Notes: a model not told the origin generated them from the letters alone. A stretch of DNA of 64,000 nucleotides from Arcanobacterium buesumense (GCF_012563545.1 NZ_CP050804.1:1843285-1907284), one strand, 5' to 3'. Numbered from the stretch's first letter, positions 1 to 64,000 are shown. Translations and numbers: made by a program.

Positions 1-44
1 CCATAACTCGCATCCTATCGACTTTTCCTTGTTGTAGCAGCATC

Positions 45-108
45 CCACCTAAAAACAATGCAGGATACGTGATACGCCTACATATAGGTGTATCACGTAT
101 CCTGCATT
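45..108 (-). terminator. Rho-independent-like terminator 3' of the FG-GAP surface protein gene. A 19-bp perfect inverted repeat (57-75 / 90-108) is followed on the minus strand by TTGTTTTTAGG.
   Basis: Perfect palindrome aatgcaggatacgtgatac / gtatcacgtatcctgcatt read directly from the sequence. A T-tract follows on the minus strand after the stem. Confidence 0.45.
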
Positions 109-132
109 TAGTAACTCTTGAGTGTGTAGCCT

Positions 133-3100
133 TTATGAGTTTTCTGAGCGTTGTCTATTTACTGCTGCTAAACACCCCACTCCCATCAGAAGAACAGCAC
201 CTAGAGCTGCCATGATGTTCATGACGGTTAGGCCAGTGTGCGCCAGCGAGTGACGTACCACCGGGTTAACTGGCTGCGCTAGTATCTGGGACTGCTTCTT
301 GTGTTGGTTTTTATCCATCACCCCAGAATCTGCGTCTGGCTTCACGTCTGGCTTCACGTCTGGCTTCACGTCCGGAACAGTATTTTGTTCCTCATCTATT
401 GTCATAGTGAGAATGTGCGCGGCATGCGAGTACCCTTCTTCGTCGGCAACTGGATCATCAACAACACCATCAGCGCCAATAGCCAAAGTAGTAGCATCCA
501 TGTAGTCGCCAATAAATGCAACTGAACGGCCAAAGCGTGCACGGTGTGCATCAGTATCAATACGCCGAACTGCCGATCCAAGATCCCCAACAGAGGTTAC
601 TCCGGCGGGAATTTTTACCCCATCAAGTAGATAAACAGCACCGTCACCTTGGTCACCCCACGCACCTACTGCAATAAGCTTACGTTCCGGTAAAGCATCT
701 ACTGCCCACCCAAATCCATCGCCACTTCCCATTCCAGTGACAACAGATATTGTTGAATCCTGATGGGCTACATCGTTTGGCGAAATAACACGAGTGGACG
801 ACGTCGTCGATGCAAAATTCGCTCCATGGACAAGAGCGATACCTCCGTTCGTCGTATTAACTACCTGTCCACCATCAAATCCGATAACAAAATCACCAAG
901 TCCATCACCATCAATATCGCCAAGTGAAGCAATCGAATTTCCAGCACCCAACCGATACGAAGCATCCGACGGCATCACCAGAGTAAAGCCTGGAACATCG
1001 TTATCAAGATCAATATGAGTATCGGCTGACCCATACACTACCCATGCTTGACCAGGAACTGTACCGGTATCAGAAAATGAATTGAAGTCTGCTAGAACAT
1101 AATCTTGCTGACCATCACCATTAATATCGCCAACCACATTAAATGCTGATAATGTGTGTCCTTGCGGGGTTTGAGCACGCCAAATCACGCGTGGGTTATC
1201 ATAGGATTCAATAAGGTCAACGTCGTCAGATTCTTTTTGTCCACTAACAATTAACGCTGTCCCATATGATCCGCGTTCCCCACGTGACAACGGTGTATTA
1301 GCAACAATGAAACCAATATCAGCTAAACCGTCATGATCAATGTCGCCAACTTTAGCAACCTGATACCCAGCTGCCCCATATTCGTACGGCATCCGAATAG
1401 CAAAACCATGATTGCGATCTAATGCGTTCATGTCGGTATATGCGATATCTGGACCGCCGTAGAGCACCCAAACTGTACCCATCGTATGCGAACCCACAGC
1501 AATATCGTCAATCGCATCACCATTAACATCTCCTAGGCAAGCCACGGACAATCCCATAGCTGCGTCCGCTGCTGGATCTTGAGTTTCTTTCGGTCCATGA
1601 ATCGTCACAATGGAATCGTCAGGCAAAACACTTCCCGGTGTAGCATGCGGAATAATCTGCAACTGCCCAGTAACATTCAAGATCCATCCGTGAGTAGGGG
1701 TTGACAGTTCATAGTGGGGATCAAATTTCCATTCTGAGCGCATCGGTGAGGATGTCACTAAGTCAGGTTTACCATCACCAGTAACGTCACAACGCTCTCG
1801 TGCAATGGCACTACCTAGACCGTCCGAAAACTCCCCAACCCAACGTTTCTGCGCCGTTGTATCAATCGGCTTGATGGCTGGTGGTTCAATGATTTTATCT
1901 GGAGCTGGATATAGTGGTTCTACTGGATCAGTCTTTTCTGTTTGGCGGCTCATATCGACTGTCCACACGTTCACTTTTCCGTCCGAATCAGTTGTCAAAA
2001 CCGCCGAAAGATACTCAACAGTGTCTGACGATTGGACTACTCCAACGCCGAGACCACCGTCGCCTTCACCTTCTTCAGCAGCAAACCATGCCCATTGACT
2101 ACGCGGAATTGAATCAACACCTAGTCCAGAATTCCAATCCTTATTTAACGCACGTGCTGAAATCATCAGCGCTCCAGGATGTTCTTCATGATCGGGACGC
2201 CCAACAATTAATGCTCCCGGATTTTCCATTCCGTCTTGCTGTAGGTAAGCCAACGACATACCTAATCGTCCCACTGCACTTTGCCGTAAAAGGTGTCCCG
2301 ACGATGTGCCGTTTGTTTTTACTGCGTCAGCAGTTGTGGAATTAAGATCGACGGTAACCATCTTGTCGCCAGCTGATTCGGCCTGCCCGTAAATAATCGC
2401 TACCGCACCACTATTATTATTGGCACCAGGAGCTCCAATGGCATAGTCATCATAGTCATCGTCGTTAATATCGCCGATTCCCACCATTGCAGAACCAAAC
2501 TTACTTGTCCCGCTCGTATCGTGGGCAATAATCGTGGCGGCTTGACCGCTAAGGTCACCAGAATCTGCGCTAAGCGGGATAGCGTAGACGGTAGCAACGC
2601 TCGGTAAGCCAATGCCAATGACGCTTTCTTCACCATAAACACTATTCAGCGCAACAGCCCTTGCCTGATCGTCGTTAACCGGTAAATTCCAGATTTTTGT
2701 TGCATGCTCACTAGAAATATCTCCCTTTTGAGTAAGAGTGGAAAAATAGAAGACATGGTTACCAGAAACCGCTACCATCGCATGTTCTTCAAGTACTGGC
2801 GAACCAGCAGTTAAATCTATAACTGGAGCACTAAATACATATTTCGCGCGAATGGGCAGTTGAACGATATCAGCACTTACCACGTCATCAAAAATAGTCC
2901 GGTCGACAAGATAAATCATGTTGCCGTGAGCTAATGCGAGCGTCGCTTTTTCTCCGTGGTTAATTTTTACGCACGATACTTTCCATGGTCCGGCACTGGT
3001 ATCTGGCAGTTGGTAGCGACGAATATCTGGTTGCTCTGACAAATGTTTTTCGATTTGCTCAGTATCTGATCCGTAGGGAATATGCGTCAACACAGCAAGG

Positions 3101-3414
3101 ACATGTTCTTTTTCCGAAATGAAAAGCAGATCGTTTTGGATATCACCAGCGAGATCGCATGTGACCTGAGGAATTACGCCAGCTTCCTGATATGTTATGC
3201 GGTCCGTTTTCCGCACCGCGTCACCGTAACGACTACCGTCAATTCCACCCCATTGACGCCCTGTAGAATCTGCCGGAGTAGCTTGTTTTTCACTCGCTAA
3301 TGTGTCGGAATCTGCGGGCATTTCACTATCGTTAGCGTACGCTGAGAATGCAAAAGATTGTGCAAATAGCATTCCCATACACATGCCAGCCACTATGGCT
3401 CTTATATTTTTCAC
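133..3414 (-). CDS. Cell-wall-anchored surface protein with FG-GAP (integrin-alpha-like) repeats. It has an N-terminal signal peptide and a C-terminal LAHTG sortase motif followed by a TM segment and a basic tail.
   Basis: Repeated GDINGDG / GDIDGDG / GDINDDD calcium-binding FG-GAP-like motifs. Signal peptide MKNIRAIVAGMCMGMLFAQSFAFSAYA. C-terminus LAHTG + hydrophobic stretch + RQRSENS. GTG start at 3414. Confidence 0.75.
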   Translation of the reverse strand: MKNIRAIVAGMCMGMLFAQSFAFSAYANDSEMPADSDTLASEKQATPADSTGRQWGGIDGSRYGDAVRKTDRITYQEAGVIPQVTCDLAGDIQNDLLFISEKEHVLAVLTHIPYGSDTEQIEKHLSEQPDIRRYQLPDTSAGPWKVSCVKINHGEKATLALAHGNMIYLVDRTIFDDVVSADIVQLPIRAKYVFSAPVIDLTAGSPVLEEHAMVAVSGNHVFYFSTLTQKGDISSEHATKIWNLPVNDDQARAVALNSVYGEESVIGIGLPSVATVYAIPLSADSGDLSGQAATIIAHDTSGTSKFGSAMVGIGDINDDDYDDYAIGAPGANNNSGAVAIIYGQAESAGDKMVTVDLNSTTADAVKTNGTSSGHLLRQSAVGRLGMSLAYLQQDGMENPGALIVGRPDHEEHPGALMISARALNKDWNSGLGVDSIPRSQWAWFAAEEGEGDGGLGVGVVQSSDTVEYLSAVLTTDSDGKVNVWTVDMSRQTEKTDPVEPLYPAPDKIIEPPAIKPIDTTAQKRWVGEFSDGLGSAIARERCDVTGDGKPDLVTSSPMRSEWKFDPHYELSTPTHGWILNVTGQLQIIPHATPGSVLPDDSIVTIHGPKETQDPAADAAMGLSVACLGDVNGDAIDDIAVGSHTMGTVWVLYGGPDIAYTDMNALDRNHGFAIRMPYEYGAAGYQVAKVGDIDHDGLADIGFIVANTPLSRGERGSYGTALIVSGQKESDDVDLIESYDNPRVIWRAQTPQGHTLSAFNVVGDINGDGQQDYVLADFNSFSDTGTVPGQAWVVYGSADTHIDLDNDVPGFTLVMPSDASYRLGAGNSIASLGDIDGDGLGDFVIGFDGGQVVNTTNGGIALVHGANFASTTSSTRVISPNDVAHQDSTISVVTGMGSGDGFGWAVDALPERKLIAVGAWGDQGDGAVYLLDGVKIPAGVTSVGDLGSAVRRIDTDAHRARFGRSVAFIGDYMDATTLAIGADGVVDDPVADEEGYSHAAHILTMTIDEEQNTVPDVKPDVKPDVKPDADSGVMDKNQHKKQSQILAQPVNPVVRHSLAHTGLTVMNIMAALGAVLLMGVGCLAAVNRQRSENS

Positions 3415-3494
3415 AATGGATTCTTAACCTTCCTCTTAGTTCAATTAGGTAACCCTAACCTAATTAAATCGAATGGGAATTCTTTTCAGCAAGA

Positions 3495-3540
3495 GGGAAG
3501 GTCCAAAAGTGCCCCAGTAGACGTATCTACTGGGGCACTT
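3495..3540 (-). terminator. Terminator hairpin 3' of the sialidase gene. Stem aagtgccccagtag / ctactggggcactt.
   Basis: 14-bp perfect inverted repeat with a 6-nt loop directly downstream of the stop at 3554. ACTTTTGG follows on the minus strand. Confidence 0.5.
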
Positions 3541-3553
3541 GTTGGTTGATAAC

Positions 3554-6184
3554 TTAGCTGTTAGAATGCCGGCGGCTAGTCACACTTAGTGCGCCACCAA
3601 GAACCAACATGGCGAACATTGCCATAGCAACAACGCCCAGTCCAACACCAGTCTTTGCTAACACTGGCTTATGTTGCTGAACATCTGGAACAACCTGCGG
3701 CTTTTGTGGCGCGGGGTTAGCGTCTTCCTGCGCTACCTTCTTTGCCATAACATCGAAAGTAGCACTCACAGTAGCAGCAGCTCCGGACACCTTCACAGTG
3801 TGTTGGCCAGGTGCGAAATCAGCTGGAACCTTCCAGGCAAGACTGAACTTACCGTGCTCATCAGCGGTAACAGTACCCAGATCGACGACGGTGGAGTGGA
3901 CTGTCACCTGGTAATTTTCACCTGGAGTAAATCCACTTCCCGTGAAGGTATATGTTCCGCCTTGAACAATATCGCCTGCCGGGATCATGACCTTCGGTTG
4001 GGATTCTTCTTCACTTGGCGTGTCAGCTGGCTGAGCTGGAGTCAATGGAACAAGTGGAATCTCAGCCTTTGGCTTGTTTTGCACATCGGCGAGTTTCTTC
4101 TCTAGTTCTGCCTTCTCTGCCTTCAGCTTTTCTGCTTCAGCTTGAGCTTGTGCTTGAGCTTCTTTAGCAGCCTGTGCTTCAGCTTGTGCCTGAGCTAACT
4201 TCTCAGCCAAGTCCGCCTTATCCTTTTCAAGCTGGTCAATCTTCTTTCCAGCTTCTTCAGCAGCTTGCTGAGCTTGAGCTAGCTCCTCGGCATTTGCCTC
4301 ATTATCTGCCTTGATCTTTTCTAGCTCAGCCTTTAATTTTGCTAATTCGTCCTGAGCTTGAGCAAGCGCATTCTCTGCTTCTTGCTGAGCTTTCTCAGCT
4401 TGCTCCTTCTCAGCTTCCGTCTTTGCTAGTTCTGCCTTGCTATCTTCAAGATCGCCCTGAGCCTTATCTAGTTCTGCCTGCTTATCAGCAAGATCTTGTT
4501 CTGCTTTCTCGACGTCTGGCAACAATGGGAGAGCCTTATCTAGACCCAGCCACGCCAAATCAACTGTGCGATAAAGAATCTCCGAAGCTTCACCTTCGAA
4601 GAGGATGCCATACTTGCCGTCACCCAATGGTTCCATGGTCGAATACTGCATCGTCCCGTTCTTAAAGGTTTGGGTATCTTGCCACGTCTTGCCATCGTCA
4701 AAGCTGACGCTCACCATTCCATCAACCCGGCTACTATCACTATTAGCATGGGAAGACAATAAGACCTTAGCGCGCTCGCTATTCATTGGCGCGTCTGGGA
4801 AAGCGCGAATAATCGAAGCATTATTGCGCGGATCCTTCAATCGACGGTTATCAGTCTTATCCAGCGTGTAGGTCTGTCCACCATCGTCAGATAACGCATA
4901 GTGCCGGCCGAAGATAGCTTGGCCTTCATAACGTCGAGAACTGAGCAAAACTCGACCATCTGAAAGTTCAACAACTTTGTTTTCATCCATGGCACTACCC
5001 CACTCACCACCGATGGGAGTGCCGGCATGCCAGCTTTGGCCGTGATCGTCAGAGTATAGTGAAACAGCTTGATGTAAACCATAGTCCCAGCTACCTTCAT
5101 TCACGACTGTGTACTGCTGTATTAACCGTCCTTTATGTGGACCGTACTTTAGTTGAATTCCACGCCCTGAAGCAGCAAACCTTGCATACTGGTCTTGATC
5201 TTGAGAAATTTCTTTCGTCACTAATACAGGTTCCGACCAAGTTTCCCCTTTATTATCTGACTTGACATAGACCGTATGAATGATCTGTCGATTATCTGGT
5301 TCTACACCTTTTTGAGATCTAGCGATACCAGCATCAAAGCTCTTAACAAAGAATGCAAAAATAGTTCCAGTTTCTTCATCAACAATGAAAGACGGATCAG
5401 AATATCCGACTTTATCACTGCCCTGCTTGCCCTGTGCGATAGTTGAAAAATCGCTCCATGTCTCGCCGTCATCATCTGAGTATTTCATAATAATACTGTT
5501 TGGATTTGGAGCGTCGCCACAGCCTCCGGGCCGACCATCCCACGCAGCAATAAGACGTCCTTGTACCTTTGCCAAAGCCGGAATACGATGACAGTCATAC
5601 TGATACGAACCTGCCTGCGCTAATTTTGTTACCTGATAAGGATCTTTAGGCAGATTCTCTACTTCTCCTGGCTTATAGACTTTTACCGTCTTTTTTACAG
5701 TAATTGTTTGACCAGTCGGATCATGTGGTTGCCTTTTCGCAATAAAGGTAAAATCAACTGTTGCCCAACCACGCAACTGATCTTTTTCTGTCACCGTATA
5801 AACTGGCCAAGATCTGAAATTTTGTGCCCCTGGTTTACAGTCAAAACGTCCTGGCCCTTTAGCCGGAAAATTATGCCAATAACAATTTTGTGCCCCCTGT
5901 GCCGTCTCAGAAGACGCTTGGAGATCCACACCGTAAGGTAAATCAGACTCAAAACGAAGTTTAAGTTCAATTTCCTCCCCTAAGCTATACGCATTTCCTC
6001 TTTGCGGATCGGAAAAATAAAGTTTCGCAACACCTGTCTCATTCGTGACAATACTTATCGCAGTTGGTTCGGATATGGCTGGATCTGGTTCAATATCTTC
6101 ACCAGCATAGGCAGGCCAAGCCGGCACTAACATTAGCCCAACTGTTGCTAGCACACCAACCAGTTTCGAGGTCAATCTCCTCAT
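3554..6184 (-). CDS. Exo-alpha-sialidase (neuraminidase, GH33), sortase-anchored (LAKTG). It has a C-terminal Ala/Glu/Lys-rich coiled-coil stalk.
   Basis: RIP motif (YDCHRIPALA). Multiple Asp-box/BNR repeats (SDDDGETW, SDNKGETW, SDDHGQSW, SDDGGQTY, FDDGKTW). C-terminal LAKTG + TM + RRHSNS. Signal peptide begins at MRRLTSKLVGVLATVGLMLVPAWPAYA. The track's upstream GTG start (6328) lies inside a terminator hairpin, so the start is placed at about 6184. Confidence 0.85.
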   Translation of the reverse strand: MRRLTSKLVGVLATVGLMLVPAWPAYAGEDIEPDPAISEPTAISIVTNETGVAKLYFSDPQRGNAYSLGEEIELKLRFESDLPYGVDLQASSETAQGAQNCYWHNFPAKGPGRFDCKPGAQNFRSWPVYTVTEKDQLRGWATVDFTFIAKRQPHDPTGQTITVKKTVKVYKPGEVENLPKDPYQVTKLAQAGSYQYDCHRIPALAKVQGRLIAAWDGRPGGCGDAPNPNSIIMKYSDDDGETWSDFSTIAQGKQGSDKVGYSDPSFIVDEETGTIFAFFVKSFDAGIARSQKGVEPDNRQIIHTVYVKSDNKGETWSEPVLVTKEISQDQDQYARFAASGRGIQLKYGPHKGRLIQQYTVVNEGSWDYGLHQAVSLYSDDHGQSWHAGTPIGGEWGSAMDENKVVELSDGRVLLSSRRYEGQAIFGRHYALSDDGGQTYTLDKTDNRRLKDPRNNASIIRAFPDAPMNSERAKVLLSSHANSDSSRVDGMVSVSFDDGKTWQDTQTFKNGTMQYSTMEPLGDGKYGILFEGEASEILYRTVDLAWLGLDKALPLLPDVEKAEQDLADKQAELDKAQGDLEDSKAELAKTEAEKEQAEKAQQEAENALAQAQDELAKLKAELEKIKADNEANAEELAQAQQAAEEAGKKIDQLEKDKADLAEKLAQAQAEAQAAKEAQAQAQAEAEKLKAEKAELEKKLADVQNKPKAEIPLVPLTPAQPADTPSEEESQPKVMIPAGDIVQGGTYTFTGSGFTPGENYQVTVHSTVVDLGTVTADEHGKFSLAWKVPADFAPGQHTVKVSGAAATVSATFDVMAKKVAQEDANPAPQKPQVVPDVQQHKPVLAKTGVGLGVVAMAMFAMLVLGGALSVTSRRHSNS

Positions 6185-6302
6185 CACATTTTCTCCTTGA
6201 GTAGACACCATTGTCTTACCCTGCATACTACGACATTTATTCAACAGACATCTCACCAAACATCTATGCAAAGGATTTCGCAAAATTTCAACCTTTTTAC
6301 AT

Positions 6303-6341
6303 AAAAGGCCGTGAAGTGAACATGTCACTTCACGGCCTTTT
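6303..6341 (-). terminator. Terminator hairpin between the GlsB-like gene and the sialidase gene. Stem aaaaggccgtgaagtga / tcacttcacggcctttt.
   Basis: 17-bp perfect inverted repeat with a 5-nt loop. A/T runs flank both sides. Confidence 0.45.
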
Positions 6342-6352
6342 AAGCTAAATAA

Positions 6353-6616
6353 CTACTTGTTACGCATCTGCCTACCAGCATAAAAGCCAATCGCTGCCAT
6401 CGCAGTCAACGTACAAACAATCCATCGGATCCAATCAATACCTCGGGTATCAAGCGGATAGCCAAAAACAGATAGTAGAGCATTCCCAAGCACAACACCG
6501 ACCACGCCCAAAACAACCGTAGCTATGATCGAAAGATCCGCGCCCTTAAAAAACTTAGCTAAAATCCCAATAACAGCTCCAAAAACAAGCGTTCCAAGAA
6601 TATTAAACACCGACAT
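6353..6616 (-). CDS. GlsB/YeaQ/YmgE-family small membrane protein (transglycosylase-associated protein family)
   Basis: 87 aa with three hydrophobic helices rich in G/A/V/L, typical of this family (GTLVFGAVIGILAKF...). This is a family-level call made from memory. Confidence 0.55.
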   Translation of the reverse strand: MSVFNILGTLVFGAVIGILAKFFKGADLSIIATVVLGVVGVVLGNALLSVFGYPLDTRGIDWIRWIVCTLTAMAAIGFYAGRQMRNK

Positions 6617-6978
6617 CCTCCCCTAGCTAACAACTACACGCAACTCACAGCTGCGCAAATACCACGTCATATCAGTCTAACCTTCAAGAAACCGTTAATC
6701 GCTTTTGTCAGCTAACCGAGAAATATCAGCTTATACGGTCACCTGTGAAAGAATATAAGAAGTGAGTGGCTGTCCACGCAACAGCCACTCACTTCTTATG
6801 TTGGTAATTATATCTACATAGCATCAAGACTGCACTTATCTTGATACCGATTAACTACCAGATATTCACTTTCCGCATTCTTCAGGAGTTACACACTAAG
6901 AGGTTCCTTCAGATGCTTATATCTAACCAGCTCAAGCTATAAAACCAATGCGCAATAGCTGGGAATTACCTGAAAGTT

Positions 6979-9381
6979 CTACCGCCACGCCATCAACGGA
7001 TCATTACGCCATAAAACCACAGGCTCCTTTTGCCACCACTTCACAAGCCACCACAATAACTCAATCACTCCAGCACCAATCAGCCCAATCAGCACGGCTT
7101 GCCACATCATGGCCCTATTCGACGAATCAAGCATAAATACGTGCTGCGTTACCGGCCAGGTAAAAATCACTCCATAACCAACCAAGGACAAAACCACTAA
7201 ACACATCTTCCACCATGACCACGGCCGCGCAACACACGCCAACACCCACGTCGACGGAATAATCAACGCAATCAACGCCGCCGTCGAACCAGTCACATAC
7301 ATATCACCAAAGTCTCCACCTGTTGTCACCCAAAAAGTCACAAACGAACACGTACCAACAACCACTCCAGCTGGCACTGCAAACCATAAAACCCGACGGA
7401 CAAAACCCCGCCGTGCCCGCTGATTATTCGGCGGTAACGATAAAATAAAAGCCGGAATACCGATCGTAAACCACCCAGTGATCGTCACATGGATAGGTTG
7501 AAAAGGAAATGGAACTGACGAAACAATCACCAGCATCGCCAACACTGCCGAATAAATCGTCTTCGTCAAAAACAAATTCGCAACCCGCTCGATATTCCCG
7601 ATAACCCGCCGGCCTTCAGCAACCACGTGCGGCAACGTCGCAAACTTATCATCCAGCAATACAATCTTTGCCACGGAGCGAGTAGCTGGCGCACCCGAGC
7701 CCATCGCAACACCAATATCAGCATCCTTCAACGCCAACACATCATTGACACCATCACCAGTCATCGCAACCGTGTGGCCAGCCTTCTGCAAGGACGCCAC
7801 CATCGAGCGTTTCTGATCCGGTGTCACACGGCCAAATACCAAATTATCGGCCACCTGGGAATCAAAATTCTGTTCCGTCAACGTCCGCGCATCAACCGCC
7901 TGACCTGAATCCACACCCAGCTTGCGCGTCACTGCACCAACCGAAGCCGCATTATCACCAGAAATAACCTTCACAGTCACATCCTGTTGCGCAAAATACT
8001 CCAGCGTTTCAGCCGCATCCGGACGCACCTTCTGCTCAAAAACCACCAAACCAATCTGCTCAACATCACCTAAGTCAGTGTCATCATCAACCACCCGCGC
8101 AGTATGCGCCAACATCAAAACCCGCAGACCCGATGCCCCCAACTCCTCAGCAGTACGCGCATAAACAGTTCCACCAGCCAACACATCTGCCGCACCCAAC
8201 AGCCAACTGCCCCGCCCAGCAAACGTCACCCCCGACCACTTCGTTGCCGAAGTAAAGGCATGCCGACTAACCTCTTCCCAATGCTCACTCACCGCATCAA
8301 AACGCTCAGCAATCGCCCGCATCGTCGAATTCGGATCCCGATCTGCAGCCGCCAACTGTGCCAACACCTCACCCAATTGCGCCAGCCGAGCACCATCAAC
8401 AACACGCACCAACGAACCGTCATCGTCAAACAACCGCAACGACTCAAAAACCATCCGGTTCTCTGTCAACGTCCCGGTTTTATCAGCACACACCACATCA
8501 ACCCGTGCCAACCCCTCAATAGCCGGCAACTCCTGTACCAGGCACTGACGCTTACCCAGCCGGATAACTCCCAACGCAAACGCCGTCGACGTAATCAACA
8601 CCAAACCCTCAGGAACCATCGGAACCAAAGCACCCGTAATTTTCAAAATTACGTCATCCCACGCACTCGAGCCCTGCGCCACCTGAGAATAAATAATCAA
8701 AACGCCAACCGGGACTAAAACCCATGTGATATAACGCAAAATAACGTTAATACCCGCCTGTAACTCCGATTTAGCCAACGTAAAACGCGATGCCTCCGCC
8801 GTCAACCGAGCCGCATACGAATCCGCACCAACCTTCAACACCTGATAGGTGCCAGTACCGGAAACCACAAACGAACCAGACAAAATCTCATCGCCAGGCT
8901 TCTTACGCACCACATCCGATTCACCCGTGAGCATCGACTCATCAACACTCAAGCCGTCCGAATCCACAACCTGGCCATCAACCACAATCTGATTACCCGA
9001 CCCCAACGCAATCACGTCATCAAGAACCAAATCTTGTTGGCCAAGCTCAATCAGCTCCCCGTCACGCCAAACCCGCGGACGTTCCTCACCAATAAGTGTT
9101 AACGAATCCAATGTGCGCTTAGCTCGCAACTCCTGGACAATACCAATGCCCGAGTTGACAACAATCAACAAGCCAAACGCCGCATTGATAACCGATCCAG
9201 TTGTCATCACCATCACAAACAACACAAACAAAATTGCATTAATCCGTGTAAAAACATTTGACCGGACAATATCAACAACCGTCTTACCCGTTCGTGGCGG
9301 TAGCGTATTGACCCGCCCATCACGACGACGTTGCGCAACCTGAGTAGCAGTTAAACCAAGCGACATTGGATTCTCCCTCAT
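6979..9381 (-). CDS. Cation-translocating P-type ATPase (type II-like, PEGL motif)
   Basis: DKTGTLT phosphorylation motif (CADKTGTLTEN). TGDGVNDVLAL hinge motif. PEGL motif in the TM region. About 10 TM helices. Confidence 0.85.
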   Translation of the reverse strand: MRENPMSLGLTATQVAQRRRDGRVNTLPPRTGKTVVDIVRSNVFTRINAILFVLFVMVMTTGSVINAAFGLLIVVNSGIGIVQELRAKRTLDSLTLIGEERPRVWRDGELIELGQQDLVLDDVIALGSGNQIVVDGQVVDSDGLSVDESMLTGESDVVRKKPGDEILSGSFVVSGTGTYQVLKVGADSYAARLTAEASRFTLAKSELQAGINVILRYITWVLVPVGVLIIYSQVAQGSSAWDDVILKITGALVPMVPEGLVLITSTAFALGVIRLGKRQCLVQELPAIEGLARVDVVCADKTGTLTENRMVFESLRLFDDDGSLVRVVDGARLAQLGEVLAQLAAADRDPNSTMRAIAERFDAVSEHWEEVSRHAFTSATKWSGVTFAGRGSWLLGAADVLAGGTVYARTAEELGASGLRVLMLAHTARVVDDDTDLGDVEQIGLVVFEQKVRPDAAETLEYFAQQDVTVKVISGDNAASVGAVTRKLGVDSGQAVDARTLTEQNFDSQVADNLVFGRVTPDQKRSMVASLQKAGHTVAMTGDGVNDVLALKDADIGVAMGSGAPATRSVAKIVLLDDKFATLPHVVAEGRRVIGNIERVANLFLTKTIYSAVLAMLVIVSSVPFPFQPIHVTITGWFTIGIPAFILSLPPNNQRARRGFVRRVLWFAVPAGVVVGTCSFVTFWVTTGGDFGDMYVTGSTAALIALIIPSTWVLACVARPWSWWKMCLVVLSLVGYGVIFTWPVTQHVFMLDSSNRAMMWQAVLIGLIGAGVIELLWWLVKWWQKEPVVLWRNDPLMAWR

Positions 9382-9386
9382 CCCAA

Positions 9387-10880
9387 CTACTTCTTTTGAT
9401 ACAACGACTTACGCTGGAAAACTGGCTCCGTGGTCACATAAACACCGAGATTACGGAAAATAGTTTCATCAACCGAACCCAAAATGGTTGTCACATGCAC
9501 ATCACAATGCGCCAAATTCTTCAACTGAGCCATCGCATTACGCGCATCTTGACTCGTGGATGCCGACACGCTCAAAGCAATCAATACCTCATCCATGTGC
9601 AATCTAGGATTACGCGAACCTAAATGCTCCGTCTTCAACTTTTGAATCGGCTCGATAGCCTGCGGGGACAACAACAATGCATCGCGGTCAATACCCGCCA
9701 AATGCTTCAATGCATTAAGTAACATTCCCGCCGAACAACCCAATAATTCCGTCGTCTTGCCCGTGACGATTGTGCCGTCCAGAAGCTCAATAGCCGACGC
9801 CGGACCACCAGTTGCCTGCGCCCGTTTCAGTGCCGGAGCAACCACTTTACGATCCGCCGTCGTCACCCCTGCCTTACGCATAATATGGCGAACTCGATCC
9901 GATAATGTTGAATCCAACGCTTCCTTACGCTCTTCAACACGAGCCTGATAATACCGACGAATAATCTCCTGGCGCGATGCCTCCCGCACAGCTTCATCAT
10001 CACTAATACAGTAGCCAGCCATATTCACTCCCATATCAGTTGGGCTCTTATATGGCGACTCACCGGCAATCCGCTGCAACAACGTGTGCAACAACGGGAA
10101 AACATCAATATCGCGGTTATACGAAGAAACCGACTCGCCGTAAGCCTCCAAATGGAAAGGATCAATCAAATTCGCATCATCCAAATCCACAGTAGCGGCC
10201 TCATATGCCAAATTCACCGGATGCTCAAGCGGAATATTCCAAATCGGGAACGTCTCAAACTTGGCATAACCAGCCTTCACTCCACGTTTTGCCTCATGAT
10301 AAATCTGCGACAAACAGGTAGCCAACTTGCCTGAACCTGGCCCAGGCGCAGTGACAACCACTAAATCACGCGATGTTGACACAAAGTCATTCTTACCCAA
10401 GCCCTCATCGGACGCAATCACGTCAACATTAGTCGGATAACCTGGAATGATCCGATGGCGTGCCACCCGCACCCCCATCCGCTCCAAACGCTGCATAAAC
10501 GTCACCGCGAGCGCATTCGACTCCTCAAACTGGGTCATCACCACATTCTCAACCAAGAAACCACGTTCCCGGAACACGTCAATAAGCCGCAACACGTCTT
10601 CGTCGTAGGTAATACCCACATCCGAACGCATCTTCTGACGCTGTAAATCCTTGGCATTCAAACACACAATAATTTCAACATCGTCAGCAATCTGCTCCAG
10701 CATGACAATTTTGTTATCCGGGGTAAAGCCCGGCAACACCCGCGACGCGTGATTATCATCGAAAAGCTTACCGCCCATCTCTAAATACAGCTTGCCGCCG
10801 ATCTTCGCGCGGCGCTCCACAATATGCTTGGACTGCAACTCAATGTACTTCTCACGGTCAAACCCCACTTGGAAGCCCAT
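9387..10880 (-). CDS. UPF0371/DUF1846-family protein (conserved, function unknown)
   Basis: N-terminus [16 protein letters not shown]...[23 protein letters not shown] matches the conserved start of this roughly 500-aa family as recalled. Confidence 0.5.
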
Positions 10881-11146
10881 GCTCTACTCCTTACCATTCG
10901 GTGGGCAATAGTCCCTGCCTATTTCAGCGATCTCACCCCGTGCCTGTAACACGGTGCAAACTCGCCAGAATAAGGAAAAGCTCCCTAGCGAAATCTACGA
11001 GAATAAACTCGAACGACTTCTAGGGAGCCCAACAACGGAGCTTACGCGCCGATGCCTTTCCTCGTCAAACGCTCACTGATTTTTACCCAAACACAGGCGG
11101 GTGAGAACTGTGAGAGACCGTCGTCATCACTCGTAACCTATTCCGA

Positions 11147-11824
11147 TTATCCTTCGGCGGGTAAACCAAAACTAGCCCCTTTTCCAGGTTGCTTTGGTTC
11201 TTCTTTAATATCCGCAAAATACGCCGACATCTGTGCCAAATGTGCTAACTCTTCAGCGCTTGCATCATAGAGCTCATCTTCACCAGGCATCCAGACAATT
11301 CCAGGAACATTCCACTTCTCGCGTTTCATCACCTTTTCTACCTGGTGAGCTGGCTTACCAGTGAGCCGATCCACGTAAATGCGTCCCTTGAGATGGTCAT
11401 ACTCGTGTTGAAGAATACGGGCAAACCATCCAGTTGCCTCGATGTCATACCATTGGCCTTTTTCGTCTTGCGCGTGAAGAACTGCCCGCGGGGAACGCCG
11501 CAAACCATACTGGTAGCCAGGAAATGACAAGCACCCTTCCTCATCTGCAACAGTTGGCTCAAAAACATCGACTGGCTCAATAAGAAGCGTCGGGTTGATC
11601 GCCACTCCGCGTTTTGGACCAGTATGCTCCGCACCGTCATACATCCACACAAACATTGCCAAATCAAGACCGATTTGTGGGGCAGCCAAACCCACACCGG
11701 GGGCAGCTTCACACGTTTCATACATATCGGCGATGAGCGTGGCGAGTTTATCGTCAAAAATCTTTACTTCTGCACTGGTTTTATGGAGAACCGGCGAACC
11801 ATAGACATGAATGGGATAAAGCAT
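11147..11824 (-). CDS. def: Peptide deformylase (with C-terminal extension)
   Basis: Motifs GVGLAAPQIG, EGCLSFPG, HEYDHLKG (metal-binding HExxH). Confidence 0.9.
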   Translation of the reverse strand: MLYPIHVYGSPVLHKTSAEVKIFDDKLATLIADMYETCEAAPGVGLAAPQIGLDLAMFVWMYDGAEHTGPKRGVAINPTLLIEPVDVFEPTVADEEGCLSFPGYQYGLRRSPRAVLHAQDEKGQWYDIEATGWFARILQHEYDHLKGRIYVDRLTGKPAHQVEKVMKREKWNVPGIVWMPGEDELYDASAEELAHLAQMSAYFADIKEEPKQPGKGASFGLPAEG

Positions 11825-11963
11825 ACCTATAGCCTACGGGATTGCTGGCGTAGGTGTGCATTTATTCGAAGAATGCCGCGAATCTGGAGCGCTCCATATC
11901 CGCATCTTATCAACCGCCTATCAACCTCGTTGCGCGCGCCCATACCCAACCGTTATGCACTCA

Positions 11964-12029
11964 TCGGGGTTATAGCGCAAACAGCGACGTATGTGGACGA
12001 GGTTTGCACTATAACCCCATTTACTGCAG
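11964..12029. repeat. Copy 1 of a 66-bp direct repeat (ggggttatagcgcaaacagcgacgtatgtggacgaggtttgcactataaccccatttactgcag) that brackets the DUF559 gene. It contains an internal 10-bp inverted repeat.
   Basis: Identical to 13072-13137 over about 64 nt by direct comparison. Confidence 0.8.
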
Positions 12030-12195
12030 AGGCCAACCACAGCTTAGCCGCCCACCGCGCACCCAACCACCCGCTGAACTACACAACCACCCCAATTCCA
12101 CAAAAATTTTCCACACTGCATCCTTCTCCTGCAGATATCCACAGGAACCGAAAAGGAACCTCCTGAATTTGTAGGTTTACTGCAGTATTAGTTTC

Positions 12196-13083
12196 ATGGA
12201 AAAACATCTTTTTCGCCGCTGGCAGCTGCCTACACCGTTGAACACTAATCGTTACCGATTAGACAAGGCACTAGCCCGCAAAGATATCGAAAAACTCCCC
12301 CACCACTGGTATGCCGCACCTGATGCATCAAGTTTAGAGATAACAGCCGCAACTCATGGATTCCTCATCGGATGCTGCACTGCTGCCTACTTCTGGGGAT
12401 TATGGGTACCTGATGCGAGAAATCCGCATTTTATTTGCAAGAGAAATGCAGGGCGGGTGGACAATCGTGGAATGATTATCCACCGCGCACTCAATGGACG
12501 CCGCCAACTTGGAATGCACCATTCGCCGGGCAAAGCACCCCACATTATCTGTTCGCTTGTGGAGGCAGTTGAACAAGTCGTTCATTATCATGATGCAGAA
12601 ACTGGGTTGATCGTCCTCGAATCAGCATTAAATCAGCAGAAACTTGATCCGGCTACTGCTGACGAAATCATCAGTTATGCGCAAAAACGTAAACAGCCGA
12701 TTCTCAAGCGCCGCGTTAGCATGGCCCAATCTGGTAGCGAAACCCGAGTGCGAAGTTTTCTCCAGTCTTTGAGAGTTCAAGTACAACCTCAAGCACAGCT
12801 TCCGGGAGTTGGCCGGGTGGATCTCCTGGTGGGGCAGTCCCTTATTATCGAATGCGATAGCACAGCTTTTCATAGTAAATCCCTGAATGTCAACGACGAT
12901 CGGCGCCGAGACGCTCAACAAACTTGCCTCGGATATAGATTTTTACGGCTTAGCTATCACCAAGTTTGGAATGATTGGGACAATACGCGCAATTATATTC
13001 GTGCAGTACTGCGCACGAGACAGCATGTGAAACCGCCCCGGCCACTGGTTCCATGTTTCGATGTGCATCGAATGGGGTTATAG
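12196..13083 (+). CDS. DUF559-type endonuclease-domain protein (restriction-endonuclease-like fold, VSR/Mrr-like C-terminus)
   Basis: C-terminal GRVDLLVGQSLIIECDSTAFHS...RRRDAQQTCLGYRFLRLSY resembles the DUF559 core. The stop codon lies inside repeat copy 2. Confidence 0.55.
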   Translation: MEKHLFRRWQLPTPLNTNRYRLDKALARKDIEKLPHHWYAAPDASSLEITAATHGFLIGCCTAAYFWGLWVPDARNPHFICKRNAGRVDNRGMIIHRALNGRRQLGMHHSPGKAPHIICSLVEAVEQVVHYHDAETGLIVLESALNQQKLDPATADEIISYAQKRKQPILKRRVSMAQSGSETRVRSFLQSLRVQVQPQAQLPGVGRVDLLVGQSLIIECDSTAFHSKSLNVNDDRRRDAQQTCLGYRFLRLSYHQVWNDWDNTRNYIRAVLRTRQHVKPPRPLVPCFDVHRMGL

Positions 13084-13137
13084 CGCAAACAGCGACGTAT
13101 GTGGACGAGGTTTGCACTATAACCCCATTTACTGCAG
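13072..13137. repeat. Copy 2 of the 66-bp direct repeat, overlapping the 3' end of the DUF559 gene
   Basis: Same sequence as 11964-12029. Confidence 0.8.
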
Positions 13138-13164
13138 TTCTCGCCGATTAGGTAGTCTTATGCT

Positions 13165-14226
13165 GTGAATGTTTTCTTGCTTGCCCTCGTACTGGTTTCG
13201 CTGATTGGCCTGCGGATATATGCGCGCCCGGACGTTGATTCCTATATTTCCCATGCTCACACAACCCAGATTAATGGCGTATTTATTTTGATCGTGTTTT
13301 ATGCCCATGTGCGCACCTATATTCCACTTGATCCGGCGGCGGATGGCTGGATGTATGGGTTGGCGACGGGCCTGGGCCAGCTGATGGTGGCGCTGTTTTT
13401 GTTTTATTCGGGATTTGGGGTTCAGGAGTCGATCACTCGCAAGCCGGGTTATGTTGATTCGATTCCAGTCAAGCGCCTGGCGGTGACGTGGGTAAATTTT
13501 GCGGTTGCAGTGAGTGTGTATGCGGTGTTGTCTCTGTTGACGGATCGTGACATTTCGGTTTCGCAGTTTTTGTTGGCGTTGGTTGGTTGGACGAGTGTTG
13601 GTAATTCGGCGTGGTATATTTTTGCAATTTTGGTGTTGTATGGGTTGACGTTTGTGGTTCATCGGCTCTTGAGTGATGTTGCGCGCGTCCGTCCAGGCGT
13701 AGCGGTTGCCGCGATGTTTGCTGCTGGATTGTTGTTTGGGGCAGTGATGTTGTGGGCGAAGGGGGCGAGCGCGGCTTATACGTTTAATACAGTGTTGTGT
13801 TATCCGTTGGGAATGGCGTGGTCAGTGTTCCGCGCGCCGGTGGAGGCGCGCTTGCGTGGTCCCCGTAGCCGGTTGTGGTGGCTGGTTTTTCTGGTGTCGA
13901 CGACGGCGATCTTTGTTGCGTTGAAGAATGTTGCCGGAGCGCACTATTTAGTGTTTCAGTTGGCAGCGTTGGCATATTGTGCGGTGGCGATGCTGGTGTC
14001 GATGGTGGTTCATCTTAATAGCCCGATTTTGGCGTGGTGTGGCCGGAATTTGTTCTGGATCTATGTGTTGCAGCGGCTGCCAATGTTGACGTTGACTTAT
14101 GCTGGGTGGGCCGAATACCGCTACCTATTTGTGGTGGTGTCATTTGTTGTAACGATTGCATTAACGGCTGTTTTCTCACGCTTAATGGCGCCGGTTCAGC
14201 GGAGAATCGTTAGCCGCTGGGCTTGA
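13165..14226 (+). CDS. Polytopic membrane protein, probably an acyltransferase-3 (OafA-like) family O-acyltransferase
   Basis: 353 aa with about 10 predicted TM helices. The N-terminal region has conserved-looking His/Arg residues (HAHTTQINGVF..YAHVR) as in acyltransferase-3. Assignment is tentative. Confidence 0.45.
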   Translation: MNVFLLALVLVSLIGLRIYARPDVDSYISHAHTTQINGVFILIVFYAHVRTYIPLDPAADGWMYGLATGLGQLMVALFLFYSGFGVQESITRKPGYVDSIPVKRLAVTWVNFAVAVSVYAVLSLLTDRDISVSQFLLALVGWTSVGNSAWYIFAILVLYGLTFVVHRLLSDVARVRPGVAVAAMFAAGLLFGAVMLWAKGASAAYTFNTVLCYPLGMAWSVFRAPVEARLRGPRSRLWWLVFLVSTTAIFVALKNVAGAHYLVFQLAALAYCAVAMLVSMVVHLNSPILAWCGRNLFWIYVLQRLPMLTLTYAGWAEYRYLFVVVSFVVTIALTAVFSRLMAPVQRRIVSRWA

Positions 14227-14267
14227 TAGGTGTAGGTAAAAACACGGTAATAGTGCCTACGGTATGC

Positions 14268-14317
14268 AAACCCTAAAACAAAACCCCGGGAACCAACTTT
14301 TTGTTGATATCCCGGGG
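14268..14317 (-). terminator. Terminator 3' of tRNA-Ser(CGA). Stem ccccggga/tcccgggg followed by TTTTGTTTT on the minus strand.
   Basis: Inverted repeat plus U-tract read from the sequence. Confidence 0.55.
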
Positions 14318-14324
14318 ATTTATA

Positions 14325-14415
14325 TGGCGGTAGCGGAGGGATTTGAACCCTCGGTACGGGGTTACCGTACACAGCATTTCGAGTGCTGCACCTTCGGCCG
14401 CTCGGACACGCTACC
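14325..14415 (-). tRNA. tRNA-Ser (anticodon CGA), long variable arm, CCA encoded
   Basis: Acceptor GGTAGCG/CGCTACC. Anticodon loop CUCGAAA. T-arm GGTTCAAATCC. 3' end GCCA. Confidence 0.85.
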
Positions 14416-14515
14416 TCGAGTGTTAATACTAGCTTGACATGTAGGCGCCGCGCAAAATGACTCACCGTTACATCACACACAACAACACCACGGCAAGTGC
14501 GACGCTGAGAAAGCT

Positions 14516-15007
14516 TTAGCGCCGCTGGCGAAACCACTGCTGTAGCAAGTCAATATTTTCTTCTTCGCAAATCCCACCAACTACTTCTACTGTGTGGTTG
14601 AGCCGGGCGTCGCGCAGAACATCGCGCACAGATCCAGCTGCCCCGGCTTTTTCATCCCAAGCGCCGAACACCACGCGCGAGACCCGCGAGTTAACAATCG
14701 CTCCGGCACACATGGTGCACGGTTCAAGCGTTACCACGAGTGTACATCCGCTCAGATTCCAGCGCCCCATCACCTGGGCAGCCGCGCGTAAGGCGTTGAT
14801 TTCGGCATGTCCGCACGGATCTCCATCGGCTTCACGGGTGTTCCAGCCACTTCCGATGAGAGTTCCTAATTTGCTCCCATCTGCGGACCCGGAAAAGACT
14901 AAAGCGCCTACCGGCACATCGCCAGCTTCCCCGGCGCGGCGCGCCAATTCCATAGCGTGACGCATAGCACCCATCTCAGATTCAAACATGTCTCCTATTT
15001 TATGCAC
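14516..15007 (-). CDS. tadA: tRNA-specific adenosine deaminase (CMP/dCMP deaminase zinc-binding family)
   Basis: HAEINALR...PCTMCAGAI zinc-binding motifs. Adjacent to a tRNA gene, as is common for tadA. Confidence 0.85.
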   Translation of the reverse strand: MHKIGDMFESEMGAMRHAMELARRAGEAGDVPVGALVFSGSADGSKLGTLIGSGWNTREADGDPCGHAEINALRAAAQVMGRWNLSGCTLVVTLEPCTMCAGAIVNSRVSRVVFGAWDEKAGAAGSVRDVLRDARLNHTVEVVGGICEEENIDLLQQWFRQRR

Positions 15008-15039
15008 GTTCCACGCGAGAAAACCGGTAGATTAGAAGT

Positions 15040-15678
15040 ATGGAACTTCAAGTCATCAGCCACCCACTTGTGGCACATAAGCTCACTACGTTGCGTGATA
15101 AGCGCACTCCGTCTCCTGTTTTCCGCCAGTTGGTTGAAGAAATCATCATGTTGCTTTCGTATGAGGCAACTCGTGATGTTCTTACCGAACCGAAGGAAAT
15201 TGAAACTCCGGTTGCCCACATGGTAGGAACCACAATGGCACATCCACGTCCGGTGGTTGTCCCGATTTTGCGTGCTGGTTTAGGCATGCTAGAGGGCATG
15301 GTTCGGGTTATTCCGGCTGCCGAAGTTGGTTTCTTGGGGATGAAGCGCGACGAGGAAACGCTTGAGGCGATCACTTATGCGAATCGGTTACCTGATGATC
15401 TCCACGATCGGCAGTGTTTTGTTCTTGATCCGATGTTAGCTACTGGCCATACATTGATTGCGTCGATTGATTATCTGCTCGAACGTGGGGCACGTGACGT
15501 AACTGCTATTTGCATTTTGGCCGCTCCGGAGGGTTTGAAGACTCTTGAGGAGCATATTGGCGATCGTGGAAACGTGCGTATTTTGGTGGCCGCAGTTGAT
15601 GAGAAACTCAATGAGAAGGGCTTCATTGTCCCTGGTTTGGGTGATGCGGGCGATCGTTTGTACGGAATCGTAGACTGA
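15040..15678 (+). CDS. upp: Uracil phosphoribosyltransferase
   Basis: Whole-length similarity to UPRTase ([32 protein letters not shown]-binding loop). Confidence 0.9.
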
Positions 15679-15679
15679 T

Positions 15680-16678
15680 ATGCATTCGGGTCTTATTCCT
15701 ACATTTGGCCCGCGAATTCCCGATTATTTGGGAGCAGATTGGATTGCGCGGACCGCATTCTTGAACGACGTCGACGCTGGTAGTCCAGCTGGGCGTCCGG
15801 ATGTTGCGGTGCTTGTTAGTCGGGCCGACGCAGATGCTCATGTCTCGGATTCGGGTGTGGCAGCATTGTGGTTGCCTGGATTTTTAGATTCCTTCTTTCA
15901 TGTAGAGCAGGCGGACGCCTGGCGTGAGGCTGGGATCGCCTTGTATGGCTTGGATTTTCGGCGGTCGGGGCGGGCGTTACGGGTGCCAAACCGGCGTGAT
16001 GATCTGCGCGATTTGTTGATCCGTGAGGAAGAGATTTTTGCCGCGTTGACGCATCTGCGCGGGTGTGGGGCTCGGCAGATTGTACTGATTGGCCATTCGA
16101 CGGGCGGTTTGCAAGCTGCACTGTTCGCGCACCGGCATCCAGGGGAAGTTTCAGCGGTTGTGTTGAATTCACCGTGGTTGGATCATAATGGTCCGGCTTG
16201 GCAACGCACTGTTGCGACAACCGCAATTTCGCAGCTAGCACGGGTTTCACCGTTGACGCCGATTGCGCGGTTACAGCCAGCTTATGCGCGGAGTTTGCAT
16301 GTTGATTACGGTGGGGATTTTTATTTCAAGCCAATGCATAAGCCGTTGACGCCGGCTCCTGTTTTCGCTGGCTTCTTTGCGGCAGCTCGGCGGGGGCATG
16401 CCATGGTTGCTGACGGGCTCAATATTAAGGAACCTGTGTTAGTGGCCCATTCAGATGCTTCAGGTAATCCACTTAATCCATCTGCGCAAGAATTGGCTCA
16501 CACAGATGTGGTGCTTAGTGTTGAAGATATGAAGCGGTTGGCGCCAACATTGGGAAAGAATGTTGAGACTTTGGAAGTCATTGGGGGCCGTCACGATTTG
16601 TCGTTGTCTGAACTTCCGGCCCGTAGCCGCTATACTCGTGATTCGATTCACTGGGCGTTGCGTCAACTTCAACGCTGA
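15680..16678 (+). CDS. Alpha/beta-hydrolase fold protein (lysophospholipase/monoacylglycerol-lipase-like)
   Basis: Nucleophile elbow GHSTGG. Overall alpha/beta-hydrolase layout. Confidence 0.7.
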   Translation: MHSGLIPTFGPRIPDYLGADWIARTAFLNDVDAGSPAGRPDVAVLVSRADADAHVSDSGVAALWLPGFLDSFFHVEQADAWREAGIALYGLDFRRSGRALRVPNRRDDLRDLLIREEEIFAALTHLRGCGARQIVLIGHSTGGLQAALFAHRHPGEVSAVVLNSPWLDHNGPAWQRTVATTAISQLARVSPLTPIARLQPAYARSLHVDYGGDFYFKPMHKPLTPAPVFAGFFAAARRGHAMVADGLNIKEPVLVAHSDASGNPLNPSAQELAHTDVVLSVEDMKRLAPTLGKNVETLEVIGGRHDLSLSELPARSRYTRDSIHWALRQLQR

Positions 16679-16768
16679 TTCGCACCGCAGTGCGTAAGCG
16701 TTTACTCTTATATACGTATTATGTGCCGCGTAAGGCGGCGTACCCTGTTACTCAAAGGAGAAAAGCCG

Positions 16769-17626
16769 ATGGGCAAGGCAAGCCGCCGAAATAAAGAAAA
16801 GAAGCCAAAGAAGGTTCGGATTCAGTTTGTGGATCGTCCTTTTGAAGGCTTGCCATTTGAACCACAGTTGGTTGCTATGCGCGAGATTTTGCCGGCTGCA
16901 ACGTTGCCGGTTCGCACGGTAGCTGAGCATGGCGGTGAAGATGTGCTGTTGGTGACGTTGCTGCCGGGGATGGCTGCGGCGTTGCGCCGTAAGGATGGCA
17001 TGTTGCTGGTTGCTGCACAGACAGTGATGAATTCTGGCGATGTGTCGCTAGATATTGCGGATCGTGTTCTTAAGGGTTTGGAGTTGGCGCCGGGCGAGAC
17101 TTTACAGCAGGTTGATCAGCCAGTTCCCGGACCTCGGTTGCAAGACATTCTTGATCTGAGTGTTGATTCTGAGATGGTTTTGCATGAGGATTATGCCTTC
17201 TGGATTGATCCGGCTGAGTTAGAAGATCCGCAAATGCAGTCAGCTGTTGATCAGACTCGCGAGCAAATTTTGCCGACAGCTCAGGTTCCTGAGATTGCTG
17301 GGGCTTTTTGGTGCCGGATGCAACGTGAGTTTGTTCGTTGGGTTCGCCCTGAGCCAGAAGCTCACGTGTTGGATGCGTTGGCTCGGTTGCATCATGCACG
17401 CGAGCTTGGTTTCGATGGTGCTCGCTTTGTTGGTGCGTTCCGCGCGCTCGGTTTGATGATTCCAGTTTTCGAGCTGGAGGCTGGTACCGAGGCTGCGGAA
17501 TTGACGACGCCAATGGCAGATTTTGCTTCGAAGTTTGAAGCTGCGTTGGCTGTTACTGATGCGTTGACGCCGGAGGAACGTCGGGCGCGTTCCGGTATTA
17601 TTTCTCGCCAGGTAACTTTGCGTTAG
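16769..17626 (+). CDS. Conserved hypothetical protein (basic N-terminus MGKASRRNKEKKPKK)
   Basis: Long ORF with an AAAGGAG RBS before the ATG at 16769. No recognised domain. Confidence 0.5.
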   Translation: MGKASRRNKEKKPKKVRIQFVDRPFEGLPFEPQLVAMREILPAATLPVRTVAEHGGEDVLLVTLLPGMAAALRRKDGMLLVAAQTVMNSGDVSLDIADRVLKGLELAPGETLQQVDQPVPGPRLQDILDLSVDSEMVLHEDYAFWIDPAELEDPQMQSAVDQTREQILPTAQVPEIAGAFWCRMQREFVRWVRPEPEAHVLDALARLHHARELGFDGARFVGAFRALGLMIPVFELEAGTEAAELTTPMADFASKFEAALAVTDALTPEERRARSGIISRQVTLR

Positions 17627-17633
17627 TTTTTAG

Positions 17634-17690
17634 CTCGGGCGGTACAGATAACTCTACCGCCCGAGCCTTCTTATTATTTTGGTGTCCGGG
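17634..17690 (+). terminator. Terminator hairpin (gctcgggcggta...taccgcccgagc) followed by CTTCTTATTATTTT
   Basis: 12-bp inverted repeat plus T-rich tail directly after the stop at 17626. Confidence 0.55.
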
Positions 17691-17739
17691 TCTTGGTTAT
17701 TCCGGACACTAACTATATATTTACTGTGTTTTTGGAGTA

Positions 17740-18525
17740 ATGTTACGTATTGTGAATACCGAACAACGCGTAGCTGTCATTATTCCTGCAATGAACGAAG
17801 AGGATAGAATTGCTGCCACCATTCAGGCAGCAAAGTCAATCCCACATGTTGACCTGATCGTCGTCGTCGATGATGGATCAACTGATAGTACCCAAGATGT
17901 TGCTCGGGCGTCAGGCGCATCAGTAGCTCGTCACACAGTTAATCGTGGTAAGGCTGCTGCGATGGAAACGGGTGCAGCAGTTGTGGCTATGCGTGATGTT
18001 CCTGGAAAACCTCCACGGGCGCTATTGTTTTTGGATGCTGACTTGGCTGAGTCTGCAGTTGAATGTGCGCCACTTGTTTCGACGATTTTTGCCGGCGGCG
18101 TCGATTGCGCTATCGCCTATCTACCACCACAAGCTGGAGCCGGCGGTCACGGTATTGTGACGACGACGGGCCGCAAAGGTATCACTTATCTTACTGGATG
18201 GTCCCCTCAGCAACCATTGTCTGGCCAACGGTGTATCACTCGGGCCGCATTTGATGCGATCACTCCACTGGCCTCTGGCTGGGGTGTCGAAGTTGGTATG
18301 ACTGTTGATCTTCTTGTTGCCCGGTTCACGATTCAAGAAGTCCCGTGCGATCTACGGCATCGAGTGTCCACAAATGATTTTGCGGGACAGTTACATCGCG
18401 CTGCTCAGTTACGAGGCGTTATTTGTGCTCTCATGAGCCGGATTTTGCGTGGCCACCGAGTTCAGGGTGGGGCTACCCGTCCAGTTTCAATACCCGGTAA
18501 ACCTTTTAACGCCTACTCGGCATAG
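17740..18525 (+). CDS. Family-2 glycosyltransferase (polyprenol-phosphate sugar transferase-like)
   Basis: GT2 N-terminal pattern VAVIIPAMNEEDRI...VVVDDGSTD with DxD-type acidic residues. Confidence 0.8.
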   Translation: MLRIVNTEQRVAVIIPAMNEEDRIAATIQAAKSIPHVDLIVVVDDGSTDSTQDVARASGASVARHTVNRGKAAAMETGAAVVAMRDVPGKPPRALLFLDADLAESAVECAPLVSTIFAGGVDCAIAYLPPQAGAGGHGIVTTTGRKGITYLTGWSPQQPLSGQRCITRAAFDAITPLASGWGVEVGMTVDLLVARFTIQEVPCDLRHRVSTNDFAGQLHRAAQLRGVICALMSRILRGHRVQGGATRPVSIPGKPFNAYSA

Positions 18526-20707
18526 TTTCACCATTAGCAGTTGTTGCGCATACCGCTAAAAGCGGTCCGCCATAGGCCACTCCCATCAAGAGGATAACCA
18601 GTCCGGAGTCATTAATTGCGATGCCAACAATTACGAGGGTGATCATCGCCCAGATCGTCCACCGCTGATCGTTATCGATGTGGATCACTGGGGAGAATCT
18701 ATGTGTAGCGTGTTTATGCCACAGCCACACTGCTATCGCAACAACTGCAATGATGAGCCAAACAAACCAAGGCGCTGATCCGATCATGGCCATGAGCTTA
18801 CGGTAAATGACACCGAGGGCTTCGCCGTCGATCATGCTTTGGAAGAAACGTCCTAAATGCGTCCATGATTCTTCCGGACGCAACCAGTCAATGAATGCCC
18901 CACCTATTCCAGTGATCAGTGCGAGAGCTACAATCGTCACCATTGTGCGTGCAGTTAATGACCGGCCGATTACCGTAACAAAAAGCACTGCAAATGCAGC
19001 TATTAATGCGGGGACACCACCAAAGTCAGCACCTAAGGACCCCGCACCATCGAGAACAATCGCACTGGCACCTAATGCAATAACACCTGCGGGTAGTGCA
19101 ATGCGTTCGTGATGGGTACGTAAAATAAGCACTGCACGGTACGTTAAATAAATCATCGAGAGTGCGAAAACAGTAAATGGCGCATTGGATAAACCATAGA
19201 AGCGTCCGCCTTGTTGGGGTTGATCGCCTAGGACTGATGAAGAATGCAGGACTGAACCGCCGATAACATCAACGCCAATAGTTAACGCAGTTATCAGCGC
19301 AACTAACGTTGCCGGATCCCGCAGGCACATACTGAGCAGAGCAACACTAACGCTCCAGGCAATCACACATGCTAAAAACGTTACCGTTGGTATCGGGGTG
19401 TTCCACCATGCAAGGAGGTTGGCCAAGAAAGATGCGGCTGGCAACATAGCAACTGTGACGCCTAAGAAGCGTGGAAGACGCGAGATATAGAATGACCGTC
19501 CGTGCCGGGCATGCCACCAGTACTGCGCCACCCACCATATGAGGAAGATTCCAGCGCATAAGCTCAGCAAAAGGTAAAATGGCCCAACGGCTGGACGTAC
19601 CGCAATTGCTCGGGCGTCGTTATCTTGCAAGACTGAAACTACGGTGTCACCGTCGGCATAGCTGTGACCAGAAAAAGCGATTGCGGACCCAACAAAATCT
19701 TCAATGGGCCGGTGGCTAAGTAACGTCATCAATGCTTGCGGGATGTCGGTGAGCTGGACTAAGCCCGCATGCCGGGTGGAATTGGTATATGCCACTGATG
19801 CTGGCGTAACATCTGGGCCAAGGATGGTGAAGAACTGTAGGCGAGCTGTTCGCGGGTCTGAGTCGGCAACTGAGGCAACAATAACTGTTGTTTGTGGATC
19901 AATAGTGGCAAGGAGATCTCCCAGAGCAGTATCAATCTCGGCAATTTGGGTGCGAGCTTGAGGGGTGCGCGGGGCCGGCGGAGCGAATGCGGCTCGTAAA
20001 TCGTCCCACATTCCTTTGCTTTTAGTGCGCGGCGATTGGTGGGAATTCGTCACGTGGCCTAGATCGATCAGGACGAGGTTGGCGTCTGCCACTTGTTGGT
20101 AGTCTGCTCTGGCTTGAGTGGCAACTCCGTTGTGGTATTCGGTGTTGATATGGTGACGGCCAGGCAAGGCAGTATTTGCCGAGGATCGGAGCGCGAGCGC
20201 AGCACCTGAGCCTACTGTGCCAACTCGTATTCCACGCTGAGCGAGTTCATCACCGAAGGTTGTTGTTCCGGGGGTAAATGGGGATTGTTCTTCAGCTTTT
20301 ATGCGAGCAGTTTCTACTGTTGCCGGAAGGATTCCTTGCGCGGATGCCGTAACGGGTTGCGCGCAACCATCAGCGATTGGGTCAGCAGCGCGCACGCCTT
20401 GGCTTATCGTTAACCATCCAGCATTCGGGCAGGTGGTAACGCCTAAAGTTTTAACGACGAGGTTTGCTGACGCGCCTTGGTTAACAAGACGGGCAAGGGT
20501 GGGGGTGTTGTGGGCTGAGATATCCGCCCATGTCACTCCGCTGAATCCCACAAATACTGTTTTGTGGGCGGGCCCAACGGTGAGTGAACCGGCATTGTTA
20601 ATGTGCTGTCCGCGCCAGGCGGGGGCATATAGCACTCCCACTAATATGATCGCGATGGCAACGACGGTTGCCCACCATCGTCGTTTTGTCTTAGTTGGAT
20701 GGTCCAT
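18506..20707 (-). CDS. Large membrane protein with an N-terminal signal anchor, an extracytoplasmic domain of about 330 aa and a C-terminal polytopic domain of about 10 TM. It is a paralog of 24077-26338.
   Basis: Shared motifs with the paralog (TxTCPxxGW, RFYGLSN / RYYGISN, GADFGGxPxLIAxF, INDSG). Function unknown. Confidence 0.6.
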   Translation of the reverse strand: MDHPTKTKRRWWATVVAIAIILVGVLYAPAWRGQHINNAGSLTVGPAHKTVFVGFSGVTWADISAHNTPTLARLVNQGASANLVVKTLGVTTCPNAGWLTISQGVRAADPIADGCAQPVTASAQGILPATVETARIKAEEQSPFTPGTTTFGDELAQRGIRVGTVGSGAALALRSSANTALPGRHHINTEYHNGVATQARADYQQVADANLVLIDLGHVTNSHQSPRTKSKGMWDDLRAAFAPPAPRTPQARTQIAEIDTALGDLLATIDPQTTVIVASVADSDPRTARLQFFTILGPDVTPASVAYTNSTRHAGLVQLTDIPQALMTLLSHRPIEDFVGSAIAFSGHSYADGDTVVSVLQDNDARAIAVRPAVGPFYLLLSLCAGIFLIWWVAQYWWHARHGRSFYISRLPRFLGVTVAMLPAASFLANLLAWWNTPIPTVTFLACVIAWSVSVALLSMCLRDPATLVALITALTIGVDVIGGSVLHSSSVLGDQPQQGGRFYGLSNAPFTVFALSMIYLTYRAVLILRTHHERIALPAGVIALGASAIVLDGAGSLGADFGGVPALIAAFAVLFVTVIGRSLTARTMVTIVALALITGIGGAFIDWLRPEESWTHLGRFFQSMIDGEALGVIYRKLMAMIGSAPWFVWLIIAVVAIAVWLWHKHATHRFSPVIHIDNDQRWTIWAMITLVIVGIAINDSGLVILLMGVAYGGPLLAVCATTANGETMPSRR

Positions 20708-21918
20708 CAGTTACGCACCCGAACGTTGAGCGCGTTGGGAACGATTCGCGCACGGATATGATTGGCGTAGCCAAGCACGTCACCATCGACTTGGACAGGG
20801 TGGGATTGTTCGGTTTCTAAAGTGGCTTCCCGGATGCGGTGGATATCGAGATCGCCTTGGGCTGGAACTCCCGGAATATCAACTTTTTTGATCCCCATAC
20901 CGCGAAGTCCGGTACGGCGGAGGAGATCTACCCAGCCGATGATTCCGGCGCGTGTATCAACTACTGCTAGTTCCATCCAGCCGTCGTCTGTTTTGCTGGT
21001 GGAATCGAAGACGAGGCCACCAACGAGTTCGCCACAGTTGAGAAACATGACGGTTCGAGCATCTGTTGTTACTGGTGTGGTGGCACTGCCGACGCTGATG
21101 GTGGCAGTCATTTTCGGGGCTAAAATATGTGGCATGGCCGCTTTGAAATAGGCTGGCCAGCCGATGATTTCTTTAAGTTTTTTGTTCGCGTCAGCTTCTG
21201 CCATGATTGCTGCGTCTAGTCCCATTCCAGCGTTGACGACAAAAACATAACGTCCGATCGTGGCTGATTTTAGGTCCTCATGTTTGGTTGATTGTGGTGA
21301 GGGAGCGTGAGCTTTTTTAACTTCTAGAACGCCGACGTCGATTTTGCGATTTATTCCAGTGAGTGCGATGACGGCGAGTTCCCGCACGTCGTCGAGTGGC
21401 AGGTTGAGGTTTCGAGCAAGTACGTTGCCAGTTCCTACTGGTATGAGCCCTAATGGAATATTCGTGTTGGTTAGTCCTTCAGCTACTACTCGTACAGTTC
21501 CATCTCCGCCGGCGGCAATAATGACGGCGGCCTGTGCATCGATGGCAGCTTGGGTTTGACTCACTCCTGGGTCTTCCGCAGTTGTTTCTAGCCAGATTGG
21601 TTCGCCGAGAGAGGCATCGTGAGCAGTGCGGGCGATGGCTTCCCGGATTTCTTCCCAGTTGGCTTTTTTGGTGGGATTGTAAATGACGTAAGGCGGGCCT
21701 TGACGGGTTGTTGATGTATGCGGGTTCGTTTCAGTATCACGCATAGTGGTGGTACGCCGGCGTTCTATCATCATCGTTCGGATAGTACGACGATTTCGTA
21801 GCATACCCAGAAGGGCAACCACTGCGATAATGAAGGTGGCTACCCAAAGAATTAAATCCCAATCCATAGGGTTAAGTTTACTCGATGTGTGCCACTGCAT
21901 GAGCAGGCATTGTCTCAA
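20707..21918 (-). CDS. Diacylglycerol-kinase-catalytic-domain lipid kinase (YegS/DgkB-like), with an N-terminal TM helix
   Basis: DAGK_cat motifs VIIAAGGDGTV and PLGLIPVGTGNVLARNL. The start codon is uncertain (several in-frame candidates). Confidence 0.7.
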   Translation of the reverse strand: MRQCLLMQWHTSSKLNPMDWDLILWVATFIIAVVALLGMLRNRRTIRTMMIERRRTTTMRDTETNPHTSTTRQGPPYVIYNPTKKANWEEIREAIARTAHDASLGEPIWLETTAEDPGVSQTQAAIDAQAAVIIAAGGDGTVRVVAEGLTNTNIPLGLIPVGTGNVLARNLNLPLDDVRELAVIALTGINRKIDVGVLEVKKAHAPSPQSTKHEDLKSATIGRYVFVVNAGMGLDAAIMAEADANKKLKEIIGWPAYFKAAMPHILAPKMTATISVGSATTPVTTDARTVMFLNCGELVGGLVFDSTSKTDDGWMELAVVDTRAGIIGWVDLLRRTGLRGMGIKKVDIPGVPAQGDLDIHRIREATLETEQSHPVQVDGDVLGYANHIRARIVPNALNVRVRN

Positions 21919-21969
21919 TGATCAGTCACCATTAGGAAGGCTGGCCGGAAAAGCACTATTCTTATAGTC

Positions 21970-23250
21970 ATGATCGATATTCGTACCCTTCGTGAGAATC
22001 CTGAGGCCGTGCGTGCCTCCCAGCAGGCCCGTGGCGATGATCCAGCGCTTGTTGATGCTGTCCTTGCCGCAGACGAAAAGCGCCGAGCTACCCAGCAGGC
22101 CTTTGAAGATTTGCGCGCCCAACAAAAGAATCTGTCTCGTACTATTGGCAAGGCTTCTGCAGAAGAACGCCCAGCTATTCTTGCTCAGGCTAAGGAGATG
22201 TCTGAGCAAGTTAAGGCGTTAGAAGCTGAGGCTAATACGGCTGCGGAGCAGTTCCAGGCTGCTATGTATAAGATCGCTAACCCAATTTTGCCGGGCGTTC
22301 CTGCCGGTGGCGAAGATGATTATGAAGTGTTGCGTGAGGTTGGCACGATTCCGGATTTTGCGCAGCGCGGATTTGAGCCGAAGGATCATCTGGATGTGGC
22401 TGAAGGCTTGGGCGCGGTTGATATGGAGCGTGGAACGAAGGTTTCTGGTTCCCGGTTCTACTATTTGAAGGGTATCGGCGCTCGCTTGGAGTTGGCGTTG
22501 CTTACGATGGCTGCTGATCAGGCGGAAGCTCATGGTTTCACCTTGATGAATACGCCAACATTAGTTCGTCCAGAAGTCATGGGTGGCACTGGTTTCTTGG
22601 GTGCTCACTCGGATGAGATTTACTATTTGCCTGCTGACGATCTTTACTTGACGGGAACATCTGAAGTAGCTTTGGCTGGTTATCATTCGAATGAGATTGT
22701 GGATTTGAGTGCTGGCCCGAAGCGGTATGCTGGCTGGTCTACCTGTTACCGGCGTGAAGCTGGCTCGTATGGTCGTGATACTCGTGGAATTATTCGTGTT
22801 CACCAGTTCAACAAGGTTGAAATGTTTTCTTTCTGTGCTGAAGAGGATGCTGTGGAAGAACATCAGCGGTTCTTAGCATGGGAAGAGGAGATGATTAATA
22901 AGGTGGAATTACCGTATCGGGTAATTAACACTGCGGCTGGGGATCTTGGTTCATCAGCGGCTCAAAAGTTTGATTGTGAAGCTTGGTTGCCGACGCAGAA
23001 TCGTTATATGGAAGTGACGTCGACGTCGAATTGTACGACCTTCCAAGCCCGCCGTCTTGGTATCCGGGAACGTTTTGCGGGTGCTACCCGGGCAGTTGCT
23101 ACGTTAAATGGTACGTTGGCAACGACTCGGTGGTTGGTGGCTATGTTAGAAAACCACCAGCAGCCTGATGGTTCTCTTTATATTCCTGCGGCGTTGCGTC
23201 CATATTTGGGTGGCCGGGAATTAGTAAGCCCGATTGGTTCTGGTCAGTAA
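21970..23250 (+). CDS. serS: Seryl-tRNA synthetase
   Basis: N-terminal coiled-coil arm ([12 protein letters not shown]...). Class II motifs (FRRE.GS, GR..RVHQF, G...A..R). Confidence 0.95.
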
Positions 23251-23359
23251 CGTGACTGGTGTGGATTTTGCGCGGTCCGGGAGTAGTGCTCCCGGACCGC
23301 TACCCTATTTTACTGAGGCATTAGCGCAACGGCAGTTACCTTCAGCTGGCCCACAGTTA

Positions 23360-24190
23360 ATGGTTGCCCTAGATATTGATGGCACAACGATTCGTCATGA
23401 TACGTCTCTTTCGCCGCGGGTTCGGGATGCGATTCATGCTCATCTTGATGCTGGGACACATCTCGTGTTCGCTACCGGCCGGGGTATTACTGGCACTCAG
23501 ATTGCGCTGGCCGATGTTGGTTTTAATCGTGGGATTACGGTGATGTGCAATGGGGCAGTGACTGCCTCAGTTGGGGGCGAATTACCAGATTCGGTCACTA
23601 CCGCGTTGCCTGATTTTTTAGACGATGACGGGCCAGTGTATCGGCTAGTCGAAGCGCATACGTTTAATCCGCGGCGCGAGATTGAGGTTCTGTCTGCCGG
23701 ATTACCAGATGACGTGTGGTATGCGTTAGAGACGCTAGATGAACCGACCCGTGTGACGTATCCATTTCCCGCAGATGAGCTATCGGGGCCGAGCCGGCTT
23801 GTCTCGATTGACGAATTAGCCTCTGATCAAGCTACTCGACTAACCGTGCGGGCAGCCAAAATGAGTGCTCATGAACTGTTAGAGGCAGTTAACCAGCTAG
23901 GTTTGCGTGGTGTGGAGTATGCCGTTGGCTGGTCTGCCTGGATGGATATTACTCCGGAAGGGGTTTCGAAGGCATCCGCGTTGGAGTCAGTTCGCCGGCG
24001 TTGGGGTATCGATCTGGCGCACACCGTGTGTGTTGGCGATTCTGGTAACGATGTGGACATGTTGGCGTGGGCTGGCTTAGGAATTGCGATGGGTAACGCG
24101 CCGGATTACGTTCGCGATTATGCTGACGCGTTCACTGATCACGTTGACGACGACGGGTGCGCTGCTGTCCTTGAGTCTCTCTTGCCGTGA
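23360..24190 (+). CDS. Cof-type HAD-IIB family phosphatase
   Basis: Motif I LDIDGTT, motif II FATGRG, motif IV GDSGNDVDML. The start is placed at MVALDIDG. The longer GTG-initiated ORF from 23234 overlaps serS. Confidence 0.7.
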   Translation: MVALDIDGTTIRHDTSLSPRVRDAIHAHLDAGTHLVFATGRGITGTQIALADVGFNRGITVMCNGAVTASVGGELPDSVTTALPDFLDDDGPVYRLVEAHTFNPRREIEVLSAGLPDDVWYALETLDEPTRVTYPFPADELSGPSRLVSIDELASDQATRLTVRAAKMSAHELLEAVNQLGLRGVEYAVGWSAWMDITPEGVSKASALESVRRRWGIDLAHTVCVGDSGNDVDMLAWAGLGIAMGNAPDYVRDYADAFTDHVDDDGCAAVLESLLP

Positions 24191-26338
24191 GGGACGCTGG
24201 GCAGCTTGCCCGGCGATCATGGCTGATAGGGCCGGCAAGGCGATATATAGGCCTTCTTTGATCATTATTGCGCCCGAATCGTTAATCGGTACGGCAACAA
24301 GAATACCTACTGCAATCCCGATAGCTACCGGAATGAAACCATATCCAGAGGTTAGGGTGTGTAGTGAAGAAAGATGGATACCTGAGACGTTATTCAAGTA
24401 GCGGGTGGCATAGATGGCAAGCACACCAGCGATCAGGAATAACGCGATAAGGATAAGCAGATCTGGCCGGCCTACAAAAGAGCGGGTCACGTCACGGATT
24501 TTTCCACCGATAATCGCCCAGCTTTCTGCGGTTCCAAACTTTGCCCAGAAACGACCGATATGTGATTCGCCGCCACGGCGAGCATCAACAAAACCGACTG
24601 CTCCCATCACAGCTACCGTGCTAGCAACCCACACAAGCAGATGCCACCATCGTAATTTTTTCCGTGTGATCACAAGGATCGCAACACCAAAACCGGCGAT
24701 AAGTCCAGGTGGGCCACCAAAATCGGCACCCCATAGCGGGATAGCGTCGATGGCAACTGCAATAACCCCGATAGTGGCGAATACCCAGGTGGAAACGCGG
24801 GTATCGTCGTCGATTGCACGCCGTAACTGAAGCCAGTTAATGATCAATAACGAGCCTACTAAGCCGCCCACAACCAAAATCAAGTAGGTACGGTTAGAGA
24901 TGCCGTAGTAGCGCCGGGAAGTCAAAATGAGTGACCCCATAAATCCATTGCGTTGATGTGGCGAACCGGCAATAATATCGATGCTGAGCACACTGAACGC
25001 TACAAGGGCTATAAATCCGGCGCGATGCACACTCAGGTGTGAGATAGCAACAAGAGCCACGGCAATCAAAGATGTTATGCCGATTGCCCATGCCTGCATT
25101 GCGCCAGGCCCGCCAGGCAAATCCCACCACGGTAAGAAGTTCAGGATGAAGGCGGCAGGCACCCAAGCAAAAGCCCACAAGTTAACCTGTTCAAGAACAG
25201 ACCAGATTTTGCGTGGCGCGCCCCAGCGGTGTCCTTGCGGGCCGGGTTGGGCGAGGAAGCACAGGAGCACTCCGGCGATTCCGATAAGAACTACCATGTT
25301 GAAGAATTGATACCATTTGGCCGACGATGACGCCGCCGTGTAGGCGTGGTGTGCCACATCAAGAACTGGAACCATTGCGGCAGTTAACGATGGCTTACTT
25401 TCAGTGCGTAGCCCCGAATAGTTGCCGGTGATGAGGTTTCGTACGTCGGCAATGGTGATGAACCCGGTGGCGCGCGTAAGGTCGGAATGGATTGTGGCGG
25501 GGCCGCTAGCGCCGTCGATATCTATATTGGTGGCGAAGAAGTGCAGGTGGGCACGGCGCCATTGGTCTCCGAGGGAGGCGATAATAACTTTTCGTGGATG
25601 GTCACTATGCTTGTTTGCGGTGAGGATGTTGATAAGTTTTTGTTCCACGAAGGTGTGCTGGGTGGCAACATCGAGGTTTCGTGGGGCTCCGCGGATGGAG
25701 CCGATATCAACAACGACGTCGGCCGGAACTGTATCTAATATCCGGGTAAGTTCTGTTTGGGATTTTTCTTGGTTTTCGGCAAAACCGGCGTCAGGTAGCG
25801 GGTACCAGTGATCCACTGTGCCGTCTTTGCTGGCCACTGGAATTACTGCGTTGCGTCCAATAGCTGTGACGTTCTCGGAAAATAGTGGTTTATCAGGCCA
25901 TTGAGTTTGTCCCAAGCGCCCCGCAAAGTTACGAATATGTACTGGGGCGTGGTCAGCATCTATCGATGCTGGATCTTCAATAATGCTCGCCGGGTAGCAT
26001 TCGTCACCGGAGGAGACAACGAAGGATTCTGGCAGACGGTCAGAAACATCACGTGAGGTACGTAACTGCATCCATCCTTCGGAAGGACACGTGAGAGTGG
26101 ACACTGATCGGGGGGTTAAAGCCGCTACCGAGTAATCGTCTAGCAATCTGGAAAGAGCTGGATTGCTCAGGTCGATATCGGCTGGTTTAACTCCTGCCAT
26201 ACCGATGAAAAGTACGGAATCACGGGAAGAAGTCGGCGCCGTCGTTGATAAAGCTGAAGCTAAAACACCAGTACTGACTATGCCAATAACGCCTAGTATC
26301 CCAACTAGTATGGCAATCAAACGAGCACGCACGTCCAC
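24077..26338 (-). CDS. Large membrane protein, paralog of 18506-20707 (signal anchor + extracytoplasmic domain + polytopic C-terminal domain)
   Basis: Same architecture and shared motifs as the paralog (see that entry). Confidence 0.6.
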   Translation of the reverse strand: MDVRARLIAILVGILGVIGIVSTGVLASALSTTAPTSSRDSVLFIGMAGVKPADIDLSNPALSRLLDDYSVAALTPRSVSTLTCPSEGWMQLRTSRDVSDRLPESFVVSSGDECYPASIIEDPASIDADHAPVHIRNFAGRLGQTQWPDKPLFSENVTAIGRNAVIPVASKDGTVDHWYPLPDAGFAENQEKSQTELTRILDTVPADVVVDIGSIRGAPRNLDVATQHTFVEQKLINILTANKHSDHPRKVIIASLGDQWRRAHLHFFATNIDIDGASGPATIHSDLTRATGFITIADVRNLITGNYSGLRTESKPSLTAAMVPVLDVAHHAYTAASSSAKWYQFFNMVVLIGIAGVLLCFLAQPGPQGHRWGAPRKIWSVLEQVNLWAFAWVPAAFILNFLPWWDLPGGPGAMQAWAIGITSLIAVALVAISHLSVHRAGFIALVAFSVLSIDIIAGSPHQRNGFMGSLILTSRRYYGISNRTYLILVVGGLVGSLLIINWLQLRRAIDDDTRVSTWVFATIGVIAVAIDAIPLWGADFGGPPGLIAGFGVAILVITRKKLRWWHLLVWVASTVAVMGAVGFVDARRGGESHIGRFWAKFGTAESWAIIGGKIRDVTRSFVGRPDLLILIALFLIAGVLAIYATRYLNNVSGIHLSSLHTLTSGYGFIPVAIGIAVGILVAVPINDSGAIMIKEGLYIALPALSAMIAGQAAQRPSRQERLKDSSAPVVVNVISERVSIIANVIRRVTHRNS

Positions 26339-26459
26339 CCCTTCAAACGGTTCCTTATTCCATACTAGAGCAAAATTCTTCCGTACCAGTTTTTACTTGA
26401 GAGACAATTCCCTTACAATAATGAGAGCGTTAAGTTTCCTGCAGGTTTCTTGAGGCTAA

Positions 26460-26547
26460 GGAGAGTTGTCAGAGCGGCCGAATGAGCTGGTCTTGAAAAC
26501 CAGTATGCAGTAACCCTGCATCAAGGGTTCGAATCCCTTACTCTCCG
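26460..26547 (+). tRNA. tRNA-Ser (anticodon TGA), CCA not encoded
   Basis: Acceptor GGAGAGT/ACTCTCC. Anticodon loop CUUGAAA. Long variable arm. T-arm GGTTCGAATCC. Confidence 0.85.
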
Positions 26548-26612
26548 CTGGTTATCACGGTACACACTCTGAATTGGTGAAAACTTTTTCAGACCGGTAT
26601 GGTGGACAACCT

Positions 26613-26704
26613 GGAGACATGGCTGAGTGGTCGAAAGCGCTCCCCTGCTAAGGGAGTAGTCGCCTAAAAGCGGCTCGAGGGTTCAAATCCCTCTGTCTCC
26701 GCCA
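26613..26704 (+). tRNA. tRNA-Ser (anticodon GCT), CCA encoded
   Basis: Acceptor GGAGACA/TGTCTCC + GCCA. Anticodon loop CUGCUAA. Long variable arm. Confidence 0.85.
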
Positions 26705-26742
26705 AAACCCCGGCAGAAGTATCTGCCGGGGTTTTATTATTT
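26705..26742 (+). terminator. Terminator after the tRNA-Ser pair (ccccggcag..ctgccgggg + TTTTATTATTT)
   Basis: 9-bp stem, 6-nt loop, T-tract. Confidence 0.65.
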
Positions 26743-26770
26743 GCTAGGCCCACAACCCCAGTCTACCGAT

Positions 26771-26890
26771 CCGATTAGCCCGGTTAGTGTGAACCGTCAT
26801 CCCCTGCCAGCAGGGAACCCTACACAAAATCTCGCCAGACGGGACAGCAGTACTCTATATGATACTGCTGTGCCGAATCCCGAGATTTTG
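26771..26890. repeat. Copy A of a dispersed palindromic repeat family. The core runs 26824-26890 (aaaatctcg ... nested hairpin ... cgagattttg). Its upstream arm shares cccgattagcccggttag with copy D.
   Basis: Direct comparison with copies at 46605, 48795 and 51153. Confidence 0.7.
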
Positions 26891-27017
26891 CGCGCGTCAA
26901 ATTACTGGATTTAGCTCACAGCTTGGTAGGGATGCATTCTCTACCACGCTGTGTCTATATTTAGCAATGGCGACGATACGCGTGTATCACTTAAGCGAGA
27001 CTATGAAGGAGCTAGCT

Positions 27018-27515
27018 ATGACTGAGCAGACCTCAAACCCAGTAACCCCTGTTAAGCCTCCCTATATCGACCAGGTTCTTCCGGATGTTTATAACGCGAT
27101 GGAGGGTGTCGCGGTGGCATTAGGTAAGGCCTATGATGATGTCGACCTTCCGCGCACTCTTGTTGAGCTTGCTTATTTGCGGGCTTCGCAGCTCAATGGG
27201 TGCGCAACGTGCTTGTCTGTTCATGTACCGCGGGCATTGCAGGCCGGAGTTTCGCAGTGTCAGATCGACATGTTGCCGGCATGGCGTCACTCTCAGCGGG
27301 TATTTTCTGATCAGGAGATCATGGCGATCCGGTTAGCGGAAACAATTACTCGGCTTCCGGAAGATGCTGATTACAGTGCGCTAATCGGTGAAGCACTATC
27401 GGTTTTCACTAAAGAACAGCTTGTCGCTTTGGAGTGGGGAATTATCTCCATTAATGCTTTTAACCGGGTGTCAGTGGTGTCCCAACACCCAACTCGGAAG
27501 TACCCAAAGAACTAG
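27018..27515 (+). CDS. Carboxymuconolactone-decarboxylase-family protein (AhpD-like alkylhydroperoxidase core)
   Basis: CxxxH-type motif in LNGCATCLSVH. Size and layout typical of CMD/AhpD. GAAGGAG RBS before the ATG at 27018. Confidence 0.7.
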   Translation: MTEQTSNPVTPVKPPYIDQVLPDVYNAMEGVAVALGKAYDDVDLPRTLVELAYLRASQLNGCATCLSVHVPRALQAGVSQCQIDMLPAWRHSQRVFSDQEIMAIRLAETITRLPEDADYSALIGEALSVFTKEQLVALEWGIISINAFNRVSVVSQHPTRKYPKN

Positions 27516-27774
27516 TCGTTCCTTTTTGGTCCTGCGAGGGCGTACCGTTTTCACTTGTGAAATACGGTACGCCTTTTTATTTGTATCTACTTATTTGTCT
27601 TTATTTTCAATAGGACGTATATTTTCGAGGAAATGACCACAAGATGTTGAATAAACATTCTTTTCGATAATTGACTAATATCTACTATGTTCCTGTATTA
27701 GCAAAAAATTCATTATATTTTAGCGATATATATAGTAACATTTACGCATTTTCCATAAATATAGGGAGTCTGTA

Positions 27775-30484
27775 TGAAATGCAATAAACGCCTCGTTGGC
27801 ACGGCTTTGGGGCTGTGTCTTTTAACGTCATCGTTGCAGACTGGAATAATTGATGTTTTTCGGAACACAATTGACTGCTCATGCGGCTGTTGTTCAAGAT
27901 GATAGTCAACAACAAGTTGTCCCACAAGAAGTGAAAGATTATCTAGCCCAAAAGATCAATTGGAGAACTCAACACTTGCCCCCAAGAGGAAAATTGATGT
28001 CGCAACAGTGCAAGAGTACCTCGTAAAAGGCATTTCTGAGATGCAAGGTGCCATCGTTTTTATGGTGACTGCGATCTTTCCGATAAAGCAATCGCTCCCC
28101 TTATTTATAGCTATCCCTATGGTTCGCTGATTAAGCATGTTGCTGGCGAATGGAAAGTTGACAAAGAAGAAACCTCTTTCGAAAAGGGGTTATATAAGCA
28201 TACTGTGCGGTTTGCTTACCTTGTGAAGAAAGACGATGCGATCCGCGCCGATCAGCGTATTGATGAAATCGCTCAGTATTTGACTGCTAAGCTCAAGGAC
28301 CAAAAGGACGCATCTAAATCAGGTGACAGCGAGGATTATCGCAAAGCTCGACTCATCCATGATTACATCATTAAAAACGTTGAACCAGAAGCAGACGATA
28401 AGACCTCTAGCGGACAGTATTATGTTGACTCTGCTGAGGGCGACGGCAAGAAGTATGAAATCCACTCCCTCGAAGCTGGATTGTTCGCCCATAAAGGCGT
28501 CTGCCAAACGTATGCCATCATGTTTGATCGTATTGCTTCTCGAATGGGGCTAGACACTCGTTACATTCGTGGCAAGAAGACCTTTGGTTACTATGCCGAA
28601 GACGATACTCGAGCAAAGGAACGCATTGAGAAGCAGATTGAAGCCGGTAGGAAGATCGCGGCTAAAGGCGGACGCTGGCCAGATGCTAACCATTCATGGA
28701 ACCAAGTAAAAATTGATGGGCAGTGGTACCACCTCGATCTGACGGTTGACGCTGTTGCTGCACGTGTAGCCTATAAGTACACGTATGGCGGATTCTTGCT
28801 CACAGATGAGGAGTTTGGAAAGCCTGCGTCGTGGTGGCTTGGCGTTTTCAACAATAAGAGCTACTACACATACGTAGACGTTATGTGGAACCAGAGCGAG
28901 GCTCAACCAGCAACCACGCCAATGAACTTCGGTTCATTATTCAACGCGAAACATTTTTCACGCCCGATATTGCCTCACCTAGACGGAAAATACCATCCAT
29001 TAGGTAGCTTTAACGATTTGACTCAAGGCACCATTTCTACTCATACCACTTCTGAGCAAGCACAACCAGTGACCCAGATTGTCTCTGCGTACGGGGCTGA
29101 CGAAAAGGCGGAGATAGCTGCTGGCACATCAGCAGATGAGTTACTAAAGCTTCTCAAGGTACAGGGAATCACTACCCAGACTCAAGCAGAATATGTTCTT
29201 GGCACGATTGAAGATTCTCCAGTGTCACTCGAAACACCCGATGAATGGACTGCGGTCAAGGATACAATTGACTCACAGGTCGATCTTCATTCAGTAGCTG
29301 AAAATGGCGCCAAACTTACAATCCCAGTAGCTGTTGTTAAACCGGGAACGGAATCTCACGCGCTAGCCCGTATCCAGGCGAAGAATGGCAGCGCACATAT
29401 CGATCAGATTCATCCACAAGGCGAGAGCTATGACGAACGAGTGGATAAAGATGCCTATGAGGCACAGCGTAAAGTTGCCGAGGCAACAATCCTTTCTGAT
29501 ATTACATCTTCTTATACAGACGGTGACACCAACACATCAACCATTCACGTCTCTGTTCAAGGACTAGATACCATCAAGCTCGATACTCCTGGCGAATACC
29601 CGGTAGTCGTGGTTGCTCAGGGTAAAGATGGCTTGTGGACGAAGCTTGATTACCAGGTCGTCGTCGACGAAAAACAACGCCCAAGTAGCGTAACGATTAC
29701 CACCAAGGATAATGCGGACGTGTTGAACGTTGCCTCGGATACCAAATATTATGTTGATCCGTCATCGTTCCATAGCTTCTTAGGTAAACGCGAAGGCGTT
29801 AACTTAATTGCCAAGCGCACCAATTCATTCGGGCTAACGTCCCAGGTCGACGAAACTATCTCTTTCGTTGATTCCGCCGGCAAAGAGTGGCCACACAACG
29901 AAAGCGAAGATATATTTATCGACGCTGATGGCAACCGGTTGTTTAACGACATAAAGATGGTTGACCTGGTTCGTAAAGCAGGTTCATACCGGATTAAAGT
30001 AACCGCTCAGTACGCTCAAGAAGCCCCGAAGGTTCGTTACATCACCGTCAATATTACGAATGGCGACGATCAGGCATCTGAGGCAGCACAGCATGAGGCT
30101 ATTATGACCGTTGACCGGCTTGAGAATCTTTCGATGACGTCGAAGATCAAGTATGAGAATGAAATTCGGGAGCTTTCTTCGGCAAGCGCTATTGCTGATG
30201 TTGTTAAGCGAGCTACGAATGATCTCTCAGAAAAGACGTCTGTTTCATACATTGTGGAACACGTTGACAAGGAAACTGGTCAAGCTCTCACTTACCCAGT
30301 GAAGAAAATCGACTTCGTTGGGGCTACGGTAAAAGAGCAGGCCGACAGCTATCTTTTGAGCAAGGGACACCTGGTTGATCTGACAGAACAAGAGCTGCGG
30401 TTAACTGGCGGAGGTCAAAAGATTACTTTCACGTATTCGCGTCAGGCTGATCCGGCAAACCAGACCGATACTGTAGCAGAATAA
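27775..30484 (+). pseudogene. Secreted transglutaminase-like cysteine-protease-domain protein with C-terminal repeat/Ig-like region. The 5' 430 bp is broken by at least three frameshifts. The intact distal ORF is 28205-30484.
   Basis: RBS-preceded ATG at 27775 encodes a signal peptide (MKCNKRLVGTALGLCLLTSSLQTG) but stops at 27900. Protein-like sequence continues in two other frames and then in the 28205 ORF frame from about 28040 with no start codon. TGase-like core motifs GVCQTYAIMF...HSWNQVKIDGQWYHLDLT (Cys-His-Asp). Confidence 0.55.
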
Positions 30485-30746
30485 GCCAACTATAATCACA
30501 AATATCACGGTGGGGAGCAGGCCGATTTTACAGTACTATAGGAATGTATTTCCTCGCAAATGAGAAACGACAACCTATTATGATAACTTTCGCTATTTTA
30601 GCCATTATCGGTACCGCAATTATTCTTCTTTCAGTGATTTTGATGGCGTCTTTGACCTCATTATTCCTGATGATTTCTTAGGTTTTCCGCTTCTGCTATC
30701 TGCTGGTTTAGCATTCACGCTGATTGGGTGTTCTGGCGCCATCGCT

Positions 30747-31157
30747 ATGGGTAGTGGAGCACGTGGCGGTACGGTTTATGCCGTTATTTGCGTTGTGACG
30801 ATTATTGGACTATTAATTTTTGCCAGGTTTTACCGGCTGTTAGCTTCTGCGGCGAAAAAGTCCGAGATTGAAGAATCAGTTGTTGGAAAAGAATTTATTG
30901 TTGTTTCGACGATGGACAACATTGTTCGTGGCACAGTACGTTTTCGTGGATCCGACGTTGAATTCTTAGCTCATGCACCGCACGATGAAACTAGTATCGC
31001 ACCTGGCGATAAGTTCACTGTTTTATCTGATGTTCGCCCCTACATTACAATTACCCGCATTGACGAATGCCTAAAGAAGACACTGTCACTGTTTGAAAAG
31101 AAAGACTATGGACATTATGGAAGCTATTTTACTTCTACCCCGTTTTTGTTGCGCTAG
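30747..31157 (+). CDS. NfeD-like membrane protein with C-terminal OB-fold (partner of SPFH/flotillin proteins). It is probably frameshifted: the upstream TM segment (ATG at about 30580) is in the -1 frame.
   Basis: TM + charged linker + beta-rich C-terminal domain typical of short NfeD. Upstream in-frame codons encode hydrophobic GFPLLLSAGLAFTLIGCSGAIA without a start. A 34-aa hydrophobic ORF (MITFAILAIIGTAIILLSVILMASLTSLFLMIS) in the other frame looks like the original N-terminus. Confidence 0.55.
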   Translation: MGSGARGGTVYAVICVVTIIGLLIFARFYRLLASAAKKSEIEESVVGKEFIVVSTMDNIVRGTVRFRGSDVEFLAHAPHDETSIAPGDKFTVLSDVRPYITITRIDECLKKTLSLFEKKDYGHYGSYFTSTPFLLR

Positions 31158-31168
31158 CAATTATCGCC

Positions 31169-32465
31169 GTGCTAGCTGCACTCCACCTTCTTGTTTCTCG
31201 CCTACGAATCGCTGGCCCTGATGAGGCTCTTGTTATTTCCGGTGCTGGGGAATCTGGGGCGATGAAAATTGTTCCTCCGGGTGGCAAAGTTTTTGTTGTG
31301 CCGATTTTGCAGAGCACTTCTAAGATTTCGTTGGAAGCCTACAAGATTCCGTTGTGATTGACTGCCTTGACCGGTCCACAATTCCACTCGATATTGAAGC
31401 AGTGGCAATGGTCAAGATTGGTCGTCGAACTCATCGATTCGGGCTGCATCAGAACGTTTCAATGGCCGTCAAGAAACACTGCCAGACTCCGTCGTCGAAG
31501 TTCTTTCCGGAACTCTACGTTCGGTCGCTGGCCGATTGTCTGTATCGGAACTTATTTCTGATCGTGAAACGTTCTCCAGCCAGGTCGCGCAAGGCGCCGA
31601 AGAAGATCTCGCACGTATGGGCATCCCTGTTGATACGCTACAAATCAAAGATATCTCGGATAAAAACGACTACATCATGGCGTTAAGTGCCCCAGAAGCA
31701 CAACGAGTCTCACGTATTGCGCGCGTAGCAACGGCAGAAAATGAGACGCAGGCAAACGAAGCTGAAGCTGAATCAAAGCGTAAGATCGCTGAACAGAACA
31801 AGGATCTGGAAGTCTACCAGGCCGAAATGAAGCGCATGACGATGGAAGCCCGGGCGATTGCGGATGCGGCTGAGCCGATCGAACGCGCGAAGCAAGAAAA
31901 GCTGATTACGTTGCGCGAGCAGGAAGTCGCCGAGCAAAAGGCTGTTTTGAAGGAACGCGAACTGGAAGCCAGCGTTCGCAAACCGGCTGATGCGGAACGT
32001 TACCGCGTTGAGGTTCAAACTGAGGCTCGCAAGGTTGAGGCCGTGTTGAAGGCAGAAGCCGATGCGGAAGCAATCAAGAAGACCGGTAATGCTCAAGCAG
32101 AAGCAAGCAAGGCTCTTGGTTTGGCGCAGGCAGAAGCAGACAAGGCTCAAGGTTTGGCACGTGCTGAGGCCGACAAGGCTCAAGGTTTGGCAGAAGCAAC
32201 TGCGATGGACGCCAAGGCGTACGAATGCATCGATAAGATGACCGTCATTTCAACCGATGGCACAACCGCCCTCACCCGTGGAGTGACCAACAACGTCAGC
32301 CAGCTCAACGAAGTTATCAACGATCTGTTAGGCATCAACTTGGGAACGCTCACCAGCGGAATCTTGCAATCCACCAAGCTATTCCAAACAGAAGATCATC
32401 AGGCCGAGACAGAGGGCCATGATGCTGAGCTATCCGCCCCGAAAACCGGGCTGGATGAGGAGTAA
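31169..32465 (+). pseudogene. Flotillin-like SPFH (band-7) protein gene disrupted by at least two internal frameshifts plus a probable one at the 5' end
   Basis: Pieces in three frames: LAALHLLVSRLRIAGPDEALVISG..KISLEAYKIPL (frame 2), VIDCLDRSTIPLDIEAVAMVKIG (frame 1), ASERFNGRQETLPDSVVEVLSGTLRSVAGRLSVSELISDRETF... and a long Ala/Glu/Lys coiled coil (frame 0). Together they reconstitute a flotillin (FloT/YuaG-like) layout. Confidence 0.6.
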
Positions 32466-32499
32466 CTTTCTGTTTCTGCTAGACCATCTGGAGAAAAGG

Positions 32500-32528
32500 A
32501 TTGACAGTTGACATACGCCAAAATATGA
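32500..32528 (+). promoter_or_regulatory. Sigma-70-like promoter for the putative tracrRNA. -35 TTGACA (32500-32505), 17-bp spacer, -10 TATGAT (32523-32528).
   Basis: Consensus hexamers with canonical spacing, read directly from the sequence. Confidence 0.4.
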
Positions 32529-32534
32529 TGGGTG

Positions 32535-32640
32535 TGTAACTGATTTCTCAGTAAGCTCTACCATGTTTGTAGAGTTGAATGCTCCACCGGTTTCCGGTTT
32601 TATATTCGGGCTGTGTTTTTCAACACGGCCCGAATATTTT
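32535..32640 (+). ncRNA. tracrRNA: Putative tracrRNA of the type II-C system: 5' anti-repeat, nexus-like hairpin, two further hairpins, intrinsic terminator ending in TTTTT
   Basis: GUGUAACUGAUUUCUCAGU is complementary (one bulge, a few G:U pairs) to the 5' half of the repeat as transcribed from the minus strand (GCUGGGAGUCAGUUACAUAAC). Hairpins ctctac..gtagag and ccgg..ccgg, terminator attcgggc..gcccgaat + ATATTTTT, directly upstream of cas9. Confidence 0.55.
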
Positions 32641-32655
32641 TGCCATAATAGTGTC

Positions 32656-35600
32656 ATGTCTGATGTTATTAATTTTCGTGTAGGTATTGATGTTGGCACT
32701 AATTCAGTGGGTTTAGCCGCTATAGAAATTGGGCCAGATAATTTGCCGTCGAAAATCCTTAATTCTGTAGTTTTTACGCATGATGGTGGCGTGGATCCAC
32801 AAAATCGCAAAACAGCAGCGACTCGGTTAGCTGTCTCGGGAGTGGCCCGTCGAACACGTAGACTCATTCGACGGAGAAAACAACGTCTCCGTGCTCTTGA
32901 TGTTTTCCTACAATCCCATGGATATCCTTGCCCAAACCTTGAAGAGTTCGACGATCCTCACTTTCCGTGGCATGCTCGCGCTCAACTGGTTTCTGAGCCT
33001 GTTGCACAAGAAGAACTACCTGAACTTTTTTCCGTTGCGATACGGCATATAGCCCGCCATCGGGGATGGCGTAATCCTTATTCACGAGTAGAATCACTGC
33101 ATCTGCCAACACCGCCTTCAGAGGAATTGAATAACCTCAAAAATAGACTGATTGAAGAAACCGGAGTCGTACTAGATGAAGATGCGACACCTGCAGAAAT
33201 AATCACTGAAGTTATCTCAGATATGCGAAAGATACGTGGTCCTGAAGGAATCCTCGGTGGAAAACTTCGCCAGTCAGATAACGCAAATGAGATTCGTAAA
33301 ATTGGCGAAGTTCAAGGATTGGATTCCTCTTTTATTAATGACGTTATTGATCATGTGTTCGCTGCCGAATCTCCTAAAGGAAGTTCCGCAAAACGTGCCG
33401 GGAAGGATGAACTTCCAGGCCAGCACGACAAGTTCCGTGCCGAAAAGGCGCATCCTGCATTCCAGGAGTTCCGAATTGTTTCAGTAGTAGCAAATCTACG
33501 TATCAAAGATCTTGAGACAGGAAGTATCCGTAAGCTTACCCGCGATGAGATGGATACAGTTGTTACATATTTAATGAATGCTTCTGCTGAAGATTCTGTT
33601 ACATGGGATGACGTTGCTACCAAATTAGAGATTTCTAGAGATTGTTTATCTGGAACAGCTTCACCTGGCCCAGATGGTGATCGCCCTTATTTGATCCCAC
33701 CAACTAACACAACAAATCAACGCATACTTGAGTCTAAGCTAAAACCGCTTATTGCTTTTTGGAAGAATGCAGATCTAGATACTCGGTCTACACTGATTAA
33801 CGAGATGTCGAATTCATCAGAGATTACCGATGATTCCCCAGGAGCAGAAGAAGTTCATGACTTCTTGACTTCTTTAGCAGACACAGAATTAGAAAAACTA
33901 TCAACAATTAGTCTTCCCGCCGGAAGAGCGGCTTATTCGGTAGATTCACTTCAACGCTTGTCTCGGCGGATGCTTAACGATGGCGTTGATCTTTTCACCG
34001 CACGCAAATTAGAGTTTGATGTGCCTGATGATTGGCGCCCATCAGCTGCCCCTATAGGCGATCCAGTTGGCAATCCTGGAGTTGATAGAGTTCTTAAAAT
34101 TGTTAACCGCTGGTTAATGAATGTTACCGACAAATGGGGAGTTCCAGCCACAGTAAATATCGAGCATATTCGCGGTGGATTTGGTTCCGAAGCTATGGCT
34201 CGTGAATATGAACGTGAAGTTGGACAGCGCTTCAAGCGCAATCAAATGATTATCGCCAAAATACAAAAAGATAATGACATTAGTGGACCTGTCCGTTCCG
34301 CAGATATTACCCGCTACTTGGCCGTTAAGCGCCAAAATGGGGCATGCGCGTATTGTGGTACAACTATTTCTCTGGGAACTTGCGAAATGGATCATATTGT
34401 TCCACGAAAGGGACAAGGCTCTACAAATAGTCGATCCAATTTATTGGCTACCTGCCGTTCTTGTAACCATAGCAAGGGAAATAGGTTGTTTAACTTATGG
34501 GCTAAAGAACAGAACAACCCTAATATCTCATTTGAAAAAGCAAAGGATAGAATCACGTTCTGGATTAAGGATGACGGCTTATCACCAAAACAATGGAACC
34601 AGTTTAAGCGTGATATCATTATGCGACTTGGTCGAGTTACCGAAGATGACGAACTTGATTCACGCTCTATCGAATCAGTTGCTTGGATGGCGAGAGAGCT
34701 TCGCCATCGTATTGAGTCTCATTATTTGTCTACAGGTTCCGATACAAAAGTTAACGTTTTTAAGGGAATGATAACGTCAGAAGCTCGCAAGGCTTCTGGC
34801 TTTGAAATGCAAGTAGAGATGATAGGCGATCGTGGAAAAACACGATTGGATCGACGTCATCATGCTATGGATGCTTGCACTATCGCACTAATGTCTCCTT
34901 ATGTTGCACAGGTGTTGGCTGAGCGCATTAATTTACGAGAGTACCAGCAACTTACTCGTGAACGATTCACCTGGAAAGAGTACCGAGGAAAGGATGAAAC
35001 TCATCGTATTTCCTATGGTAAGTGGCTTAACTCTATGAATCGTCTGTTAGTTCTGTTCAACGAGGCACTGCGCTCTGATTCGATTCCAATTATGGAAGAT
35101 CTTCGTTTACGTCTTGGAAATGGTACTGCTCATGATGCCACTATCCATAAGTTTGGCAAGAAACGCCTTGGTGACGCATGGTCATTCGAAGATATCGACA
35201 AGGCTTCAACCCCACAAATGTGGCTAGCATTAACTCGTTGTTCTGATTTTGACCAAAAGGATGGTCTTCCAGAAAATCCTGAGCGAACTATACGAGTCAA
35301 AGATGTCTACTATACTGCTGATGATGAACTGGAGTTGTTCCGAACTAAGGCAGCACTACTTTCGGTACGCGGAGGTTATGCAGAAATTGGTAATACTATT
35401 CACCATGCTCGCATTTACCGTATCAACGGAAAGAAGATCTCCTATGCGATGGTACGAGTTTTCGCAGTAGATCTTCATAAACACCGCCATGAGGATTTAT
35501 TTAATGTTGTCCTTCCTCCGGAATCTATTTCAATAAGAACTGCTGCGCCAAAAATTAAGCAGGCATTGGCTGATGGAACTGCTGAGTATCTTGGTTGGGT

Positions 35601-35940
35601 TGTTGCTGGGGATGAAATTGAAATCATTCCGTCAGATCCTAAGGCCTTCGCCAAAGGCGCTATAGGTGAATTATTTGAGGATTTCCCTGGGTTGACACGT
35701 TTTAAGCTAGTTGGATTCGACTCTCCTTCAAAACTACGTTTGCGACCAGTCAAGCTTTCTAGCGAAGGCCTCAATGACAACTTTACTTCAGGTAGCCACG
35801 ACATTATTGCTAAAGCTGGGTGGCGTCCAGAAATCAATGTCGTATTTAGCAAAGCTCAAGTACGCGTCATCCGAAGAACTACTTTAGGAAACATTCGGAA
35901 TACCAGTAGTTCACATCTTCCATCATCATGGCAGGTCTAA
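32656..35940 (+). CDS. cas9: Type II-C CRISPR-associated endonuclease Cas9 (compact, about 1094 aa)
   Basis: RuvC-I GIDVGTNSVGLA, RuvC-II NIEHIRGG, HNH DHIVPRKGQGSTNSRSNLLATCRSCNHSKGN, RuvC-III HHAMDACTIAL. Followed by cas1-cas2. Start placed at MSDVINF. The longer ORF from 32563 would overlap the tracrRNA. Confidence 0.95.
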   Translation: MSDVINFRVGIDVGTNSVGLAAIEIGPDNLPSKILNSVVFTHDGGVDPQNRKTAATRLAVSGVARRTRRLIRRRKQRLRALDVFLQSHGYPCPNLEEFDDPHFPWHARAQLVSEPVAQEELPELFSVAIRHIARHRGWRNPYSRVESLHLPTPPSEELNNLKNRLIEETGVVLDEDATPAEIITEVISDMRKIRGPEGILGGKLRQSDNANEIRKIGEVQGLDSSFINDVIDHVFAAESPKGSSAKRAGKDELPGQHDKFRAEKAHPAFQEFRIVSVVANLRIKDLETGSIRKLTRDEMDTVVTYLMNASAEDSVTWDDVATKLEISRDCLSGTASPGPDGDRPYLIPPTNTTNQRILESKLKPLIAFWKNADLDTRSTLINEMSNSSEITDDSPGAEEVHDFLTSLADTELEKLSTISLPAGRAAYSVDSLQRLSRRMLNDGVDLFTARKLEFDVPDDWRPSAAPIGDPVGNPGVDRVLKIVNRWLMNVTDKWGVPATVNIEHIRGGFGSEAMAREYEREVGQRFKRNQMIIAKIQKDNDISGPVRSADITRYLAVKRQNGACAYCGTTISLGTCEMDHIVPRKGQGSTNSRSNLLATCRSCNHSKGNRLFNLWAKEQNNPNISFEKAKDRITFWIKDDGLSPKQWNQFKRDIIMRLGRVTEDDELDSRSIESVAWMARELRHRIESHYLSTGSDTKVNVFKGMITSEARKASGFEMQVEMIGDRGKTRLDRRHHAMDACTIALMSPYVAQVLAERINLREYQQLTRERFTWKEYRGKDETHRISYGKWLNSMNRLLVLFNEALRSDSIPIMEDLRLRLGNGTAHDATIHKFGKKRLGDAWSFEDIDKASTPQMWLALTRCSDFDQKDGLPENPERTIRVKDVYYTADDELELFRTKAALLSVRGGYAEIGNTIHHARIYRINGKKISYAMVRVFAVDLHKHRHEDLFNVVLPPESISIRTAAPKIKQALADGTAEYLGWVVAGDEIEIIPSDPKAFAKGAIGELFEDFPGLTRFKLVGFDSPSKLRLRPVKLSSEGLNDNFTSGSHDIIAKAGWRPEINVVFSKAQVRVIRRTTLGNIRNTSSSHLPSSWQV

Positions 35941-36863
35941 CTACTGAAAGATGGAGGTCCTTGGACTTTAGTCAGTTCAGGGGCTCTATCTCAGCTGTTC
36001 GTGGAGCGTTGTCGGTTAAAAATGATGAATTAGATCTGACTGTCCCAACAGCTGATGTTAGTGTCGTTCTTATTGGCGTTGGCACAAAACTATCTGCCGG
36101 AGCTATGCACCGTCTCTTAGAAGATGATGTTGCAGTTATTTTTTGTGATTGGAAGGGCGTTCCCTATGGTGGTTCTTTTGGATGGAGCGATCATAGCCGA
36201 GTAGGTGCTCGCCATCGTGCCCAAGCTTCTCTCTCGGAGCCAAAAAGAAAATCGACCTGGGCTCGTATCGTAAAGGCAAAAATTTTAGGTCAAGCGGCCG
36301 TGCTTGACTACTGTTCACGTCCCGGGGGCTCCTTACTGCGTAACCTATCAAAAAATGTACGATCTGGTGATACTTCTAATGTTGAAGGTCAAGCGGCAAG
36401 ATCTTATTGGCAATATTTGTGGGGTGATGAAGGATTTAAACGGCAGCCGGGAATACGGGATCAAGTTCTTCCAAGTAACTCAATGCTTGACTACGGTTAT
36501 ACAATTCTTAGAGGTCACGCGATACGGGCGGTTTTTAGCGCAGGTTTATCGCCAACTATTGGGTTGTTTCATCATGGGCGTTCCAATTATTTTGCACTTG
36601 CAGATGACATTATTGAGCCATTTCGCCCTGCGATAGATGCGTGTATCGCATCAGAGTTTTCCGGTGAATCAATTGAAAGTCCTGACATTCGCAGAGCTAT
36701 CGTTGAGGTTGCACATTCCACTTTCGGACAGACTGGGAATTCCATTCCAACTGAAATGACAGCTCTTGCTCAACGTTTAGGACAATTAATCGAAGGGGAT
36801 CCACAGAAGCTATTGGTTAATGTGTGGTCGCCTATTATGACCTTAGGCATCACAGATGAGTAG
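35928..36863 (+). CDS. cas1: CRISPR-associated endonuclease Cas1 (type II)
   Basis: Conserved Cas1 blocks (..LDYGYTILRG.., acidic C-terminal region). Start overlaps the cas9 stop. Confidence 0.9.
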   Translation: MAGLTTERWRSLDFSQFRGSISAVRGALSVKNDELDLTVPTADVSVVLIGVGTKLSAGAMHRLLEDDVAVIFCDWKGVPYGGSFGWSDHSRVGARHRAQASLSEPKRKSTWARIVKAKILGQAAVLDYCSRPGGSLLRNLSKNVRSGDTSNVEGQAARSYWQYLWGDEGFKRQPGIRDQVLPSNSMLDYGYTILRGHAIRAVFSAGLSPTIGLFHHGRSNYFALADDIIEPFRPAIDACIASEFSGESIESPDIRRAIVEVAHSTFGQTGNSIPTEMTALAQRLGQLIEGDPQKLLVNVWSPIMTLGITDE

Positions 36864-37176
36864 TGATCCCATGTGGTGTCTTGTAATGTTTGACTTACCA
36901 ACGAAAACAGCTTCACAAAAACGTGAGTATTCGTCATTTCGAAATTATTTGTTAGATATTGGTTTTTCTCGTGTGCAATATAGTGTTTACGTACACTACT
37001 CCCCCACAGGGCTTATTGGTACTCGTCTAGTCAAGGGAATCAAAGCTAATCTTCCGCCTGGTGGCGAGGTTAGGATTGTTCACATCAGCGATAGACAATG
37101 GTCCAAAGCATTTCGTTTTGCTAATGCAATTGAAGAAAAACCAGAAGAAGCTCCCCAGCAATTAATGATTTTTTAG
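36856..37176 (+). CDS. cas2: CRISPR-associated endoribonuclease Cas2
   Basis: About 100 aa. N-terminal LVMFDLP pattern typical of Cas2. Overlaps the cas1 stop. Confidence 0.85.
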   Translation: MSSDPMWCLVMFDLPTKTASQKREYSSFRNYLLDIGFSRVQYSVYVHYSPTGLIGTRLVKGIKANLPPGGEVRIVHISDRQWSKAFRFANAIEEKPEEAPQQLMIF

Positions 37177-37226
37177 TGTTTGGGGCACCATTTTTTGTTG
37201 AAATAGTGCCCCAAACACTAACTCCT

Positions 37227-38030
37227 TAAGTCTATCAAGGAGTTATGTAACTGACTCCCAGCCCTCGATTTTAGCTGCTCTGGCATCGTCTAAGTCTATC
37301 AAGGAGTTATGTAACTGACTCCCAGCCCTGAACAGCTCCATGCGAATACTCGATTAAGTCTATCAAGGAGTTATGTAACTGACTCCCAGCACGCCACCCT
37401 GGCTTACTGAACGTGCCGTAAGTCTATCAAGGAGTTATGTAACTGACTCCCAGCGCTGCGGCGCGAACCAGAAGCAGAAGCTTAAGTCTATCAAGGAGTT
37501 ATGTAACTGACTCCCAGCCTGGCCTTGCACTTGTTGCATTTCGATCTAAGTCTATCAAGGAGTTATGTAACTGACTCCCAGCCGCGGTATCTGGGAAATC
37601 CCGGACGTTGTAAGTCTATCAAGGAGTTATGTAACTGACTCCCAGCCTAACGATAACAGGATCGGCAAAGCCCATAAGTCTATCAAGGAGTTATGTAACT
37701 GACTCCCAGCCACTCTTTCAGGCATCGCACAAAAGTTCTAAGTCTATCAAGGAGTTATGTAACTGACTCCCAGCTAGAAGAAGCTATCGAACAGATTGGC
37801 GCTAAGTCTATCAAGGAGTTATGTAACTGACTCCCAGCGGCGAAAATAGTTAGGTTTACAGCGTCTTAAGTCTATCAAGGAGTTATGTAACTGACTCCCA
37901 GCCTATTCTAGGGGTTCCACGCGTGATACTTAAGTCTATCAAGGAGTTATGTAACTGACTCCCAGCAACCGCAACAAATCAACGAAAAGGCGCGTAAGCC
38001 CCTTAAGGAATTACGCAGCCAGATCCCAAC
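37227..38030. CRISPR. CRISPR array: 12 identical 36-nt repeats (taagtctatcaaggagttatgtaactgactcccagc) plus one degenerate terminal repeat (37995-38030), 12 spacers of 28 nt, period 64. It is probably transcribed on the minus strand.
   Basis: Repeat positions counted directly: 37227, 37291, 37355, 37419, 37483, 37547, 37611, 37675, 37739, 37803, 37867, 37931, and degenerate at 37995. Confidence 0.95.
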
Positions 38031-38621
38031 ACTAGCGAAGATACATTCTTGGAACGCCCCAACCAAATCGCTCCTATTTTCAAGCACAATCATCTTCTTT
38101 TCAAGCGCAATTATCTTCGCGCTTGGTGTAAATTTTATTTGGAACTCATATACGTTCCGAGCAATTGTAGCTCGGCTGACGGTATGAGTTTTCTGTTTTC
38201 TAAATTAACTCCAAGTGAACGCCCTTAACCCCAAGCAAACACCGCCTTTGGTCTTAGTTTACTTTCTCAATGTTCCCGATTCTAATACGATCATCACGCC
38301 TACCCACCCTGCCGACATAGTGGATACCGGTTTCTCAATGCGGCACTCTTCCTTTGTGCATTATTAAATGCGTTATGGATTTATATTCTCTTTCAAAGGC
38401 TTCACTACAAGGAGACAAATCGCTTCCCGCTACATTGCGGGAGCAGCTGAGTCGCATCTTGTTGATGTAGAATCGTTGCAAAATTACTCAAGGTTTGAAC
38501 AATCAATTGGTTTATTTAATGCTTGACCAGTCAGCCAGATAAAGGGGCTAAGAGCCATGTCAAATAGGTCATTTTTATGCGATGCAGAGCAACAGCCTTT
38601 GCCAGACGGTGAAAACGGCAA

Positions 38622-38807
38622 GTGTGGCAGGTGTCGTTTATTGATGACGATGGCATGCTGTTGTTTGACAATGGCGGTGTCACTTTCGATAAGAAAACAG
38701 CGTTCTCATTGTTCCGTTCTTTTCCCCATGATTTTACGCAAGAACAGATAGAAATTATTAAAAGGCAGTTGCCGCACTGGTATGACTTCTTTTCTGATCG
38801 CTTATAA
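38622..38807 (+). CDS. Hypothetical small protein (61 aa) in the AT-rich region downstream of the array
   Basis: Protein-like composition (MWQVSFIDDDGMLLFDNGGVTFDKKTAFSLFRSF...). Weak start context. It overlaps alternative ORFs on both strands. Confidence 0.2.
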   Translation: MWQVSFIDDDGMLLFDNGGVTFDKKTAFSLFRSFPHDFTQEQIEIIKRQLPHWYDFFSDRL

Positions 38808-38983
38808 AACGCCTTAACATCCCCCACAGCAAGCCGAGATATCGATCAATACACGAAGACCATACCGATACCCGAGCTACGATTGCTCGGCTCAGTATGG
38901 GCTTCATTTCTAACAGTAGCAGGGAAACTCACCGTCGTCGAAAAATCGTTCTTGATTGACGACGACGGCCTGCCACTTTCGTT

Positions 38984-40057
38984 CTACTTCCTCTCCGCCC
39001 CGTCGTAGACCCGATCAGCTATCGCACACATCTGTTCATATTTGCGTTCAATATCTGCAACCAAAGCGATCTGGTTACGGGCACGGACTAGATTGTGTTC
39101 CGGATAGTCAGTAGCAAAGTAAATATCGCCGTCGAGGTAATCGGTTAAGAACCGCATACCACATTCCGCCGTCATCAACTTCGCCGAAAAAGCAAACAAG
39201 TCGAGTTCAGCGGGAGTGAGAGTTTCCCGCAAAGCCGGGATGAAACCTTCGCAGTATGCGGTGTAAAGATCGAGGCTGAAACCTACTTTCGAACGATCTT
39301 TTTCGTCTTCATCGGCAAGGGCAGCGCCGGTACGTAGCGCATCGCCGAAATCGTAGAGTAAGGAACCGGGCATGACGGTGTCAAGATCGATCACTGCTCG
39401 GGCTTCGCCGGTATCTGCATCAAGCAAGATGTTGTTGATCTTGGTGTCATTATGGGTGACGCGAGAGGGAATCTCCCCGCTAGCCATCAGGTCTGTCACA
39501 CGCGAATACTCAGCGGCCCGCTCCATAAAGAACGCGATCTCGTCTGGCACATCAGCCACTCGCCCAGCCGTATCTTTTTCGATCGACGTCAACAAGTTCT
39601 GGTATCGAGTCGGAGTGTGGTGGAAGAACGGAATCGTTTCAGTCAACATAGTAGCATCGAAATCCGCCAAATCGCGCTGGAATTGACCAAACGTAGCAGC
39701 AACTGAACGAACCATATCTGGCGAGGTTGCCAAACTGTAGGAGCGCGAATTATCGATATACCGATACATTCGGAAGAACTCATCGCCATGCTTTAAGTAA
39801 AGCGCGCCATCGAGCGTCGGAATAATCTCCAACGTCTCTTTGCCTTTTTTCACCAAATGTTCCGTAACAAGTTTGATGTTATTCATCAAACTATCGACGT
39901 CGGTAAACACTGTCGTATTAATCTGCTGAACAATATAGTCAGCACTATCGGTTGTTACTCGATAGGTGCGGTTAATATGACCATCACCCCAGCGATCACA
40001 CGATGTAATATCCCCAGAAATACGGAACTGACGTGCAATATCTATAACGTCATTCAT
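38984..40057 (-). CDS. nahK: N-acetylhexosamine 1-kinase (aminoglycoside-phosphotransferase-fold), GNB/LNB pathway
   Basis: APH-fold motifs (HNDTKINNILLD, DLDTVMPG). Lies immediately downstream of the GH112 phosphorylase, as in lnpA-lnpB operons. Confidence 0.7.
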   Translation of the reverse strand: MNDVIDIARQFRISGDITSCDRWGDGHINRTYRVTTDSADYIVQQINTTVFTDVDSLMNNIKLVTEHLVKKGKETLEIIPTLDGALYLKHGDEFFRMYRYIDNSRSYSLATSPDMVRSVAATFGQFQRDLADFDATMLTETIPFFHHTPTRYQNLLTSIEKDTAGRVADVPDEIAFFMERAAEYSRVTDLMASGEIPSRVTHNDTKINNILLDADTGEARAVIDLDTVMPGSLLYDFGDALRTGAALADEDEKDRSKVGFSLDLYTAYCEGFIPALRETLTPAELDLFAFSAKLMTAECGMRFLTDYLDGDIYFATDYPEHNLVRARNQIALVADIERKYEQMCAIADRVYDGAERK

Positions 40058-42216
40058 GCCAATTCCTTCCATACGATTGCCGAAGGCGCCAAATCAAAGT
40101 TCTCACTCTGACCCCTTGGCAAGCTGACCACGGTTTGTTGTGGCTTCTCGGAATTATTCATTACAGCATAGATGTTCTTATCCGCAAAATAGGCGACTTC
40201 ACATTCGGGGTTTGATGAGCCCCAAACAGCATACTGGTCTTCCTTATGTGCCGCATAGAACAAGGCGCGCTCTAGCAACCGTGCATTCAGCGCCGAATAT
40301 GGCAGACCAGAAAGATAGACGCCTCGCCCGTCGTCGTACGTATTAACTGCGAGCTGAACCTGCCCGTCAAGCCCAGAAATCACGGTTGTTTCCTCCGAAA
40401 TTGGGAAGGTGTTTATTACCGCTTCACCAAAATCGAGGCTTTCGCGCGGAATATCTTGGATAACAAAATGATCTTCCGTCAGGTCAGGCCAGTATTTGTC
40501 GACGTTGAGGCTACGGTAGATTTCTTGATCGACGCCGAGGATATCCGCAAGTTGGAAATAACGTCCACCATGTTCGACGGCGCTCGGCTGGCCAACTCCC
40601 ACAAATCCCTTGCCGGAGCTTACCCACGAACGGATAAGCGAAACCAGTTGCGGATTCTTCCAGGCTTGCGCACCCGAGTATGCGGTTCCTTGCGGACCGG
40701 CGTTAATAATAACGTCAATCTCCGGGTCAATACCGTTGGCGAGGACGTCGTCGAAACTCAAGAAACGTACGTTGACTCGCATACCAGAAAGAGCTTCAAG
40801 AATACCGTAGAACGAACGGTTGTACTTGTTCGGCAATGCGTGGGCGACTGTAAACTCTTGCCAGGATCGGCGAGCACCCCACGCATCCAACAGCGCCACG
40901 GTCAATTGTGTTTGCGCACCCTTGCCACTACACTTGTCATAAATATCGCGGAATTCGTTCGCAATTGTTGCTACGTCGTCGACGAACTTCGGGAACTTCG
41001 CTGCCAAAGACAGGTAGCCACCGTACCCCATGCGCTCAAGTGGCGAACGTAAAATAGCACGCCGGGCTTTGCGCCAATTATCCCACGCTTCGATAGACGG
41101 ATCAGCACCCTCATAGAACGAATCCGGGAAGAAGTACGGCAAGAAACGACCCTCGTGATACTTAACGCCCTTAATGTCAGCGATCATGCGGGTGGTGGTG
41201 CCGTCACCTACCGAACCTACGATCGCATCCATACCCACATTCGGGAATGTTGAACTGTATGGTTCTGTGCCGATCCACTGGTCGCCGAGGAACATCATGG
41301 CTTCTTTGCCAGCGGCTTGAACTCGCTCAACCATTTGTTTCATTAATGAGTGGACGAAATTGGCGGTGAAATCAAGCCAGTCGCGTTGTTCTTTGCTGGG
41401 GTAGACGAAGGAGGAACCGTAGGAGCCGCCGTCGACGAAGTGTTCTGGACGCATCCGATAACCATACTCACGTTCGAACTCATCGAGCGCACGCGGCGAA
41501 ACCGTCACCGCAAAACCAGTCCAGTCCACGATCTTTTCTTTGCGTTCGTTGTTGAAAATCAGCATGAACTGGTAGAAGAACGTAGTGAAGCGAACGACGT
41601 CGACATGCGGGTTATCCACCAACCACTTATCCAAGGTGTTCAGCATAAAATCTTGGATTTCCGGGTGACGTGGATCGAACGCGATTTCGTGTTCCTTATC
41701 GCCCCAATCGTTGGTGATGTGGTTGTACATCTGCACCGGATCCCAAATGACGTACGCCAAGAATGTCACGGTGTATTCGTGCATCGGATGAGCGTTGTGA
41801 ATATGAACGACGTCGGTGTGCGGATCGAGCTCCCACTGGTCGATGGGCAGGACTTCACCGGAAGTACGGTCAATAACTTCCCAGAAACGTTGCGGCGCAG
41901 CGTCCCGGTTAATGGTGAGCTGCTCGGCAAAATAGGTGACCATCAACGGCACATCAACCGTGGTGTCCGTGGCGCGGGTACGTTCCGACATCAGGTAGAC
42001 CATGGGCACGCAGTCCATATGATCTTTCATAAAATAGTTGTGACCGCGGTTAGGGAAATATGCCGAATATATACGTTTGCCCATGTTGATGACGTCGTCA
42101 TCGAGGTGGGTGCCGTCTGAATTACGGATAGCATCCGCACCCCATTTTTCGGCTAACTCAGTGGACTGCTGAATAAAGTTTTCTTCGGTAGGTATAGTAA
42201 AGCGACCAACGCTCAT
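40054..42216 (-). CDS. lnpA: 1,3-beta-galactosyl-N-acetylhexosamine phosphorylase (lacto-N-biose / galacto-N-biose phosphorylase, GH112)
   Basis: Full-length match to the remembered GH112 sequence pattern (GRFTIPTEENF..., WGADAIRNSDGTHLD, GDKEHEI, RFTTFFYQF, GDQWIGTEPY, RSPLERMGYGGYLSLAAKFPKFVD, NPECEV). GAGGGAG RBS before the ATG at 42216. Confidence 0.9.
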   Translation of the reverse strand: MSVGRFTIPTEENFIQQSTELAEKWGADAIRNSDGTHLDDDVINMGKRIYSAYFPNRGHNYFMKDHMDCVPMVYLMSERTRATDTTVDVPLMVTYFAEQLTINRDAAPQRFWEVIDRTSGEVLPIDQWELDPHTDVVHIHNAHPMHEYTVTFLAYVIWDPVQMYNHITNDWGDKEHEIAFDPRHPEIQDFMLNTLDKWLVDNPHVDVVRFTTFFYQFMLIFNNERKEKIVDWTGFAVTVSPRALDEFEREYGYRMRPEHFVDGGSYGSSFVYPSKEQRDWLDFTANFVHSLMKQMVERVQAAGKEAMMFLGDQWIGTEPYSSTFPNVGMDAIVGSVGDGTTTRMIADIKGVKYHEGRFLPYFFPDSFYEGADPSIEAWDNWRKARRAILRSPLERMGYGGYLSLAAKFPKFVDDVATIANEFRDIYDKCSGKGAQTQLTVALLDAWGARRSWQEFTVAHALPNKYNRSFYGILEALSGMRVNVRFLSFDDVLANGIDPEIDVIINAGPQGTAYSGAQAWKNPQLVSLIRSWVSSGKGFVGVGQPSAVEHGGRYFQLADILGVDQEIYRSLNVDKYWPDLTEDHFVIQDIPRESLDFGEAVINTFPISEETTVISGLDGQVQLAVNTYDDGRGVYLSGLPYSALNARLLERALFYAAHKEDQYAVWGSSNPECEVAYFADKNIYAVMNNSEKPQQTVVSLPRGQSENFDLAPSAIVWKELA

Positions 42217-42350
42217 ATTTACTCCCTCATAACAGGTACTCACGGCAAGGTATAAGCATCCCTCAGCTGTGCCAGTGGAACGATCAGCGACTGGCTTGGA
42301 GAGTCCACGATGACACTCCACAACTGCAAAAATCGTAGCACAAAATAAAC

Positions 42351-43103
42351 CTATGCTTCGTCGTCGAAATCAGCCTCTTCGCTATCAACTTTCACATGTA
42401 ACGGATCGTCAAGGTTGTCCGGAGGAGGAAGAACACACTGCCGAATCCCATCCACATGTTCACTTAGACTTGGAGCGATTTTGGCCCACATCGGATCAAG
42501 AATAAAGTCTATTCCCGACCGTCGAGCATGCTTAGCAGCAGGCACAAAATCAGAATCTCCCGAAATCATAATAATTTGATTGGCAAACTGTCGTTCAGCA
42601 AGAGAGGCAATATCAAGTCCAATTCTCATATCAACATCCTTTTGCACAATATCAAGCTCGAAATCTCTCTCAGATAAGTCTTCGATAGCTATTCTGCCTG
42701 CAAGTAACTTTTTTAGGATTACAGGTCTTAGTCGATAACCACTCTGTGTTTCCAGCTCTTCCCCTAGACGAAGAGCTACTTTTCGTTTCTTCGTAAGTTC
42801 TTCGAAAAAGTTTGTACTCCATCGGTACTTGTCAGTTTTGCGAAGATCAACTTGTTTCTTTAAAAGCGGATGATAAAAAACTTTATCCGACGGCGGGCAG
42901 TCATAGTAAAAAATTCGGTAAAGACTGCTACGAGATTTGGATATGTGCCGGTGGCAATATTTCAAAAGTTCATCTGCACGATCTTTTTCCGTCTTATCGC
43001 CAAAAAGCGAATAAGCCCTTCTTCGATAAAAGCCACCATCGACCAATATTGCAGTCACGATTGGCCGGGTAGCATGAGTTAACGTTCGCCGTTGTAACCC
43101 CAT
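42351..43103 (-). CDS. NYN-domain (LabA-like) putative ribonuclease
   Basis: N-terminal TAILVDGGFY and a GDSDFVP-type motif (IMISGDSDFVPAAK) characteristic of NYN/PIN-like nucleases. Visibly AT-rich gene. Confidence 0.6.
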   Translation of the reverse strand: MGLQRRTLTHATRPIVTAILVDGGFYRRRAYSLFGDKTEKDRADELLKYCHRHISKSRSSLYRIFYYDCPPSDKVFYHPLLKKQVDLRKTDKYRWSTNFFEELTKKRKVALRLGEELETQSGYRLRPVILKKLLAGRIAIEDLSERDFELDIVQKDVDMRIGLDIASLAERQFANQIIMISGDSDFVPAAKHARRSGIDFILDPMWAKIAPSLSEHVDGIRQCVLPPPDNLDDPLHVKVDSEEADFDDEA

Positions 43104-43244
43104 TGTTACTATCCCATTTCATCAAAGATATGCTCCTGTCATCGGCACTATCCTTATAGGTGGATGGTCAACGGCAGGAGCTCCTTATGCAAATAAGCTA
43201 CTTTATTTCCGCCCCAAAAGCAAGTATTAAGTCCATCTGGTCAA

Positions 43245-44027
43245 CTATTGATTACTCATCCATCGATCCACTGCGTCATAGAACTTTTCCGGCTGATCGC
43301 GGCGCACACAATGGCTCGCCCCAGCGATACGTTCCACAGTAATTGCCGGATTAGTGATACTCGCAAGCCGTTCGACGTCGAACAAAATATTGTCCCTATC
43401 CCCGGCTACAAGCAACGTCGGTACGGATAGTTTGTCAAACAAACTCTCGTCCGTTGTCCCAACCACACCACTTTCAACCAGGCGCATATCCACTTGGGTT
43501 TTCCCCTGCACCCATCCAGCACACTCACACGCCGACCACGCCGGATGCGCGACGCGAATATCCGTCAACGCCTGCCCTGGATCAGCACACAACCCACGCA
43601 CCCCAGCAGCTAACTCCGGCGCAGCTTCCCGATAATGGTCTGCCTGGCAGGCGGTCAAAATCGCCGGATCTTCTAACACCACCCCAGCCACCAAATCCGG
43701 GTAATTCACTGCCACCCACGCGGCAATCGCGCCACCCATCGAATGGCCGATCATCACCACTCGTCCGCTTTCAGCTTGCGCCGCGTATCGTTTGACGACG
43801 GCACTGGCAGCTTCACATGAGGCAGTGAACGGATCGCGCAGATCGTCGTCGGAAAACCGCTCAGAAAAACCGTGCCCTAGAGAATCAACTAATACCACCT
43901 GCCATGTGTCCCCAAAATAAATGGTCAGATCAGCAAGGGATGCTCCGCTATCAGTAACGCCGTGAAAAGCAACAATAATGCCGGTTACGTTCTGTCCAGT
44001 TTCCGTCACAGATAAACGCACGATCAA
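43245..44027 (-). CDS. Alpha/beta-hydrolase fold protein
   Basis: Nucleophile elbow GHSMGG. Typical length. Confidence 0.7.
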   Translation of the reverse strand: MIVRLSVTETGQNVTGIIVAFHGVTDSGASLADLTIYFGDTWQVVLVDSLGHGFSERFSDDDLRDPFTASCEAASAVVKRYAAQAESGRVVMIGHSMGGAIAAWVAVNYPDLVAGVVLEDPAILTACQADHYREAAPELAAGVRGLCADPGQALTDIRVAHPAWSACECAGWVQGKTQVDMRLVESGVVGTTDESLFDKLSVPTLLVAGDRDNILFDVERLASITNPAITVERIAGASHCVRRDQPEKFYDAVDRWMSNQ

Positions 44028-44075
44028 TCCTTAAATACCAGCACGACTTACGCCGCACATATTACTCGCCCCCGA

Positions 44076-44501
44076 TTACCCGTGCCAGGCATACGTGAGC
44101 AGTTCGCGCAAAACCGCACGATCGACGTCGGCAAGCGAAGCAAATGAAATACACGCTCGGCCACAATGAACATTGCCTAGACGGGTCGAAAATTCTTCAT
44201 AATAGCTCGCATAGTGTCGCAAATATAGAAAGAGACGATCGGGACGTGCCGCGAAGCCGATTTCTAGACCGTCGCACAGGCAGTCGGGTTTTGCACCGGG
44301 ATTCGTTTCCCCATAGCCGACGATAGCCGGCCCCCACATGATGGGTTCGTGGCCGGTAACGTCGCAAAAAATATGGGCGAGTTCGGCGGCATCAGGGGCG
44401 ATTGTTTCGGGGAGTCGGGCAAGAAATTCGGGGACGGTAACCGGCTTGCCAAATGAGCAAGCTGGTCCGATTCGCATCCACTCCCCCTTGCCATACGTCA
44501 T
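44076..44501 (-). CDS. DUF1801 (YdhG-like) domain protein
   Basis: Small cytosolic protein with a pattern reminiscent of DUF1801. Start placed at MTYGKGEW. Weak assignment. Confidence 0.4.
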   Translation of the reverse strand: MTYGKGEWMRIGPACSFGKPVTVPEFLARLPETIAPDAAELAHIFCDVTGHEPIMWGPAIVGYGETNPGAKPDCLCDGLEIGFAARPDRLFLYLRHYASYYEEFSTRLGNVHCGRACISFASLADVDRAVLRELLTYAWHG

Positions 44502-44709
44502 TGAATGATCGCCAGATACCTTCCATCGTTTCATAGGTAGCCCTAATTTGCTCGTTCTCAACAATAGTCACGTTATAGCATTTTGCAACTAATCAGATGT
44601 ATGACCTTTAATAACTTTCCTAAAATCAGTACCAAAGTCCTATGATGTGGGTTACAGTTTTCCTATGACGACCTGCTAGCACTCCTTAAGACAAAAACTG
44701 GAGGACCCC

Positions 44710-46266
44710 ATGCGCACCCCAATCACCCACAAAAGCACCGCCATTTCCGCAGGCTCACAAGCCCAACCCGAAATTGGAAATACGCTCATCCGCCACTTCC
44801 TTCCCGTGGTCGGCGGACTCCTCCTAGGAGCACTCATCTACTTCATCTTCCCAGACGCCATCTCCGACCAGCTACGCGAAACATTCGCCGCCAAAGACAT
44901 GACTGTTACCCGGCACGATCTCGCCATCACCGCCGCGATCGCCGTCGTCATGGGCCTGTGGTGGATGACCGAAGCAATACCCCTGCCCGCAACCGCACTC
45001 CTCCCACTTATTGCGTTCCCGGCGTTCGACGTCGTCCCCATCAAAGCCGCGGCCGCGCCCTACGCTTCAGACACCATCTTCCTCTTCATGGGTGGATTCT
45101 TCCTCGCACTCACCATGCAACGTTGGAACCTGCAACGCCGCATCGCCCTTATCACGGTACTACTCGTTGGCACCCGCCCAAAGCGCCTCATCCTCGGCTT
45201 CATGATCGCCACCGGCTTCCTCTCCATGTGGGTATCAAACACCGCCACCGCCGTGATGATGCTGCCGATCGGCCTGTCAATCTTGAACACAGTTGGGAAC
45301 GTTTCCGACGACGGCGCCAACCCCACCTTGCGCTACCCGAAATTCGCGACCGCTCTCATGCTCGGAATCGCCTACTCAGCTTCAATTGCTTCTCTATCCA
45401 CCCTGATCGGAACCCCGCCGAACGTTCTCCTACGCGCCTACCTCCAAGAAACCCACGGAATTACCTTGAGTTTTGGACAGTGGATGCTCTTCGCTGCGCC
45501 AATGGCATGGACGTTCCTACTTGTCGCATGGGCAGTGCTGGTTCGCATCTACAAGCCAGAAATTGACGAGATTCCTGGCGGAAAAGCAATTATTCAGCGC
45601 GAACTTGCTGCGATGGGCAAGATGACAGTGCAAGAAATAATGGTAGGTGTGATTTTTGTTGGCGCCGGATTGGCGTGGATTTTCCTGCCGGTCATCTGGC
45701 CTGAAACTCCGATTAACGATTCCGGCATCGCCATGATCGTTTCCCTACTGCTCTTCGTGACGCCAGCTAAGCCGAAACAAGGCATCGCATTACTGGATTG
45801 GGATACTGCGAAAGATATTCCATGGGACATCCTAATTCTGTTCGGTGGCGGGTTATCGCTTTCCGCCGCGTTCGGCTCATCCGGCCTGTCACTGTGGATC
45901 GGCGATCACGCCCAAATCCTCGCCGGCCTGCCGTTGGTAGTTATCGTGGCGATCGTTACCGCGCTCGTCATCGGCCTGACCGAAATGACCTCCAACACTG
46001 CCACCGCGGCCGCCTTTTTACCGATCATCGGCGCGGTAGCAATCGGTATGGGCGCACCTGTTGAAGCACTCGTCATTCCAGTGGCATTGGCGGCGACATG
46101 CGCCTTCATGTTGCCGGTAGCCACCCCGCCAAACGCAATTGCCTACGGTTCTGGATTCATCAAGATCCGCCAGATGATGAAGGCCGGTATGCGGCTGAAC
46201 ATCATCGGCATCGCCTTAATCACCGTGTTCACAGTATGGGTTGGATCGCTGATTTTCGGCTACTAA
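44710..46266 (+). CDS. DASS/SLC13-family sodium-coupled anion (di/tricarboxylate or sulfate) symporter
   Basis: Duplicated hairpin-loop motifs GTPPNVLL and ATPPNAIAYGSG. About 14 TM helices. Confidence 0.8.
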   Translation: MRTPITHKSTAISAGSQAQPEIGNTLIRHFLPVVGGLLLGALIYFIFPDAISDQLRETFAAKDMTVTRHDLAITAAIAVVMGLWWMTEAIPLPATALLPLIAFPAFDVVPIKAAAAPYASDTIFLFMGGFFLALTMQRWNLQRRIALITVLLVGTRPKRLILGFMIATGFLSMWVSNTATAVMMLPIGLSILNTVGNVSDDGANPTLRYPKFATALMLGIAYSASIASLSTLIGTPPNVLLRAYLQETHGITLSFGQWMLFAAPMAWTFLLVAWAVLVRIYKPEIDEIPGGKAIIQRELAAMGKMTVQEIMVGVIFVGAGLAWIFLPVIWPETPINDSGIAMIVSLLLFVTPAKPKQGIALLDWDTAKDIPWDILILFGGGLSLSAAFGSSGLSLWIGDHAQILAGLPLVVIVAIVTALVIGLTEMTSNTATAAAFLPIIGAVAIGMGAPVEALVIPVALAATCAFMLPVATPPNAIAYGSGFIKIRQMMKAGMRLNIIGIALITVFTVWVGSLIFGY

Positions 46267-46394
46267 TAGCGGTTTGGGCAGCGGCCGCGGGTCGCTGCCC
46301 ACCGGACACCTAACTAAGTGTTTCCTACACCACGTTTTTTAGTTAGCATCTTGGCGAAAATCGTTGTAAGCTAGAGGGCGTTCCAACGAACACT

Positions 46395-46467
<73 letters not shown>

Positions 46468-46604
46468 CTCTTCGGCCCAGTGGTGAATTATCCTGCTGGG
46501 TCGATTTTTATGCCGGTTGTACCCAGCCGGTTGCTAGTTGATTGCCTGCTAGTTGCGGTTGCCGCCAGCCGGGTGTAGCCACTGGGCCTAGTTGGTTGCC
46601 CGGC

Positions 46605-46671
46605 AAAAAATCTCGGGATTCGGCACAGCAGTGCTCTATATGGCACTGCTGTGCCGCTGGGCGAGATTTTG
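46605..46671. repeat. Copy B of the dispersed palindromic repeat family
   Basis: caaaaaatctcgggattcggcacagcagtgctctatatggcactgctgtgccgctgggcgagattttg. Confidence 0.7.
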
Positions 46672-46736
46672 TACGAGTACCTATGATCAGGTCTAGGTAG
46701 ATGGATAGGTTTGCTACTTTAATGAGAAGAAACTAG

Positions 46737-48530
46737 CTATTCCGTATTATCTTCAACCACATAATACTTGGTATCTCGGACACCCCAGCCACCAACCTGA
46801 GTAATTAGCCCAGCCTCTCGCATAAGTTTTATCGCATACCTTACTTGACCTTCTGATAAGCCTGTCTGCTGTACTAATTCCTCGAAAGTCATTCCCTTAC
46901 TGACACTACGTAAAGCCCGCACAATAACTGGGCCATTCTTTGTAACCCGGCGACTATTAGCAACTATGTCTGGCATATCTGCATTTAGTCCACTGTGTAC
47001 CGAACTCACTGAGGCCACCTTATCCTGCGAATGAAGGTTAACAATCAACTGCTCCACTAGGCCATATACAGCAGTTTTCCCTCCGTCATCAGCTAGAACA
47101 ATCATGTTAAATTCAATTAGACGGCGCAGTACACGATCTACTTCGGCTAGAGAGATGGGTGCAAATTCTTTCAATATCTGCATACGCGATATTTTTTGAC
47201 CGTGTCGCATTTTCACAAGTAACAATTTCTCAGTGGCAGTCAAAGTTTCATTTCCAGCCACCTCAGCTAACCATTCCGCTTCTTCTGACGAAAATACTGA
47301 CTTAGCGTACAAAATTGCAGTAAATTGAACTCCCGTATCTTGTAGAGATGGCTTGGGAAGCAGTGCTTGCCTAGTTACACGGAATACTTCTTGGACTCCC
47401 GAGCCTTCTCCTTCAATGACATTATTGCCAGATTCAGAGTGAATTTTCTTAGCCAGATCATAAAGCCTAGGGTTCACCGCATTTTTTGCTAAAGTATAGC
47501 TTTGAAGTTGTTCCACTGAAACTCCACGTAAACCACCCGGGTTAGAAATAACCAACCTGTCCTCACGTAGCCGTATTTCAACCCACTTACCTTCTGTGTT
47601 TGGACTTAGATCTCGATGAACTAAAGCGTTGGCAATGAGCTCACGAACTGCAACTAGTGGATAAACACATTCATCACGCATATTTCCATCAGAAGAATAG
47701 CGACTTTGCCGTGGCGCATTTGCCTCAACCCACGCTAACGCATCTTCAAGCAAATCCGGCAAAGCACCATCAAAATCCCGCCTATTTCGCGAGCGCACAC
47801 CAGCTTCACGCGACGACAAAGTTACAGCAGCAGTTATCCGCAATTGTGGAGCTTTAGCTTGTGGGAAAACACCCAAAGCATAAAGTCCTGCCAATGTTAA
47901 TTGGCCTTCTTCTGTAACAATGTTAAGCATATGCAATAAAGTTTGATCATCCCCAACTTTAGCTAAGCGAGCACTAGACGCACGAATTTCAGAAAGAAAA
48001 TTCTTGATTCTGCCAGAGTCTAAATCCTTCACATTCGAATTCGTAACCGGAGCTACATCAAATCGATACTGATCGGTAAGCGATAGCTTTTGAATTTCAA
48101 TGAGAGCTAGATCTGATTCATTCATTCGGAAATCACCGTCTGACTGCCGTAAATATGCAATACCACTAGCCTTAACCGGCCGACACTTTAGCGCAACTGG
48201 AACAACCTCAACAATCAACACGTCTTTGTCATCCACAGTTAATATTTGGTGCTCTAATTGTGGCGCCGGTACAACACGATTTCGTGTCTGCTGAACAACT
48301 TGATCAAAGAGTTCCTGCGCATTTTCCACACCAGTAATAGCAAAATCTTGATTTTCCGCAACACCAAGAATAATGGTGCCACCTTCAGGCATATTTGCGA
48401 AGGCACACACTGTGTTAGAAAGATTATCTGGCAACTCGCTGGCTTGTTTTACTTCAATATCCGTCGTATCTCGACTATATTTCCTAAAGTCATTGAGACG
48501 ATTTTCTAACTCTTGCACTGTCCATCTCAT
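46737..48530 (-). CDS. Schlafen-like AlbA_2 (divergent AAA_4) + HATPase_c_4 + winged-helix protein (putative ATP-dependent DNA-binding regulator, often annotated RecG-like)
   Basis: N-terminal AlbA_2-like block (IEVKQASELPDNLSNTVCAFANMPEGGTIILGV). Central HATPase_c_4-like block (RELIANALVHRDL...LVISNPGGL). C-terminal HTH-like segments. Confidence 0.6.
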   Translation of the reverse strand: MRWTVQELENRLNDFRKYSRDTTDIEVKQASELPDNLSNTVCAFANMPEGGTIILGVAENQDFAITGVENAQELFDQVVQQTRNRVVPAPQLEHQILTVDDKDVLIVEVVPVALKCRPVKASGIAYLRQSDGDFRMNESDLALIEIQKLSLTDQYRFDVAPVTNSNVKDLDSGRIKNFLSEIRASSARLAKVGDDQTLLHMLNIVTEEGQLTLAGLYALGVFPQAKAPQLRITAAVTLSSREAGVRSRNRRDFDGALPDLLEDALAWVEANAPRQSRYSSDGNMRDECVYPLVAVRELIANALVHRDLSPNTEGKWVEIRLREDRLVISNPGGLRGVSVEQLQSYTLAKNAVNPRLYDLAKKIHSESGNNVIEGEGSGVQEVFRVTRQALLPKPSLQDTGVQFTAILYAKSVFSSEEAEWLAEVAGNETLTATEKLLLVKMRHGQKISRMQILKEFAPISLAEVDRVLRRLIEFNMIVLADDGGKTAVYGLVEQLIVNLHSQDKVASVSSVHSGLNADMPDIVANSRRVTKNGPVIVRALRSVSKGMTFEELVQQTGLSEGQVRYAIKLMREAGLITQVGGWGVRDTKYYVVEDNTE

Positions 48531-48794
48531 GCCTTAAGGATATATTTTTCAACTCTAGAGTGCAAGAGCAAAACACTTGCAATATCAGGAAAAAGTGGCG
48601 GTATTGTAGGGCCGTGATGTTTCAGAGTGTAATTACAAAGTAAAATTATCACTCTAGAGTGCGATAGTAGAAATCCACAGTGTAAACTATTGACGCTAAA
48701 GTATAAAAGTTTAAATCTCCTACGTGTCCACACTAGCAGTCTGCGCTCGCCACCAATCTGCGCAAACTAGCCCACACTCACCGGCTGCCCCGTC

Positions 48795-48860
48795 AAAAAT
48801 CTCGGGATTCGGCACAGCAGTGCCGTATAGAGCACTACCCTGCCGCTGGGCGAGATTTTG
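48795..48860. repeat. Copy C of the dispersed palindromic repeat family, 24 nt upstream of murT
   Basis: caaaaatctcgggattcggcacagcagtgccgtatagagcactaccctgccgctgggcgagattttg. Confidence 0.7.
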
Positions 48861-48883
48861 TGCGCGTACAGTAGAATTGCCTC

Positions 48884-50245
48884 ATGACTTTTCTTGGTTT
48901 ACGCAATACTGCTGGCATGATTGCCGGGCATCTTGCTACTACCGCGTCGCGCACGCTAGGCCGTGGCTCGGGCGGCATGATCGGCGGCCGGGTAGCTTCC
49001 CGGATCGCCCCGAATCTCCTGCGCGATTTAACCCAGCGCATGAAAGTAGTCGTCATTACAGGTACGAACGGTAAATCCACCACCACGCGAATGATCGCGG
49101 AGGCAGTCACCGCCGATGGCCTGAATGTGGCAACCAATCGTGGCGGGGACAATATGCTCCCCGGCGTTTTAGCTGCCGTCCTGCAGGATCCGAAAGCTGA
49201 TGTCGCCGTCCTCGAAGTGGATGAAATGTGGGTGGCGCGCGTAGCTCAAGAAGTTAACCCAGACGTTTTCGTTTTCCTTAATCTGAGCCGGGACCAGCTG
49301 GATCGCGTTGGCGAAATCGCCTCGATCGAACGCCGGTTACGCAGCGCCATCGACGCTCACCCGAACGCTACCGTGATCGCCAACATCGACGATCCACTCA
49401 TGACCTCCGCCGCCTGGGATTCTCATAATCCAGTATGGGTGGCTGCCGGCCAAGGCTGGTCAGGCGATTCGCTCACCTCGCCGCGCACCGGCGGCATCAT
49501 TGTTTATGGCGACGACGAACGAGCCCACACCTCCGATTCACAGGTTCCGCCAGCTTCGGGTCAAGATTCACAGGTTTGGTGGCGGGCCGTTGGTCTTGAT
49601 GCAGACCTCGGCACATCCGAGGCGTCAACCTTTGCGCGCCCCTACCCGGACTGGTCGTGGAGCGTGGCAGAGTCCAACTATCAGCCTGGTGTTCCCATGC
49701 AGGTGCATGGACCAGATGGAACCACGGACGTCGTCGTCAATCTTCCGGGCCGCGCAAATCGTTCCAATGCGAGCCAAGCACTCGCCGCAGCCCATGCGCT
49801 CGGCGTGAACCCGGAGGTCGCCGCTCGCTGTATTGCCGGCGTTTCGTCGGTGGCTGGGCGGTACGCGAACGTGAACATCGATGGGCGAAACGTGCGGTTA
49901 TTGCTGGCGAAAAACCCGGCCGGCTGGCAAGAATCATTAACTATGCTTCGCCCCGGCGCGGCCCTCGTGGTGGGAATCAACGGGCAAGTGGCCGACGGCG
50001 TCGACCTGTCCTGGCTTTGGGATGTCAAATTCTCTCAACTCGCCTCTCGGCAGGTCTGGGCGTGCGGCGAACGCGGCGCCGATCTCAACGTGCGCCTCCA
50101 CTATGCCGGCGTAGCAGCCGATTTCATCGCCGACCCGGTGGACGCCATCCAGGCCACCCCGCCTGGCGATGTTGATGTTCTGCTGAACTACACGTCATTC
50201 CGCGACACCCGCGCAGCATTAAGGAAACGAGGCTATGAGGTATGA
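48884..50245 (+). CDS. murT: Lipid II isoglutaminyl synthase, Mur-ligase-like subunit MurT
   Basis: Mur ligase P-loop GTNGKSTTT. C-terminal DUF1727-like region. Immediately followed by gatD. Confidence 0.8.
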   Translation: MTFLGLRNTAGMIAGHLATTASRTLGRGSGGMIGGRVASRIAPNLLRDLTQRMKVVVITGTNGKSTTTRMIAEAVTADGLNVATNRGGDNMLPGVLAAVLQDPKADVAVLEVDEMWVARVAQEVNPDVFVFLNLSRDQLDRVGEIASIERRLRSAIDAHPNATVIANIDDPLMTSAAWDSHNPVWVAAGQGWSGDSLTSPRTGGIIVYGDDERAHTSDSQVPPASGQDSQVWWRAVGLDADLGTSEASTFARPYPDWSWSVAESNYQPGVPMQVHGPDGTTDVVVNLPGRANRSNASQALAAAHALGVNPEVAARCIAGVSSVAGRYANVNIDGRNVRLLLAKNPAGWQESLTMLRPGAALVVGINGQVADGVDLSWLWDVKFSQLASRQVWACGERGADLNVRLHYAGVAADFIADPVDAIQATPPGDVDVLLNYTSFRDTRAALRKRGYEV

Positions 50246-51060
50246 GTTTACGTATTGGAGTGCTTCTGCCAGAAGTGTTAGGCACATACGGCGATTCGGG
50301 AAACGCTGAGATTTTGGCGTTTCGGGCGCAGGCTCGCGGAATCGATACGCAAATCGTTCACGTAGGTATCGACGAAGCCATCCCGGACTCGCTCGATATT
50401 TACACCCTCGGCGGGGGCGAAGACATTGCCCAAACCATTGCATCTCGCAAACTCGCATCCGATTCTGGGCTAGCCCGCGCGGTGGCTGCTGGCCGGCCAG
50501 TGCTGGCGATTTGTGCCGCCTTGCAGGTGCTCGGCACTTACTATACTGACGCAGACGGCAAGAAAACTGCCGGGGCTGGCCTGCTCGACGTCGTCACTCT
50601 CCCCCAAGGATTGCGCGCGATTGGCGAATTGCGGAGCGAACCTGGGCCGGGGCTGGCTGCCCGCGGGGTAACCGACACGCTGTATGGTTTTGAGAATCAT
50701 GGTGGCGGTACGGCGCTCGGGCCGGATGCTTCGCCTTTTGGGCTGGTCACGTTCGGTACTGGTAATGGCGTTCCGGGTGTGGCACCGGCGCGTACTAACG
50801 ATTCGCGCACGCCCGATCCGAAACTAGTTTTGGCTGGCACGCCTGATGGTTATGTGACTGAGGTTGATGGTCGGCGGATTGACGGCGCAGTGCAAGGATC
50901 GGTTTTTGCTACCTACATGCACGGCCCGGTCTTGGCACGTAACCCGCAGCTGGCAGATATGCTCATTGCCATGGCTACCGGGGATGCACTTGCGCCACTG
51001 GACGTGCCGGGGGTGGCTGATTTGCGCGCCGAGCGCGAGCGGTTTATCGCCGGTCAGTAG
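50242..51060 (+). CDS. gatD: Lipid II isoglutaminyl synthase glutaminase subunit GatD (CobB/CobQ-like glutamine amidotransferase)
   Basis: GATase1-like layout with a conserved Cys in VLAICAALQVLG and a C-terminal His. Translationally coupled to murT. Confidence 0.8.
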   Translation: MSLRIGVLLPEVLGTYGDSGNAEILAFRAQARGIDTQIVHVGIDEAIPDSLDIYTLGGGEDIAQTIASRKLASDSGLARAVAAGRPVLAICAALQVLGTYYTDADGKKTAGAGLLDVVTLPQGLRAIGELRSEPGPGLAARGVTDTLYGFENHGGGTALGPDASPFGLVTFGTGNGVPGVAPARTNDSRTPDPKLVLAGTPDGYVTEVDGRRIDGAVQGSVFATYMHGPVLARNPQLADMLIAMATGDALAPLDVPGVADLRAERERFIAGQ

Positions 51061-51097
51061 CCGGCGTTGGCCCGGGCCCATCACCCCGGTTAACTAG

Positions 51098-51218
51098 CCC
51101 GATTAGCCCGGTTAGCCAGTCCGATTTCCCTGGCCCGCCGGGGATCCCTGCACAAAATCTCGAAATCCAGCACGGTAGCCCGCCATAGACCGCTACCGTT
51201 TCGCTGGGCGAGATTTTG
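51098..51218. repeat. Copy D of the dispersed palindromic repeat family (core 51153-51218). It overlaps the last about 9 codons of the minus-strand methyltransferase gene.
   Basis: cacaaaatctcgaaatccagcacggtagcccgccatagaccgctaccgtttcgctgggcgagattttg, with upstream cccgattagcccggttag as in copy A. Confidence 0.7.
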
Positions 51219-52419
51219 TGCGGGACACTAACAACACGATTACCTCGCAGTGCTTCGTATGCGGGAACATGTCCACAACCTGCCCGCGCGTCACCTCATA
51301 TTCCGGCATCCGCGCTATATCTCGCGCTAGCGTTTCCGGGTTGCACGATGAGTACACCACTTGTGGTATACCAGAATCGTTGAGCCACTGGCACAGTTCT
51401 GCGCTTAGCCCGCGTCGTGGCGGATTGACGACGACGGCGTCCGGCATCTCGCCTTCGGCACGAGCCGCCCAGGCGGTAGCATCGCCAGCAATAAACTGCA
51501 CCCGATCGGCACACCCCATCTGCTCGGCAGTCTGGGATGCCGCCTGAACTGCTTGTTCGGAGGTTTCCACGCCAACAATGTGTCCGTGAGTGCGCGCGGC
51601 AGCCAACGCGAGCGCAAACCCGCCAACTCCGCAATATAGATCCCACACATTATCCGCGTCTGCTAGCCAGGTGACAGCATTATGGTAGAGCGCGGTGGCG
51701 GCATCGGTGTTTGTTTGGAAGAAAGATTGCGGACGCAGGTTTAACGTCAACGGTTCTGCCAGTGCAGGAATGTCTAAGACCATCGGCAAGACGTCGGTTT
51801 CGGTGATCAAAATTTCTTCGGCGCCTTCAATAATTGCTTTATGTTCGGGTTGCACATTGAGTGAGATAACCCGAATATTGGGTAGCATTACCCGCAGTTC
51901 GGCTTGGCGTTTGAACAGGATACCTTGTACTCCGCGCCGGCGAGCCACGAATCGAACCATGAGTTCGCCATCGTCAGACTCGGTGATGATAACGTATTTG
52001 AGCACCCCGACGTTAGTCGCCGGCGAATACGGTTCTAACCGGCAGGCGGTAATAAATTGTGCGATTGAGGGGATTGCGCCACGGATACCGGGGGTTGGCA
52101 GTGGGCAGTCACGCAGGTCGACTCCGCGTCCATCGTCACCTAAAATCCCCAACTTCGGGCGCCCTACCGTTCCGGTAACAACAAGCTTGACTTTGTTGCG
52201 GAAAGCTTGTGGACGCGATGTGAATGGATCTTCCCAGTGCCCGACGTCGATCAGCTCGCAGACGCGCTTGTTTTTGGCGTGAATCTGGCGTGGGTAGGGA
52301 GTTAACAGGTCGGTGCATGACCGGCATTGTCCGGCTTGAAAATAGTGACAGTCGAGGATCTGAGGGTTGACTGGACGGTGACGCATTGCGCGGTGGATAT
52401 TACGTGCGGTTTTAAACAT
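51193..52419 (-). CDS. TrmA/RumA-family SAM-dependent RNA (uracil-5)-methyltransferase (RlmC/RlmD-like)
   Basis: N-terminal Cys cluster (CHYFQAGQCRSC). Class-I MTase motifs (VWDLYCGVGGFAL). C-terminal nucleophile motif VVYSSCNP. Confidence 0.75.
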   Translation of the reverse strand: MFKTARNIHRAMRHRPVNPQILDCHYFQAGQCRSCTDLLTPYPRQIHAKNKRVCELIDVGHWEDPFTSRPQAFRNKVKLVVTGTVGRPKLGILGDDGRGVDLRDCPLPTPGIRGAIPSIAQFITACRLEPYSPATNVGVLKYVIITESDDGELMVRFVARRRGVQGILFKRQAELRVMLPNIRVISLNVQPEHKAIIEGAEEILITETDVLPMVLDIPALAEPLTLNLRPQSFFQTNTDAATALYHNAVTWLADADNVWDLYCGVGGFALALAAARTHGHIVGVETSEQAVQAASQTAEQMGCADRVQFIAGDATAWAARAEGEMPDAVVVNPPRRGLSAELCQWLNDSGIPQVVYSSCNPETLARDIARMPEYEVTRGQVVDMFPHTKHCEVIVLLVSRTKSRPAKR

Positions 52420-53594
52420 TAGAGAGTTTTCTTCCAGTCCTCGAATATTGCTTTGTGTAAGATTCCGGGTACGTGTTTTTGGTTGACTTCAGCAAAGGCG
52501 CACGCCTCTGAAAAACTGTCAGCGCATATCGCCACCATCTCCGAAATCATTGCCATTGCGTCCTTTTCTCTGATTCCGTAGTTAGGTGCCTGGTTTGCCA
52601 CAGTCTTCAGGTTATGGGAGCGTTCGCCATTTCTTCCGTACACCATAGCACTATTTGCATCCCACCCAGATCCTCGTGTGGTTTCAAGATCAAAAACTGG
52701 AGCTAACTGGTAGTGGGATCCGTCCCAGATAAAAGCATGGTTTCGCGCATGGTCATCTGTGTTCCCTATGAGGATATTGGTGACGATACGTTTAAACACT
52801 TCGTGTGGATTCCCTGATTTTTCTGCTAGATCTAGATATGACACCCGCGGAATCAATGCGTTTTCTTCATTGAAGAGTGTCACGAGTGAGCGTGTGTGAA
52901 AACGCAATTGTCCGTCCCGGTCGAAGCGGTCAATAATCAGCGCATCACGACCGTTGATTCTACGCACCGAAAATCCCGGTACGGCTAATCCCATTTTCTG
53001 AGCTAAATATAATGCGCAGGCTTCAGTTCTTATTAGTGGTCTTGCTTCACTTGAGGTTGACAACTTGACAATTTTAGAGTCGATAATAATTTTTGGACGT
53101 GACCCGCCAATTGATGTGCCGTGGTTAAGAGCGATATGGATCTCCGCGTCAAGGTGTTTGTGTGCTAAAAGGTCCTGGATCGATTCTTCTAGTTCATCGA
53201 GTGAGATATTGCTATTTTCGCGTGGTTCGTAGCGTGTGGGTGAGTCTTGGAAATCTAATGCACCAAATCTGTTGGAACCTGATTCTAGCAAGTAGGTTTT
53301 GGTGGTTTGCTCGACGTTTCCGTGATGGTAGTCGATAACCATTTTCCCCCAACCATCTGGCAACCCATCGGTAAAGACGCCGTGGAGAGATAATCCTGCC
53401 GGTGGTGAGAAAATGTTGCGGTTAAGCGGGAGATCTTCAGCGAGTGGTATGGCTTGTTCCCGAGACAAATAGGATTTAGCGTAGGCGAAATCGAATCTGG
53501 TATCGACACGATGTAAAACACCAGCAACTACTGGAGTTGTGTTGCCTGCCAGCCATGTCCACACATAAATGTCATCTGGTTTAGAAGTCGACAT
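52419..53594 (-). CDS. hipA: HipA-family serine/threonine kinase toxin (type II TA)
   Basis: HipA N-terminal coupling region and C-terminal kinase core with GNTDDHARN catalytic motif. Overlaps the upstream HTH gene by 14 nt. Confidence 0.8.
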   Translation of the reverse strand: MSTSKPDDIYVWTWLAGNTTPVVAGVLHRVDTRFDFAYAKSYLSREQAIPLAEDLPLNRNIFSPPAGLSLHGVFTDGLPDGWGKMVIDYHHGNVEQTTKTYLLESGSNRFGALDFQDSPTRYEPRENSNISLDELEESIQDLLAHKHLDAEIHIALNHGTSIGGSRPKIIIDSKIVKLSTSSEARPLIRTEACALYLAQKMGLAVPGFSVRRINGRDALIIDRFDRDGQLRFHTRSLVTLFNEENALIPRVSYLDLAEKSGNPHEVFKRIVTNILIGNTDDHARNHAFIWDGSHYQLAPVFDLETTRGSGWDANSAMVYGRNGERSHNLKTVANQAPNYGIREKDAMAMISEMVAICADSFSEACAFAEVNQKHVPGILHKAIFEDWKKTL

Positions 53595-53916
53595 TGATTG
53601 GTTCCACCCGTCGTATTCGTTCAGGCAGAAGTGCTACATGTTCCCCTGAGCGTGCTCTCATTTCCGCGATTTTTTGAGGCAAGTCTTCTCCGAATATCGG
53701 TATTCTCAAGACTTGTAGTACACGTAAAACTATTGCGATTGCTGTGGTGGGGGAACCGGCTTCAATGGATGCTATTGTTCGTGTTGAGCAGTGCGCTCGC
53801 TCAGCGAGTTCTGTTTGTGTCCATTGGTTGTTTGCGCGCGCGATACGTACATTATGTCCGACGATGACGAGTGCGTCCTCAACGTATGTGTTTGGTTCAA
53901 TGCGTGTTCGCCCCAC
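53581..53916 (-). CDS. hipB: XRE-family helix-turn-helix antitoxin/regulator (HipB-like)
   Basis: HTH signature QTELAERAHCSTRTIASIEAG. Position upstream of and overlapping hipA. Confidence 0.65.
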   Translation of the reverse strand: MGRTRIEPNTYVEDALVIVGHNVRIARANNQWTQTELAERAHCSTRTIASIEAGSPTTAIAIVLRVLQVLRIPIFGEDLPQKIAEMRARSGEHVALLPERIRRVEPINVDF

Positions 53917-53979
53917 AATTCCTCCTTATGCAATAGTTTAACACTTAAACTATTTAATAGTTATACTATTGCATATTTC

Positions 53980-54618
53980 CTAACCAATTTCTTCGCCGGC
54001 AAGGAATGCTTCTGCGTCTCGTTGTGCCTGTGCTAGTCCGGTGAAGTGGACGGCTCGCAGGCCAGCTTCGCGAGCGCTGACGACGTTGGCGTACGTGTCA
54101 TCAAAGAAGAGAATGTCATCTCCGTGCCCGCCAAGCGCATCGATTGCCGCCTGATAGATGGCCGGGTCTGGTTTGGCGAGGCCGAGGTCGCAGGAGAATA
54201 GCGCCGGGTCAAAGAGTGCCAGCCAGGGTTTGTTTTCTTTGAGCCACGCCAAATGGGTGTGTGGAACGTTTGATAGGACGGCAGGTTTTTTGCCTTGGGC
54301 GTGGAGTTGTTCGAGCCAGGAAACCATATCGTTGTGATGGTCTGCCCACGATTCGACGTCGGCCTGCTCAGTTGCGTCTATCAGTCCTGGGATTGCATGG
54401 AAATCGACGTTGAGTTCTTGGCCTATGGCGTTGAGGTATTGCGCATAGTTGTGGGTTCCGGCGTCGAGCGGGCCACGCAGTTGCCGGTAGAGGATATCGA
54501 AGCGTTTGGCGTCCACCCCGAGTTCGTCAAGATGTGCAGCGCGGTGGATACCCGCCACGCCATCGTCGTTTTGAATTTTCATAAATAGACCGAATAGATC
54601 AAATAAAAGTTTGCGCAT
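53980..54618 (-). CDS. HAD-IA family hydrolase
   Basis: Motif I-like FDLFGL at the N-terminus. Motif IV FFDDTYANV. Size typical of HAD-IA. Confidence 0.65.
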   Translation of the reverse strand: MRKLLFDLFGLFMKIQNDDGVAGIHRAAHLDELGVDAKRFDILYRQLRGPLDAGTHNYAQYLNAIGQELNVDFHAIPGLIDATEQADVESWADHHNDMVSWLEQLHAQGKKPAVLSNVPHTHLAWLKENKPWLALFDPALFSCDLGLAKPDPAIYQAAIDALGGHGDDILFFDDTYANVVSAREAGLRAVHFTGLAQAQRDAEAFLAGEEIG

Positions 54619-54697
54619 GGTCTTATTGTGTCATTTTTATGACGACGAAGATACCCCCGGTTTTTCGGCGCCGGGCACGGCTAGGCGCCAGGCGTGC

Positions 54698-54994
54698 TTA
54701 CCTGCCGGGCACGAGCAATAGGTAGGCGGCGAGGCTTCCTAATACGATACCGTAACCTGCTATGACTAAAAGCCACGACGTCGGCAGAGCGGTTTTTGAT
54801 GTGGTGGCCGCATACAACACGGCGCCGACCATGAAAACAGCGGAAACAATGGCAATAAAACCGGCATAGTTCCGCAGGAGAATCATCGCAGTGAAACATA
54901 AAGCTCCCACGATAAGGAAGACGATTGCTATTTTGGTATCTCGAGTTACTGCGCATCGCTTGCCGGAATACTGACAATTTTTTCGATGCTGCAT
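54698..54994 (-). CDS. Small hypothetical membrane protein (3 predicted TM)
   Basis: Hydrophobic periodicity only. Overlaps another minus-strand ORF. Confidence 0.3.
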   Translation of the reverse strand: MQHRKNCQYSGKRCAVTRDTKIAIVFLIVGALCFTAMILLRNYAGFIAIVSAVFMVGAVLYAATTSKTALPTSWLLVIAGYGIVLGSLAAYLLLVPGR

Positions 54995-55091
54995 TACTGT
55001 TCTCCTCTTGACGACACCGTCATTCCACCTACATATAAGAGTACGTGTTACATCTGTCTTTTGTCTAGAAAATCAGAAAAGTCGTAATGTC

Positions 55092-57515
55092 TCATTTCCG
55101 CTTCTTCGCCCGTCTTGTGGGTTCGGCATGAGCCGGGTCTTCTGGCCAGGGGTGACGCGGGTATCGCCCGCGCATATCGGCGCGCACGCCCGCATACGGT
55201 CCGGCCCAGAATGAGGCGAGGTCGTCGGTGATGGCGAGCGGGCGCTGGGCTGGCGAGAGCAATTCTAGAGTAACTGGCACACCACAAATCTCCGGGGTGG
55301 CCTGCCAACCAAATGCTTCTTGGATCCGCATGCGCACTCGCGGACGTTCTCCGGCGTAGTCCACGCGCGCGCTACCTAGCGGAGTGTCGATGCGTTCGGG
55401 TGCAAGATCGTCGAATTGATGGGCATATTCCCACGGGATGAGTGCCGCGAGCGCACCGGCTAGATCTATTTCACGCGCTGTCACAAACGGTATCAGCCAG
55501 GTGCCTATAGTGCGGTTGAGTTCAGTGTCCGAAACATCGGGCCAGGGTTCGCCGAGGGCTTGATGAAGGAAGGCGAGGCGGTCGCGAGTTTCGCGCAGTG
55601 CTGGCGTCCACGTCAAGCCGGCTACTCCGGTTGCCTGAATACGTTGTGCATACACGTGGACTTTGTCTGCGTCCGTTAAGGTCACCGGGTGGCGGGCAAT
55701 CTCGATGGCTCCTAGGCGAGTGACGCGATATCCGCGCATTTTCTCTGCGTCAATCTCGGTTTCGGTGGTAACGAGGTGGCGTGCTACATCCTGCACAATA
55801 TCCGCATCGATCGGCGCCGCTGCATAGATCATGGCGTCAGCTCGGCCTTGTGCTTGTCCCGTATCGGCTATCGCCAACCATTCTTCGCCGGCTAACGAAG
55901 AGCCGAGTGGGAGTTGTGCACCTCGCCCGTTTGCTAATACGTATCCTTGCCCGCGAGCGCGTGCCACCCAATATGGGTGTGCTAGGCCGACGACGACGCC
56001 TACCGCATCGTCCCACGTCCAGTCACCTGTTTGCTCAGGAGCGTCCGGGATGAGCTGTGTGAGCATGCTTCGTAACCGGCGTATTTCTCTGGTGAGTTCG
56101 TTGGTTGTGCGTTTGCTTCGGATCCCGGTTGCAATATCGGCGTGTGACATTCGCATATTGATCGATAAGAACGCAACAATGTCTGTAGCCTTATTTGAGC
56201 CGACGAGGGCGCTGGCGTCTATCAGTGCTCGAGCTAAGTGTGCGCCGAGGGGGAGTTGCGAGACAAGTCGCCCACGAGTAGTGATCACCCCGTCGTCGTC
56301 GATCAATCCTAGGCCATGTAACTGGCGTTGGGCGTAGGCAAGATTATCTGGGTTGGGTTCGTCAAGAAGTTGTAAACCGGCCATATTTGGCGCACCCCAA
56401 GCGGCGCATTGTAAGAGTGCATCGGTTAAGTCAGCAGTACGGATTTCTGGCGGTGAATATTGCGGTGCCCGTGCCATCGCTATACACCGGTATCCCACTC
56501 CAGGGCCTTCTCGTCCGGCACGCCCGGAGCGTTGAATCATCGAGGCTTGGGAGGCATAGACGCTCACCAGTCCCCCAATTCCACCATCTACCCGAGCCTG
56601 GCGTGCTAACCCGCTATCAACAACTACCCGAACTCCTGGAACTGTTAGTGATGATTCTGCGAGGGCGGTAGCAACAATTATTCGATCGTGACTGGCATCC
56701 AATACGCGATCTTGTTCGACAGAACTCAACTGACCGTGAAGGGCCATAACTGGAAGATCTATTCCGTTTAGCCGGCCCATGACTGCATCTATGTCACGCA
56801 CTCCGGGGACAAACACGAGAATTGATCCGTCACATTCGCTACGTGCTTGGAAAACTACCCGGGCAATGTGTTGCACAAATTCATTGGCTACGACGATTGC
56901 CCCGGCAGCAGTGGATGTTAATGCTTGTGGCCCTGGGACGTCTCGAATCTCAACAGGATGAATATCCCCGGGAACACTAATAATTTCCGCATTCAATAAA
57001 TGCGCTGTTTGTTCTAATGCAATCGTGGCAGACATGGCAATAATACGTATGTCTGGGCGTAAAGCAGACTGCACATCAAGAACAAAGGCACAGGCGATAT
57101 CGGTGTCGAGGTCGCGTTCGTGGATTTCGTCGATGATAACGCAGCCGACGCCGGGCAGTTCCGGGTCACTGTGTAGCATGCGTAGCAGCACCCCGGGCGT
57201 GATCATTTCAATAGCACGCCCAGGCTGAGTTTCGCCACGAACTCGATAACCTATCTGTTTGCCAACTGGCTCACCAAGAAGGGAGGCTATTCGCCGTGCG
57301 GCTGCCCGGGCGGCCACTCGGCGCGGTTGTACAACGAGGACTTTTGGATGCCCGGTTTTTTCTAATTGATGGGCGAGAACTACTGGAACGAGTGTTGTTT
57401 TTCCACTACCTGGGGGCGCGGCAATAACAACATTGCCACGCGAAGTGGCAATGTCTGCAATCGCGCTGGCAACTGGCAGCCCCACATCGGTTGCTAGAAT
57501 CTTGGTAAGATTCAC
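55092..57515 (-). CDS. hrpB: ATP-dependent RNA helicase HrpB (DEAH-box)
   Basis: Walker A APPGSGKTT. DEIHER motif. Helicase C-terminal and HrpB-C-like region. Length about 807 aa. Confidence 0.85.
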   Translation of the reverse strand: MNLTKILATDVGLPVASAIADIATSRGNVVIAAPPGSGKTTLVPVVLAHQLEKTGHPKVLVVQPRRVAARAAARRIASLLGEPVGKQIGYRVRGETQPGRAIEMITPGVLLRMLHSDPELPGVGCVIIDEIHERDLDTDIACAFVLDVQSALRPDIRIIAMSATIALEQTAHLLNAEIISVPGDIHPVEIRDVPGPQALTSTAAGAIVVANEFVQHIARVVFQARSECDGSILVFVPGVRDIDAVMGRLNGIDLPVMALHGQLSSVEQDRVLDASHDRIIVATALAESSLTVPGVRVVVDSGLARQARVDGGIGGLVSVYASQASMIQRSGRAGREGPGVGYRCIAMARAPQYSPPEIRTADLTDALLQCAAWGAPNMAGLQLLDEPNPDNLAYAQRQLHGLGLIDDDGVITTRGRLVSQLPLGAHLARALIDASALVGSNKATDIVAFLSINMRMSHADIATGIRSKRTTNELTREIRRLRSMLTQLIPDAPEQTGDWTWDDAVGVVVGLAHPYWVARARGQGYVLANGRGAQLPLGSSLAGEEWLAIADTGQAQGRADAMIYAAAPIDADIVQDVARHLVTTETEIDAEKMRGYRVTRLGAIEIARHPVTLTDADKVHVYAQRIQATGVAGLTWTPALRETRDRLAFLHQALGEPWPDVSDTELNRTIGTWLIPFVTAREIDLAGALAALIPWEYAHQFDDLAPERIDTPLGSARVDYAGERPRVRMRIQEAFGWQATPEICGVPVTLELLSPAQRPLAITDDLASFWAGPYAGVRADMRGRYPRHPWPEDPAHAEPTRRAKKRK

Positions 57516-58129
57516 GCTTTAATAAGGGACTGAACCGCACCCAACACTGAGGTACGCACATCGGATAATGCCAACCCGTCGTCTAAAGCCCGCAGGCCGC
57601 AATCCATCAACGAACGGGTAATACGAGCACTCATTTGGGCAGAAGCCGGATCAATCTCTTGCCATAAATGACCGATCGTCATCGCCAATTCCCGGTGAAA
57701 GTTCACCACCGACGGCGGCAGGTTCTCCATTGATTCAAACGCTTCGGGGGAAATCTTCGCCGTCTTCAATACGTTAATCAGCCACTGATGCCCAGTTTCC
57801 GCGCCCAACTCTAATGACACATCAACAAGCGCAATGAGTTTATCTGACGGGGTTTGTGCACTGTCCATCGCCGCCGTCGCTCGCTCTTTCCACAACGGTA
57901 AATACCGTTCTAAAACAAGCAACCGCAAGTGATCAACCGAAGGAACATAACGATAAATCGAATTACGTGCAATACCTGAGCGTTTTGCCACTGCTCCAGC
58001 AGTGAAGGAAACTTTTTCCGTGGACCGTAATATTTCTTCGGCGGAATTAATCAATTTTTCGAACACAATATCGTGATGTTCTTTAACAGTAGGAGCTGAA
58101 ATCCGCGGCACAGCAAATCCTTCCTTCAT
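57512..58129 (-). CDS. TetR-family transcriptional regulator
   Basis: N-terminal HTH (FTAGAVAKRSGIARNSIYRY). Size about 200 aa. Confidence 0.7.
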   Translation of the reverse strand: MKEGFAVPRISAPTVKEHHDIVFEKLINSAEEILRSTEKVSFTAGAVAKRSGIARNSIYRYVPSVDHLRLLVLERYLPLWKERATAAMDSAQTPSDKLIALVDVSLELGAETGHQWLINVLKTAKISPEAFESMENLPPSVVNFHRELAMTIGHLWQEIDPASAQMSARITRSLMDCGLRALDDGLALSDVRTSVLGAVQSLIKA

Positions 58130-58250
58130 ATCATCACAACAATATGCCTCTGGGTGAAGCTACCCCTAAGCCTACCTTGATTTTTCTTTTACTGTTATCC
58201 CACAGCTCCGCGTCTTTGGGGCTGGCGGAAGTTCGTGGGAGAATAGAACT

Positions 58251-59591
58251 ATGGATTTCGTGATGTGGGCACAACGGGTAGCATCTGCTCACCCTCAGTT
58301 ACGTGATGCGGTTATTACCGTACATGATGAATGGCTTGATATTTTGTTAGCTGATGGCCGTTCGTTTCGTTTCCGGCCAGGGGCGTTAATCAATCCAGAT
58401 TCAGATGAAGATAAGCGTACCGATATCCTCAATCGTTTGTTGAGTATCGGGATTGCGGAAGCTCCACCTCCACCGGTTGACGAACAGAGACCAGATACCT
58501 CTCACCTATCAGCAGATGTTCCTGCTGTTTCGCCGCATCCAAGCTTGTTAAATACTGAGCATGGTACTGATGTTTTATCTACACCTGATACTATTCCTGC
58601 GGATGACGACGGCGATACGCCAGCACCTTTGTTACCACTTGTGGATTCGGCACCCTATTTTTTGAATTCACATCACGATGGCGATTCGATTGTTTATGTG
58701 CCGTTGACGGACTTCGTCGCCGTTGGTCTGGTACGTGAAAATGAACAGGGCGATTATCCCGTTTTTTATTCTCAACTAGCAGACAGCATGCGTGATGTTG
58801 GTGAGGTCATGAGTGAGGCCGTGATGAATCTACGTGCCTATGGCCACTCGTCTCATCCGTCAATTGAAGTGGGTGTTGCCGCGCTCGGTCAAGCACATAT
58901 GCTTTCTATTTTGAAACCTGAGGGTTTTCAGCTTTCCTGGTGGTGTGACGTTGAGTTAATGCACAGTATTGCGGAGCATGTCACGGCTGATCGTCCCGGC
59001 GATATTCCATTATTTATTCCAGTTGCTCAAGATCAGCTCTTTATTGTTTTCGCTGACGATCCGCATCTGATTGATGTGGTACGTGCGCTGATCTTCACGT
59101 CGAATCCGCCAACGATGGTCTATCCATTACCGCACACGTTAGCTGCCGATGGTTGGGCTGAGTGGGTTCCCCTGCCCGGGGATGAACTATCTCAAGCATT
59201 GAGCCAGCTACGTACCGAATACCGGCAATATATCTATCAGGCACAGGCCGATATTATGAACCGTTGGGGAGACCTCGGGAATGTGAAGGAATACCGGACT
59301 ATCAAAACCCAGTCCGGCGAGTTTGTTGGTAGTACAACCTGGGAAGCTACTGACGGTCACGGATCTGTACCTGATACGGAAATGATCACCTTTATCAGAG
59401 AAGAATCACCACACCCCTGGGATACTGAGCCAGCCGTTAACGTCACCTTGCGGGCACGGGTTGCCCGTGAGATATGGCCTGAAGGTTTCGAACAAGACAA
59501 AGATGCTTGGCCACCGCGGTGGAAAGTCACCGGATTCCCGGACGCCGAAACAATCGAACGATTACAACAAGCAGTAAACCGCGATTTTTAA
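58251..59591 (+). CDS. Hypothetical protein (446 aa, Pro-rich linker, no recognised domain)
   Basis: Long ORF with protein-like composition. Divergent from the TetR gene. Confidence 0.5.
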   Translation: MDFVMWAQRVASAHPQLRDAVITVHDEWLDILLADGRSFRFRPGALINPDSDEDKRTDILNRLLSIGIAEAPPPPVDEQRPDTSHLSADVPAVSPHPSLLNTEHGTDVLSTPDTIPADDDGDTPAPLLPLVDSAPYFLNSHHDGDSIVYVPLTDFVAVGLVRENEQGDYPVFYSQLADSMRDVGEVMSEAVMNLRAYGHSSHPSIEVGVAALGQAHMLSILKPEGFQLSWWCDVELMHSIAEHVTADRPGDIPLFIPVAQDQLFIVFADDPHLIDVVRALIFTSNPPTMVYPLPHTLAADGWAEWVPLPGDELSQALSQLRTEYRQYIYQAQADIMNRWGDLGNVKEYRTIKTQSGEFVGSTTWEATDGHGSVPDTEMITFIREESPHPWDTEPAVNVTLRARVAREIWPEGFEQDKDAWPPRWKVTGFPDAETIERLQQAVNRDF

Positions 59592-59608
59592 TCCACCGCA
59601 GAATAAGC

Positions 59609-60835
59609 CTAGAACTTCTTGCCAGAATTCGCGTAGAAACGTCCCAATGTTTCTTCTTTGAATTCCCAATAAGTTCCTTCATTTATATGATGGCGAATAT
59701 CATCAACAAGTTTGATCGTGAAATACTCATTGTGGATAGTCGTCAACGTATTGACAACCATTTCCTTAGCTTTGAACAAATGATGGATATATGCCTTCGT
59801 GTAATGCGTACACGTATAGCATTGACACCCCTCAACAAGTGGAGTGAAATCCCGCTTGTGCCGGGCACGATTGACGTTAAAGCGTCCATCAGGAGAATAA
59901 ATCGCCGCATTGCGCGCCACTCGAGACGGATTAACACAATCGAAGGTATCTATCCCGTTTTCCACACCAGCAAATAAATCATCTGGTTCCGAAATGCCTA
60001 ATAAATGACGGGCCCGATCCTCGGGCAATTCTTCGTTCACCCAGCCAACAATAGTTCCTAGGTTTTCTTTTTCGAGTGCTCCACCAACACCAAAACCATC
60101 AAAGCGTTGGCCGTCAATTTCCATATTCCCTAAATCGCGGGCCGCTTTGCGCCGTAAATCCTCATATTGAGCACCCTGAATAACACCAAAAAGTTGCTGA
60201 TATGGTTTGGTATCACGCTCGTGGGTCAACTCCTTATGCGCACGCAAACACCGTTGCGCCCACAGCCGGGTACGCTCCAAAGCTTCTTCTTGATATCCGC
60301 GCGAATTAAGCAACGTCGTCAATTCATCAAACGCAAAAATAATATCTGCACCAAGTTCATGTTGAATCCGCATCGACACCTCGGGAGTAAACCGATGGCG
60401 TGATCCATCCAGGTGGGAACGAAACCATACTCCGTCGTCGTCAACGTTAGCTAACCGTTCCTTCTTACCAGCAACCTGCCCATCAACATGAGCCTTGCCG
60501 TTAAACTCCTCAGATAAAACTTTCTTAAAGCCTGATCCCAAGCTAAGTACCTGAAAACCGCCAGAATCGGTGAACGTCGGACCATGCCAATTTTCAAATG
60601 CCGCCACGCCACCAGCTTCGTCAACAATATCCGAACCTGGTTGAAGATAAAGATGATACGCATTAGAAAGCAATGCTTGGGCGCCAATTTCCCGCATAGT
60701 TTCCGGCAAAACAGCTTTCACTGTTGCTTTTGTTGCAACTGGAATAAACGCCGGTGTTTGAATATCGCCATGCGGGGTGTGAATCGTACCGGTACGGCCA
60801 AGATGATCGTCAAGCCGAGTATTAATCTCAAACAT
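59609..60835 (-). CDS. tgt: Queuine tRNA-ribosyltransferase (tRNA-guanine transglycosylase)
   Basis: DSGGFQ motif, catalytic Asp region, zinc site CQCYTCTHYTKAYIHHL. Confidence 0.9.
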   Translation of the reverse strand: MFEINTRLDDHLGRTGTIHTPHGDIQTPAFIPVATKATVKAVLPETMREIGAQALLSNAYHLYLQPGSDIVDEAGGVAAFENWHGPTFTDSGGFQVLSLGSGFKKVLSEEFNGKAHVDGQVAGKKERLANVDDDGVWFRSHLDGSRHRFTPEVSMRIQHELGADIIFAFDELTTLLNSRGYQEEALERTRLWAQRCLRAHKELTHERDTKPYQQLFGVIQGAQYEDLRRKAARDLGNMEIDGQRFDGFGVGGALEKENLGTIVGWVNEELPEDRARHLLGISEPDDLFAGVENGIDTFDCVNPSRVARNAAIYSPDGRFNVNRARHKRDFTPLVEGCQCYTCTHYTKAYIHHLFKAKEMVVNTLTTIHNEYFTIKLVDDIRHHINEGTYWEFKEETLGRFYANSGKKF

Positions 60836-60872
60836 ATTTTCTTCCCTTTAAGACACTATCCAAGACAGGTCT

Positions 60873-61700
60873 TTAATAATCTATATGGATAACAGTTGAA
60901 CCGTCGGCAACTGAGATTTCCTGAGAAACCGGATAGCTTCCGCCATCATGTGCCCCCACAGTTTGACTAGGCAATAAATAACTATCACCCATCACAATAT
61001 AGTTCGCGGTGGCTTCAACAAAGGCCCCAGTTTCATCCATCGTTCGGCCCTGACCTGTTACTTCAAGATCAAGATGACCAAAAAGTGGAAGCCCTAATGT
61101 GCGTGCCCGTACCGACGGCTCATCAGCTAATCGGATATTAATCCACAGCGGCAATGGGGCCGTGCCTTCAGTGAGGAAATGAGCAAGACTCGTCACCATT
61201 TCCGGCGGATGGATAACTCCTAGCTCGTGGCGATACACACCAATAGCTGCTTCTTCACGCATCAACGCATCTGCTACCTGGGTATACGCAATATGGGCTG
61301 AAACCATCCGCCGCCGGCGCATAAGCTCTGCCGCATTTTCGCCATGCAACTGTTGTTCTCCAGCGATTTTCCCTTCAGTGAATCCCGCCTGTGGAGCGTA
61401 GAACGTCATGGCAATATACGTATGGTGTGGTGGCAACTGGCCCTTATCCAACACAAGTTCCCCGGTAACTGGAGTGAGCATGATATGTATGCCGTGCATA
61501 TCAAAAGTGAGGATTTCTCCACTTAGCCCGCCAGCTTTTTCAGCTTCCACGTTCACCCATTTCGGGTCAATGTTTTCTCCCCACAGTTGGCTAATGCGTT
61601 GCATAGCAGCGCCGACGTCGATCGGAGCGTTTAACAGCGCAGCTGCCGTGAGATAATCGGGGGCGGTAGGGTGGATTGCGTTGATTCCTAGTTGATCCAT
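60873..61700 (-). CDS. Conserved hypothetical protein
   Basis: Long ORF, no recognised motifs. Confidence 0.45.
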   Translation of the reverse strand: MDQLGINAIHPTAPDYLTAAALLNAPIDVGAAMQRISQLWGENIDPKWVNVEAEKAGGLSGEILTFDMHGIHIMLTPVTGELVLDKGQLPPHHTYIAMTFYAPQAGFTEGKIAGEQQLHGENAAELMRRRRMVSAHIAYTQVADALMREEAAIGVYRHELGVIHPPEMVTSLAHFLTEGTAPLPLWINIRLADEPSVRARTLGLPLFGHLDLEVTGQGRTMDETGAFVEATANYIVMGDSYLLPSQTVGAHDGGSYPVSQEISVADGSTVIHIDY

Positions 61701-61721
61701 GTCATTAAGTCTACGGGAGCT

Positions 61722-62306
61722 TTAGGATGATGGCTCTTTGAAGGCGGTTGGGAGTTTACGCACCGCAATGATTTGCGGGACAGCTTCGGGTATGGAGCGG
61801 CGCACCTGGTCCCATTTTTGCTGGTTGAGGGTAGTCAAGGCGCCTTCAGGTATGAAGGATTCGACGTCGTAGCGGGTCACCTCAATACGTGCCAAATTGC
61901 TTTGATATGCCACGTATTTAGCGTCTTTGATTGTTGCCATCACAACAGATGCCGAATAGAGAATATCGCGTTGGATACTATCTTCGTTTAGGTTGATTTC
62001 ATGTAGGTTGATCACAACACCCTGATCGATGATACCAATTTGGGTAATTTTTTCGTTTAACGGCAAAGTTTTCATCAGGGAGAAAGTATTACCTTGATCG
62101 CCAACATAGTCTGAGGCATAGATCAGGGAATCGCTAATATTGTGGGTGCGATAGGTTAACAGGGATTCACCGTCATAGCTGATGCGGAGTTGGTTTGAGA
62201 CCACAAGCCGATAAACTCCCCAAAATCCGGCTGAGACGATGATGATAACAATAAGTGCGCTAATGATTGTGCGCCAATGCGAGATACCTACCCTCATAGT
62301 TGTCAA
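61722..62306 (-). CDS. Hypothetical membrane-anchored protein (single N-terminal TM)
   Basis: N-terminal hydrophobic segment ALIVIIIVSAGFWGVYRLVV followed by a soluble domain. Confidence 0.45.
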   Translation of the reverse strand: MTTMRVGISHWRTIISALIVIIIVSAGFWGVYRLVVSNQLRISYDGESLLTYRTHNISDSLIYASDYVGDQGNTFSLMKTLPLNEKITQIGIIDQGVVINLHEINLNEDSIQRDILYSASVVMATIKDAKYVAYQSNLARIEVTRYDVESFIPEGALTTLNQQKWDQVRRSIPEAVPQIIAVRKLPTAFKEPSS

Positions 62307-62441
62307 AATATCATTTTTTAGCTCAGTGCGTTAACTGTAGCGTGCGCGGGCAGTGGTGCTGGATGCCGGCGTCTACTAGGCTAGTGGTAGTTCGTCATAA
62401 TCGGGTGGCGTTGTCTCATGTTGTCTCAGATAGGCTAGGTT

Positions 62442-63212
62442 ATGAACCACCGTAAAGTTATTATTTCTCTCATTGCGTTACTAACAGCTGCCGCATTAGT
62501 TATCGGTTTGATTGTTTCTGGGTTTTTCCTTGGTGGTGGGAAAACACCGGCGGCACACAACACTTCGGCATCGCAATCTGCGCAAGATTCACCATCAGCA
62601 CAACCGTCTAACGAAGAAAATGGTGCTGCGGAGCAAAAACTATCTCCGGAGGTTATACAAGTTATTGACAATCAACATCGGTTGATTGCTGATGATCCGC
62701 GAGCGCTGGGAAACCTCGATGCCCCGGTTATTATTGAAATGTATTCTGATTACCGTTGTGGTCATTGCCGGGATTGGACTCTTCATACTTTGCCGGAGTT
62801 ACAGTCGTTACTCGATGAGGGCAAGATCCGTATTGAATACAATTCCATGCCGGTTCTTGGGGATGATTCAGTCCTCATTGCGCAGGCTTCACATGCGGCC
62901 GCATCGCAACATAAGTTTTGGGAGTTCCATAAGGAGTTATTCGCTAACCCACCCCAGCCAACTAAGGAAGCTTTGACTGCACTAGCTGGTTCGTTGGGGA
63001 TGGATGAGGATGCGTTTGCTGCTGAGATGGTTGCCGAGCAGACGGTGAAGGATGTGACTGGCGAACGTGAGCATGGAGTTGCGCTTGGTATTACTGGGAC
63101 GCCGTCGTTCCTTATCGGTTATTCGTTTGTTCCGGGGGCGTTGCCGGCCGATAAGTTTATTGACGTTATCAATAAAGAATTAGTTCGCCCTGATCCGCAT
63201 ACTGAAAATTAA
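62442..63212 (+). CDS. DsbA-family thiol:disulfide oxidoreductase (membrane-anchored thioredoxin fold)
   Basis: N-terminal TM. CxxC active site CGHCRDW in a thioredoxin-like context. Confidence 0.75.
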   Translation: MNHRKVIISLIALLTAAALVIGLIVSGFFLGGGKTPAAHNTSASQSAQDSPSAQPSNEENGAAEQKLSPEVIQVIDNQHRLIADDPRALGNLDAPVIIEMYSDYRCGHCRDWTLHTLPELQSLLDEGKIRIEYNSMPVLGDDSVLIAQASHAAASQHKFWEFHKELFANPPQPTKEALTALAGSLGMDEDAFAAEMVAEQTVKDVTGEREHGVALGITGTPSFLIGYSFVPGALPADKFIDVINKELVRPDPHTEN

Positions 63213-63220
63213 GGATTGTC

Positions 63221-63790
63221 ATGTCTGTTAAGCGTTTTATTTCACGTACCTTTCAACGGTTTTCGCGTTGGACGTTAGTAACTGAGCCGTTGCCCGAAAA
63301 GGCGGTTGTTATTGGTGCACCGCATACATCTAATTGGGATGCGATGTATATGTTGGTGGCTTTTTGGGACACTGGCCGGGACTTGCGCTTTTTAGTGAAG
63401 GATTCGATTATTCACGGCCCGTTGGGTCCTCTTGCACGGGCCGTTGGCGGTGTTGGTGTTGATCGGGGTGCTGCCCATGGCCTGGTTCATAGTATTGCTC
63501 AGCAATCGCGGGAAACTGACGATTTTACGTTGTGTATTGCACCTAAGGGGACGCGTTCACATCGGGATACGTGGCGTTCTGGGTTTTACCATATTGCGTT
63601 AGAGGCTGGCATTCCGGTGGTTTTTGGTTTTATTGATTCGACGACGAAGACCTACGGGTGGTGCGGTTCGATCATGCTCACGGGTGACGTGGCTGCCGAT
63701 ATGGCGAAGATTCGTGAATTTTATGCGGATAAGAAGGGAATTCGTCCGCAGTTGACATCGGTGCCCCGGTTGCGGGCAGAAAATGAGTGA
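63221..63790 (+). CDS. PlsC-family lysophospholipid acyltransferase
   Basis: HX4D acyltransferase motif (HTSNWD) and downstream CIAPKGTRS block. Confidence 0.7.
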   Translation: MSVKRFISRTFQRFSRWTLVTEPLPEKAVVIGAPHTSNWDAMYMLVAFWDTGRDLRFLVKDSIIHGPLGPLARAVGGVGVDRGAAHGLVHSIAQQSRETDDFTLCIAPKGTRSHRDTWRSGFYHIALEAGIPVVFGFIDSTTKTYGWCGSIMLTGDVAADMAKIREFYADKKGIRPQLTSVPRLRAENE

Positions 63791-63804
63791 GGAAAGTGAT
63801 TGAC

Positions 63805-64000
63805 GTGCAAAAGATGCTACATTCGGGTTTTGGTATTCCACTGCTAGGGTTTGGCACATATAAGGTTGATCCTGCTGAGACTGCTCATGTTGTTCAACAG
63901 GCTTTTGCGGTGGGATATCGCCATATTGATACGGCGCAGATGTATGGTAATGAGGATGGGGTTGGCCAGGCGCTGGTGGAGTCTGGGTTGCCTCGTCAGC
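63805..64000 (+). CDS. Aldo/keto reductase (2,5-diketo-D-gluconate-reductase-like), 5' partial, runs off the window
   Basis: N-terminal AKR signature GFGTYKV...GYRHIDTAQMYGNE. GAGGAAAG RBS upstream. Confidence 0.65.
   Translation, partial: MQKMLHSGFGIPLLGFGTYKVDPAETAHVVQQAFAVGYRHIDTAQMYGNEDGVGQALVESGLPRQ

Follow-up and report, generated by a model that had tools for sequence, protein, structure and literature searches.

The repeat box of the type II-C array of Neisseria meningitidis, TGcTACAAT, lies flush with the repeat end. This type II-C CRISPR-Cas9 system was reportedly studied by Zhang et al. in 2013. Its crRNAs begin at the sixth nucleotide of the spacer and derive from promoters embedded in the repeats. 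In the minimal type II-C system of Campylobacter jejuni, each repeat also ends in an extended -10-like box (GGTAAAAT), primary crRNA 5' ends lie at spacer nucleotide 5 (Dugar et al. 2013), and RNase III and tracrRNA make only the 3' end of the crRNA. The layout has been shown experimentally in these two species and is now treated as general for type II-C. An extra degenerate repeat at the transcription-upstream end and a leader at the downstream end have been described for type II-C arrays (Feussner et al. 2025), an arrangement that matches the array described below.

Among the Actinomycetota, the type II-C systems of Bifidobacterium, Corynebacterium diphtheriae and Actinomyces naeslundii share a Cas9 clade with the locus studied here (40-50% identity), together with 36-nt repeats of the form GYTGGG...TGATAnACTTn and 28-nt spacers. 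In Bifidobacterium bombi and B. longum, the type II-C tracrRNA is located upstream of cas9 on the cas strand, as here; with regard to repeat promoters, the word "promoter" is absent from both Bifidobacterium papers. Chylinski et al., on the assumption that arrays are co-directional, detected no anti-repeat in C. diphtheriae, B. longum or B. dentium; an opposite array orientation may account for that early survey missing them. Our literature search found nothing relevant on start-site or crRNA mapping in the type II-C arrays of Corynebacterium, Actinomyces or Bifidobacterium, and no paper describing the repeat-promoter layout in the Actinomycetota clade. The promoters of such hosts are better described. 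In Mycobacterium tuberculosis and Corynebacterium glutamicum, TANNNT is the main promoter determinant, the -35 element is weak, and TGN marks the strongest promoters, although start sites have been mapped to no more than about 18% of the TGNTANNNT copies in M. tuberculosis.

Here we describe the type II-C locus of Arcanobacterium buesumense, contained in a 64,000-nt stretch of its genome (GCF_012563545.1 NZ_CP050804.1:1843285-1907284; hereafter the window). The locus resembles that of N. meningitidis in having only cas9, cas1 and cas2, 36-nt repeats, an array read toward the cas genes, a leader, and presumably spacer uptake, at the transcription-downstream end, and an extended -10-like box at the crRNA-sense 3' end of the repeat, with a start predicted here inside the spacer. 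It differs in that its Cas9 belongs to another clade, that of Actinomyces and Corynebacterium, and in that its predicted tracrRNA lies upstream of cas9 on the cas strand. N. meningitidis combines 30-nt spacers with a start at nucleotide 6, whereas the Arcanobacterium box sits 2 nt inside the repeat and is paired with 28-nt spacers, so that a similar guide length would result. From C. jejuni, in which the box is flush with the repeat end, Arcanobacterium differs in host sigma factor, genome AT content, box sequence and a predicted anti-repeat of only ~16-17 nt. Like actinobacterial extended -10 promoters (TGnTAnnnT), the element has TG at -15/-14 followed by TANNNT, an architecture that needs no -35; unlike them, it is a putative promoter that lies inside a CRISPR repeat and recurs every 64 nt.

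The cas genes and the repeat array

The cas genes, the leader and the array are arranged as follows.

32656-35940, plus strand: cas9, 1094 aa (TIGR01865), 100% identical to Arcanobacterium buesumense Cas9
35928-36863, plus strand: cas1 of the type II (NMENI) family (TIGR03639)
36856-37176, plus strand: cas2 (TIGR01573)
37177-37226, minus strand: leader of ~50 nt between cas2 and the array
37227-38030, minus strand (crRNA sense): CRISPR array with 12 intact 36-nt repeats, 12 spacers of 28 nt and 1 degenerate terminal repeat

All three cas genes are on the plus strand, csn2 and cas4 are absent, and the neighbouring open reading frames are unrelated to CRISPR. With cas9, cas1 and cas2 as its sole cas genes, the locus is type II-C; an earlier note on this DNA likened its array to the II-C arrays of N. 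meningitidis. Relatives of the Cas9 occur in Trueperella, Actinomyces, Corynebacterium, Bifidobacterium, Gardnerella and Propionibacteriaceae. A comparison set of 80 related Actinomycetota type II-C loci was assembled through Cas9 alignment, and their arrays were found by script.

The cas9 gene starts at the ATG at 32656 and not at the open reading frame start at 32563, as indicated by the RuvC-I motif GIDVGTNSVG and the family profile. The longest open reading frame, which begins 93 nt early (32563-32655), would cover most of the tracrRNA gene and is an annotation trap. The element TGcCATAAT (32641-32649) immediately follows the tracrRNA terminator and is separated by 6 nt from the ATG of cas9. 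A Shine-Dalgarno sequence is absent from the interval 32641-32658, and the cas9 mRNA is probably leaderless. This arrangement of TGcCATAAT and cas9 start recurs in L001, L004, L006, L047 and L061 of the comparison set, and Corynebacterium loci have an AGGAG leader at cas9 in place of the leaderless layout.

The 12 intact repeats are identical copies of TAAGTCTATCAAGGAGTTATGTAACTGACTCCCAGC on the plus strand, with starts at 37227 + 64n and a period of 64 nt. Read on the minus strand, the repeat is GCTGGGAGTCAGTTACATAACTCCTTGATAGACTTA and ends in ...CCTTGATAGACTTA. This end contains TGaTAGACT, which fits TGnTAnnnT and stops 2 nt short of the repeat end. The motif listing for the window gives TGATAGACT on the minus strand at 12 sites in 64-nt steps, from 37229-37237 to 37933-37941.

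37229-37237, minus strand: TGATAGACT box of repeat 1 (cas2-proximal, last transcribed), pointing into the leader, with no spacer
37293-37301, minus strand: TGATAGACT box of repeat 2, upstream of spacer 37263-37290
37357-37365, minus strand: TGATAGACT box of repeat 3 (motif listing)
37421-37429, minus strand: TGATAGACT box of repeat 4 (motif listing)
37485-37493, minus strand: TGATAGACT box of repeat 5 (motif listing)
37549-37557, minus strand: TGATAGACT box of repeat 6 (motif listing)
37613-37621, minus strand: TGATAGACT box of repeat 7 (motif listing)
37677-37685, minus strand: TGATAGACT box of repeat 8 (motif listing)
37741-37749, minus strand: TGATAGACT box of repeat 9 (motif listing)
37805-37813, minus strand: TGATAGACT box of repeat 10 (motif listing)
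37869-37877, minus strand: TGATAGACT box of repeat 11 (motif listing)
37933-37941, minus strand: TGATAGACT box of repeat 12, upstream of spacer 37903-37930
37995-38030, minus strand: degenerate 13th repeat with 13 mismatches, at the transcription-upstream, cas-distal end

In the degenerate repeat, TGATAGACT has become TAAGGGGCT through changes in the G of TG and in hexamer bases 1, 2 and 4, and the tracrRNA-pairing part of this repeat (37995-38030) is mutated as well. Because the box is destroyed, the oldest spacer (37967-37994) is left without a repeat promoter. The earlier note had placed a box in every repeat; this holds for the 12 intact copies and fails for the degenerate 13th, giving 12 of 13 overall.

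Within the window, the motif carries little weight. The 64 kb contain 92 TGNTANNNT sites, of which 80 fall outside the array; the number expected from chance is higher, at 107 +/- 10. Because the repeats are copies of one another, their 12 boxes count as one independent, low-information observation, and by our estimate such a motif would arise by chance in 2-5% of cases anywhere in a 36-mer and in ~0.3% at that end and on that strand. The hexamer TAGACT matches TATAAT at 4 of 6 positions, with T1, A2 and T6 present and TG at -15/-14. The best -35 candidate, GAGTCA at a distance of 17 nt, matches at 3 of 6 positions when read by eye, and a sigma-70 scan with a threshold of at least 4/6 matches in both hexamers reported no site in the repeats, since they lack a -35 match. 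The motif in the window is thus weak evidence by itself; it is its conservation in related loci that sets it beyond chance.

Several other features of the window were noted. On the minus strand, the terminal repeat and the first nucleotides of the oldest spacer (37985-38030) could form a small hairpin with a U-rich segment behind it (GCGUAA...UUACGC GCCUUUUCGUUGAUUUG). This structure is terminator-like and could block the entry of upstream transcription, as proposed for some type II-C arrays, or could be a product of chance. Beyond the cas-distal end of the array, 500 nt of non-coding DNA include two tandem 21-nt direct repeats at 38072-38113, TCCTATTTTCAAGCACAATCA and TCTTCTTTTCAAGCGCAATTA, which are overlapped by a minus-strand promoter-like site, TTGAAA-17-GAAAAT (9/12), the sole such site in those 500 nt. 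Genes for a lacto-N-biose phosphorylase and a phosphotransferase-family kinase (38984-42321, minus strand) are aimed at the array and are a possible source of read-through. The best same-strand partial match to the plus-strand repeat, TCCATAAGGAGTTATTCGCTAACCCACCCCAGC at 62926-62958, lies within a 256-aa open reading frame and was judged to be chance. The 20-nt seeds of four spacers, compared with viral contigs in search of the PAM side as independent evidence of strand, gave 0 matches.

tracrRNA and the direction of array transcription

The predicted tracrRNA gene lies upstream of cas9 and consists of the following elements.

32501-32529, plus strand: tracrRNA promoter, TTGACA, 17 nt, TATGAT
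32536-32641, plus strand: predicted tracrRNA, upstream of cas9
32536-32552, plus strand: anti-repeat, from RNA duplex scoring with G·U allowed
32555-32575, plus strand: nexus hairpin, from covariation
32602-32637, plus strand: strong terminator stem, with a T run to 32641

An Rfam search of 28000-42000 at E <= 1 returned 0 matches, which indicates that there is no curated tracrRNA model for this clade, and a plain DNA alignment search for the anti-repeat gave nothing convincing. The anti-repeat surfaced solely with RNA duplex scoring that allows G·U pairs, as the partner of the minus-strand repeat transcript; a partner complementary to the 5' part of the plus-strand repeat was not found in the locus. 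Across the family, an anti-repeat is present on the plus strand 80-250 nt upstream of cas9 in ~55 of 62 loci and covaries with the repeat. In the first 14 positions of 38 distinct repeat/anti-repeat pairs, 424 Watson-Crick pairs, 69 G·U pairs and 7 A·C mismatches were counted. Because G·U pairs turn into A·C mismatches when the opposite strands are read, the excess of G·U (69) over A·C (7) identifies the crRNA as the strand starting GCUGGG, which is the minus strand here.

The strand of the predicted tracrRNA is fixed by its promoter, its covarying hairpin and its terminators. Promoters of the related loci have a TTGACA-like element, a spacing of 17-18 nt and TAnnnT, at a fixed distance. The nexus hairpin shows double compensatory changes in 7 of 7 pairs, with 94.7% of cells paired and 0 of 500 shuffles as good, and the terminators that follow the tracrRNA are likewise on the plus strand. 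From these comparisons it is close to certain that the array is transcribed on the minus strand, opposite the cas operon and toward cas2. The earlier note had also proposed that the array is transcribed antisense to the cas operon, in agreement with the strand of the anti-repeat and with a degenerate repeat at the cas-distal end. Its antisense orientation is borne out by the G·U count and the strand of the tracrRNA, its reading of the anti-repeat by the pairing of the plus-strand anti-repeat with the minus-strand repeat transcript, and its placement of the degenerate repeat by the position at 37995-38030, the transcription-upstream end, as described for type II-C.

The predicted start of the tracrRNA leaves an anti-repeat of ~16-17 nt (32536-32552) with one bulge, which falls short of the duplex length commonly depicted for co-processing by RNase III. 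Pairing of the conserved repeat end with a longer tracrRNA was considered and rejected, as the conserved promoter puts the start only ~17 nt before the end of the anti-repeat; repeat nucleotides 17-36 are therefore predicted to be unpaired. In two Actinomyces loci (L010, Actinomyces sp. S6-Spd3, and L015, A. marseillensis; arrays at ~14534), the array is inverted as a whole relative to cas9, degenerate stub and leader included, so that the leader is cas-distal and the array acts as an orientation-independent cassette. The tracrRNA of both loci still matches the GYTGGG strand despite the inversion.

The repeat end, terminal repeats and leaders across the Cas9 clade

The 80 related loci contain 53 distinct repeats. 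TANNNT is present in register in all 53 and TGN in 48, leaving five family repeats without TG; on the opposite strand, TANNNT is found in 1 of the 53 and TGNTANNNT in none (0/53). The extended -10-like box at the repeat end, proposed earlier for this array, is thus conserved in register across the Cas9 clade. Its third hexamer base is near random (0.19 bit), as are the positions just upstream, which indicates that unconstrained positions have had time to drift. Gardnerella repeats carry a perfect TGaTATAAT. The -10 hexamers of the tracrRNA promoters in the same loci, which have good -35 boxes, include TATGCT, TATACT, TAAGCT, TAAACT and TAGACT. Because these promoters use the same kinds of hexamer, the repeat-type hexamers should be acceptable -10 boxes in their hosts. 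Two further positions are conserved, and neither is needed by a -10 box: hexamer base 5 is C in 51 of 53 repeats and the next base is T in 48 of 53. This conservation points to a further constraint, and the repeat end probably has a second reader, the most plausible candidates being the integrase and leader-repeat pairing.

The two ends of the array were compared across the family. Among 47 distinct arrays, 29 have a mutated upstream terminal repeat, with the changes concentrated in nucleotides 1-20, the tracrRNA-pairing part. TANNNT is kept in 24 of these 29 mutated repeats. This pattern matches the published clustering of extra-repeat mutations in the first 15 nt, and it fits a terminal repeat that would be kept as a promoter stub for the oldest spacer; as simple decay of the outer end would look alike, it is supportive only. 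At the opposite end, 45 of 48 arrays have an intact cas2-proximal repeat.

On the leader side, an inverted copy of the 3' part of the repeat is found in 45 of 61 loci, where its pairing beats 95% of random controls. In the window, the first nucleotides of the leader, AGGAGTT, pair with repeat nucleotides 18-25 (AACTCCTT). Twenty-five inverted copies reach the hexamer, and TANNNT is kept in only 1 of these (L051) and lost in 24. At T1, A2 and T6, the leader copies are identical to the repeat in 37 of 75 cells, compared with 269 of 325 cells elsewhere (Fisher 1e-8, uncorrected for phylogeny). Among the changes, T6 to C recurs in loci of Corynebacterium, Actinomyces and Propionibacteriaceae, and Bifidobacterium copies show T1 to G. 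The box is disabled where it would fire the wrong way, as expected if the box is active. That leaders across the family carry an inverted copy with its box disabled was the result we least expected; the repeat box itself is sound yet would be expected by a specialist. In the papers searched, type II-C arrays are nowhere described as having a leader-repeat hairpin at their downstream end.

Leaders in which the hexamer is disabled and its neighbours are kept include those of L014, L016, L018, L019, L023, L027, L036 and L037, and further those of L040, L057, L059, L063, L069, L070 and L074. The leaders of L001-L080 begin with 7-10 nt complementary to repeat nucleotides ~17-25 and covary with the variable middle of the repeat; in the window (37177-37262, minus strand), AACTCCTT pairs with AAGGAGTT. 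In other loci, the leader copy of the 3' part of the repeat is longer than in the window. A T run is located behind the leader pairing in 19 of these 45 loci. The pairing may terminate or insulate array transcripts on the minus strand before they reach cas2; alternatively, it may serve as a signal for integration. The leader of the window also contains a 20-bp hairpin at 37180-37222. It was rejected as a canonical terminator on either strand, as on the plus strand the T run comes before the hairpin and on the minus strand it is an A run that comes after.

A putative promoter in each intact repeat

The reading that we consider likely is a minus-strand type II-C array with an extended -10 promoter in each intact repeat; its promoter activity, start position and 3'-end formation are what we infer. 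Each intact repeat, in the crRNA sense, ends in TG-a-TAGACT plus 2 nt, an extended -10 that the actinobacterial housekeeping sigma factor could use without a -35 element. RNA polymerase would start ~3-5 nt into the spacer just downstream, as the box is 2 nt further into the repeat than in C. jejuni and N. meningitidis. The earlier note had expected crRNA 5' ends 1-3 nt inside each spacer, which is slightly early; by analogy with the two described systems, nucleotides 3-5 are likelier. Each spacer would thereby have its own primary 5' end, which may not depend on RNase III, and a guide of ~24-26 nt out of the 28-nt spacer, a length close to that in N. meningitidis and C. jejuni with their spacers of 30 nt. 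The transcript would enter the next repeat, the first ~16 nt of which (GCUGGGAGUCAGUUAC...) would pair with tracrRNA, itself transcribed from a separate promoter upstream of cas9; the crRNA-repeat/tracrRNA duplex would be bound by Cas9. The 3' ends of the crRNAs would arise by RNase III or by trimming; cutting by RNase III is the less certain because the predicted anti-repeat is only ~16-17 nt. The cas-distal degenerate repeat would be the old, spacer-less "extra" repeat, and new spacers would presumably enter at the cas2-proximal leader. The same bases probably have a further function at the leader-repeat junction, consistent with the conserved C at hexamer base 5 and the T that follows it.

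Three other explanations were weighed against this one. That the array continues the cas operon on the plus strand from a leader beside cas2, with the minus-strand box a chance match, is highly improbable. The default orientation assumed by Chylinski et al. would favour it, as would a leader-like region between cas2 and the array and a degenerate repeat far from cas2, at what is the trailer end in most CRISPR types. Yet that same-direction assumption yielded no anti-repeat in C. diphtheriae or Bifidobacterium, and here nothing in the locus is complementary to the 5' part of the plus-strand repeat. The anti-repeat instead pairs with the minus transcript (69 G·U pairs and 7 A·C mismatches family-wide), the strand of the tracrRNA is set by the covarying nexus hairpin, promoter and terminators, and it matches the GYTGGG strand even where the array is inverted (L010 and L015). 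A minus-strand array could also lack repeat promoters: the conserved TGATAnACTT would then be the leader-proximal end recognized by the Cas1-Cas2 integrase or part of a leader-repeat hairpin, and transcripts from one external promoter or from cas-distal read-through would be cut by RNase III with tracrRNA. We regard this as unlikely, though it would explain why conservation of the C at base 5 and of the T after it exceeds what a -10 requires, why the TGATAnACTT end abuts the leader where spacers would enter, and why 45 of 61 leaders hold a complementary copy of this part of the repeat. Minus-strand genes do lie upstream of the array, and as internal repeats are copied from the leader-adjacent one, their identity needs no selection. 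What this explanation leaves unaccounted for is the -10 signature itself, with T1, A2, T6 and the TG at -15/-14 conserved and base 3 free. Terminal repeats distant from the leader keep the box (24/29), and the leader copies lose exactly these bases, which neither a pairing nor an integrase role predicts. Moreover, 38031-38600 contains no convincing external minus-strand promoter (best site 9/12), and TGnTAnnnT-like boxes are also found at the repeat ends of unrelated type II-C clades, in which the repeats themselves differ.

A doubtful reading, though one with a somewhat better claim than the integrase or hairpin explanation, grants that the boxes are real promoters and takes them to be weak or conditional, with a few repeats, or else read-through, supplying most of the crRNA; in N. 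meningitidis, likewise, firing has been shown for only some of the repeat promoters. It draws on the 4/6 match of the hexamer to TATAAT, the lack of a -35 box and the minority of motif copies with start sites in M. tuberculosis. Against it, TGN is tied to the strongest promoters in M. tuberculosis, and with all 12 repeats identical, differences among them could come solely from the spacer around the start.

The reading with a promoter in each intact repeat fixes the crRNA strand and guide boundaries for Arcanobacterium and its relatives, including the Actinomyces naeslundii and Corynebacterium diphtheriae Cas9 enzymes. On comparative support, it would carry the layout of repeat promoters beyond Proteobacteria into a large high-GC, Gram-positive lineage, and it leaves the general picture of type II-C biology unchanged. 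For annotation, arrays of this clade are to be oriented by their GYTGGG end and not by the position of the degenerate repeat. Tentatively, the array across the clade may be a self-contained, invertible cassette composed of an upstream half-repeat reduced to its promoter part, a -10 box 2 nt inside each repeat and matched to 28-nt spacers, and a -10-dead inverted leader copy. In the minus-strand RNA, this copy would pair with the last repeat and stop or insulate array transcripts ahead of an antisense run through cas2, and it could not itself fire back into the array.

One locus of the comparison set also carries a second array. In Actinomycetaceae bacterium L2_0104 (L009), a type I-E style array with 33 copies of the 29-nt repeat GTGCTCCCCGCGCATGCGGGGATGATCCC lies at 4997-6978, upstream of the type II-C locus.
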